DNA of 32,000 nt from Acaryochloris thomasi RCC1774 (lineage in GTDB: Bacteria > Cyanobacteriota > Cyanobacteriia > Thermosynechococcales > Thermosynechococcaceae): the NCBI RefSeq assembly GCF_003231495.1, contig NZ_PQWO01000012.1, positions 150,001-182,000 on the forward strand, in the 5' to 3' direction. How positions within the stretch are numbered: position 1 is the stretch's first letter; every line of letters begins with the position of its first letter. This document shows, in pieces, positions 1 through 32,000 of the stretch. Both the position numbers and the translations under genes were made by a program. The notes beneath the pieces were generated by a model that saw nothing but the letters and a program-made list of their open reading frames with translations, searched no databases and was not told the DNA's origin.

Positions 1-543
1 CGCCACGTGTACTGATAGCGCATGTTTATCCACACCCTGCACAGGATCTTCGACGGTCAACAAACCCCGCCTGATTTTACGGTCAGGATCGGTCAAGAAA
101 TCAGCAAAGCCGACCTGTCCAGCTTTTTCTAGAATTGAGGGCGGTGCCACGCGCTGATTACCAAGAATTGTCTCAACCCCAATTAAGTTTGGCGTTGACC
201 GAAAGACCTCCAGCAGCGCCTGGTGTCCGGTCCCTTCTGGCAAATCTCGATAGAGATCAAGCCCCATCACGCTCGGACCAAGCGCCCGCAGCTGCGTCAG
301 AGCTTTCGCTAAAGTGGCATCAGGAATCGGCCAATCACCAATTGCAGTCAGATCGGCTTCATCAATGGTAACGATCACGATTTCGGCTTCGGTACTCTCT
401 TGAGAGCGCAAACGAAAGAACAGATCGTGGGAGGCCCACTCTAGGAGCCGAAAAATGCCTAGGGCATCACTACCCAGAACCAAAACGGTAACAATAGGGG
501 CAATGAAAAGTGCACCTCGCCATCGCCAAGACTTGAGGTCCAC
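1..543 (-). CDS. CHASE2 domain sensor protein, N-terminal part only (3' end lies beyond the window start)
   Basis: Not in the ORF track because it runs off the window. My minus-strand translation from GTG at 543 reads MDLKSWRWRGALFIAPIVTVLVLGSDALGIFRLLEWASHDLFFRLRSQESTEAEIVIVTIDEADLTAIGDWPIPDATLAKALTQLRALGPSVMGLDLYRDLPEG...FADFLTDPDRKIRRGLL. It shows a TM helix, then the I-x-IDE..L...G.WPW/I..R...A.L...L and GxD-hyd-x-F/Y pattern typical of CHASE2. The frame stays open to position 1. The start lies 8 nt after the DUF928 stop. Confidence 0.75.
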   Translation of the reverse strand, partial: MDLKSWRWRGALFIAPIVTVLVLGSDALGIFRLLEWASHDLFFRLRSQESTEAEIVIVTIDEADLTAIGDWPIPDATLAKALTQLRALGPSVMGLDLYRDLPEGTGHQALLEVFRSTPNLIGVETILGNQRVAPPSILEKAGQVGFADFLTDPDRKIRRGLLTVEDPVQGVDKHALSVHVA

Positions 544-550
544 TACCGAC

Positions 551-1288
551 CTACTGCAGAACGTTTGACGTCGTCAAGGTGTCAAGTTCCTGGGGATTTA
601 GGGCTGTCCATCCCAAAAAGTTACGCCAGGATTGAGCAATCTCAGAATTCTGAGGCTGCTGCCGTTTGAGCTGCGTCAGAGTTGCGATGGTGTCGTACCA
701 AAAGCCAGCTTCTCCTAAGGAAATCGCCTGAGCGATGGAGGGAGCCTGAGCCACAATCGTTGCAACAGATGCATTTGGTATTACTCTTTGAACCCAACCA
801 TCAATAAAGGGGCTGCTGGGCCGCAGTTCTCCATTACACTTCACGGCTAAAAACCATTGATAATGCTTGCTTGGTTCAAGGGCTGGGGCTTGCGCAGGAA
901 GCTGGAAACTGAAGAGACCCGCTTTCCCTGAGATCGGTAAGCTCGTTTCAAAATGAAGCTGCTTTGCTTCATCTTTGAGGCTGAAAAAAACTTCTGTAGC
1001 CGAGGTTTCTGGCAGGTAGGCCACAATTGTGGGGCGCTCTACAGCAGTTAGACCATAATGACTTTCCGGCAGGAGCGCTTTAACCGAAGCCGATTCCGCA
1101 GTGGCAGCCGAGTCACACAACCCACCTCGCGACGCACCTTGAGAAGTTGAAGCACGACGAGGGGCAGGTTTATCAGAAGGCGATTTAAAGGGAATATTGA
1201 CGCTGGCGGCTGCCATCGGAGCCATTGCCCAACTGCCCATGGTCAAAACCATGCTCCCTAGGGCTAGTACTGGAGTCGTACGATACAT
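551..1288 (-). CDS. DUF928 family secreted protein
   Basis: ORF 551..1318. I prefer the internal ATG at 1288, which has an AAGGGGA Shine-Dalgarno about 7 nt upstream and is followed by a signal peptide (MYRTTPVLALGSMVLTMGSWAMAPMAAA). The SRGG-C motif, then GLTAVERPTIVAYLP...FSLKDE...SLPISGKAGLFSFQLP...LEPSKHYQWFLAVKC, matches my memory of the mostly cyanobacterial DUF928 family. Confidence 0.75.
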   Translation of the reverse strand: MYRTTPVLALGSMVLTMGSWAMAPMAAASVNIPFKSPSDKPAPRRASTSQGASRGGLCDSAATAESASVKALLPESHYGLTAVERPTIVAYLPETSATEVFFSLKDEAKQLHFETSLPISGKAGLFSFQLPAQAPALEPSKHYQWFLAVKCNGELRPSSPFIDGWVQRVIPNASVATIVAQAPSIAQAISLGEAGFWYDTIATLTQLKRQQPQNSEIAQSWRNFLGWTALNPQELDTLTTSNVLQ

Positions 1289-1531
1289 ATAGGTCCCCTT
1301 CGTCAATCTGTTCACCATGCCTAAAAATAATTTAAAGTCAATAATTAAAGGCTCTGTCTAGTAGTGAAGCCAACAGCTCATGGATTTAGGCGACTCAAAA
1401 GCCAGATGACAACTGCTAATATATTGCTTGTCAATTAATCAATACTGCAATCTACAGTACTATTCTATTCCTAGTGTGCACTCTAATCTTTTAAATCGCC
1501 AGCTTATGGGTGTGGAAAACACTCTTTTTAC

Positions 1532-4138
1532 CTATAGCCAATTACCTACCAATATAAAGGGTGCCCAGAAAAAAGGAGCGTCATAATCACTCTCTGACAA
1601 TAACGATAGCTGAGCTTGTCTGAGGGCTTCAGCTTTAGTGATTCCTGGGATCTTCAGGGACTGATAAAACTGGCGCATGAAGGTTGCTGTTGATTGATCT
1701 CGAACGGACCAAAGCGTTGCCAGTGTGGCACGGGCACCTGAGCGAACGGCCAATCCGGCCAATCCCAGTACCGCTTTGTCGTCTCCCGCTGCTGTTTGAC
1801 AGGCACTGAGAACTAATAGCTCAATTGCTTGAGAATTTTGTGTTCCCTGTCTAGAAAGCAGTGCACTCAAATCTTGAATATTAAGTCGTCCTTCCCAGGT
1901 CAAAAGGAAGGTCTCAGATGCGTTAGAACTAAACTGCCCGTGGGTTGCCAAATGGACAATGCTAGCGGGTTCTTCGGTAACGCGTTCGGCTAATTTCGGT
2001 CGCGTAAAGTCTTGATTGAGGAGAGTGGTGCTCGGCAAGTTTTGGGAGAGTTGTTTTAGTTCGGAGGTGACAGCGGGGAGTGCACTAAACCCCTGGTGGG
2101 CAAGACTGACGCCGCCTGTAATTGCGCTGAGTTTAGTATCAGCCAATGGGCGAGGCGCTAACAACTGCAGGCCAGGGGAAAGCGCAAGGCGATACTTTTC
2201 AATCAGGTATTGAGTACCGTCGTGGAGAGCCGCCATCGGAATATTGCGCAGTTCACCGTCGAGAACAAACACTAAGGTTTCAACACCTGCAAAGGCCTGA
2301 TCGGCTTCAGCAGAGCGAATCAGTAGATCATACATTTTCTGTGACCGCTGCAGCTGTGCCTCGCTATCATAGGCCAGACTTAAGGATTCTAGGAATGCAT
2401 CAATTTGTGTTTCAACGTCAGCTTCAGCGTTGGGGATGCTGTAGTATCGCGGCGGTTGCTGAGGACGAGAGACAATAATAGCCGTCTGTTCAGGCAGGAT
2501 AATTGAGTAAACAACGGCTGCGGTCGGATCGATTTGGTCAATTTGTACAGGCTGCAGATCGGCACAGGCTTCCCGGAAGAAGTTATCGAGTTCAGCAAGC
2601 TGTAGGGCTTCAATCAAGGCGCGCGCTTCGATTAAGTTGGCTCGACTGGGCTGTTCTTCTTCTAACAGTAGGGCTACAAGCTCTCGATAGGTAGGTTCAA
2701 CACTCTCTCGAAAGGAGAACTGCACCTCTGAACGAATGGTGGCTAAATCGCTACGAAGCTGCTGCAGAGCCTGAGCCGCCTGACGATAGGATGCGATCGC
2801 AAGTCCACTATTCCCCTGCTGCACCTGGAGTCGCCCCAACTGTGTAGCAGCCTGAGCGGTGATGTCAGTCGCTCTCATGCCTTGGGCACGTGCCAAGCCT
2901 TTTTCTGTAACACCAATGGCCTGCTGCAATTGCCCCCGATGTCGGTAGAGTTTTCCCTGCTGAACTAAGGTGTGGGCGGCGGCTTGTCCATCCTGTAGTT
3001 GATTTGCATTAGCAGCGGCCTGCTCTAGCAGTTGCAGGAGAGCATCACTTGATATCGGTGACGGACCGACCTCCCAGGCAAGCGTGGCATTTGCAAAGTT
3101 CACTGCACTGTACACAGCATGACGGCTAGGGGGAAGCCGGGAAATCTGGCGATACAGTTCGGGGACAAGCTGCATCGCTTGCTGCTGTTTTCCAAGTTCA
3201 AGATAGAGACTCAGCTCATTTAACTGGGCGTCAATCTTCTCCCTCGGCTGAGTCGCTGCCTGAGCAGCCTGCTGGAAGAACTTCAGGGCCGCCTGGGTTT
3301 GCTCTAAACCATGCATCGTGCTGCCTAGACTCAAGAGAATAGGGCTACTGGAAATTTTTTCTGCCTGTGCAATCGCAAGACTCTGTTCTAGGGCTTGGCG
3401 ACTTGCTTCAAAGTCTCCGAGCTTTTGGTAGGCGATTCCTAAACTATGCAGTCCTCGCAGCTTCAATATCGAGTTGGGGGTGCTGTTGATCTGCTGGGTC
3501 AAGCCCGTTAAAAGCGTACGGGTCCGGCGATAAAAACCGAGCTGCTGCCAGGCTTGAGCCTGATTGATCTGAGTCCCTAAAGCACCTTGCGCATCGTTGG
3601 CACGCTCATAATACTGATGGGCATTGTTCCAGGTTGCGATCGCATCTTCGGCTTTACCTGTAGAAAACTGCAGACTGGCTTTGGTGTTGAGCGTATGGGC
3701 CCACAGGATCGGCTCTGCAACAGCATTTGATTCTAAGAGGCGTAGACTAGTTGCGATCTCATTTTCAGCAGCTTGCCACTGGGACAATTCTTGATAAGCC
3801 AATGACCCATAACTCAGACTCAAAGCCTGATTGGCAAAATCTCCCTGGCTAGCATAGGTTTCTGCTGCGGCCTGAAAAGAAGTAGCAGCCTCTGCAAACA
3901 ACCCGGCGGAGTAAAGACGCCTTCCCTCTTTTAAAAACTCTTCTTCAGACCGCTCAGTTTCTTTAGTCTGCTGCGCGAGAACAATGAAAGGTTCGGTACC
4001 GACAGAAGCTACCACAGGCTTTGAGGCTACCAGTCCCCCTATCCCCATCCAAATAAACAGCCAGAACAGAAGCGGCTGAGCGACCCTACGCTTAGAGGAA
4101 TGGCAAACCCTATCTTTTTGGCTTGTAGAAGCTAACAT
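1532..4138 (-). CDS. TPR-repeat CHAT domain protein (caspase-like peptidase) with N-terminal hydrophobic anchor or signal
   Basis: 868-aa ORF. A hydrophobic segment LLFWLFIWMGIGGLVA lies near the N-terminus. About 400 aa of TPR-like repeats follow (recurring A..Y/W..A...G pattern). The C-terminal CHAT domain has the His motif VHLATHGQF (His codon 1940-1942) and the Cys motif LVLSACQTA (Cys codon 1799-1801). Confidence 0.9.
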   Translation of the reverse strand: MLASTSQKDRVCHSSKRRVAQPLLFWLFIWMGIGGLVASKPVVASVGTEPFIVLAQQTKETERSEEEFLKEGRRLYSAGLFAEAATSFQAAAETYASQGDFANQALSLSYGSLAYQELSQWQAAENEIATSLRLLESNAVAEPILWAHTLNTKASLQFSTGKAEDAIATWNNAHQYYERANDAQGALGTQINQAQAWQQLGFYRRTRTLLTGLTQQINSTPNSILKLRGLHSLGIAYQKLGDFEASRQALEQSLAIAQAEKISSSPILLSLGSTMHGLEQTQAALKFFQQAAQAATQPREKIDAQLNELSLYLELGKQQQAMQLVPELYRQISRLPPSRHAVYSAVNFANATLAWEVGPSPISSDALLQLLEQAAANANQLQDGQAAAHTLVQQGKLYRHRGQLQQAIGVTEKGLARAQGMRATDITAQAATQLGRLQVQQGNSGLAIASYRQAAQALQQLRSDLATIRSEVQFSFRESVEPTYRELVALLLEEEQPSRANLIEARALIEALQLAELDNFFREACADLQPVQIDQIDPTAAVVYSIILPEQTAIIVSRPQQPPRYYSIPNAEADVETQIDAFLESLSLAYDSEAQLQRSQKMYDLLIRSAEADQAFAGVETLVFVLDGELRNIPMAALHDGTQYLIEKYRLALSPGLQLLAPRPLADTKLSAITGGVSLAHQGFSALPAVTSELKQLSQNLPSTTLLNQDFTRPKLAERVTEEPASIVHLATHGQFSSNASETFLLTWEGRLNIQDLSALLSRQGTQNSQAIELLVLSACQTAAGDDKAVLGLAGLAVRSGARATLATLWSVRDQSTATFMRQFYQSLKIPGITKAEALRQAQLSLLSESDYDAPFFWAPFILVGNWL

Positions 4139-6264
4139 GTTTGTGCTGCGTCTCCAAGGTCTGCTGAAACTAAGTTCGGTTGATGATTTACAAGCCTCAT
4201 ACGTCCTTGAGCATCACGGTGCCAGCCTGTTGCTTCTAGTAACGGGGCTGGTGTCACTGGCCTAGTAGCATATTCCTGTGAAGGATACCCTCGCTGCTGC
4301 GTCGTGCGAAAAGCCGAAAGGTCACGCACATCATTCCATAGCTGTGGATTACTCACTAAATCCTGAGGGCTGGAGGGGACACCTCCCCGACCTGCTAATA
4401 CAAAGCTATTGCCTTGCTTGGCTGCACAACCGATAGCAATCTTCTGACTTGGGTCGCTGACGCCTTCAGGCAAGTTGACAAGAGCTGAGTCTGGGTCAGA
4501 GACAAGTGTGTCGATTTCAATGCCTCCAGCAAGTCCAAATTCAGAGCTAGCATCAATATCATTGGTTCCATTACCTGCAATCGCCTGCCGTTCTGCGAAG
4601 CCAAACAAACCTTGGGTATTAATAGTAATATTGCCCCCCATCCCCTCAAAAGCATTGGCAACGATATTGCTATCTTGACTCGGACTTGCAAAAACAAGAC
4701 CTGCATCTATTGCGATATTGCCGCCATCACCAGTCCCCCCAGCTTCTGCTGTAATCTGACTGTTGTTACTCAGCAGCAGCAGCCCTGAGACTTGCAGATT
4801 GATATTGCCGCCTCTACCAACTTCTGTCTGTGCATTAAGAAGGCCTTGATCAAGAGTTAAGGTATCCGATGTGATGTTGAGAGTGCCTGCGGCTCCAGAT
4901 CCTGAACTCGTAACGACAACTTGCGCACCATCTCTGATCGTTAATTGCGGAGTATTGATACTTAAGACTCCACCAGCACCGGAGCCATCAGTTGCAGCGG
5001 ATAAGTTACTTGGTATTGGAACTGGTGAGCCAATACCAGAAATTTCTATCAGCTCAGAGGCGTTAATGACTATATCGCCTGCCTTTCCCTGGCTAAGAGT
5101 GCCAGAAGAGATAAAACCTCCGTTGCGGATGAACAGCTTCTGAGTATCAATCAGGATATCTCCTCCGTTACCAGTTACTGGTGCATTTATTACCTCCTGT
5201 TCATCGATACCGACTTGCGAGAACAAAGAACTCGGCACACCATCAATTTCAACTGAGTCAGTTGCGAGAACTTCTATATTGCCGCCATTACCAAAATCGG
5301 TAGTAGCATTGGAGATCTGTGTATTACTTAGGACAATGTGCCGACCTCTGAGTCGAATCGTCCCACCAGCGCCACTAGCATCGATGGAGGCCAGATCGCC
5401 AAACAAAGCTGGAACCACAGAGGGATCGAGAGGACCCAAACGAATATCTTGAAAGCTTTCAACCAAGCTGTAGTCAAGTGCCCACCCTTGATTGACCTCA
5501 GTCAAGCCAACAAAGCTATTTCTATCAACACTACCAAGCTCAACCCGTCCTCCTAAAGCAGTAAGATGTCCACCTTCAAACATCACCTCCCTCCCGACAA
5601 GAACCAACGCATTACCTGGCCGTACCTGCAAGCCAACTGGATCCCCAGATGGAGCCAAGCCCAGGGGAGATATGTTAGTAATGGGCATTGCATTAGATTG
5701 ATTGGTGATACCTCCCGGAGCTTCCCCAAACTGCAAGCCAATGGGAGAATTAACTGTCAATAGCGGAGTTGCTTGCGAGGATGCGGCACTAAACACCGTG
5801 CCGTCTGCAAAGGTTAAATCACTAGCAGTAGTTCCAAGGAACGAACCACCAATATCAAGAATTGCATTTGGGCCAAAAATGATACCGTTTGGATTGATCA
5901 AAAAAAGATTAGTGGCTCCCCCAACCTGCAAAGTGCCATCGATATTGGAAATAGAGCTACCTGTCACCCGGCTGATTATATTTTCGACAGATGTATTGCC
6001 AGGCAGACGAAAATTTGCAACCTCACCCGTACGAATAGAAAATGCCTCAAAACTATGAAATAGATTGCTGCCGCGCTGAATACCACCCGTAATCTCTACC
6101 GACGACCCAGCGGTGCTGACTCGCGTTGACAGTGTACCGTCTGGCGCAGCTTGCGCAGTTGACGGGCAAGCGCCCAGTAAGAGGTTTCCTCCAATACATA
6201 TCCCGCAACACAGCCAAGAGTGAATCCACTTATTGGCAACACGAACATTACTTAATAGATACAC
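4132..6264 (-). CDS. Filamentous-hemagglutinin-N-terminal (TPS) domain beta-helix exoprotein, TpsA-like
   Basis: The longest ORF is 4132..6372 with a TTG start. I prefer GTG at 6264, which gives the signal peptide MYLLSNVRVANKWIHSWLCCGICIGGNLLLGACPSTAQA. TPS-domain motifs are NLFHSFEAFSI and LFLINPNGIIFG (first Asn of NPNGI, N160, at 5893-5895). About 9 GGNI-type beta-helix rungs follow (GNGGNIEV, GNGGDILIDT, GRGGNINLQV, GDGGNIAIDA, GMGGNITINT). The start codon is uncertain. Confidence 0.85.
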   Translation of the reverse strand: MYLLSNVRVANKWIHSWLCCGICIGGNLLLGACPSTAQAAPDGTLSTRVSTAGSSVEITGGIQRGSNLFHSFEAFSIRTGEVANFRLPGNTSVENIISRVTGSSISNIDGTLQVGGATNLFLINPNGIIFGPNAILDIGGSFLGTTASDLTFADGTVFSAASSQATPLLTVNSPIGLQFGEAPGGITNQSNAMPITNISPLGLAPSGDPVGLQVRPGNALVLVGREVMFEGGHLTALGGRVELGSVDRNSFVGLTEVNQGWALDYSLVESFQDIRLGPLDPSVVPALFGDLASIDASGAGGTIRLRGRHIVLSNTQISNATTDFGNGGNIEVLATDSVEIDGVPSSLFSQVGIDEQEVINAPVTGNGGDILIDTQKLFIRNGGFISSGTLSQGKAGDIVINASELIEISGIGSPVPIPSNLSAATDGSGAGGVLSINTPQLTIRDGAQVVVTSSGSGAAGTLNITSDTLTLDQGLLNAQTEVGRGGNINLQVSGLLLLSNNSQITAEAGGTGDGGNIAIDAGLVFASPSQDSNIVANAFEGMGGNITINTQGLFGFAERQAIAGNGTNDIDASSEFGLAGGIEIDTLVSDPDSALVNLPEGVSDPSQKIAIGCAAKQGNSFVLAGRGGVPSSPQDLVSNPQLWNDVRDLSAFRTTQQRGYPSQEYATRPVTPAPLLEATGWHRDAQGRMRLVNHQPNLVSADLGDAAQTC

Positions 6265-6415
6265 CTTAGTTTCTGTGAGATATTTCTGACAGCTTCCTGG
6301 AAGTATACCCACATTTGTATTTTTGCCAACATTGAGAACAAGGCAGAATCGCAAAACATTGCAAACTTGCAACGCACAAATACTATTTATCCGCTAGCGC
6401 CTTGATTCTCTACCC

Positions 6416-6457
6416 AAAAAACAACGTAATAGTGCCGTAAGCCTATTACGTTGTTTT
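6416..6457 (-). terminator. Rho-independent terminator candidate downstream of the 69-aa gene
   Basis: Inverted repeat aaaacaacgtaatag / ctattacgttgtttt (about 13-15 bp stem, 10-nt loop tgccgtaagc). Read on the minus strand, the stem is followed by TTTTTT. It lies 57 nt after the stop of ORF 6514..6723. Confidence 0.5.
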
Positions 6458-6513
6458 ACGTTTCTACTTAGGTATATCGCTTTCTCAACACCCCAAAATC
6501 AAGGGCTGGGCAT

Positions 6514-6723
6514 CTACCAACAAAATCTTCCAATGCCTGCAATTGTAATACAGCGTTGAGGCTCAACAACTCGCTTGATAACATCTTGGCTTTCACTCGA
6601 ACTCTGCTCAGCCTGATCAAGCTGAGGCTGAGCTTGAACTTTCTCTGCCATCAGAATTGGGCCAGAAGCAGCAGAGAAGGTCATGGCACTGATCGCTAGG
6701 GCCAAGGAGAATTTAGTTTTCAT
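6514..6723 (-). CDS. Small secreted protein (69 aa), unknown function
   Basis: N-terminal signal peptide MKTKFSLALAISAMTFSAASGPILMA, an acidic Gln/Ser-rich middle and the C-terminus RCITIAGIGRFCW (Cys-x10-Cys-Trp). It has its own downstream hairpin terminator. Confidence 0.5.
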   Translation of the reverse strand: MKTKFSLALAISAMTFSAASGPILMAEKVQAQPQLDQAEQSSSESQDVIKRVVEPQRCITIAGIGRFCW

Positions 6724-7205
6724 GATGCTTATGAATCCTTAAGTGAATCTACTGAATTCGAACAGATTTAAGTCACTCAAAATTGTTCTGAAAATGAATT
6801 CAGAATTTATCCCCCAAGAGTTCCCCCATGTGCTAGACCAGCTAGCACTGAACGTCATGCGTAAAACTACGCAAAATGTCAGATAACTAGTTGGAATTGT
6901 ATAGTAAAAAGACTAATGTGGCATCCCCCAAACAGGTGAGATGAGATTAGTATGACCATACGTCAAAGTGCCACGTCATTGCTTAGCCTTGAGAAATGTA
7001 CAAGTTTCCCACTATTGGAAGTATTTTGACGGCGATTCTTCTATCAGGCTTTGTTGACATCCCTGTCTTTCAAGCTACGGCCTCTAGGTAGTGAAAGACA
7101 GAAGATATTGCTCTATGCGTGTGCTTGCCGCTGGAGTTGCCCTGATGTGTGGACTACGATCCAACTATAATAATCTTTGTCCTATCTCATTAAGAGTCTG
7201 CAGCC

Positions 7206-8462
7206 GTGACCGTTTCTCCCGTCTCCCCTGCCGCAACATCAAATCCAACTCAACTTCCTGATGCGCTGGGTCGATTTGGTGTATTCGGAGGCAAGTATGT
7301 TCCTGAAACCTTGATGCCTGCCCTCAGTGAGCTAGAAGAGGCGTTTGAGAAATATCGAGATGATTCTGGCTTTCAAGAGCAGCTCAACGGTCTCCTGAGA
7401 GATTATGTCGGACGGGCCAATCCGCTGTACTTCGCAGAACGTCTGACGGCTCACTATGCACGTCCCGACGGCACAGGACCACAAATTTATCTCAAGCGTG
7501 AGGATCTCAATCATACGGGTGCTCACAAGATCAACAACGCTCTGGCGCAGGTATTGCTAGCGCAACGAATGGGCAAGCAGCGCATTATTGCAGAAACAGG
7601 TGCAGGCCAACATGGCGTCGCCACCGCCACTGTCTGTGCTCGATTTGGCTTACAGTGTGTCATCTACATGGGTGTTCAAGACATGGAGCGTCAATCGCTC
7701 AACGTGTTTCGGATGCGTTTGCTAGGAGCAAAGGTCCAACCAGTAGAGGCCGGCACCGGAACGCTCAAGGATGCCACGTCAGAGGCAATTCGTGACTGGG
7801 TGACTAACGTTGAGACCACACACTACATTTTGGGTTCCGTTGCGGGTCCACACCCCTATCCGATGATGGTCCGCGATTTTCATGCGGTCATTGGTCGAGA
7901 AACACGGCAGCAGTGCCAAGAGCACTGGGGTGGATTGCCCGATATCTTGCTGGCCTGCGTCGGTGGTGGCTCCAATGCAATGGGTCTGTTCCATGAGTTT
8001 GTTAAGGACTCTTCAATCCGCATCATTGGCGTCGAGGCTGCCGGTGAAGGTATTGGCAGCGGACATCATGCCGCGACTCTCACTCAGGGACAGATTGGTG
8101 TTCTGCATGGTGCAATGAGCTATTTACTGCAGGATGATGACGGTCAAGTAGAGGAAGCGCATTCGATTAGTGCCGGGCTAGATTATCCGGGTGTCGGACC
8201 GGAGCACAGCTTTTTGAAAGATAGCGGTCGTGCAGAGTATTTCAGCGTCACCGATGCTGAGGCGATTGCAGCCTTTCAGCGCCTCTCTGAACTAGAGGGG
8301 ATTATTCCGGCCCTAGAGACCAGTCATGCGATCGCATATCTTGAAACCCTCTGTCCACAGCTAACAGGCAGCCCGCGCATCGTGATCAACTGTTCAGGCC
8401 GGGGGGATAAAGATGTACAAACCGTGGCCAAATTTCTGGAACATCTCCAGAGCGACACCTAA
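7206..8462 (+). CDS. trpB: Tryptophan synthase beta chain
   Basis: [20 protein letters not shown], the PLP-lysine motif [21 protein letters not shown] and GGGSNAMG. Full length (418 aa, GTG start). Confidence 0.97.
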
Positions 8463-8481
8463 GATTTAGGCATCACTCGTT

Positions 8482-10218
8482 TTGCAACGCTTGCAGCAGC
8501 CTAATCGATACCATCTATTACTTCTCTTGGCATCGATTGTGTTAGGGCTGGGGCTGCGGCTGATAAACCTAACCGATAAATGCCTCTGGACTGATGAGCT
8601 GGCAACCTTAGTTTTCAGCCTCGGGCACAGCTTTTTAAGTATTCCTCTCGATCAGATCATCACATCTGAGACCCTTCTGCAGCCGTTGGTCCCAGATCCT
8701 CAGCTCAACCTCGGAGGCGTCGTTGAGCATTTACTAGGGGAAAGCAACCATCCGCCCCTCTATTTTTGGCTCACGCATCTGTGGCTGCAGATGTTCCCGA
8801 CCCCAGACGGCCTCGTTTCTTTGTGGGGAGCGCGATCTCTCTCGGCCCTATTCGGCACTGCGGCGATTCCGGCCATCTTTTGCCTAGGCTATCTTGCCTT
8901 CCGCTCGCTCTGGATTGCCCAGTTAGCAGCGCTATTAATGGCGACCTCTCCCCTCGCCATTTATCTGGCTCAAGAAGCGCGTCATTACACGCTCCCGATT
9001 TTGTGGGTGATCGCTTCCCTCGCCTGTTTGATAATCGCCACCCGTGCCCTAGCCGAACGCCGTCCCTTACCCTTGTGGGTGATGCTGGTCTGGATTGTAG
9101 TCAATGGATTGGGAACAGCATCACACTATTTCTTTAGCCTGACCCTCTGCGCTGAGGGGATTGTTTTGCTCGGTTTAGCAGGTCGACAGATCCAGCAGCA
9201 GGCCCTCTCTACAGACAAAACTCTCAAAGCAAACCGTTCTTTCTGGCAAAAGCATCCACTTCGATCAACGTGGCTGCGAATTGGAGTAGTGGGCGCAGGG
9301 ACGTTGGCAAGCTTGGTGGTCTGGCTTCCTTTTCTGCAGGGCGTTCAGGATAGCGAGATCACGCAGTGGATCCATCGGGGCAATCGCGTCGGACTAGAAT
9401 GGCTCGATCCGGTTTTGCAAATCCTGGCGGGGGCGAGCACGATGCTCTACATGCTGCCCATCCAGGCGAGCAATGCGCCCCTCAGCGTGGTGTCGTTTGT
9501 GGCGCTGGTGTTGCTAGCGATTTGGACGGGCTTCAAAATTAATCAGGGACTGCGGATTTCTAGCGCCAATGGCTATGCGGTCTGGATTCTAGGTGGGTTT
9601 GTTGTCGGTGCGATCGCAACTTTTTTAATCATCACCTATGGCTTCGAGCGGGAGGTGACCAGTGCCCCGCGCTATCATTTCGTCTTCTTCCCTGCGGTCA
9701 TACTGCTGATTGCCGCTGCATTGGTCCAGCAGTGGTCGCCTTCTCGAGCTGTTTTGAAACAGACGGCCATTATTATTGTCAGCCTCAGTCTACTGGGCGC
9801 AATCACCGTCGTCAGCAACCTCGGCTATCAAAAAACCCATCGTCCCGACATCGTCGCTCAAGCCATTCGAGAAGGCCCCTCCCAACAAAGCCTGATTGTC
9901 ATCGCCCATTCAACCCACGGCCAAACAGGACGAATGATGGCCCTTGCCTGGGACTTTAAACACCGTCCCCTCCAGCCTGCGCCACTTTTTTTAATGGCCC
10001 ACATCATCGACAAGCCAGAATCAGTCCTCATTCCCCTTCAGCATTCGCTGGAACAGATATCAACCCCCATCACACTTTGGCTGCTTGAGTTCAAGGGAGT
10101 TCCCGAAGACGCACTGCAGGCAACGCTCGCTGCCCATCACTGCCAGCCTCAGCCTCAAGTCAAATCAGCCACAGACGGCTATCGATATCGCATGCATAGA
10201 TGTAGAGGTGATCAGTGA
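8482..10218 (+). CDS. Polytopic membrane glycosyltransferase, GT-C fold (GT39/ArnT-like)
   Basis: 578 aa with about 10 or more hydrophobic helices. A DE motif lies in the first loop (CLWTDELATLVF), followed by HPPLYFWLTHLW, as in the PMT_2/ArnT-like family. TTG start. Confidence 0.7.
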   Translation: MQRLQQPNRYHLLLLLASIVLGLGLRLINLTDKCLWTDELATLVFSLGHSFLSIPLDQIITSETLLQPLVPDPQLNLGGVVEHLLGESNHPPLYFWLTHLWLQMFPTPDGLVSLWGARSLSALFGTAAIPAIFCLGYLAFRSLWIAQLAALLMATSPLAIYLAQEARHYTLPILWVIASLACLIIATRALAERRPLPLWVMLVWIVVNGLGTASHYFFSLTLCAEGIVLLGLAGRQIQQQALSTDKTLKANRSFWQKHPLRSTWLRIGVVGAGTLASLVVWLPFLQGVQDSEITQWIHRGNRVGLEWLDPVLQILAGASTMLYMLPIQASNAPLSVVSFVALVLLAIWTGFKINQGLRISSANGYAVWILGGFVVGAIATFLIITYGFEREVTSAPRYHFVFFPAVILLIAAALVQQWSPSRAVLKQTAIIIVSLSLLGAITVVSNLGYQKTHRPDIVAQAIREGPSQQSLIVIAHSTHGQTGRMMALAWDFKHRPLQPAPLFLMAHIIDKPESVLIPLQHSLEQISTPITLWLLEFKGVPEDALQATLAAHHCQPQPQVKSATDGYRYRMHRCRGDQ

Positions 10219-10446
10219 TAGCTCAATCAGGGGCAGGCTAGGTAAAAGCCAACATCCTGGGCATCATCTGTTAAGCTTTATTAAAAATCAAGACGATTTA
10301 CTTGTTTTTTACGTTTATGCCGCATTAGTGGAGATCAAATGATGGCTCATGCTCAACGGTAGCTCGTGCAGGGTCAGTCCAGAGCGAGTTAACCCTGGCA
10401 GGTTCTAGCGGTATTTTTCGGTTGTTGATGATGAGGTTATGTGTTC

Positions 10447-11016
10447 ATGGTTAGTGCCACTCGGCCCACTCCACTCCACACAGTCGATAGTCATTTGTCT
10501 GCGACGGATCAAGCTTCGCTACTTAATGGTGAGATCTTGATGCAGACGCGTTCCCATAGCCTGATCGGTGCAGGGGTGACGGCTCGAATGTTCTTGCCCA
10601 CGCCCCGACCACAGGCCTGGACACAGCTCACACACTACCCTAGCTGGACTCAATTCTTTCCTGACATCAACCGCAGCGAAGTTCTGTCAACGGTTGACCG
10701 CTCGTCCTCGGTTGAGCATCGACTTCACCAGACGGCTCGGAAGGACTTTTTCCTGCTGGCGGTGCAGGTTGAAATTTATATGAAGGTTACTGAAACCCAG
10801 GATCAGCGACTTCGCTTTCAGTTCGAACGGGGAAGCTTTAGTGATTTCTCAGCCGATTTGACGCTCCAGGACTACGGCCCCGGAACAATCTTGACCTACT
10901 CAGTAGAAGCTACACCTCTGATTCCGGTCCCGAGTCTTTTCATTCAAGAGGCCATTCGTCACGATTTGCCCAGCAACATGCGGCAGATGCGCCAGGTAAT
11001 CTGTGCCGCAGGCTAA
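10447..11016 (+). CDS. SRPBCC (cyclase/dehydrase-like) family protein
   Basis: ORF 10441..11016. The ATG at 10447 has GAGG about 10 nt upstream. The sequence pattern (GAGVTARMFLP..P..AW..LTHYPSWTQFFPDI...) resembles cyanobacterial cyclase/dehydrase-like proteins. The family call is from memory only. Confidence 0.6.
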   Translation: MVSATRPTPLHTVDSHLSATDQASLLNGEILMQTRSHSLIGAGVTARMFLPTPRPQAWTQLTHYPSWTQFFPDINRSEVLSTVDRSSSVEHRLHQTARKDFFLLAVQVEIYMKVTETQDQRLRFQFERGSFSDFSADLTLQDYGPGTILTYSVEATPLIPVPSLFIQEAIRHDLPSNMRQMRQVICAAG

Positions 11017-11167
11017 TGTATTTTTGTCCTAGCCAGTATGTTTACTCACTCGGCAGGTTAAATTCTGTAAAACCTACGAAAATTTGCTTTCCTGGTCTCG
11101 CTCAGGATCCCTAGAATGAGAGGGACTATCGCAACGGTTAGATTTGCGAATCGCTCGGGATTTCTAT

Positions 11168-11620
11168 ATGACTACTGGAACTGCTTCATCGACAACAGCC
11201 GAAGATTATGTTGTGGTCGGTCTTGCGACTTGCTTCATCAAGACCGAAGGCAAATTAGAATCGGTCAAAATCATTGAACCGATTCCCTCGGCGGCTCTAG
11301 AGGCAATTCTGAAGGGTATTCCCACCTCCTATGAGATGGCGCTGGGAACAACCTACGGGGCCGTTTTGCAGGGGGATACACCGCAGCAGCCCACACAGTT
11401 TCCGGCGGGAACTCAGTTCTGCGATGAGTTTGTCGAGCGACTGCAGGCCACGGCCCGCAGCTACGCCACTCGGCCAGTGGCAACAAAGCATATTCCCGTT
11501 GGCGAGGTTAAGTCCGACTTCAACTTTTCCACAGAGCGAAAGCGCACGCTGAATTCAGAGCGAATTGTCAGCGCCGAAGATAACGTTAAGCAGCACTCCC
11601 ATACCCATAAAGTGCTTTAA
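11168..11620 (+). CDS. Hypothetical protein
   Basis: ORF 11144..11620 (TTG). The ATG at 11168 is more plausible. Its codon usage looks like that of its neighbours. I recognised no family. Confidence 0.55.
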   Translation: MTTGTASSTTAEDYVVVGLATCFIKTEGKLESVKIIEPIPSAALEAILKGIPTSYEMALGTTYGAVLQGDTPQQPTQFPAGTQFCDEFVERLQATARSYATRPVATKHIPVGEVKSDFNFSTERKRTLNSERIVSAEDNVKQHSHTHKVL

Positions 11621-11660
11621 GCTAGCGTACGCTCCTCTCTGACAATCCACGATTGAGTTT

Positions 11661-11957
11661 ATGTCTGCAATGTTTTTCTACCTGTGGCAAATGCTGCATC
11701 AGTGTTGGCAGGCGCTTCAGGTGCCGATGTGCTTCATCAGTGCCTGGGGATTGATCCTCTTAATGGGCTGGCGTCTAACGTTGGCAGTGCGTACCGGGGT
11801 TTCGGTCTCTACCCGCCTGCATCAAATTCCCTGCGCAGACTGTCAGTTTTTTACAGGCGATTACCGTTTGAAGTGCACGGTGCATCCTGACACCGCCCTC
11901 TCAGAACGAGCTATTGACTGTAGAGACTTTGAGGTTCATCCGGCCAGCAACTATTGA
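11661..11957 (+). CDS. Small membrane protein with 4-Cys motif, unknown function
   Basis: 98 aa with one hydrophobic helix (FISAWGLILLMGWRLTLAV), then IPCADCQFFTGDYRLKCTVHPDTALSERAIDCRDF (CxxC...C...C). Confidence 0.55.
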   Translation: MSAMFFYLWQMLHQCWQALQVPMCFISAWGLILLMGWRLTLAVRTGVSVSTRLHQIPCADCQFFTGDYRLKCTVHPDTALSERAIDCRDFEVHPASNY

Positions 11958-12041
11958 GCGCCAGCATGAATAGGGAACTGTCTCGGGGGCAGCATCTTCA
12001 AGAATGTTATTACCCCTTCATGACAGTCAGGAGATAGCGCC

Positions 12042-12542
12042 ATGCTCACCCCCATACTGGGCTTCCTGCTTGGGAGCAGCGCGGCCACAGGGCAAGTTGC
12101 TGATGTTTGCGCCTGGACCCAGGAGGGATCGTGGGCCGACTATCAACCCGGGACGCTGCAGAAAATTGAACAGGAACTGGCGCCACCCAAGCCAGAGGGC
12201 GTTGGACAAACGCCTACAGGGCTACCGGTTAAAGTGACGGTGAACTATAGTGGCGAGTCTCGTCCGGTTTCTGAGGTGAATCGAGATGCGATCGCAACCT
12301 TCGCCCAAGCCAAACAGCCCCCTTCCCAGCCCAACATCACCGAGCTATTCACAAAAGAATTTCGATTCACCGAAGCGGGCAAGGACTACTGGCTACCGCT
12401 GCAAAAGCAAATGATCCCTTTTCTGAATAAAGAACTCTCTAAAGGCGATTCGGTGCAGCTATTGGCGCTATGGATCGGCTACGCCCACCCCCAAGGCGAA
12501 GTCAATCACACCTTTTTAGTCAACGAATTTTGCAAGCTCTAG
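12042..12542 (+). CDS. Hypothetical protein, possible N-terminal signal
   Basis: 166-aa ORF with CAGGAGA about 8 nt upstream of the ATG and a hydrophobic N-terminus MLTPILGFLLGSSAATG. No family recognised. Confidence 0.55.
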   Translation: MLTPILGFLLGSSAATGQVADVCAWTQEGSWADYQPGTLQKIEQELAPPKPEGVGQTPTGLPVKVTVNYSGESRPVSEVNRDAIATFAQAKQPPSQPNITELFTKEFRFTEAGKDYWLPLQKQMIPFLNKELSKGDSVQLLALWIGYAHPQGEVNHTFLVNEFCKL

Positions 12543-12616
12543 CCGTTCCTCTCCCGCTGCTTTGGCGACGCCAAAAGCAAGTAGACTGAGTACTTAAAGA
12601 GAAGCTAAGGGGCCAA

Positions 12617-13522
12617 TTGTCCGTGAATTTTCAGTCCGTTATTGCCAAGCTACACGAATTTTGGGGCGATCGCGGCTGTCTGATTGTCCAGCCCTACGAT
12701 GTCGAGAAGGGAGCCGGAACTAAAAGTCCCCACACATTTTTGCGCGCCCTTGGCCCTGAACCCTGGTCCGTGGCCTATGTCGAACCCTGTCGGCGACCTG
12801 CAGATGGCCGCTATGGTGAGAACCCGAATCGCTACCAGTACTACTACCAGTATCAGGTGCTGGTGAAGCCCTCCCCTGACGACATTCAAGATATCTACCT
12901 TGATTCGCTCAGAGCCTTAGGCATTCGCCCCGAAGATCACGACATTCGCTTCGTCGAAGACAACTGGGAAGATGCAGCGGTGGGCGCCTGGGGCGTTGGC
13001 TGGGAAGTTTGGCTCGACGGCATGGAAGTGACTCAGTTCACATACTTTCAGCAGTGCGGTGGATTAGACTGCCGCCCGGTCTCTATTGAGCTAACCTATG
13101 GCCTAGAGCGGCTGACGATGTATCTGCAGGAAGTAGATGCGATCGCAAAAATTGACTGGAACGGTACTCTCACCTACGGCGATGTACACCTGCAGGGCGA
13201 AATTGAGCAGTCCACTTACAACTTCGAGGCTTCCAACCCTGAGCTTCTGTTTCAATTGTTTAGTCTCTACGAGCAAGAAGCCAATCAGCTCTTTGAACGT
13301 GAACTCGTTCTCCCGGCCCTTGACTACGTCCTCAAGTGCTCCCACACCTTCAATTTGTTAGATGCTCGGGGCGTGATTTCAGTTACTGAACGGACCCGCT
13401 ATATCGCCCGAATTCGTCAACTGGCACGTCAGGTCGCTCAGCTTTATGTACAGCAGCGCGAAGCCCTTGGTTTTCCACTGCTTGGAAAGGCCGTAGCTGC
13501 CCCGGTAGGAGGTAAACCATGA
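12617..13522 (+). CDS. glyQ: Glycine--tRNA ligase alpha subunit
   Basis: Near-colinear with E. coli GlyQ as I remember it: [37 protein letters not shown]...[42 protein letters not shown] and [17 protein letters not shown]. The start could be TTG at 12617 or GTG at 12623. Confidence 0.95.
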
Positions 13523-14634
13523 GCTTAGGAAAGTGGCTGGGCCTCGTTGTCCTGCTGGTCTCTCTCTATATTCTTTGGCAGATTCGCCAAGTCCTGCTGC
13601 TCTTTTTTACCGCCGTCATCTTGGCCTCAGCCCTTAATAGCTTCGTTCTTTACTTAGGCAAGCAGGGCCTCAAACGGAGCTGGGCGGTGGCACTCACCAT
13701 TGTGCTGGCGCTGGGGGTAACCTTCCTCTTTTGCCTGCTGGTGATCCCTCCCTTTATCTCTGAGTCACAGCAGTTTTCTGAGTTGGGACCTCAAAGCATG
13801 GACCGCATTGACCAGTGGACTAACTGGCTCGAAGCCCAGGTTCCCGATCAGGCCATTTTAGGCCCCGACGTCTTTGACGCCATCAATACTGTTGTCGATA
13901 ACCTCACCAACGAGATCCCCAACTATGTCAGCGATGTTTTTCGCAACTTTTTGTCGCTATTTTCCAGCTCACTCCTAGTTCTGCTGAATATTCTGCTCAT
14001 TTTTGTCTTGACGATCATGCTGCTGGTCGATCCGCACAAGTATCGCAGCATTTTTATTCGGCTGTTTCCTTCTTTTTACCGACGGCGAGCAGACGCGATT
14101 CTCACACTCTGTGACACTGCCCTCGACAGCTGGATCATCGGGATTCTATTCAACATGACTGTGATCGCGATTTGTAGCGGTATTGGTTTGTGGATCCTCG
14201 GCGTTAAGCTGGTGCTAGCCAATGCCTTAATTGCCGGTTTAATGGAGGCAATACCCAATATTGGGCCAACCCTGAGCTTAATTCCACCGATGGCCGTTGC
14301 CCTACTAGACGCACCCTGGAAAGCCTTAGCGGTCCTGATTTTCTATGTTTTGCTGCAGCAGCTTGAGCAGTATCTGTTAGTGCCAACGGTGATGGCAAAG
14401 CAGCTCGATCTGCCTCCTGCCGTCACTCTGCTTTCACAAATTATTTTTGCCCTGTTCTTTGGGTTTTTAGGTCTGCTGCTCGCGCTACCCCTCGTGATTG
14501 TGGGGCAAATTTGGTTCAAAGAAGTCATGGTCAAAGATATCCTAGACCGATGGAAATATTCGCCCCGCGATCCGAAGGCTAAGCACGCTTTTGAAGAGGC
14601 AACGCCTCCCATTGACCGCGAAGCAACAACGTAA
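13519..14634 (+). CDS. AI-2E family transporter (PerM/YhhT-like permease)
   Basis: 371 aa with about 8 TM helices and the family-typical stretch [24 protein letters not shown]...[14 protein letters not shown]. Its ATG overlaps the glyQ stop (ATGA). Confidence 0.85.
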
Positions 14635-14648
14635 GCCGAGACAAACAG

Positions 14649-14678
14649 TTGCCAATTGCGGTCAACGCCCAAGATAAT
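14649..14678 (+). promoter_or_regulatory. Candidate sigma70-type promoter for ssb
   Basis: TTGCCA (14649-14654), an 18-nt spacer, then GATAAT (14673-14678). GAGGAA lies 7 nt before the ATG at 14704. Pattern match only. Confidence 0.3.
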
Positions 14679-14703
14679 AAAATGACGACCGAGGAACAAT
14701 TTT

Positions 14704-15063
14704 ATGAGCTTGAATCTTGTTAGTCTGGTGGGCCGTGCAGGCAGAGACCCAGATGTTCGCTACTTCGAGTCAGGGAGCGTGGTCTGCAATCTGACGCTGG
14801 CCGTCAATCGACGCTCAAAGAATGATGAGCCAGACTGGTTTAGCTTAGAAATCTGGGGCAAAACGGCTGAAATTGCGGCTAGCTACGTTCGCAAAGGCAG
14901 CTTAATTGGTGTTACAGGGGCACTCAAGTTCGATCGCTGGCAAGATCGTGGAACAGGCGCTCAACGTTCTAAGCCTGTAATTCGAGTAGACCGCTTAGAC
15001 CTATTAGGCTCGAAGCGAGATACTGAGGCCAACGCGGGTAATAGCTACGACGATCAGTTTTAA
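14704..15063 (+). CDS. ssb: Single-stranded DNA-binding protein
   Basis: N-terminal OB-fold signature NLVSLVGRAGRDPDVRYFESGSVVCNLTLAVNRR...DWFSLEIWGKTAEIAASYVRKGSLIGVTGAL and an acidic C-terminal tail ending DDQF. Confidence 0.9.
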   Translation: MSLNLVSLVGRAGRDPDVRYFESGSVVCNLTLAVNRRSKNDEPDWFSLEIWGKTAEIAASYVRKGSLIGVTGALKFDRWQDRGTGAQRSKPVIRVDRLDLLGSKRDTEANAGNSYDDQF

Positions 15064-15068
15064 ACTCC

Positions 15069-16235
15069 TCAACGTACACCCGCAATCGTTCGCTGCCCCA
15101 ATTGCGTCAAAACCTGCGGCAGCACAACCGCCACCCAATCAATATCTGCTTCAGTGGTGGCGCGGCCTAGGGTCAGTCGAATGCCTGCCCTCGCTTCTGC
15201 ATCGCTATAGCCCATCGCCTTAAGAATAGGGCTAGGGGAAAGAGTTCCACTGTGGCAAGCGGACCCAGCACTAATGGCAATTCCAGCGAGGTTCATCTGC
15301 CTAACGATGGCGCGGCCACTAATGGGAGAATCACCCTGAGGCTGCAGATAGAAACTCGCATGGTGAGGCAGACGCTGCTGTCGATCTCCCGTCACGAATA
15401 GTTCAGAGATAGGTGAGAGCTGCTCAAATAAACGATCGCGCAGTTTACGCAGACGCTCAGTCTCATGGGCCATATCTTGAGCGGCCAGAGCCGCAGCCAC
15501 CCCAAACCCCACCATTGTCGGAACCGCTGGCGTTCCAGAGCGCAATCCTGCTTCTTGACCACCGCCAGTTAGCATCGGAGTGAGTGTGATGCCGGGGCGA
15601 ACATACAAGGCACCCGCACCCTGAGGACCATAGAGTTTGTGGCTTGAGAGAGAGAGTAGATCAACGGGTAATGCCTGAACATCAATTGGCAACCGCCCCG
15701 CCACCTGCACCGCATCGGTATGAAACAAAGCACCGTGATCACGCACAATACGGCCCAGCACTTCAATAGGCTGCAGAGTGCCCACCTCACTTTGCCCATA
15801 GATAATTGAGACGAGAGTCGTGTTGGGCTGTAGTGCTTTTTGCAGCTGCGCTGGGTCAATGAGTCCTTGGCGATTGACCGACAATCGAGTCACCTGCCAG
15901 CCCTGTGATTCTAGCCACTGGGCACAGTTGGAAACGGCCGAGTGTTCAATGCTTGAGATAATCAGGTGCTGCGGCGTTGTGTACTGATGGGCCACGCCCA
16001 ACAGCGCCAGATTATCGGCTTCAGTGCCGCCGGAGGTGAAGGTAAGGGTCTCAGCAGAAGCTCCGATCAGTTCAGCGACTTGGATGCGGGCTTCTTCTAG
16101 AGCTGTGGCGGACCGCTGGCCCCATTGATGCAGACTAGAGGGGTTACCCCACTGATGTTGCCAAAGATTTTGCATGGATGCGATCGCATCTTTACAGCAG
16201 GGCGTTGTAGCACCGTAGTCTAGATAAATTTGCAT
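15069..16235 (-). CDS. Cysteine desulfurase (class V aminotransferase, NifS/IscS-like)
   Basis: YLDYGATTP, FTSGGTEADNLA, the PLP-lysine motif LSSHKLYGPQGAGALYVR and the active-site loop SAGSACHSG. Confidence 0.9.
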   Translation of the reverse strand: MQIYLDYGATTPCCKDAIASMQNLWQHQWGNPSSLHQWGQRSATALEEARIQVAELIGASAETLTFTSGGTEADNLALLGVAHQYTTPQHLIISSIEHSAVSNCAQWLESQGWQVTRLSVNRQGLIDPAQLQKALQPNTTLVSIIYGQSEVGTLQPIEVLGRIVRDHGALFHTDAVQVAGRLPIDVQALPVDLLSLSSHKLYGPQGAGALYVRPGITLTPMLTGGGQEAGLRSGTPAVPTMVGFGVAAALAAQDMAHETERLRKLRDRLFEQLSPISELFVTGDRQQRLPHHASFYLQPQGDSPISGRAIVRQMNLAGIAISAGSACHSGTLSPSPILKAMGYSDAEARAGIRLTLGRATTEADIDWVAVVLPQVLTQLGQRTIAGVR

Positions 16236-16375
16236 GCCGAGTGATGATGAGTAGAATTACGGTTTTCCCTAATCCGTTGAGCTAGGCCAGAGCGGGTTCA
16301 GGCGATACCATAAAGATATCAAGCAGACACGCCAGTCTAGTTACCATTTCAACTCAAGGGGTATCATTCATTATC

Positions 16376-16696
16376 ATGAGTTTTTTTGATTCTGATATTG
16401 TGCAGCAGGAAGCCAAAGGCTTGTTCGAAGACTATCAGTCTCTCACGCAGCTTGGGGGTGACTATGGCAAATTCGACCGAGACGGTAAAGTCATCTTCAT
16501 CAAAAAGATGGAAGAAATGATGGACCGCTACCGCATCTTCATGAAGCGTTTTGAACTATCCGATGACTTCATGGCCCAAATGACCGTAGAGCAGCTCAAC
16601 ACGCAGCTAGGTCAGTTCGGTATGACGCCCCAAAAGATGTTTGACCAAATGAACACAACCTTAGAGCGCATGAAGCGAGAAATTGAAAGTGCTTAG
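16376..16696 (+). CDS. DUF1825-like small conserved cyanobacterial protein
   Basis: The 106-aa sequence FFDSDIVQQEAK.LF.DYQ.L..LG.DYGKFDR.GK..FI..ME.MMDRY.IFMKRFELS.DF matches my memory of the DUF1825 family. Not verified. Confidence 0.65.
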   Translation: MSFFDSDIVQQEAKGLFEDYQSLTQLGGDYGKFDRDGKVIFIKKMEEMMDRYRIFMKRFELSDDFMAQMTVEQLNTQLGQFGMTPQKMFDQMNTTLERMKREIESA

Positions 16697-16786
16697 CCTA
16701 GAGCATACGCTTTAAAATCCATCGCCAGTCGCAAACTGCCCCAGGCATTCAGGTAAATTGTCAGGGTACGTAAGCGATAAGCAGCT

Positions 16787-17656
16787 ATGGGTCTACTGAC
16801 AAATTTGAACGGGGTGATCTCCGAAACGGCGGAGGTTTCGATCTTAGATCGGGGATTTCTCTACGGTGACAGCATCTACGAAGTCACTCGCACCTTTCAG
16901 GGAAGATTGTTTGGCCTACAGGAACACCTAGATCGCCTGCGTCAGTCAGCCGACTACTTATACCTAGAGATTCCCTGGAGTGATAGCCAGATGCGCGCAG
17001 AGATCGAGCGCACGCTGCAGCAGGCATCTTGGCAGGAATCCTACGTACGGCTTGTGGTGAGTCGAGGTACAGAAGCGACCATTAGCCTGCAGCCCGGTGC
17101 AAATCTAAAGCCCAACTTGCTGATTGTGATCTCTGAAATTTCTCCAGAACCGACGCTTTCGGAAACGGGGCTGCATCTCACAATCGGAGCAAGACGACGC
17201 AACGACCCACGCGCTCTATCTCCCGCCGCCAAGACAGGGAATTATCTCAACAACATCTTGGCTCTTTTAGAAGCACAGCATCAAGGCGCTGATGATGCCC
17301 TAATGCTCAATACGCAGGGTCAGATCACAGAAGCCACCACCAGCAATTTTTGGATAGTCAAGGCAGGTGTTGTCTATACACCTCCTGCAGAAGTCGGCAT
17401 TCTTAAAGGGATTACCCGACAGTTTCTGCTGCAGATTATGGCCGAACATAATGTTTCCCATCAAGAGCGAGAGCTGCTGCCCACTGATTTAGATGGCATC
17501 GAGGAAGCCTTTCTCAGCTCCTCTGTTCGATTGATTATGCCCGTCAACCACATCGATCGACAGCCGCTCCCCCATTGCCCAGGTGAGATGACGCGATTCC
17601 TCTGGGCTGAATTTCTTAAGCTGATGGCACGGGAGTCCCAAGCCATCTTGGCCTAG
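16787..17656 (+). CDS. Aminotransferase class IV (branched-chain/D-amino-acid aminotransferase or aminodeoxychorismate-lyase-like)
   Basis: 289 aa with ILDRGFLYGDSIYEVTR...G.LF.L.EHLDRL..SA, a lysine-containing motif AAKTGNYLNNILA and ITE.TTSNFW.V. Fold-type IV PLP enzyme. The exact substrate cannot be called from the sequence. Confidence 0.85.
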   Translation: MGLLTNLNGVISETAEVSILDRGFLYGDSIYEVTRTFQGRLFGLQEHLDRLRQSADYLYLEIPWSDSQMRAEIERTLQQASWQESYVRLVVSRGTEATISLQPGANLKPNLLIVISEISPEPTLSETGLHLTIGARRRNDPRALSPAAKTGNYLNNILALLEAQHQGADDALMLNTQGQITEATTSNFWIVKAGVVYTPPAEVGILKGITRQFLLQIMAEHNVSHQERELLPTDLDGIEEAFLSSSVRLIMPVNHIDRQPLPHCPGEMTRFLWAEFLKLMARESQAILA

Positions 17657-18065
17657 CTCTATCAAGCCTGCGTTTCCGCTCATTTTTTCAGCAATACTTG
17701 GAGCGCTGTAGTGCGAGTCGGAGTGCGGCTAATGACGTAAAAAGCAGCGTTCCTACTCTTGCCACTGCAGCTTCAAATTTGTTATTGAGGAGCGCGCTCT
17801 GATTTGTGCAACTCCGATTAACAGGTATATGTGTACAATTGATGGCGATTAGCTTCAATAGAGTGGGTCCATCATCAATTATTAGGGTTTAATGAGTCGT
17901 GTGTGGGCAACATCAAAACCAGTGGCTCTTTCTATCTGCTCAGAATTTTGATGGCAAAGGTGAGCGCTAGTGACCGATCGATAAAGAGCGGTTGCTCGCC
18001 ATAGTCACCTCGGAGGTTAGCAAAATCCTATAATTTGTGACACTAACTTTGCATTCTGCGATAGT

Positions 18066-18095
18066 TTAGTCCTATCTCAAGGGGGGGAGTATAAT
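18066..18095 (+). promoter_or_regulatory. Candidate promoter for the coiled-coil protein gene
   Basis: TTAGTC (18066-18071), an 18-nt spacer, then TATAAT (18090-18095). CAGGAGA precedes the ATG at 18122. Pattern match only. Confidence 0.3.
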
Positions 18096-18121
18096 ATGGA
18101 ACGCCTTGGACAGGAGACGGC

Positions 18122-19693
18122 ATGAAAGACCTGAAAGATAATAGCATTGTGGATCTTAAGAACGATCCAGAGACAATGCTGGAGAAAATGATTAACCGCA
18201 ACGTTAAATTCCAGGTTGTGGAGTATATTTCAGCCGCAGCGGCTGTCGGTGGCACGATCGCAACTGGTCTCGGTCAGAGTGCGGTGTTTGCAGCAGCTCC
18301 TCTCACCTTTTCGGTGTGTCTTAACCTGCTAAATCGGCGAAACCTCAATCAGCTTACGCGTCAGCGGATGTTTGCAGACACCACGGAGATTCAGAACCTC
18401 TTGACCAGCGATATTCAAGAGTTGAGGGCTGGTTTCCAAGAGCTGCCTGAGGTGCGCGAGGCGATTGATCTGACCGAGATGCAGGCCGCGCTTGCGGCGG
18501 TGTCTGAGAATGTCTCAGCCCTAGAAGAGAAAGCGCTCGCCCCAGTCAGTGAAACGGGCGAACCACAAACGGCCTTGGCTGCTGATATGGATCAGCTCCG
18601 AGCCCACCAGATTGAGTTAGCTGAAGCCATCGAATCGGTGAAGCAGCAGCTTGCCGATGCGCCTGAAGCAACGGTTGTCGGACCCGATATGAGTGGCGAA
18701 CTGGCGACACTACGGGATGCGATCGCAAACCTAGAGCAGCGCGACAACGGTGCAGAATCCGTACCCAACTTAGAACCACTACGGGCTGAGCTGCAGGCGA
18801 TGCTCACTCCCGTACAAACACAGGTTTCGGCTTTAAATGATCGTCTCCACAACCAGCCCGTCGAAGGGGATGCTGAAGGCAGCAGCTTTAACGCTGGATC
18901 TTCAGGCCAGGTGCTAGAGCTACAGGGGCACTTAGAAGGTCTCAATACCAAGGTAGACAACGCTTTTGTTAATCTTTCCGATGAGCTAGCTGCTGTTCGG
19001 GGCACCGTGGAAGGCACTCAAGGGCAGCTTGAAGGTGTCCAGCAGCGGATTACCGATGAAGTGGCTGGGGTACGCGGTGCCGTTGATAACACTCAAAATC
19101 AAGTTAACGACATTCAGGGACGTATAGAGGGCGTCGGTGGCACCGTCGATAACACCCAAAATCAAATCAATGATATTCAAGGACGCTTAGAAGGCGTCAG
19201 TGGTGCTGTCGATAATACCCAGAATCAAATCAACGAGATTCAGGGACGTCTAGAGGGCGTCGGTGGCGCTGTTGAAAACACCCAGAATCAAATCAATGAT
19301 ATTCAGGGACGCCTAGAGGGAGTACAGCAGGGCACAGGCGAACTGCCGACCGAGCAGATTGAAGCTCAAATGCAGACAGCCTTGAACCCGATTAAAGAGC
19401 ATCTTAATAACTTAGATGGCAAGATCGAAGCGATACCCTCTCTTGATCCGGCGGCGATTCAGGGCCAAGGAGAACAGCTGCAGGCGCTGCAGGGGCAGCT
19501 TCACAGCATGGGCACACGCATCGATAACGTCTCATCTCAGGTTTCCACTGAGATGGCTAATCTGCCGAACCTCGTGGATCAAAAAATCAAAGAAAGCTCA
19601 GACTCACGTCCGCCTTCACCTCCACCTGTCGAGGAGAAGAAGGCGAGCAAACTTTTTGAACTGGATGCGTTGCTGGCAGATCTGGAATCCTAG
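18122..19693 (+). CDS. Membrane-anchored acidic coiled-coil protein with 21-aa tandem repeats
   Basis: 523-aa ORF with a good SD. Hydrophobic segments lie at about aa 35-70 (YISAAAAVGGTIATGLGQSAVFAAAPLTFSVCLNLL). About 430 aa of Glu/Gln/Leu/Ala-rich, heptad-like sequence follow. No family recognised. Confidence 0.8.
   Translation: MKDLKDNSIVDLKNDPETMLEKMINRNVKFQVVEYISAAAAVGGTIATGLGQSAVFAAAPLTFSVCLNLLNRRNLNQLTRQRMFADTTEIQNLLTSDIQELRAGFQELPEVREAIDLTEMQAALAAVSENVSALEEKALAPVSETGEPQTALAADMDQLRAHQIELAEAIESVKQQLADAPEATVVGPDMSGELATLRDAIANLEQRDNGAESVPNLEPLRAELQAMLTPVQTQVSALNDRLHNQPVEGDAEGSSFNAGSSGQVLELQGHLEGLNTKVDNAFVNLSDELAAVRGTVEGTQGQLEGVQQRITDEVAGVRGAVDNTQNQVNDIQGRIEGVGGTVDNTQNQINDIQGRLEGVSGAVDNTQNQINEIQGRLEGVGGAVENTQNQINDIQGRLEGVQQGTGELPTEQIEAQMQTALNPIKEHLNNLDGKIEAIPSLDPAAIQGQGEQLQALQGQLHSMGTRIDNVSSQVSTEMANLPNLVDQKIKESSDSRPPSPPPVEEKKASKLFELDALLADLES
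19082..19333 (+). repeat. Four in-frame tandem 63-nt (21-aa) repeats inside the coiled-coil gene
   Basis: The four copies are VDNTQNQVNDIQGRIEGVGGT, VDNTQNQINDIQGRLEGVSGA, VDNTQNQINEIQGRLEGVGGA and VENTQNQINDIQGRLEGVQQG. They start at 19082, 19145, 19208 and 19271. Degenerate related units lie upstream (VEGTQGQLEGVQQRITDEVAGVRGA). Confidence 0.9.
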
Positions 19694-19792
19694 CCTCATC
19701 AAGGTAAAGATGCCGTTATGAAACTTGAGTTCTGAATCTATTCGGAACCCAACATTGCTTACGACCGACTTTAGTTGCTCAGCCTGGGGCGT

Positions 19793-21148
19793 TTAATTGT
19801 GGACGACGGCATCTAGGGTAGGAACAAAGTCGGGGTAGGAGATGGCGGCTGATTCTGCGTGGTGAATCGTGGTAGTGCCGGTGGCGTTGAGAGATGCGAT
19901 CGCAAAGCTCATAGCAATACGATGATCACCCCAGCTCTCGACTTCAGTGCCCTGCAGCGGTGTCCCCCCTGTAATATCTAAGCCATCAGGATGCTCACTC
20001 ACCTGAGCCCCAAACTTCTGAAGCTGTGTTGCCATTGCCGTGAGGCGATCGCTTTCCTTCACCCGCAGTTCAGCCGCATCTCGAATTACGGTGGTCCCCT
20101 CTGCAAACGCAGCCGCCACCGCCAGCACCGGTATTTCATCAATTAATCGAGGGATAATCGCCCCCTCAATACGACAAGCCTTCAACTTACTGTGGCGAAC
20201 ACGGATATCAGCCACGGGTTCACCCGCTACAGTCCGCTGGTTCTCCAGGGTAATATCAGCCTCCATCTGCTGCAGCGCCTCTAGCACCCCAGTTCGGGTA
20301 GGATTAATGCCAACATTCTCAATCATCAGGTCTGAATCTGGCACGATGGCGGCCGCCACCATCCAAAAAGCAGCAGAGCTGATATCTCCTGGGACCGTCA
20401 CGGGCTGCCCTTTGAGCTGCGCCGGTCCTTTCACCACTACCCGACAGGCTTCAACATCTACTTCCACATCAGCCCCAAAAGCCCGAAACATCCGCTCAGA
20501 ATGATCGCGGGACTGGTGTGGCTCAGTTACGATCGTTTCTCCCTCGCACATGAGACCTGCCAGCATCACGCAGGACTTCACCTGCGCCGAGGCAATGGGC
20601 GATTGATAGTGAATCGGCTGCAGCTTTTGACCCTGGATGGCTAGCGGTGCAAACTTGCCCCCCTGCCGTCCCCAAATTTTGGCTCCCATTTGCTCTAGAG
20701 GCTTGACCACTCTGCCCATGGGACGAGATCGCAACGAATCATCCCCCGTCACTACAAAAAACCGGTCCGTATGGGAGGCCAAAATCCCCAGCATTAGCCT
20801 GAGTGTGGTCCCGGAATTTCCGGCATCTAGCACAGACTCCGGCTCTTGAAGCTGTCCCAAACCAATTCCCTGGACCGTCACTCGCTCTGTATTCAGTTCC
20901 GAAATCTGAGCGCCCATCGCCCGAAAGCAAGCCGCCGTACTGCGAGGGTCTTCGCCCAGCAGCAGTCCCCTAATTTCAGTTTCTCCCGTAGCCAACGCAC
21001 CGAGCATCAAAGCGCGGTGAGAAATGGATTTATCTCCAGGGACCCTCACCGTTCCACGAAGACAGATGGGCGTCGCAGAGTGAATTGTCCAGGTTGTTGC
21101 CGTTGCGTCAGCTGCCGGATGGTGCAGTTTGAGAACAGAATCGCTCAT
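19793..21148 (-). CDS. aroA: 3-phosphoshikimate 1-carboxyvinyltransferase (EPSP synthase)
   Basis: [44 protein letters not shown] and [11 protein letters not shown]. The tracked ORF starts at 21277. I prefer ATG at 21148 (MSDSVLKL...), which gives a normal 451-aa length and leaves a promoter region shared with the divergent gene at 21296. Confidence 0.95.
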
Positions 21149-21295
21149 GACTTTCGGACAGAATAGGGCACTTGCCATCCTACTCGGCTCGGCCATCGGC
21201 AAGCAAGTCTCGGCGAAAGTGCAAGGTATAGTAATGAAGCCTGCAGGCCAGATAAAATTACGTCTACACCGCCCCATTCCCCCGACAGAACACGA

Positions 21296-22621
21296 ATGAA
21301 AAAAGTCTTTGTCCTAGATACCAATGTGCTGTTGCACGACCCCGCCGCAATGCATCAGTTTGAGGACAACGACGTGGTGCTGCCGATGACGATTATCGAA
21401 GAGCTTGATCGCTTCAAAAAACAGCCAGAAGAAACCGGACGCAATGCTCGTCAGGTGTCGCGCGAGCTAGACGGTCTGCGCCAGCAGGGAAATCTATTTG
21501 AGGGCATCGTCCTCGAAGGCGGCGGCAATCTTAGGGTGGCACTCTGCAACCGAGAAACCTTACAGGAACTGCCTCCAGAGCTAGAGCGCGACAGAGGGGA
21601 TAACTCTATTTTGGCAGTGGCGCTAGAGCTGCAGCGCCAGTGTAATTGTCCGTTAGTCTTGGTAAGTAAGGATACGAATCTGCGTCTGAAGGCGGATGCC
21701 CTCAGTGTGGCTGCCGAAGATTACGAAACGGACAAGGTAAATGTTGGCGATCTCTACACCGGCATCTCTGAAGTGATCGTGGATGCCGAGTCCATCAACA
21801 ATTTGTTTAAGCAGGGTGGCGTGGATTTAGACGGTCCCTTCTTACCCAACCAGAGCCTAACGCTGGTGGACTCCGTCAATCCAGCTCACACAGCCTTGGC
21901 CGTGGTCGACGGCCATAGCGGTCAGGTGCAGCCCCTCGCTAAAATTCCCCACGCCGGCATCTCACAAGTGATTCCACGCAACCGAGAGCAGCGCTTTGCG
22001 ATTGAGCTACTGCTGCGCGATTCGATTTCTTTGCTCACGCTGGTAGGCAAGGCAGGCACCGGGAAGACCTTACTTGCGATCGCAGCCGGTCTGCAGCAGG
22101 TGGCCGATGAACAGCGCTACAGTCGCCTATTAATTGCTCGCCCCAATATTCCCATGGGGCGTGACTTAGGCTATCTGCCCGGAGATATTAAAGAGAAGCT
22201 AACCCCGTGGATGCAGCCCCTCTATGACAACTTTGATTTGATCTTTGGCACCCAAGACACCACTGGCCAACCCAGCCACTGGCGGCGTGGCCACGAAGAA
22301 CTCATGGAGCAGGGTTTACTGCAAATTGAACCGCTGACCTACATTCGTGGCCGCACGATTCCCAAACAGTTCCTAATCGTAGATGAAGCTCAAAATCTAA
22401 CCCCCCATGAAGTCAAAACAATTCTGACCCGTGCGGGCGAGGGAACAAAGGTTGTGCTGACCGGCGACCCTGAACAGATTGACAACCCCTATGTCGATGC
22501 AGCCAGCAATGGTCTCACCTACGTCGTCGAAAGATTTAAAAAGGAGCCACTCGCGGGGCATGTGACGCTGCATCATGGCGAGCGCTCAATGTTAGCAGAA
22601 CGAGCCGCCGCGCTCCTGTAG
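21296..22621 (+). CDS. PIN-domain PhoH-family ATPase (YlaK-like)
   Basis: N-terminal PIN signature [14 protein letters not shown]...[12 protein letters not shown], Walker [12 protein letters not shown], Walker [12 protein letters not shown] and GDPEQID. Confidence 0.9.
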
Positions 22622-22626
22622 CGTGA

Positions 22627-22848
22627 TTACGAATAACCTAAAAGCTCAGAAGAAATAAGTTCTTGGAGGTTTTCGTCATCAAACGCTTGGAGAGACATCG
22701 CCAGACCGATGTGTACCAAGTTGAGGCGCTGTTTCACAGCAGGATCAAGATCTTCAGCAGCTTCTTCAGCACACTCGAGAATAGTTTGGGCCATTTGCAG
22801 ATTATCTTGGGTAACGGCTAGGGCTTCTGCTAATAGGGACTCAAGCAT
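22627..22848 (-). CDS. Small acidic helical protein, hypothetical
   Basis: 73-aa ORF whose composition looks coding. Convergent with the PhoH-like gene, 5 nt between the stop codons. No family recognised. Confidence 0.45.
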   Translation of the reverse strand: MLESLLAEALAVTQDNLQMAQTILECAEEAAEDLDPAVKQRLNLVHIGLAMSLQAFDDENLQELISSELLGYS

Positions 22849-23180
22849 GTCGATAGGCTCTCTTGTGAATGTTGTTAGACGGTCTTGGTGACCATATTTC
22901 TATGTTCGGGCGAATCACTAAAAAAAAATACCGGACGATTACTGAATTTTTGAGCGCATTTAACCGACAGCAGCTAGATAAGCCTGTAATTATGCTGAGA
23001 TGCTGATAGAAAAACCTTAAGGAAATACAAAGATAGCGCCACACAGCAATCTTACAAAAGCAATAAAGAGGCATTCATATCTGTAAAGTTGCGTAGAGAA
23101 ACTCTATGTTTTAGTGACTGTCAATTGCTAACAAAATGCTCTCAAAAGCTATGTCGCGTCAGACAAGGAAAACCTTAGGT

Positions 23181-23468
23181 TCAGGCAATATCATCTGAAC
23201 GGCGTTTCCATGCACCAAAGCGTTCGGCATAGAAGTCTAGTATTTTTTCCAGCTGCTCCTGATCGATCTTTGCAAGACTTTCAGGATGACGAATTCGCAG
23301 CCAACCTACCTGACTTTGCATATAATCAAATTCTTGGGCATCCTGCGGCAGCAGCTCGGTCTCAACGCTTTCAACCTGACCTAGATGAGCCGCAATTTCA
23401 CTGTAAACGGCCAGCGGTAGTTCAGAATATTGAATATCGTATTGTTGCAACGTCACGGATAAGCTCAA
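23181..23468 (-). CDS. Hypothetical acidic protein (95 aa), apparently co-transcribed with the LuxR-type gene
   Basis: The ORF starts 9 nt after the upstream stop, on the same strand. No family recognised. Confidence 0.55.
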   Translation of the reverse strand: MSLSVTLQQYDIQYSELPLAVYSEIAAHLGQVESVETELLPQDAQEFDYMQSQVGWLRIRHPESLAKIDQEQLEKILDFYAERFGAWKRRSDDIA

Positions 23469-23477
23469 TAACTAAGA

Positions 23478-23771
23478 CTAGGACTCAACTCGCGAAGACT
23501 CAGAAGCCTCCATTGAACCATTCGGCAGCAAGCAGCAGTTTACATTATCGAGGCAAACCTTTCCCCACTCTAAGGCCCAGCGAACAAGGGCCACTCTATT
23601 CTCAGTCCCTGTCTTGGTGAGAATATTGCTGATGTGATTGTCTACGGTGCGCTTACTGATCTCTAAGCGCTGCGAAATCTCCTCATTTTTGAGCCCAGAG
23701 GACACTAACTCGATCACCTGCACCTCACGCTCAGATAGGGCATGACCTGTCTGTAGTTCTCCCGCGCTCAT
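23478..23771 (-). CDS. Small LuxR/GerE-type HTH transcriptional regulator (DNA-binding domain only, PedR-like architecture)
   Basis: LSEREVQVIELVSSGLKNEEISQRLEISKRTVDNHISNILTKTGTENRVALVRWA is a canonical GerE/LuxR C-terminal HTH. There is no receiver or ligand domain. The C-terminal tail carries Cys residues (KVCLDNVNCCLL). Confidence 0.85.
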   Translation of the reverse strand: MSAGELQTGHALSEREVQVIELVSSGLKNEEISQRLEISKRTVDNHISNILTKTGTENRVALVRWALEWGKVCLDNVNCCLLPNGSMEASESSRVES

Positions 23772-23913
23772 ATGTTTACTCTAACCGTGTAGATCTACCT
23801 ACTAATTCTAGACCAATTGTCAAAGTTGGGTCGTGTCTTAAGGTCGTCATAAGATCCTCAGCCTGGGACTTGCCGTCTTAGTTGACGCCTAACTCGACTG
23901 ACTCCTTTGCGTT

Positions 23914-25521
23914 TCAAGAAACTTGGCCAGACGTAACGGGTGCGATCGCATCTAAGACCAAATCAGGGTGGTCACCATTCACCTGATGCAGATTCCAGCT
24001 GTTCTTAAACAGCAGCACTGGCCGGTCCCAGCTATCTTTGACCGTAATTGCATTGAAGATACGTCCCACCTTCTCTAACGCGGGCCATCCATCCTTCACC
24101 CAGCGGGCCACCGTATAGGGCAGCAGCTCTAGGCGAGTTTCAACCCCGTATTCATTTTGCAGCCGGAACTGGACAACTTCGATCTGAAGCTGACCCACCG
24201 CCGCCAGAATCGGATCGCGCTTAGACTCATCAGCAGAGTACATAATCTGCACCGCCCCTTCTTCTCTCAGCTCGGAGATTCCCTTCTGGAACTGCTTGAA
24301 CTTAGAGGGATTTGGGTTCTTGAGATAGGCAAATAGTTCCGGTGAGAAGCAGGGAATACCGTCGTACTCAAGTTTTTTACCTTGAAAGATAGTGTCGCCG
24401 ATAGCAAACATGCCTGGATTGTTGAGGCCAATCACGTCCCCAGGATAGGCTTCGTCAATTGAAGCTCGACCTTGGGCAAATAGTTTTTGAGGGCGGGAAA
24501 GACGAATCGTTTTGCCGGTGCGAGCATGGCTGACGGTCATGTCTTTTTCAAACTTACCGGAGCAAACGCGAATGAAAGCGACGCGATCACGATGCTTCGG
24601 GTCCATGTTGGCCTGCAGCTTGAACACGAACCCTGAAAAGTCTTCATAGGTGGGTTCAATATCACCCAACGTACTGTGATAAGCACAGGGCTTCAAAGCG
24701 TAGTCCATGAAGGCTTCTAGGAATAGCTCCACGCCAAAGTTAGTCATGGCACTACCGAAGAAGATCGGCGTCATCAAACCCGCATGAACCATTTCCATAT
24801 CTAGCTCAGGACCGAGTTCCTCGATCACCTCTAGCTCGTCTTTGAACTGGAAGTAGAGATCTTGATCTAGTAAATCTTCAATCTTCGGATCACCGATATC
24901 GACAATGGTTGTTTTCGCTTCCCGCCGACCGTGACCGCTGCGCTCAAACAGATGAATTTTGCGACTGCGGCGATCAAAAACACCCTTAAAGCGATCGCCC
25001 ATCCCAATCGGCCAGTTCACGGCGTAGGTCTGCAGCTCTAATTCTTGCTCAATCTCGTCCAGTAGCTCCAGCGGCTCTCGGCCGGGTCGGTCGAGCTTGT
25101 TGATGAAGGTAAAGATGGGAAGCGATCGCAACTTACACACTTCAAATAGCTTGCGCGTTTGTGGTTCCAAACCCTTGGCCGCATCTACTAGCATCACAGC
25201 ATTGTCCGCCGCCGCTAAGGTTCGGTAGGTATCTTCGCTGAAGTCTTGGTGCCCCGGCGTATCCAACAGATTAATCTGGCAATCCTGATAGGCAAACTGC
25301 AGCACCGTCGAAGTAATGGAGATGCCGCGCTGCTGCTCCATTTCCATCCAGTCAGAGGTCGCATGACGCTGCGCTCGCCGAGCCTTCACGGCTCCAGCTT
25401 CATGAATCGCGCCTCCATAAAGCAAGAGCTTTTCCGTTAGCGTTGTCTTACCCGCGTCCGGGTGCGAAATAATCGCAAAGTTACGGCGACTTTCTACGGC
25501 TGTAGCGAGTTCAGAGGACAT
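23914..25521 (-). CDS. prfC: Peptide chain release factor 3
   Basis: [32 protein letters not shown]......ATSDWME.E.QRGISI.S..LQF and [14 protein letters not shown]. The tracked ORF begins at TTG 25650. I prefer ATG at 25521 ([15 protein letters not shown]...), giving 535 aa. Confidence 0.95.
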
Positions 25522-25928
25522 GCACAAAAAGGAAGGATCAGTGACTTCATTATAGAGTGGGCCTTTGACTTTCAGGGAGCCTAAGGCAAATCCCCACGAT
25601 TTCACCTTTCGAGCATCTCGCTCATCCTCTGCTAACCCAATATCTGACAATTACAAGATAAGAACACGAACATCATCGGCCGTATATACGACAAGCTTAT
25701 TTTGATTAAGGAAAAATTAATTTTCCCGAAATAAAAAACTTCAAAACCTTAGGTCGTTACGACTGTTATAAAAGTTATTTGTTTTGCCAGATATAAATAT
25801 TGCGCTCTCCAAGATTTAAAGACAGAATGAGGATGCGAGATGCTCTATTTTTAATGAATAATAAGAAAGCATTCGGACATGCGGTGGGGCAACGTTCAGA
25901 TCAAGTTTTAGAACAGGGGAACCCAATA

Positions 25929-26570
25929 ATGAGAATAATCAGCCCAGGGCTATTATTGGCTCTAGCAAGCGTGCTGGCCGTGGCCACATCCGTCTCTGCA
26001 GAAGACAATAAGGCCGCTTCATTAGCCCCCAATGGTTCCATTCAGCCTGCAGGGGGGCAGCTTGGTGGCGCTCCCCTTCCTCCGCCGATTAATCATCGTG
26101 CATTTCAAAAGCCAGAACTTTTAGACAACTATGGGTTGATCAAGGGCATTCAAAATGACAAGGTCTCTGTTCGGCTTTTAAATGGAGATATCAAGACGTA
26201 TCTTCTCGCTTCAAACACTGTAGGCGCTAAGCTAAGGCGCGGCGGTCTCGTTGGATTTAGGACAAACATCAAGGGAGAAATTACCAGGCTTTCACCCCCT
26301 CAAGTTCGCAAGGTTTATACCGGCACTTTAATCATTGTCGACGGTCAGAAGATCGGCATGGTGACGCCTCAGGGTGACCGCTTCATCACCACATTAGCCA
26401 AGAATAAGATTGCTCGGATGGGTTTAGCTCCCGGTCAACCCATTAAAATCACCCAATATCGAGGAACGTGGGCCACGAAGGTGTGTCAGCCAGGAGCACT
26501 CAATGATGATGATTCTTTCCCGATCCTGGCGGAGCAAGGGCGTGGCACTATTATTCCTCAAGAACAGTAG
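25929..26570 (+). CDS. Secreted protein, short paralog of an unrecognised C-terminal domain family
   Basis: The tracked ORF starts at 25800. ATG at 25929 gives a clean signal peptide (MRIISPGLLLALASVLAVATSVSA). A Pro/Gly linker follows, then a ~130-aa domain (26118-~26510) that I align by hand at about 70% identity to the C-terminus of the 27113 gene. Confidence 0.75.
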   Translation: MRIISPGLLLALASVLAVATSVSAEDNKAASLAPNGSIQPAGGQLGGAPLPPPINHRAFQKPELLDNYGLIKGIQNDKVSVRLLNGDIKTYLLASNTVGAKLRRGGLVGFRTNIKGEITRLSPPQVRKVYTGTLIIVDGQKIGMVTPQGDRFITTLAKNKIARMGLAPGQPIKITQYRGTWATKVCQPGALNDDDSFPILAEQGRGTIIPQEQ

Positions 26571-26661
26571 TCATTGATTAGAGTTCTGGCTTGATTCAGC
26601 GTTAATGATTTTTGAGACTTCCGCTATGCAAGCATGGTGGAAATCTCAGTTTTAGAGGTTG

Positions 26662-26689
26662 TTATGGAGTTGCGATCGCAATTCCATAA
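26662..26689. repeat. 28-nt near-perfect palindrome centred on a HIP1 site
   Basis: ttatggaGttgcgatcgcaaTtccataa. All positions pair except one G-T wobble. It lies in the 542-bp gap between the two paralogous genes. Confidence 0.6.
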
Positions 26690-27112
26690 ACAACACTCTG
26701 CACCAAGCAATATCGCCCATCACCTATATCATTCTCAAAATCGAAAATGAGAAATCATTCACCTATACAAAGCAGCTTGTTTTTAACAGCCCTAAATTAC
26801 CCCTTAGAAAGGCTCATAAAGGGCTGTTTCCGATCTTAGATTGCAGTCAATACAACATCCGTCTTCTAGAGCCGTCTTCGCAGTGAGCCTGTAAGTCATT
26901 TTCTTCTTTAAATCAGAGAGGGAAGCGGACTCTCGGATGCATGGTATGCAGGCAGAAATTAAATATCGGCAACATATACTACACTCAAAGAAAAATATAG
27001 TAGAATAGACCAGCGGCCTAAGACCAAGTCAATCAGCATCTAGAGCTTAGTCAGCGCCTTTAAAATATGCCGGGGGGCAGTTAAGAAAAAGCCTTAGATT
27101 CAGGTATCCCCC

Positions 27113-28579
27113 ATGAACAAAAGAATTTACTATACAGCTCTCACACTTGCGATCACGGGAATCTGTACAGCTGCAACAGCTGTCGCCGCCGCAGACGAAA
27201 GTATTACCACGACTTCTCCATCTCCTATAGATTCTTACGCCGATCAGAATCTTCAGGGAGAGATACTTGTAGCCTCTGCTCCTCTATCAGATGCTGAGAC
27301 AACAGTTACAAGCTACTCTAAGCAGCCTAAGCATTTAGAGGGACCTAATATTCCTCCCCGAGTCTTAGCTTCTCCTGATCTCCAACCTCTCGCAAGACTA
27401 GATATTGAAAAGACGCCTATTACAAATGGAGTAGTAGAAGTTTCTACGTCAAACATTGACTTCTCAGCAACGCTAACCTTCAAACCCTCTGCACAGACAA
27501 TCGCTGAGATCCAGGCACTAGAATCAAAGACATCTCACAGCTTTGACAATAGTGCATCTTTACTGGCTCTGGCTTCAGAAACTGTTGAACCAGCCAACGC
27601 AGGCATTAGGTCACAGGTAGTTGAAACACCAGAGCCTGTTGTACAGAACATCAACTTCCCAACAGCTCCAACATTCACTCCTTCCGCACAGACAATCGCT
27701 GAAATTCAAGCTCCAGAGTTAAAGACATCTCACAGCTTTGATAGCAGTGCATCTTTACTGGCTTTGGCCTCAGAAATCGTTGAAGAAACTAATACTGAGT
27801 CCGAGGTGCTGAAAGATGAAAAAACGGAAGCTGTTGTCTCAGACATTAACTTACCAATAGTTCCAACTTCCTCCGCCATGGCACAAGCCATTCCTGAATT
27901 TCAAGCACCCGCAGTTGAAGCTGACCAATCTGTTGAACATGGTGCTGCATTACTGAGACCTTTAGCACCAGGCCTTACCGCAGAACCTAAACTAGAAAAT
28001 TCAGCCACCATTCAAAGGAATAGTGTTGCAGATGCAGTAGTAGCGCCAGCGCCAAAACAAACACCTACGCTACAAAGCAATCTTGATAGGGCCCCCATAA
28101 CTCCAAAGTCATCAGAAATTTTGGATAACTATGGATTAGTCAACTCTATCAAAGGCAATAAAGTCTCGGTTCGTCTCTTAAACGGAAAGAATAAAACCTA
28201 CTTGCTAGCTTCTAATTCCGCAGGGAGTCAAATCAGGCGTGGCGGCTTAATGGGTTTTAACACGGATCGCCGAGGTAGAATTACGCGTCTCGCGCCTCCT
28301 AAGATCAAAAAGATTTACCAAGGCACTCTAGTTATCGTGGAAGGGACAAAAATTGGCATGGTGACACCTGAAGGAGAACGTTTTATCACAACGCTTTCGA
28401 AGAGAAAGATTGCTCACATGGGCCTAGCGCCTGGACAGCCGATCAAGATCACTCAATACAGTGGAACTTGGGCCACAAAAGTTTGCCGTCCGGGAGTATT
28501 AAGCGATCGCCAGATTTCATCTGATGCGATGCAGAGGCAAAGAAATTTCTTGAGGGGTGAAACCTCACCAAAATCTTAA
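27113..28579 (+). CDS. Secreted protein, long paralog: repeat-containing N-region plus the shared C-terminal domain
   Basis: 488 aa with signal peptide MNKRIYYTALTLAITGICTAATAVAAA. The Ser/Thr/Ala/Glu/Pro-rich region contains 65-aa repeats. The C-terminal domain (28118-~28510) is ILDNYGLVNSIKGNKVSVRLLNGKNKTYLLASN...GQPIKITQYSGTWATKVCRPG. Confidence 0.8.
   Translation: MNKRIYYTALTLAITGICTAATAVAAADESITTTSPSPIDSYADQNLQGEILVASAPLSDAETTVTSYSKQPKHLEGPNIPPRVLASPDLQPLARLDIEKTPITNGVVEVSTSNIDFSATLTFKPSAQTIAEIQALESKTSHSFDNSASLLALASETVEPANAGIRSQVVETPEPVVQNINFPTAPTFTPSAQTIAEIQAPELKTSHSFDSSASLLALASEIVEETNTESEVLKDEKTEAVVSDINLPIVPTSSAMAQAIPEFQAPAVEADQSVEHGAALLRPLAPGLTAEPKLENSATIQRNSVADAVVAPAPKQTPTLQSNLDRAPITPKSSEILDNYGLVNSIKGNKVSVRLLNGKNKTYLLASNSAGSQIRRGGLMGFNTDRRGRITRLAPPKIKKIYQGTLVIVEGTKIGMVTPEGERFITTLSKRKIAHMGLAPGQPIKITQYSGTWATKVCRPGVLSDRQISSDAMQRQRNFLRGETSPKS
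27461..27850 (+). repeat. Two good copies plus one degenerate copy of an in-frame 195-nt (65-aa) repeat
   Basis: Copy 1 is NIDFSATLTFKPSAQTIAEIQALESKTSHSFDNSASLLALASETVE. Copy 2 is NINFPTAPTFTPSAQTIAEIQAPELKTSHSFDSSASLLALASEIVE. The core gcacagacaatcgctga occurs at 27491 and 27686. A degenerate third unit (DINLPIVPTSSAMAQAIPEFQAP...) begins near 27842 and extends beyond the stated end. The boundaries are approximate. Confidence 0.7.
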
Positions 28580-28610
28580 GAAATAAAGACCTTAGAGGAC
28601 GCTCAGAAAA

Positions 28611-28645
28611 TCAGCCTAGGAAGTCGGAAAGGCTTTCTAGGCTGA
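28611..28645 (+). terminator. Hairpin downstream of the 27113..28579 gene (possible terminator)
   Basis: tcagcctag / ctaggctga form a 9-bp stem (extendable with one mismatch) around a loop of about 13-17 nt. It starts 32 nt after the stop. No T-tract follows, so the call is weak. Confidence 0.3.
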
Positions 28646-29048
28646 CCTATTAAAGAGCAGCAGAGAATCTTTTCTATCACCTCTTTTGATCTTTCAATAG
28701 CTAAGTGGCCCTAGAGATAAAAAACAGCAAAATAACGGCAAAAAGTTTATTTAGGATACAGAATTACCTGATCTTCACCGATGCAGATAAAACAGTAGAT
28801 CAAGGCTGGCTAAAAAAGAATGCCTGAGTTGAATTAATCTCCTGAAGCCGGCTCAGATCGCTCTATAGACTTGATATTTCGTCGTTGGTCGATAATCTCT
28901 GTAAGTATAGAAATGACAAAAAAATAATTATAGACACGAAAAAAGCCTGCGCAGACAAGATTTTTACTGTTCTGAAAATCAAGAAAACTTAAGTAAATAG
29001 GCCAAGGAAAGGAAATTCGTATCTTCTTTCTGTATTAATTAACTTGTC

Positions 29049-29450
29049 TTACTTCCCCTCGTATTCAAAGGATTTAATAACGGTAAAATCGTAGGTTACT
29101 TTTCCCTTTGGCAAATCATACTGAAAATCTGAATAGATTTCATTGTAAGCCGCAGCGTACTGTGGCAAAAACAAGTAGTGATAGAATCCTTGGGGAGGGA
29201 AGAAACTAGAGCCAAATCCATTGAGGCCAAACCCAAACCCTCCGGCAGCAAATACATTTCCGGAAAATCCACCCGCTGTAAATGCATTACCGGAAAATCC
29301 ACCTACAGAATTTGCAGGTAGGAAAAATGCCTCGGCAGGCGTTGCCTGAGGAGAAGTAGACTGACCAAAGATAATTTGCGCGTTGGCCCCATTTGTAAAC
29401 GATGCCAAGGCCACCGATAGAGTTGTTAACGCAAGTACAGGAACTTTCAT
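29049..29450 (-). CDS. Secreted Gly/Phe-repeat protein, unknown function
   Basis: Signal peptide MKVPVLALTTLSVALASFTNGANA. Three 10-aa units (GGFSGNAFTA, GGFSGNVFAA, GGFGFGLNGF) are encoded by 30-nt tandem repeats; the minus-strand core appears on the plus strand as ccggaaaatccacc at 29260 and 29290. The C-terminal part is rich in aromatic residues. Confidence 0.65.
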   Translation of the reverse strand: MKVPVLALTTLSVALASFTNGANAQIIFGQSTSPQATPAEAFFLPANSVGGFSGNAFTAGGFSGNVFAAGGFGFGLNGFGSSFFPPQGFYHYLFLPQYAAAYNEIYSDFQYDLPKGKVTYDFTVIKSFEYEGK

Positions 29451-29694
29451 GGGACAAGCCTCACAGCAGAACAGATAGAATAAAGGGCAGAATTATCTTT
29501 TCGTTTAGTAGCTTAATTTATGTAAAAAAGATATAAAGAACATGAAATAATGCCTTTGAGAAGCTGCATCCCTCCCACAAGATATAGCTCCTTTAAAGAT
29601 ATTTGGGCCATCTGTGCTTTTCGTCTACTACAACCACGACTGGCACATTGATCAATGTATTCCCAAAGAAAACTACTCAGCGATTGAGCCGAGC

Positions 29695-30141
29695 CTATCT
29701 GCCTCGCGGTCCTACCTGTGGCTCTGGACTACTCCGTCGAGGTCCGCGATCTCCACTGGCACCCGTTGTGACATTGGTTGTATGCACAAAATCAGCATAA
29801 TCAAAAGATTCACTGAATTCGTAGACGGTGGTTGTTAGCCTTTCTCCACGCTCTCTCGTTATAGAGGTATTTATAGTGCCGTTATCAGAAACGGTTGTAG
29901 TTGTGGCACCATTGGCCCGATTAGAGGTATGACTGGAGTCACGTTGAGAATCAGTGGTGATAGAGAAGCCATTTTCACTCGTTTGTTCCCTTGTCACAAC
30001 ACGGTTGTTACGCTCTGCATGCCCCTGTGGGCTGACAACGAAGTTCATCACAGTTGTGCCAGAAGCATTCTGTGCCAGGCTTGGCAATACAAATGTCAAG
30101 AGCCAAAAAGGTGAAAGCACAAGAACATATTTGGGTTTCAT
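29695..30141 (-). CDS. Small secreted beta-rich protein, divergent member of the local three-gene family
   Basis: The tracked ORF starts at 30195. ATG at 30141 gives signal peptide MKPKYVLVLSPFWLLTFVLPSLAQ. The segment TTTVYEFSESFDYADFVHTTNVTTG aligns with ESYEFTGFQESHRVTAG of the 31161 gene. This protein continues ASGDRGPRRSSPEPQVGPRGR rather than ending FDF. Confidence 0.55.
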   Translation of the reverse strand: MKPKYVLVLSPFWLLTFVLPSLAQNASGTTVMNFVVSPQGHAERNNRVVTREQTSENGFSITTDSQRDSSHTSNRANGATTTTVSDNGTINTSITRERGERLTTTVYEFSESFDYADFVHTTNVTTGASGDRGPRRSSPEPQVGPRGR

Positions 30142-30258
30142 ACTAACAATTCTCGCTTTTCGACAGGGTAGGCAGCTACCATTTATAACCATCATCTCTA
30201 TTCAAGAGTAAAGAAACATCCCTAACGACAGCTCAACTTAAGCCAAGGATGATTCAGA

Positions 30259-31092
30259 CTACTGCCGTGCTTGAACACTTGATTCCTGAGTGCTAGCCGT
30301 TGCGGGTCGCTGCAGCTGTGCCGGCTGAACTGGTCGCTGCGGCTGAGGTACGGCCTGCTGTTGAACAGGTTGAATGGGCTGGCCTGACTGCTGCTGTACA
30401 AAATTTTGATTCGTAGCAGACGGCTCATTGATAAGCTGCTCAGCTTGCTGTCGGGAGACGGGCTGGACTTGTTGCTGGCCCGCTTGCTGCTGTCGAGAAA
30501 CAGGTTGCGCTTGCTGTTGACCCAGTTGTGGCTGACGGCCTCGGGCATTACGATTATTCTGCTGTGGCGCAGCACCAAATGGGCTGGCACCAGGCTGCGG
30601 AACGGTGACAGTTGGGCACTCAAGGCCAGCAAGCTGATTAAGATCTTCGTAGCTAATCTTGATTCCAGATTTAATCATTTTGGAATAGTTACTAATGACT
30701 AGCAAACAAGTTTCCAAAGACGCTCTGGCTAATTGTGTCTTTGCATATGCTCGGCAGGTATCTACACCAAATGACTTGGTATAGGTAAATGAGCCACCAA
30801 TAGAACCTGTATCGAAGGGACCGATTCCATTACCAAAAGCAGATAGCGCAATACCAGAGCTGGAGCAGTCAGCGATACCATTACCAACAACACTTCTGCC
30901 TAGAGGGAATGAATTCACTTGTGTATTAACAAGCGATCCCTGCTGGTTTAGATCAACGACAGGATTCGCCGTTGAGTTTGCATTGTTGGGAGCATCAATA
31001 TTGTTTGTGGTAGCCTGTGCAGACACTTTCCCTGCAGTACACAATAGCAAGCCAACAACTGAAGCACCCGCCATTAAATGACGATAATTCAT
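30259..31092 (-). CDS. Secreted protein: Cys-containing N-domain plus Gln/Pro-rich C-terminal tail
   Basis: AGGAG SD and signal peptide MNYRHLMAGASVVGLLLCTAGKVSAQA. The ~135-aa domain has 4 Cys. The ~110-aa Q/P-rich tail contains two 14-aa repeats, GQQQAQPVSRQQQA and GQQQVQPVSRQQAE (30439-30522). Confidence 0.7.
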   Translation of the reverse strand: MNYRHLMAGASVVGLLLCTAGKVSAQATTNNIDAPNNANSTANPVVDLNQQGSLVNTQVNSFPLGRSVVGNGIADCSSSGIALSAFGNGIGPFDTGSIGGSFTYTKSFGVDTCRAYAKTQLARASLETCLLVISNYSKMIKSGIKISYEDLNQLAGLECPTVTVPQPGASPFGAAPQQNNRNARGRQPQLGQQQAQPVSRQQQAGQQQVQPVSRQQAEQLINEPSATNQNFVQQQSGQPIQPVQQQAVPQPQRPVQPAQLQRPATASTQESSVQARQ

Positions 31093-31160
31093 TTCATGTT
31101 CTCCTAGGCCAACGATAGGGGCATTAATAAATTTTTGCCCCCCAAATTTCTAAGTGCGGA

Positions 31161-31568
31161 TTAAAAGTCAAACCCGGCTGTAACTCTGTGACTTTCCTGG
31201 AAACCAGTAAACTCATAAGACTCCTGTACACGAACCGTTGTGTTCTTAAGTACAGTGCCTTGCTCCCTGGAATAACTTCTGGATGTAACGTCAAAGTAGG
31301 TGTCTTCTTGGACGTTGCGGCCATCTTCGACGTAGGTAATTGAAGTTTTACCTCGCTCACGCTTTACCGCAAAGGCATCAGCTTCGCGCTCGCCATTATA
31401 AACTTCTCTAACATTGAGCCTAGTTTCTGCCTTGCCATTTGTGATGACCCGCCGACTTTGGCTATTCCCAACATAAGCACTGCCTGCTATTGCTGGCAGT
31501 GAAGCTACAAGCCAAGAGAAACAGATAAGAGGGAGGAATCTACGGCATTTCATTTTAAACACCATCAA
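31161..31568 (-). CDS. Small secreted beta-rich protein ending ...HRVTAGFDF
   Basis: Signal-like N-terminus (M)KCRRFLPLICFSWLVASLPAIAGSA. The start could be 31568 or 31553. The ~105-aa mature part has alternating polar/hydrophobic strand-like segments and a C-terminal Phe. It is a paralog of the 31699 gene. Confidence 0.65.
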   Translation of the reverse strand: MMVFKMKCRRFLPLICFSWLVASLPAIAGSAYVGNSQSRRVITNGKAETRLNVREVYNGEREADAFAVKRERGKTSITYVEDGRNVQEDTYFDVTSRSYSREQGTVLKNTTVRVQESYEFTGFQESHRVTAGFDF

Positions 31569-31698
31569 GTTATCAAAACCATCGGGGTGTCACTAAAATG
31601 CAATCTAGTTTGCAAGAATTTACCCCGTACGACTTGTAGGTTAAGCCTCACTGCTCTCAAAGCAAAAAGGCTTAACCCATGAGAGAGAAATACGAAAA

Positions 31699-32000
31699 CT
31701 AGAAGTCGAAACCAGAAGTCACGCGGTGAGTCTTGTCGAAGCCAGAGAAGTCGTAGGACTCATGGACTGCAACATCAGTTGTATTTTTGAAACGACCGTG
31801 CTCACTAGACCAGCTGCTAACACTAATATCAGCGACATCAACTTCTGAGAAATTAGTCTCACGCCAAGAGCCAGCAACATCACCCTTCTCAGTGTAATCA
31901 GTTGTTGTTACGCTCCACTCATTCTTCACCGCATCGGAGCCGGCTGAACGAGTCCCTTTATAGACCTCATGCACCTTAACCTTAGTATCTGAATGGCCGT
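31699..32000 (-). CDS. Small secreted beta-rich protein ending ...HRVTSGFDF, 5' end beyond the window
   Basis: The tracked ORF starts at GTG 31974, but the frame stays open to position 32000 (GHSDTKVKVHEVYKG...). That extension aligns with NGKAETRLNVREVYNG of the 31161 paralog, so the true start lies outside the window. Confidence 0.65.
   Translation of the reverse strand, partial: GHSDTKVKVHEVYKGTRSAGSDAVKNEWSVTTTDYTEKGDVAGSWRETNFSEVDVADISVSSWSSEHGRFKNTTDVAVHESYDFSGFDKTHRVTSGFDF

Follow-up and report, generated by a model that had tools for sequence, protein, structure and literature searches.

Within the 32,000-nt stretch of DNA from the unicellular cyanobacterium Acaryochloris thomasi RCC1774 that was analysed (the window), the minus strand of positions 1-6372 was found to encode a TPS-domain exoprotein, a TPR-CHAT protease, a DUF928 protein and the N-terminus of a CHASE2 sensor (Table 1). 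The domain assignments made for these genes in an earlier note were all recovered by Pfam searches, with E values of 2e-57 for TPS (PF05860), 1.2e-55 for CHAT (PF12770), 5e-50 for DUF928 (PF06051) and 6e-32 for CHASE2 (PF05226), and export or membrane insertion is predicted for each product, in agreement with the previous view that all four are extracytoplasmic. That note had also described the gene set as annotated by domain names alone, which is true of the public annotation, and no publication on the four-gene set was found in literature searches. The set is apparently unstudied, and it offers a concrete lead to what CHASE2 sensors detect.

Table 1. Positions of the cluster genes and of selected features in the window
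Feature	Position	Strand	Description
CHASE2 membrane sensor, N-terminal 181 aa	1..543	-	GTG 543, TM helix, first CHASE2 half
DUF928 protein	551..1288	-	245 aa; signal peptide, disordered tail, Ig-like beta-sandwich, helical bundle
DUF928 tail motif, residues F34-G55	1124..1189	-	F-K-S-P…A-P-R-R…Q-G-A-S-R-G; candidate protease or recognition site
CHAT-DUF928 spacer	1289..1531	-	243 nt, AT-rich, GC 0.37
TPR-CHAT protease, exported (predicted)	1532..4138	-	868 aa; signal peptide, TPR array, CHAT domain
TpsA conserved C-terminal tail	4135..4482	-	alignment of ~35 homologues
TpsA-type beta-helical exoprotein	4132..6264	-	~710 aa from GTG 6264 (probable start); signal peptide, TPS domain, beta-helix repeats
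Small secreted pre-pro-peptide (predicted)	6514..6723	-	69 aa; signal peptide, acidic linker, C-terminal Cys-loop

In the TpsA-type protein, the TPS domain covers residues 73-312 of the open reading frame 4132-6372 (5437-6156), with an NPNGI motif at 5881-5895; TIGR01901 also matches (E 2e-23), and the signal peptide reported previously is present, ending AQA|A. The frame is open as far back as TTG 6372. Since the orthologues are 706 aa long and a promoter-like site (6329-6302) falls inside the extension from this TTG, translation probably starts at GTG 6264 instead, giving 710 aa. The C-terminal tail, over which no Pfam family was found, shows the pattern LVNLPEG…C(649)…F-V-L-A-G-R-G-G-V-P (4375-4395)…EATGW…C(746), with an invariant GRGG flanked by two conserved Cys. 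Flexibility is predicted for this region, with an AlphaFold2 pLDDT of ~50 compared to ~78 for the preceding beta-helix coils. The protein shares the N-terminal TPS domain with NPNGI, the signal peptide and the beta-helical passenger with FhaB/FhaC and ShlA/ShlB. Different from these, it is very short, its Cys-bracketed GRGG tail lies outside Pfam, and its downstream partner is a protease rather than a transporter, the cognate TpsB being usually not adjacent. Because no TpsB gene occurs in the window, and one is linked in only 6/79 DUF928-centred and ~10/80 CHAT-centred loci of the surveys described below, surface display of TpsA is an assumption here.

In the TPR-CHAT protein, a caspase-fold protease of clan CD, the CHAT domain occupies residues 599-866 (1541-2344), and TPR_12 matches the same frame with an E value of 2e-13. 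Its catalytic dyad is intact: His733 (within 1937-1954) and Cys780 (within 1790-1810) are invariant in 43/43 CHAT sequences. PDB profile matches cover only the TPR part, and no sequence-level match to any solved CHAT structure was found. A hydrophobic N-terminal anchor had been suggested for this protein; a cleaved signal peptide (approximately residues 1-44, VVA|S at 3998-4015) appears more likely from sequence, because the N-terminus aligns with the Sec-type signal peptides of 42 orthologues, which carry AxA sites.

The DUF928 protein (match in frame 551-1318) is 100% identical to C1752_04081 (245 aa); its ATG at 1288 follows a Shine-Dalgarno-like AAGGGG, and the signal peptide claimed for it is present. 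AlphaFold2 modelled an Ig-like beta-sandwich at residues 78-168 and a C-terminal helical bundle at residues 173-240 (mean pLDDT 81), for which Foldseek returned only generic Ig/FN3/CBM matches, providing no functional clue. The disordered tail (pLDDT <60 in the motif region) carries a motif in which F34, P43, G51, A52, R54 and other residues are invariant in alignments A1/A2, the invariant Arg being mostly followed by Gly. In relatives, the tail contains 1-8 tandem F-x-P-P…GGASR-G motifs with a period of 21-23 aa. The canonical GGASR form accompanies a CHAT gene at the same locus (21/27 versus 6/28), an association confounded by phylogeny.

The CHASE2 gene runs past the left edge of the window, with no stop codon across its region, so that only positions 3-133 of the 257-position model are matched; a TM helix ahead of the domain, as described before, is present. 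Its N-terminus is 83% identical to a 950-aa CHASE2-HisKA-HATPase-REC protein in locus L001, and this architecture recurs in the CHASE2 partners of L160, L163 and L164. Judging from these four close relatives, the complete gene probably encodes a hybrid histidine kinase of ~920-960 aa, composed as CHASE2-HisKA-HATPase_c-REC. Among 62 CHASE2 partners, the outputs comprised cyclase (16), HisKA (14), GGDEF (6), Pkinase (4), CHAT (4) and SpoIIE (3) domains. CHASE2 and DUF928 are thus constant while the cytoplasmic output differs by lineage, which places DUF928 on the input side and fits an input module feeding a signalling output. A similar arrangement is known for proteobacterial CHASE2 kinases, for which a secreted LysM-FecR protein is encoded 10 bp upstream (PMC5192318). 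In this Burkholderia 'BiofilmReg' operon (PMC5192318), a signal-peptide-bearing periplasmic protein is likewise encoded immediately upstream of the kinase, apparently co-translated, and the periplasmic pairing is constant while the cytoplasmic part varies. However, that operon contains no protease or TPS gene, and no LysM/FecR similarity was detected in DUF928, with its Ig-like sandwich, helical bundle and Arg-motif tail; no FecR structure was among its top 50 Foldseek matches.

The cluster is composed of two tightly coupled gene pairs, TpsA+CHAT and DUF928+CHASE2. The 7-nt overlap reported for the first pair was confirmed (CHAT ATG 4138, TpsA stop 4132-4134), while the spacing of the second is 7 nt (DUF928 stop 551-553) rather than the 8 nt given before. 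The AT-rich gap of 243 nt between the CHAT stop (1532) and the DUF928 ATG was also correctly described, its GC content comparing with 0.50 for the cluster. Neither an Rfam match nor a consensus promoter was found in this spacer, which is likely the boundary of two transcription or translation units. Relatives likewise have their widest junction between CHAT and DUF928, with a median of ~443 nt in one set and a range of 214-690 nt among called genes, and their shortest between DUF928 and CHASE2.

Gene linkage was surveyed in 79 loci centred on DUF928, each from a different GTDB species. CHASE2 was present in 62 of these loci, TPR-CHAT in 44 and a TPS gene in ~31, and CHASE2 lay ≤450 bp from DUF928 in 58 of the 76 loci where ≥2.5 kb of sequence flanked the DUF928 gene(s) on one side. 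Where ≥7 kb was available on both sides (n=40), CHASE2 was found in 33 loci, TPR-CHAT in 26 and TPS in 19; up to 7 kb from DUF928, CHASE2 genes had a density of 7.5 per 100 kb, and farther away there were none. In a reciprocal test, 80 loci from metagenomes, each with a TPR-CHAT orthologue at its centre, had TPS upstream in 38/53, DUF928 downstream in 33/60 and CHASE2 downstream in 25/46. At least 16 loci of the DUF928 survey (n=79) show the exact order TpsA>CHAT>DUF928>CHASE2, with the two pairs side by side and transcribed in one direction, as do ~11 loci of the CHAT survey (n=80); the loci sharing the full order come from several cyanobacterial orders. In L160-L164, independent gene calls with precomputed Pfam labels also gave TPS>TPR-CHAT>DUF928>CHASE2. 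The linkage of these genes is far above chance. The combination had been described as recurring in filamentous cyanobacteria; its recurrence holds, but the limitation to filamentous forms does not, since its carriers include unicellular or colonial cyanobacteria, namely A. thomasi RCC1774, Hydrococcus, Gomphosphaeria and Chroococcidiopsis.

Each pair is also found alone. No DUF928 lies downstream in 27 of the 60 TPR-CHAT loci with enough flank ('C' or 'TC' loci), and 'sDD…', 'DS' and 'SD' loci are without CHAT or TPS. These solitary pairs, together with the inter-pair junction that is always the longest gap and here AT-rich, are consistent with two independent modules that are often neighbours: an exoprotein with a dedicated maturation protease (TpsA+TPR-CHAT) and a sensor with a periplasmic accessory protein (DUF928+CHASE2), with no information flow between them. 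We consider such independence unlikely, as the pairs are adjacent, co-directional and identically ordered in the loci counted above, the rearranged Calothrix version (DUF928>CHASE2>REC-HK>TPR-CHAT) still keeps CHAT within 1.5 kb, and CHASE2 also occurs fused to a CHAT domain.

Based on these data, we tentatively propose, with a confidence somewhat short of even, that the cluster is a conserved trans-envelope signalling system of two translationally coupled pairs, in which an Arg-specific periplasmic CHAT protease serves as the switch. DUF928 would act in the periplasm as co-sensor or ligand of the CHASE2 domain of the inner-membrane sensor and would contact this domain physically, and TpsA would stand on the cell surface with its Cys-bracketed tail still in the periplasm. 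There, TPR-CHAT may recognise short flexible motifs via its TPR array and cleave one or both of the two tails behind their invariant Arg, at …G-R|G-G… in TpsA and at …G-A-S-R|G… in DUF928. Cleavage would alter what DUF928 presents to CHASE2, and this protease input would switch the kinase, cyclase or GGDEF output; surface events such as contact, exoprotein secretion or release would in this way be reported to the cytoplasm. Against this proposal, besides the assumed surface display of TpsA, the uninformative DUF928 fold and the phylogenetic confounding noted above, the pairs are separable, and the Arg motif (GGTHRG) is kept in Microcoleus-type loci, which have CHASE2 and 2-5 DUF928 paralogues but neither CHAT nor TPS in the surrounding 10 kb.

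An outer-membrane-to-CHASE2 relay of a proteinaceous signal has been described in Sinorhizobium meliloti, where NsrA acts on CyaD1, CyaD2 and CyaK (PMC13001267, PMC7529298). In that system, CHASE2 enzymes likewise receive a proteinaceous extracellular signal via an outer-membrane protein, but this is a beta-barrel receptor instead of a TpsA exoprotein, the signal is a host protein, and no protease or DUF928 part is known. As to the protease, a cleavage site has been mapped among cyanobacterial CHAT proteases for HetF of Anabaena PCC 7120 only, and it lies behind an Arg (PatU3 R117|S; PMC9457339), which supports Arg as P1 of the proposed motifs. Both are cyanobacterial CHAT cysteine proteases with TPRs, compared here by the Pfam domain that they share, and the proven activity is that of HetF. 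HetF differs in having a cytoplasmic CHAT domain and periplasmic TPRs, whereas the whole TPR-CHAT protein here follows a signal peptide, and in its substrates and role (cell division, heterocysts). The TPR-CHAT component of Craspase (Csx29, type III-E CRISPR) has the same TPR+CHAT architecture and relays a signal by cutting one specific partner; however, it is cytoplasmic, gRAMP-bound and RNA-activated, while the present protease is exported and its gene neighbours those for TPS, DUF928 and CHASE2. CHAT specificities differ, as Craspase cuts after Leu or Met, a point against the proposed model.

Signalling could also run in the reverse direction, as in the Lap system. In Pseudomonas aeruginosa, LapD controls the periplasmic Cys protease LapG, which detaches the TPS adhesin CdrA (type Vb) from the cells by proteolysis (PMC4694147). 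CdrA/CdrB-LapG-LapD is the same kind of triad: a TPS-secreted surface protein, a cysteine protease of the periplasm that acts on the portion extending there, and a signalling protein of the inner membrane that carries a periplasmic domain; the candidate cleavage motif here is also near the TpsA C-terminus. By analogy, the Cys-bracketed periplasmic tail would hold the TpsA adhesin on the cell until TPR-CHAT frees it at GRGG, and the CHASE2 protein, with DUF928 as adaptor, would hold back or set free the protease depending on the state of the cytoplasm. On this reading, the cluster would serve to control attachment, aggregation or biofilms and not to sense the exterior. The pair of conserved Cys enclosing a conserved motif of small residues, the translational coupling of TpsA and CHAT, of which TPS is the commonest neighbour, and the control of motility and biofilm by the CHASE2-GGDEF protein Dgc2 in Leptolyngbya (PMC10581220) all point in this direction. 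Nevertheless, control from inside to outside seems rather improbable to us, given that the outputs (HisKA/HATPase/REC, cyclase, GGDEF, Pkinase, SpoIIE) are ordinary catalytic, lineage-variable domains with no conserved nucleotide-receptor module like the degenerate GGDEF-EAL c-di-GMP receptor of LapD, that the literature describes CHASE2 as a sensory input domain, that the folds of the caspase-like TPR-CHAT and the transglutaminase-like LapG are unrelated, and that DUF928+CHASE2 exists without TpsA or CHAT. The present system further differs in its extra DUF928, its clustered genes, the lack of an adjacent TpsB and a cleavage that is only proposed.

The composition of the cluster could also suggest a conflict system, either CDI-like toxin delivery by TpsA or a caspase-like suicide or defence module triggered by CHASE2, as CdiA toxins belong among the TpsA proteins, CHAT/caspase-fold proteases are effectors in Craspase and other defence systems, and CHAT-CHASE2 fusions with a cytoplasmic CHAT exist. 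We regard this as very improbable. The TpsA C-terminus is conserved across orders and not polymorphic, and the next gene is the overlapping CHAT gene rather than an immunity-like gene. All TPR-CHAT orthologues carry a signal peptide, placing cytoplasmic targets out of reach. In addition, the cluster is flanked by housekeeping genes, and no CRISPR or nucleotide-signalling context was found within the window.

Upstream of the TpsA gene, a co-directional fifth gene, absent from the cluster as first described, encodes a small predicted secreted peptide. L163, L160/L161 and L092 have a homologue immediately ahead of the TPS gene, and none was found in the other loci surveyed; this fifth member of the cluster is clade-specific. 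The C-terminal Cys-loop of the peptide reads …EPQR-C-ITIAGIGRF-C-W, and the gene is followed by a terminator-like hairpin (6521-6505).

A Pfam scan of four consecutive minus-strand ORFs confirmed the domains that an earlier note had assigned from the sequence, namely a TPS domain, CHAT with TPR, DUF928 and CHASE2 (see table). The gene boundaries were also largely as proposed there. The ATG of the CHAT gene at 4138 and the TpsA stop codon at 4132-4134 give the expected 7-nt overlap, the AT-rich gap of 243 bp between the CHAT and DUF928 genes was recovered exactly (1289-1531, 243 nt, GC 0.37), and the preferred DUF928 start at 1288 is an ATG preceded by AAGGGG, yielding a product of 245 aa in agreement with the public annotation (C1752_04081 from Acaryochloris thomasi RCC1774 is 100% identical to it). 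The spacing between DUF928 and CHASE2, put at 8 nt, was corrected to 7 nt (DUF928 stop 551-553, CHASE2 GTG 543). For TpsA, GTG 6264 is most likely the start instead of TTG 6372, since the orthologues have 706 aa and a promoter-like TTGGCA-16-TATACT lies at 6329-6302. A consensus promoter scan gave matches no better than in shuffled sequence, and no RNA element or tRNA was found in the 243-nt spacer or elsewhere in the window.

Coordinates and domain matches of the four clustered genes
Feature	Position	Strand	Domain evidence
TpsA	ORF 4132-6372	minus	TPS domain PF05860, E 2e-57, residues 73-312; TIGR01901, E 2e-23
TPR-CHAT	ORF 1532-4138	minus	CHAT PF12770, E 1.2e-55, residues 599-866; several TPR families
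DUF928	ORF 551-1318	minus	PF06051, E 5e-50, 170 bits against a cut-off of 26
CHASE2 fragment	open frame 1-543	minus	CHASE2 PF05226, E 6e-32, positions 3-133 of the 257 in the model

The association of these genes was examined in 79 DUF928-centred loci, which were collected by a profile scan with one genome per GTDB species and up to 10 kb of flank per side, and in which neighbours were labelled by comparing six-frame ORFs with the window proteins. The loci are cyanobacterial throughout, bar one from a probably mis-binned MAG. The gene combination recurs, as the earlier note had supposed, and does so above chance: CHASE2 was found in 62/79 loci, TPR-CHAT in 44/79 and a TPS gene in about 31/79. 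Where one side of the DUF928 gene(s) had 2.5 kb of flank or more (76 loci), CHASE2 lay within 450 bp of DUF928 in 58; within 7 kb its density was 7.5 per 100 kb, and no CHASE2 gene was found farther away. The same density control was uninformative for TPS at a 7-kb cut-off, because the TpsA genes of the cluster themselves lie 5-8 kb from DUF928. Where both flanks reached 7 kb or more (40 loci), CHASE2 was present in 33, TPR-CHAT in 26 and TPS in 19, with all three in 13. At least 16 of the 79 loci had the four genes co-directional and in the order TpsA>CHAT>DUF928>CHASE2, counting those in which TpsA is duplicated. In a reciprocal test on 80 metagenome loci centred on TPR-CHAT orthologues (of more than 583 such loci), TPS was found upstream in 38/53, and DUF928 and CHASE2 downstream in 33/60 and 25/46, respectively.

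Independent gene calls with precomputed Pfam labels showed the same four genes in order in loci L160, L161, L162, L163 and L164. In the called genes, the DUF928-CHASE2 gap is the shortest (3-109 nt), the TpsA-CHAT junction is short or overlapping (-16 to 130 nt), and the CHAT-DUF928 gap is the longest in every case (214-690 nt). Each gene pair was also found alone, with many metagenome loci having TpsA-CHAT only, and in Calothrix the arrangement is DUF928>CHASE2>REC-HK>TPR-CHAT. The culture-collection strains Calothrix PCC 7103 and Dulcicalothrix PCC 7102 have DUF928, CHASE2 and TPR-CHAT, with no TPS gene seen within 10 kb. A less probable alternative to a single four-gene system is that TpsA-CHAT and DUF928-CHASE2 are two independent modules that adjoin.

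Two further kinds of DUF928 locus were observed. Microcoleus and its relatives (L045-L060, L064, L067) carry 2-5 tandem DUF928 paralogues about 140 nt apart and a divergent CHASE2 gene, whose product of about 605 aa has no recognised output domain; the DUF928 tail motif there is GGTHRG, not GGASRG, and neither CHAT nor TPS genes occur within 10 kb. In five loci from Stenomitos, Leptolyngbya and Leptothermofonsia (L062, L069, L076, L077, L078), DUF928 and a TpsB (POTRA_2/ShlB) gene are divergent, and in 4/5 the gene after DUF928 encodes a conserved membrane protein (about 550 aa) without a Pfam match; CHASE2 and CHAT were not detected in these loci.

The CHASE2 domain, defined in 2003, is frequently found in bacterial cyclases, kinases and c-di-GMP enzymes. 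The frame in the window begins with a TM helix, includes the first half of the domain and runs to the window edge without a stop codon. A homologue search with this fragment returned short partial proteins only. The fragment is 83% identical to a CHASE2-HisKA-HATPase-REC protein in L001, in which the domain is complete and C-terminal hydrophobic segments are present. As a HisKA-HATPase_c-REC output is shared by the four closest relatives (L001, L160, L163, L164), the window protein is likely a hybrid histidine kinase, judging from the architecture of these homologues. Outputs of the 62 DUF928-linked CHASE2 proteins vary, comprising cyclase (16), HisKA/HATPase (14, 12 of them with REC), GGDEF (6), Pkinase (4), CHAT (4) and SpoIIE (3); the Pkinase and CHAT domains are N-terminal and thus cytoplasmic, and the fused CHAT is of a divergent type. 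The periplasmic DUF928-CHASE2 pairing is therefore constant while the outputs are interchangeable, which places DUF928 on the input side. The loci with an N-terminal effector before CHASE2 and DUF928 as the next gene are L063, L065, L070 and L072 for the divergent CHAT-CHASE2 form, and L066 and L068 for the Ser/Thr kinase variant (Pkinase-CHASE2). An HMM built from the CHAT domains of the cluster did not detect the divergent N-terminal CHAT of the true fusions. Other long CHASE2 proteins considered as CHAT fusions were ruled out, being HK-REC-cyclase hybrids.

TPR-CHAT belongs to the CHAT peptidases (clan CD, caspase-hemoglobinase fold), and its His733 (HLATHGQFSS) and Cys780 (LSAC[QE]TAxGD) are invariant in 43/43 orthologues, suggesting that the enzyme is probably active. 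Its N-terminus had been read as a hydrophobic anchor; it is indeed an export feature, but in the alignment of 42 orthologues it has the makeup of a signal peptide (basic n-region, hydrophobic core, AxA-type site), which is the more likely reading, and the whole protease is accordingly predicted to reside in the periplasm. Searches of the PDB with TPR-CHAT matched TPR proteins only and no solved CHAT structure. TPR-CHAT differs from Craspase (type III-E gRAMP with Csx29), in which a cytoplasmic TPR-CHAT protein is encoded beside gRAMP/Cas7-11 and a CRISPR array, whereas the protease of the cluster has a signal peptide in all orthologues and no sequence match to solved CHAT structures; neither a cas gene nor a repeat array was found in the window.

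TpsA has a predicted Sec signal peptide before its TPS domain, read from the translation as KWIHSWLCCGICIGGNLLLGACPSTAQA|APDG and ending AQA|A, and the NPNGI motif of the domain lies at 5881-5895. No TpsB gene (POTRA_2 with a ShlB/Omp85 barrel) was found within the 32-kb window, and TpsB was linked in only 6/79 DUF928-centred and about 10/80 CHAT-centred loci; the TpsB serving this TpsA may be encoded elsewhere in the genome. The TpsB-sized ORF 8482-10218 (578 aa) was ruled out for this role, as its product is a multi-TM membrane protein without a Pfam or NCBIfam match; by eye, this multi-pass protein, encoded on the plus strand, looks like ArnT/PMT-type glycosyltransferases. The C-terminal tail of TpsA is common to about 35 homologues in the alignment (…LP…D.S..I…C…F.VTGRGGLP..P…W.D.R.LS…EA.GW…G.V.LVA…C) and is covered by no Pfam family; its structure model was of too low confidence for a structure search. 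A conflict system such as CdiA/CdiB/CdiI, with a polymorphic C-terminal toxin, an immunity gene and an adjacent CdiB, is an unlikely explanation of the cluster, given that the TpsA tail shows conservation across orders, that TpsA is followed by the overlapping CHAT gene, that the protease is exported and that there is no CdiB. In some loci, a zinc-protease-like protein of 413-556 aa with a HEIGH (HExxH) motif is encoded just upstream of the TPS gene (L162 1911-3581, L035 1723-3324, L036 702-1940); it has no Pfam match in L035 and L162 and weak Reprolysin/M10 matches in L036 only, and is possibly an additional protease of the system.

The DUF928 family has 6664 representatives at E<=1e-3 and at least 5,000 at 50% identity clustering. 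The predicted signal peptide of the window protein ends at about MAAA|S, and C58 and C151 are nearly invariant, which fits an oxidising compartment. Its AlphaFold2 model (mean pLDDT 81) comprises a disordered tail (1-68), an Ig-like sandwich (78-168) and a helical bundle (173-240); no sequence relative was found in the PDB, and Foldseek returned generic Ig/FN3/CBM folds only, giving no functional clue. Alignments of the tail revealed the motif F-x-P-P-x3-4-A-P-x4-G-G-A-S-R-G with an invariant Arg, which occurs in tandem in up to 8 copies with a period of 21-23 aa; at least two copies are present in 28 of the best 146 family representatives, and Gly follows Arg in 58% of copies. Two representatives, P0102 and P0103, consist of two complete DUF928 units in tandem, each with its own Arg-motif tail. 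The canonical GGASR motif tends to occur where the locus also has a CHAT gene (21/27 versus 6/28), a comparison that phylogeny confounds. Homology between the GRGG motif of TpsA and the GASRG motif of DUF928 was rejected, the shared stretch being too short, and the two are taken as a shared candidate P1-Arg site and no more.

A gene for a 69-aa peptide lies at 6514-6723 on the minus strand, with a terminator-like hairpin at 6521-6505. In this product, a signal peptide and an acidic linker precede a C-terminal C-x9-C loop (…EPQR-C-ITIAGIGRF-C-W). Homologues with the same signal peptide and the motif PQ[GR]-C-x9-C are encoded directly upstream of the TPS gene in L163 (729-920), L160/L161 and L092, and are absent from the remaining loci, roughly 160 in number. 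The peptide is possibly a clade-specific fifth member of the cluster, and perhaps a peptide signal.

Beyond linkage, export and catalytic intactness, all steps of the mechanism that we propose are ones that we infer. DUF928 would act in the periplasm as co-sensor or ligand of CHASE2; TPR-CHAT, which is coupled to surface TpsA, would cut at Arg motifs in one or both of the TpsA and DUF928 tails; and this cleavage would switch the CHASE2 sensor. All parts come from families already known, and in its logic the scheme is similar to envelope relays described before. The cyanobacterial CHAT protease HetF cleaves PatU3 after Arg117 (PMC9457339), and is the sole precedent for Arg as the P1 residue of the putative proteolysis by TPR-CHAT. 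In Burkholderia, a secreted LysM-FecR protein is the partner of CHASE2 kinases, its gene lying 10 bp upstream of theirs (PMC5192318), and the CHASE2 cyclases of S. meliloti detect a proteinaceous signal by way of NsrA, an outer-membrane protein (PMC13001267, PMC7529298); CHASE2 ligands are otherwise unknown according to papers of 2016 and 2023 (PMC5192318, PMC10581220).

[quoted passage not shown] Lap-type systems (LapA or CdrA/LapG/LapD) need a LapG-family (transglutaminase-like, DUF920) protease and a degenerate GGDEF-EAL LapD, neither of which is present here; the cluster has TPR-CHAT as its protease and, as its membrane protein, a CHASE2 protein with a kinase, cyclase or GGDEF output. The cluster may thus work like a Lap system without belonging to that family.

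A bolder version of the proposed relay, to which we give a rather low probability, is that DUF928 is the precursor or multivalent presenter of a periplasmic peptide signal, which TPR-CHAT cuts and whose product is the CHASE2 ligand. The N-terminal tail of DUF928 carries 1-8 units in tandem, roughly 22 residues long and with G-G-A-S-R|G at the end of each; TPR-CHAT, gated by surface TpsA, would cut after each Arg, and the long-sought CHASE2 ligand would be either the released peptides or the DUF928 body once unmasked. In the Acaryochloris clade, the secreted Cys-loop peptide could be the external trigger. Such a bacterial extracytoplasmic proteolytic cascade that generates a ligand would be comparable in logic to Spätzle/Toll.

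Full-text literature searches found no work joining these families, no relevant work on DUF928, PF06051 or CHASE2 with CHAT or hemagglutinin, and none on CHAT with filamentous hemagglutinin or two-partner secretion; 'DUF928' itself appeared in one unrelated survey. Nor was a description of a periplasmic caspase-fold protease coupled to a type Vb exoprotein found in the literature searches. Being secreted and mostly encoded beside CHASE2 in cyanobacteria, DUF928 is a concrete candidate binding partner and offers a route to the CHASE2 ligand problem. If true, the proposed relay would give functions to four widespread families now annotated by domain name only, and would explain how, in cyanobacteria that form mats or aggregates, events at the surface or on contact are signalled to cAMP, c-di-GMP and phosphorelay pathways.

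Beyond the cluster, the neighbouring gene at 7206 encodes a PLP-dependent enzyme on the plus strand and is divergent. The remaining window is mainly housekeeping (glyQ, AI-2E transporter, aminotransferases, EPSP synthase, PIN-PhoH, RF3). The octamer GCGATCGC occurs 17 times in the whole window against 0.5 expected; it is the cyanobacterial HIP1 repeat, in keeping with the assignment to Acaryochloris. Two regions gave no Pfam or NCBIfam match: 27113-28579 on the plus strand, which encodes a secreted protein of 488 aa with internal repeats of about 70 aa, and a run of four or five ORFs at 29049-31568 on the minus strand. Both lie where the window is richest in AT (GC 0.42-0.45).

Follow-up and report, generated by a model that had tools for sequence, protein, structure and literature searches.

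The window, a stretch of 32,000 nucleotides from Acaryochloris thomasi RCC1774, ends in a block (bases 25651-32000) in which seven genes, g1 to g7, were confirmed to the right of prfC. The likely start of prfC is the ATG at 25521, giving a protein of 535 aa as called in relatives, and the divergent spacer between prfC and g1 (25522-25928) includes the 5' leader of g1, which is conserved: bases 25761-25928 can be aligned to L008, L007 and L004 at 71-76%, and partly to L001, despite dS values of about 1 or more between these genomes. Two motifs of the leader, TGTTATAAAAGTTATTT at about 25769-25790 and TGCGGTGGGG at 25880-25889, are invariant or nearly so in seven loci; TGCGGTGGGG occurs once in the window, a count that chance alone could give for one short motif, and a candidate helix in the leader showed no covariation.

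The block proteins belong to four families without detectable relationship to each other: A (g1 and g2), B (g3), C (g4, of subtype C1, and g6 and g7, of subtype C2) and D (g5). A sequence-only reading of this DNA had seen two local duplications and no family that could be named. Both observations were borne out: g1 and g2 share a domain (71% identity over 131 aa), g4, g6 and g7 form one family, and no block protein has a match in Pfam, NCBIfam, PADLOC, PHROG or the PDB sequences. The same reading had given a signal peptide to every one of the seven. This is clear for six of them, which possess the n-region, hydrophobic core and AxA-type cleavage site of a Sec signal peptide. The remaining gene, g7, runs off the window, so its N-terminus is out of view and the signal peptide is not verifiable there; its orthologues carry one, and so does the L004 gene at 15748-16164, to which g7 is 77% identical.

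Composition and spacing of the block

Hand counts of single lines had put the G+C content of the block at 38-42%. Computed over the whole window, it is 44.7% for bases 25651-32000 versus 51.1% for bases 1-25650, an overall drop of 6.5 points. The shift is real, but it is smaller than had been said: 1-kb windows lie at 40.3%-48.5% in the block and at 43.7%-56.3% in the flanks. It is seen in pooled coding sequence (47.1% in the block, 52.1% elsewhere in the window), in GC3 (40.2% versus 52.9%, a drop of 13 points) and in intergenic DNA (38.8% versus 44.5%). The per-codon log-likelihood under housekeeping usage ranges from -1.14 to -1.29 for the block genes and from -1.04 to -1.29 for the other genes; synonymous codon usage in the block is only mildly atypical, within or near the host range. 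Low G+C also occurs outside the block, at bases 5000-7500 (44-47%), and a TPS-domain gene at 4132-6372 has a GC3 of 0.38.

The median intergenic gap is 244 bp in the block and 113 bp among the housekeeping genes. The block gaps measure 278, 542, 469, 244, 117, 68 and 145 bp, but gaps of 833, 465, 421 and 332 bp are present in the housekeeping part. Intergenic sequence accounts for 29% of the block and 13% of the rest of the window. The AT shift is found in every relative, Acaryochloris included (block 42.5-46.8% G+C, flanks 49-52.5%), and is therefore a standing property of the locus. Together with the long spacers it is a standing trait of a fast-evolving locus and no scar of recent transfer. 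As had been noticed at the visible boundary, mobility functions are absent: there is no tRNA gene in the window, no ORF of the block matches an integrase or transposase family, and there are no flanking repeats.

Four families of exported proteins

The family A gene g1 (25929-26570, plus strand) is an ORF of 213 aa, encoding a signal peptide, a variable linker of 40 aa and a conserved domain of about 125 aa, with one conserved cysteine near the C-terminus. A search of 5.8 billion clusters turned up just 11 homologues. AlphaFold2 modelled the conserved domain as all-beta, in the form of two consecutive small beta-barrels (core pLDDT about 75-87, residues 65-190). The best Foldseek match was the tandem-OB interdomain of Mpa/ARC (E 5e-5, probability 1.0), with TM-scores of only 0.27-0.40 and an RMSD of 7-8 Å, followed by ModG and EF-P; ModG/TOBE also appeared among weak Pfam matches. 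Given the low TM-scores, which support a general fold class only, the model suggests a tandem small five-stranded beta-barrel fold for family A at that level. Unlike the cytoplasmic Mpa, ModG and EF-P, family A is secreted. In UniRef the Acaryochloris marina orthologue AM1_2746 is labelled 'DUF5666 domain-containing'. Membership of Pfam DUF5666 (PF18914) was rejected: one of 10 members gave a match, with a best E of 0.17 and 12.7 bits against a cut-off of 27, and g1 and g2 gave none.

In the paralogue g2 (27113-28579, plus strand, 488 aa), the signal peptide is followed by a long Ser/Ala/Thr/Pro-rich N-terminal region and then by a C-terminal domain as in g1. The N-terminal region contains two 65-aa repeats (195 nt each, DNA 27452-27784). 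Orthologues of g2 occur only in the closest relatives, L004 and L008, and g2 shows the highest dN/dS of the block (0.28). In eight species a paralogous subfamily, A', is flanked on one side by a Wzz/Wzc-type polysaccharide co-polymerase and on the other by a PEP-CTERM protein. Family A stands alone in several genomes and L026 has no adjacent A, so A may not be an obligate part of the system. In other proteins, OB-like barrels typically bind small ligands or oligosaccharides.

Family B is represented by g3 (29049-29450, minus strand, 133 aa). Behind the signal peptide, the mature protein is highly aromatic (23% F/Y/W); its P..GFYH motif is invariant, and F-x-Y stands at the C-terminus. GGFSGNxF is encoded by two 30-nt repeats (29235-29294), in a G/F-rich insert seen only in the window and L004. 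B orthologues were found in L001, L002, L004, L009, L012, three Acaryochloris genomes, L026 and L028; the B-like gene of Lyngbya is marginal against the B profile (hmmsearch E 0.07). The family D gene, g5 (30259-31092, minus strand, 277 aa), encodes a signal peptide, a strongly conserved domain of some 140 aa in which four cysteines are invariant, and a Q/P-rich low-complexity tail of variable length, which is short or absent in L028. It is the best conserved component across lineages (hmmsearch E 4e-83 to 2e-86 in Lyngbya, L026 and L028), and it has neither a Pfam match nor a PDB sequence match.

The three C genes lie on the minus strand. The C1 gene g4 (29695-30141, 148 aa, its start at 30141 picked by agreement among orthologues) encodes a signal peptide followed by a Thr/Ser-rich, hydrophilic, beta-rich protein (GRAVY -1.00); C1 is always situated between D and B, and here a terminator-like hairpin (29675-29694) follows its stop codon. 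The C2 gene g6 (31161-31565, an ORF of 130-134 aa) likewise encodes a signal peptide and a hydrophilic beta-rich protein (GRAVY -0.93), ending in ESYEFTGFQESHRVTAGFDF. The second C2 paralogue, g7 (31699-32000), is cut by the window end, with its C-terminal 99 aa visible and the frame open to base 32000. Just downstream of its stop codon, at 31639-31677, there is an inverted repeat forming a 17-bp stem-loop. Pilus operons are known with stem-loops after their major-subunit genes, and we counted this feature in favour of a structural role for the block. C2 copy number among the loci varies from 1 to 4.

Mature C proteins are very hydrophilic (GRAVY -0.80 to -1.00, 25-29% Ser+Thr). The AlphaFold2 model of g6, built from 13 sequences and of low confidence (mean pLDDT 58.7, core 70-79), shows four strands of 17-21 residues arranged as two long hairpins, without helices, and Foldseek found no significant match to it. 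These long hairpins may be an AlphaFold2 default for beta-prone, information-poor sequences. The best-conserved segments of C2, the mature N-terminus (SSYVENSY) and the C-terminus (HRVTSGFDF), both lie outside the confident fold, and the model leaves the mature N-terminus and the last 13 residues unplaced. Most members of the C superfamily, and B as well, have a terminal F or Y after an alternating pattern (..SFSVDY, ..SGFDF); this motif is not specific to outer-membrane proteins.

Conservation and evolution of the cassette

Synteny with related genomes was a check that the sequence-only reading had proposed; in related Thermosynechococcaceae assemblies, the stretch from prfC to argB contains these genes in unchanged order. 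L004 has one more C2 gene beyond the counterpart of g7, and argB closes the block in L001, L002 and L009. Lyngbya confervoides BDU141951 has C2-D-C1-B-A on one strand with gaps of 10-92 bp (the marginal B-like gene included), C2-D-C1-B adjoins argB in L026, and the cassette is present twice in tandem in L028. Genomic contexts other than that of the window are found in L002, Lyngbya, L026 and L028, and copy number and internal repeats differ between genomes. C2-D-C1-B, in most cases with A behind it, is the ancestral order; in the present genome C2 has been duplicated, and A has been duplicated and inverted. What had been read as a local group of signal-peptide genes is a multi-gene cassette of fixed order, common to distant cyanobacteria.

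The cassette family is very rare, with 30 clusters at 50% identity among 1.84 billion, which would fit a niche function of any kind, and every homologue found is cyanobacterial. When the window is compared with L004, the block genes show dN/dS values of 0.08-0.28 at dS 0.7-1.8, and are therefore real genes; all of them are under purifying selection. They evolve 5-10 times faster than their neighbours at non-synonymous sites, and protein identity is 91-98% for the neighbouring genes and 39-82% for the block proteins.

A possible extracytoplasmic assembly and its alternatives

The recurrence of a fixed order in several cyanobacterial lineages points to an undescribed cell-envelope or cell-surface module rather than a recent island, and it is very probable that the block is one copy of a conserved, co-functioning cyanobacterial cassette of exported proteins. 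We infer that its products may assemble into beta-sheets outside the cytoplasm, as a fibre on the surface or a structure of the envelope. In the proposed mechanism, the four orphan families, all Sec-exported, would work jointly in that space. The C proteins, small, hydrophilic and with beta-hairpins in their model, would be the repeating units of a beta-sheet-rich polymer or lattice in the envelope or at the cell surface, with C2, whose copy number varies, as the major subunit and the single-copy C1 as a minor variant; the conserved N- and C-terminal segments outside the monomer fold would link the subunits. D, with its presumably disulfide-bonded domain and flexible Q/P-rich tail, could be a conserved nucleating, capping or anchoring component, and the tiny, aromatic-rich B an accessory factor. 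The tandem OB-like barrels of A would suit a binding protein or chaperone in the periplasm or at the surface, possibly with glycans as ligands. [quoted passage not shown] A lineage-specific surface or matrix locus was one of the two possibilities that the sequence-only reading had left side by side; its general form is supported by the conserved prfC-argB order, Sec export, fast evolution under purifying selection, and the variation in copy number and internal repeats, while a place at the surface or in the matrix is still what we infer.

The closest known analogue, in architecture only, appears to be the CT pilus of Microcystis aeruginosa (pilin MrpC / BH695_0841, PDB 9BTQ), a fibre of cyanobacteria only. 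Its Ser/Thr-rich pilin (about 12 kDa) carries a signal peptide, and two long beta-hairpins in its fold pack into continuous antiparallel sheets; the pilin gene adjoins a pilin-like paralogue and beta-rich surface proteins, the biogenesis machinery is unknown, and the fold falls in a structurally 'dark' cluster (PMC12397347). The C model also has two long hairpins, and the C paralogues C1 and C2 share one cluster. [quoted passage not shown] Conversely, the O-GlcNAc transferase, FkbM methyltransferase, adhesin and porin-like gene of the CT cluster were found neither in the window block nor in L001, L002, L004, L009, L024, L026 and L028. Profiles of C (two versions), D and B, searched against all PDB chain sequences (9BTQ presumed included) at E up to 10, retrieved no pilus protein, and the 50 best Foldseek matches to the low-confidence C model did not include 9BTQ.

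The functional-amyloid operons of curli (csgBAC/csgDEFG) and Fap are similar in comprising several small Sec-exported proteins, namely a major subunit, a minor or nucleator paralogue and accessory or chaperone-like proteins, with Q/N/G/S/T-rich sequences that assemble outside the cell. Two GNG-type motifs of D (VGNGIA and FGNGIG) loosely recall what we take to be the pattern of curlin repeats. Membership of these systems was rejected: no protein or alignment member matches the curlin repeat (PF07012) or a Fap family, and no locus contains a CsgG- or FapF-type channel. C has no internal strand-loop-strand repeats, and its predicted fold is a meander of hairpins rather than a beta-solenoid. Chaperone-usher pilins and the donor-strand-exchange fibres TasA and Bacillus Ena resemble the cassette in having several small, paralogous, secreted, beta-rich subunits per locus, and the donor-strand idea, in which a terminal strand completes the neighbouring subunit, would fit the conserved, unplaced termini of C2. 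Among 19 C members, only one (a C2) gave a Saf-pilin (Saf-Nte_pilin) match, below threshold (21.3 bits, cut-off 25) and overlapping the signal peptide. No locus has a PapD-like chaperone or an usher, and a chaperone-usher assignment was rejected. Compared with TasA-type fibres, the cassette has no SipW-type peptidase, and no Ig-like or jellyroll fold is predicted for C. Substrates of the PEP-CTERM/exosortase type were also rejected, the PEP motif, TM helix and basic tail being absent from all seven block proteins and PEP-CTERM occurring only in the A' neighbours elsewhere.

Could the products act without assembling? They might be soluble proteins of the periplasm or thylakoid lumen, co-regulated and protective or buffering (cold, desiccation, metals), which would agree with Sec signal peptides unaccompanied by a further sorting signal or export machinery, with the many charged residues and low GRAVY (-0.8 to -1.0) of the C proteins, and with the OB-like barrels and ModG/TOBE matches of A. 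Some A'-bearing assemblies have sample-code-like names that, on our assumption, might mean cold freshwater sources. However, a strict gene order kept by four unrelated families in distant lineages is a better fit to physically interacting partners, no stress-related genes are linked to the cassette, and the multi-copy C2 and the conserved termini outside the predicted fold would be left unexplained; we regard soluble, non-assembling proteins as distinctly unlikely. The strand length of 17-21 residues in the C model, together with the beta-signal-like C-terminal aromatic residue of the family, could alternatively indicate that C, and perhaps B, are outer-membrane proteins, each subunit contributing four strands to an oligomeric, BAM-inserted beta-barrel while D spans the periplasm by its tail. 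Proline- and glutamine-rich linkers do span the periplasm in TonB-like proteins, and the Foldseek matches to C include pore-forming hairpins (perforin-2, MAC, gasdermin), all weak and non-significant. Against such a barrel, neither face of the strands is hydrophobic enough for lipid, both being polar or charged (GRAVY about -0.9; rich in T, S, E, K and R), and no outer-membrane protein family was matched in Pfam or NCBIfam. The short or absent D tail of L028 implies that a periplasm-spanning role is not conserved. Membership of the outer-membrane barrels was rejected on the polarity of the strands, and we hold this arrangement to be very unlikely.

The other origin that the sequence-only reading had considered was an acquired island, in which the AT shift would reflect foreign descent and the genes would have no coherent joint function here. 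The lower G+C and GC3 and the longer spacers speak for it, as do the differing contexts in L002, Lyngbya, L026 and L028, the tandem duplication in L028 and the patchy, rare distribution. Yet both the shift and the site recur in the relatives examined, the boundary shows no mobility genes, tRNA or repeats, and codon usage is in or near the range of the host genes; the prfC-argB position is kept in several species whose neighbouring genes have dS above 1, all the genes are under purifying selection, and the homologues are exclusively cyanobacterial. An island of this kind is thus highly improbable and recent transfer is not supported, while the other genomic contexts leave room for an old or portable module.

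A co-functioning exported cassette is therefore the part of our explanation that we hold most firmly. That it builds a structural polymer or fibre is possible, though rather doubtful, and the fact that none of its genes is for a secretion channel, usher, known type of chaperone, sortase, glycosyltransferase or protease counts against the mechanism, since it leaves export past the periplasm, or into the thylakoid lumen, without an explanation. Taken as a whole, cassette and polymer mechanism together, the explanation comes not far short of an even chance, a figure that is a compromise between our views of its two parts. It is tempting to speculate, although on balance it is unlikely, that C2-D-C1-B(-A) represents a class of cyanobacterial filament or lattice, extracellular or in the envelope, that has not been described before, made of orphan beta-hairpin subunits that would assemble after Sec export without known dedicated machinery. 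If this were true, it would be a second 'dark-fold' surface polymer of cyanobacteria, beside the CT pilus.

The four protein families and their genomic setting

All-against-all BLAST of the window's proteins together with those of relatives sorted the seven genes to the right of prfC (the block, 25651-32000; genes g1 to g7) into four families. Family A comprises g1 (25929-26570) and g2 (27113-28579) on the plus strand. The remaining genes lie on the minus strand: family B is g3 (29049-29450), family D is g5 (30259-31092), and family C consists of subtype C1 (g4, 29695-30141) and subtype C2 (g6, 31161-31565, and g7, which extends from 31699 to beyond 32000 and is cut by the window end). Both local duplications noticed in the sequence-only reading were borne out: g1 and g2 have a 131-aa domain in common (71% identity), and g4, g6 and g7 align as one family. 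The idea that B or D might be divergent C proteins was rejected, as profile-profile comparison (hhalign) gave neither a B-C nor a D-C link. A classical Sec-type signal peptide was found in six of the seven proteins; the claim that all carry one could be verified for these six, because the N-terminus of g7 lies beyond the window end. A Tat signal on g6 was discarded (the RR is not kept in the paralogues), as was a lipoprotein signal, since no lipobox is present and the cysteine in the D signal peptide sits in the hydrophobic core before the AxA site. The sequence-only reading could name no family for the block's proteins, and indeed Pfam and NCBIfam returned zero matches for the seven, with PADLOC and PHROGs likewise negative. 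Pfam searches with all sequences of the C and D alignments gave nothing consistent, and profiles of A, B, C and D found no match among PDB chain sequences.

The composition of the block was compared with that of the rest of the window (1-25650) by a sliding-window profile and per-gene statistics. The AT shift right of prfC is real, but smaller than the earlier hand counts of single lines (roughly 38-42% G+C vs 53-58% in glyQ and aroA) had suggested: overall G+C was 44.7% in the block vs 51.1% in the rest, pooled CDS G+C 47.1% vs 52.1%, GC3 40.2% vs 52.9% and intergenic G+C 38.8% vs 44.5%, with synonymous codon usage only slightly atypical. Intergenic DNA makes up 29% of the block vs 13% of the rest. 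The gaps are longer, as had been claimed (median 244 bp vs 113 bp), but gaps of 833, 465, 421 and 332 bp also occur in the housekeeping part, which contains a second AT-shifted stretch at 5000-7500. The original observation was therefore real in kind and overstated in degree. No integrase, transposase or tRNA had been noticed at the visible boundary; the window indeed has no tRNA gene and the block no mobility gene. Rfam gave no match over bases 22500-32000, and promoter and terminator scans gave results no higher than shuffled expectation. A palindrome in the g1-g2 spacer (26662-26689) includes GCGATCGC, which corresponds to HIP1, a motif that characterises many genomes of cyanobacteria; its presence fits native rather than foreign DNA.

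Elsewhere in the window, a DUF928 protein (551-1318), a TPR and CHAT-domain protein (1532-4138) and one bearing a two-partner-secretion (TPS) domain (4132-6372) are encoded by adjacent minus-strand genes (551-6372). The TPS gene is AT-shifted (GC3 0.38) and followed by an 833-bp spacer, and thus represents a second surface- or secretion-related AT-shifted stretch. A plus-strand ORF of 578 aa (8482-10218) has host-like composition (GC3 0.60) and no Pfam match at E <= 0.001.

Examination of homologous loci in other Thermosynechococcaceae assemblies (designated L001, L002 and so on) revealed that the block keeps its place and order. The arrangement is GerE, prfC, A, B, C1, D, three C2 genes, argB and trmD in L001 and L011, and phoH ... 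GerE, prfC, A, A2, B, C1, D and three C2 genes up to the contig end in L004 and L010. L007 (prfC, A) and L008 (prfC, A, A2) are interrupted by contig ends; L009 reads A, B, C1, D, four C2 genes, argB and trmD, and L002 has the same block and argB flank, with an M20 peptidase instead of prfC as its left neighbour. By comparison with these sequences, the window's block should continue with one or two further C2 genes, then argB. Every Thermosynechococcaceae locus compared, as well as the A-B gene pair of Acaryochloris, is AT-shifted (42.5-46.8% G+C vs 49-52.5% in the flanks), indicating that this composition is a standing property of the locus. The named sources of family members were all cyanobacteria, and every product was labelled 'hypothetical'. 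Between phoH and prfC, three small minus-strand genes (22627-23771) encode products of 73 aa and 95 aa, both without family assignment, and a 97-aa GerE/LuxR-type regulator; L004, L007 and L008 keep them in this order at 81-97% identity, and L001 does so in part.

Compared to L004, the closest relative with the whole block, dS was 0.7-1.8, and dN/dS was 0.08-0.28 for the block genes vs 0.01-0.04 for prfC, phoH and the GerE-type regulator. The block proteins are therefore under purifying selection, yet evolve 5-10 times faster, and these substitution patterns show that the block genes are real genes. Protein identity to L004, L007 and L008 was 50-82% for the block vs 90-98% for its neighbours, and to L001 it was 39-70% vs 91%.

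Structural features of the exported proteins

In family A proteins, a variable linker joins the signal peptide to a conserved domain (about 125 aa), for which AlphaFold2 predicts two small beta-barrels in succession (core pLDDT 75-87). The best Foldseek match of the model was the tandem-OB interdomain of the mycobacterial proteasomal ATPase Mpa/ARC, followed by ModG and EF-P, with TM-scores of only 0.27-0.40, which support a fold class and not any function. We place family A in the OB/small-barrel class, but it did not reach the threshold of Pfam DUF5666. The four families are very rare, and searching with the A domain gave 11 clusters among 5.8 billion. When one genome per species was scanned, A turned up in 14 species. 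The longer g2 has an additional N-terminal region with two 65-aa repeats (two of 195 nt, 27452-27784, motif SHSFDxSASLLALASE), a lineage-specific expansion in the coding region.

The 5' leader or promoter region of g1 (25761-25928) is 71-76% conserved in relatives despite near-saturated synonymous sites. It contains TGCGGTGGGG (25880-25889), about 45 nt 5' of the start codon, present in five of the seven A loci and carrying one substitution in L004 and L001, and, farther upstream, TGTTATAAAAGTTATTT (about 25769-25790). A candidate leader helix (GGTGGGG with ACCC just 5' of the ATG) has six pairs without covariation, and for this reason we make no claim of RNA structure. Paralogues of A ending in PVRGLW form a subfamily, A', in loci L016-L023 (e.g. 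L018 6826-11254 and L023 7062-11408). On one side of them is a divergently transcribed polysaccharide co-polymerase (Wzz plus a Wzc-like P-loop protein), and on the other a PEP-CTERM protein. This setting, shared by eight Acaryochloridaceae/Thermosynechococcaceae species, is one of exopolysaccharide or exosortase genes.

Mature B proteins are just 70-110 aa long and about 23% aromatic; they share the invariant motif P..GFYH and have F-x-Y at the C-terminus. In g3, two 30-nt repeats (29235-29294) encode GGFSGNxF, an insert confined to the window and L004. In family D the mature N-terminus is highly conserved, four cysteines are invariant in a domain of about 140 aa, and the Q/P-rich tail that comes after this domain varies in length. 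Crude prediction from propensities and hydrophobic moments was uninformative about the secondary structure of D.

Mature C proteins (about 105-125 aa) are rich in Ser and Thr (25-29%) and extremely hydrophilic (GRAVY -0.8 to -1.0), for which reason a lipid-embedded barrel was rejected. Four strands of 17-21 residues each, making two long hairpins, are predicted by an AlphaFold2 model whose confidence is low to moderate (mean pLDDT of 58.7, 70-79 in the core); the model had no significant Foldseek match. Together with the hydrophilicity goes one semi-hydrophobic face per predicted strand. The most conserved segments, SSYVENSY at the mature N-terminus and HRVTSGFDF at the C-terminus, are not placed in the model, and an aromatic C-terminal residue is kept across the superfamily. 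A word-indexed homologue search retrieved two proteins with g6 alone and twelve with an alignment as query, a C-profile search gave 30 representatives among 1.84 billion (one a spurious ankyrin protein), and metagenome scans with D and with C2 found no relatives. Directly 3' of the g7 stop codon there is a stem of 17 bp with a loop of 5 nt (31639-31677, minus strand), and directly 3' of that of g4 a terminator-like hairpin (29675-29694, minus strand); these two structures may cause transcript levels to differ along the string of genes from g7 to g3.

Conservation of gene order in distant cyanobacteria

Read on the minus strand, the window presents C2, C2, D, C1 and B, with the A genes inverted relative to the others. 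Via a distant C1 member we reached Lyngbya confervoides BDU141951, described in its genome announcement as a filamentous, sheathed strain (PMC4358390), in which five Pfam-less genes on one strand, between rtcB and the suf operon, encode C2 (141 aa, hmmsearch E 1e-36), D (260 aa, 4e-83), C1 (135 aa, 1e-9), a B-like protein (115 aa, 0.07) and A (222 aa, 3e-28). The gaps measure 10-92 bp among D, C1, B and A, and about 315 bp before D. Assignment of the B-like gene to B is marginal and based mainly on size, aromatic composition and position. The Logan assembly locus L026 reads argB, C2, D, C1, B, and the ENA scaffold locus L028 reads C2, D, C1, B, A, C2, D, C1, B, then an RTX-like repeat protein. 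Acaryochloris marina MBIC11017 (AM1_2746, AM1_2745) and two Acaryochloris MAGs carry B after A on the same strand, and C and D are absent at this pair; we found nothing relevant in the literature on AM1_2745/AM1_2746 or on cyanobacterial exoproteomes.

Identity between these distant lineages is about 35% for A, 25% for C1 and 75% for D. That four unrelated families keep a fixed order across divergent lineages is the strongest evidence that their products work together. The sequence-only reading had considered an old acquired island or a lineage-specific cell-surface or matrix locus; the second, taken as a lineage-specific locus for exported proteins, is supported and can be sharpened. What the block contains is one copy of a cassette, unannotated but conserved among cyanobacteria, whose genes follow the order C2-D-C1-B(-A).

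Two repeat proteins are encoded near these loci. One, immediately behind the second copy of the cassette in L028 (gene at 6651-8258, running off the scaffold), has at least 536 aa and is rich in GGxGxD-type repeats, which resemble RTX calcium-binding repeats. The other, of 1055 aa (L015 4182-7349), lies near the A-B pair of Acaryochloris marina and has a long tail of pentapeptide repeats (ADLSS/ANLSS); it bears no relation to the cassette.

Possible function of the cassette

The block is a conserved, selected cassette encoding Sec-exported proteins only, and none of its genes codes for an enzyme, a transporter, a regulator or a known assembly factor. We infer that the products build some structure outside the cytoplasm. 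A set of exported proteins functioning together is the probable reading, and a recent island is not: an acquired island without coherent function would agree with the composition and the patchy distribution, but synteny, an AT shift common to the relatives, codon usage and purifying selection all speak against it, and we consider it very improbable. What the products form is a more tentative matter. We favour, as a possibility, a beta-sheet-rich polymer or lattice. The predicted hairpins of the C model point in this direction, as do the hydrophilic strands with one semi-hydrophobic face, the conserved C protein termini outside the monomer fold, the C-terminal aromatic residue, the fast evolution and repeat expansion typical of exposed proteins, and the A' context of a Wzz/Wzc-type co-polymerase and a PEP-CTERM protein in eight species. 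Soluble periplasmic or lumenal protective proteins, an unlikely alternative to such a polymer, would account for the hydrophilicity and the absence of export machinery, but leave the fixed order of four families unexplained. Less likely still is an oligomeric outer-membrane barrel: four long strands and a terminal aromatic residue would suit it, but the GRAVY of about -0.9 argues against it, as does the D tail, which is not conserved in L028.

If a polymer or lattice is formed, C2, with its copy number of one to four and the strong 17-bp stem-loop after g7, could be the major subunit and C1, with the terminator-like hairpin after g4, a minor variant. D might then serve as a conserved nucleator, cap or anchor, B as an accessory factor, and A as a binding or chaperone-like protein.

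Among the described systems compared, none matched the cassette. Curli/Fap, chaperone-usher pili, outer-membrane barrels and PEP-CTERM substrates each failed at least one tested defining feature. A Saf-pilin match was sub-threshold (21.3 bits), concerned one of 19 C members and overlapped the signal peptide, and is at most a lead. The CT pilus of Microcystis, a fibre found in cyanobacteria only, was discovered in 2025 via cryo-EM and not homology; its pilin has a signal peptide and two long beta-hairpins, and a pilin-like paralogue is encoded alongside (PMC12397347). It offers a precedent for a cyanobacterial fibre made from such a pilin. Membership of the CT-pilus family is unsupported: no sequence match was obtained, C lacks the helix-turn-helix and the block loci lack glycosylation genes.

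The locus defines four protein families, unannotated in every library tested, that co-travel in fixed order across distant cyanobacteria. Its relevance is to cyanobacterial cell-surface biology. Cyanobacterial surfaces govern aggregation, buoyancy, biofilm and mat formation, and resistance to grazing and phage, and to our knowledge very few protein appendages of cyanobacteria have been described. Should the products turn out to be non-structural, the cassette would still illustrate cleanly how a conserved module of several genes can escape homology-based annotation altogether. As four orphan families co-travelling in fixed order, it is a testable candidate for another envelope or surface structure, and since Lyngbya confervoides BDU141951 is sequenced and described as filamentous and sheathed, the question is accessible to experiment.
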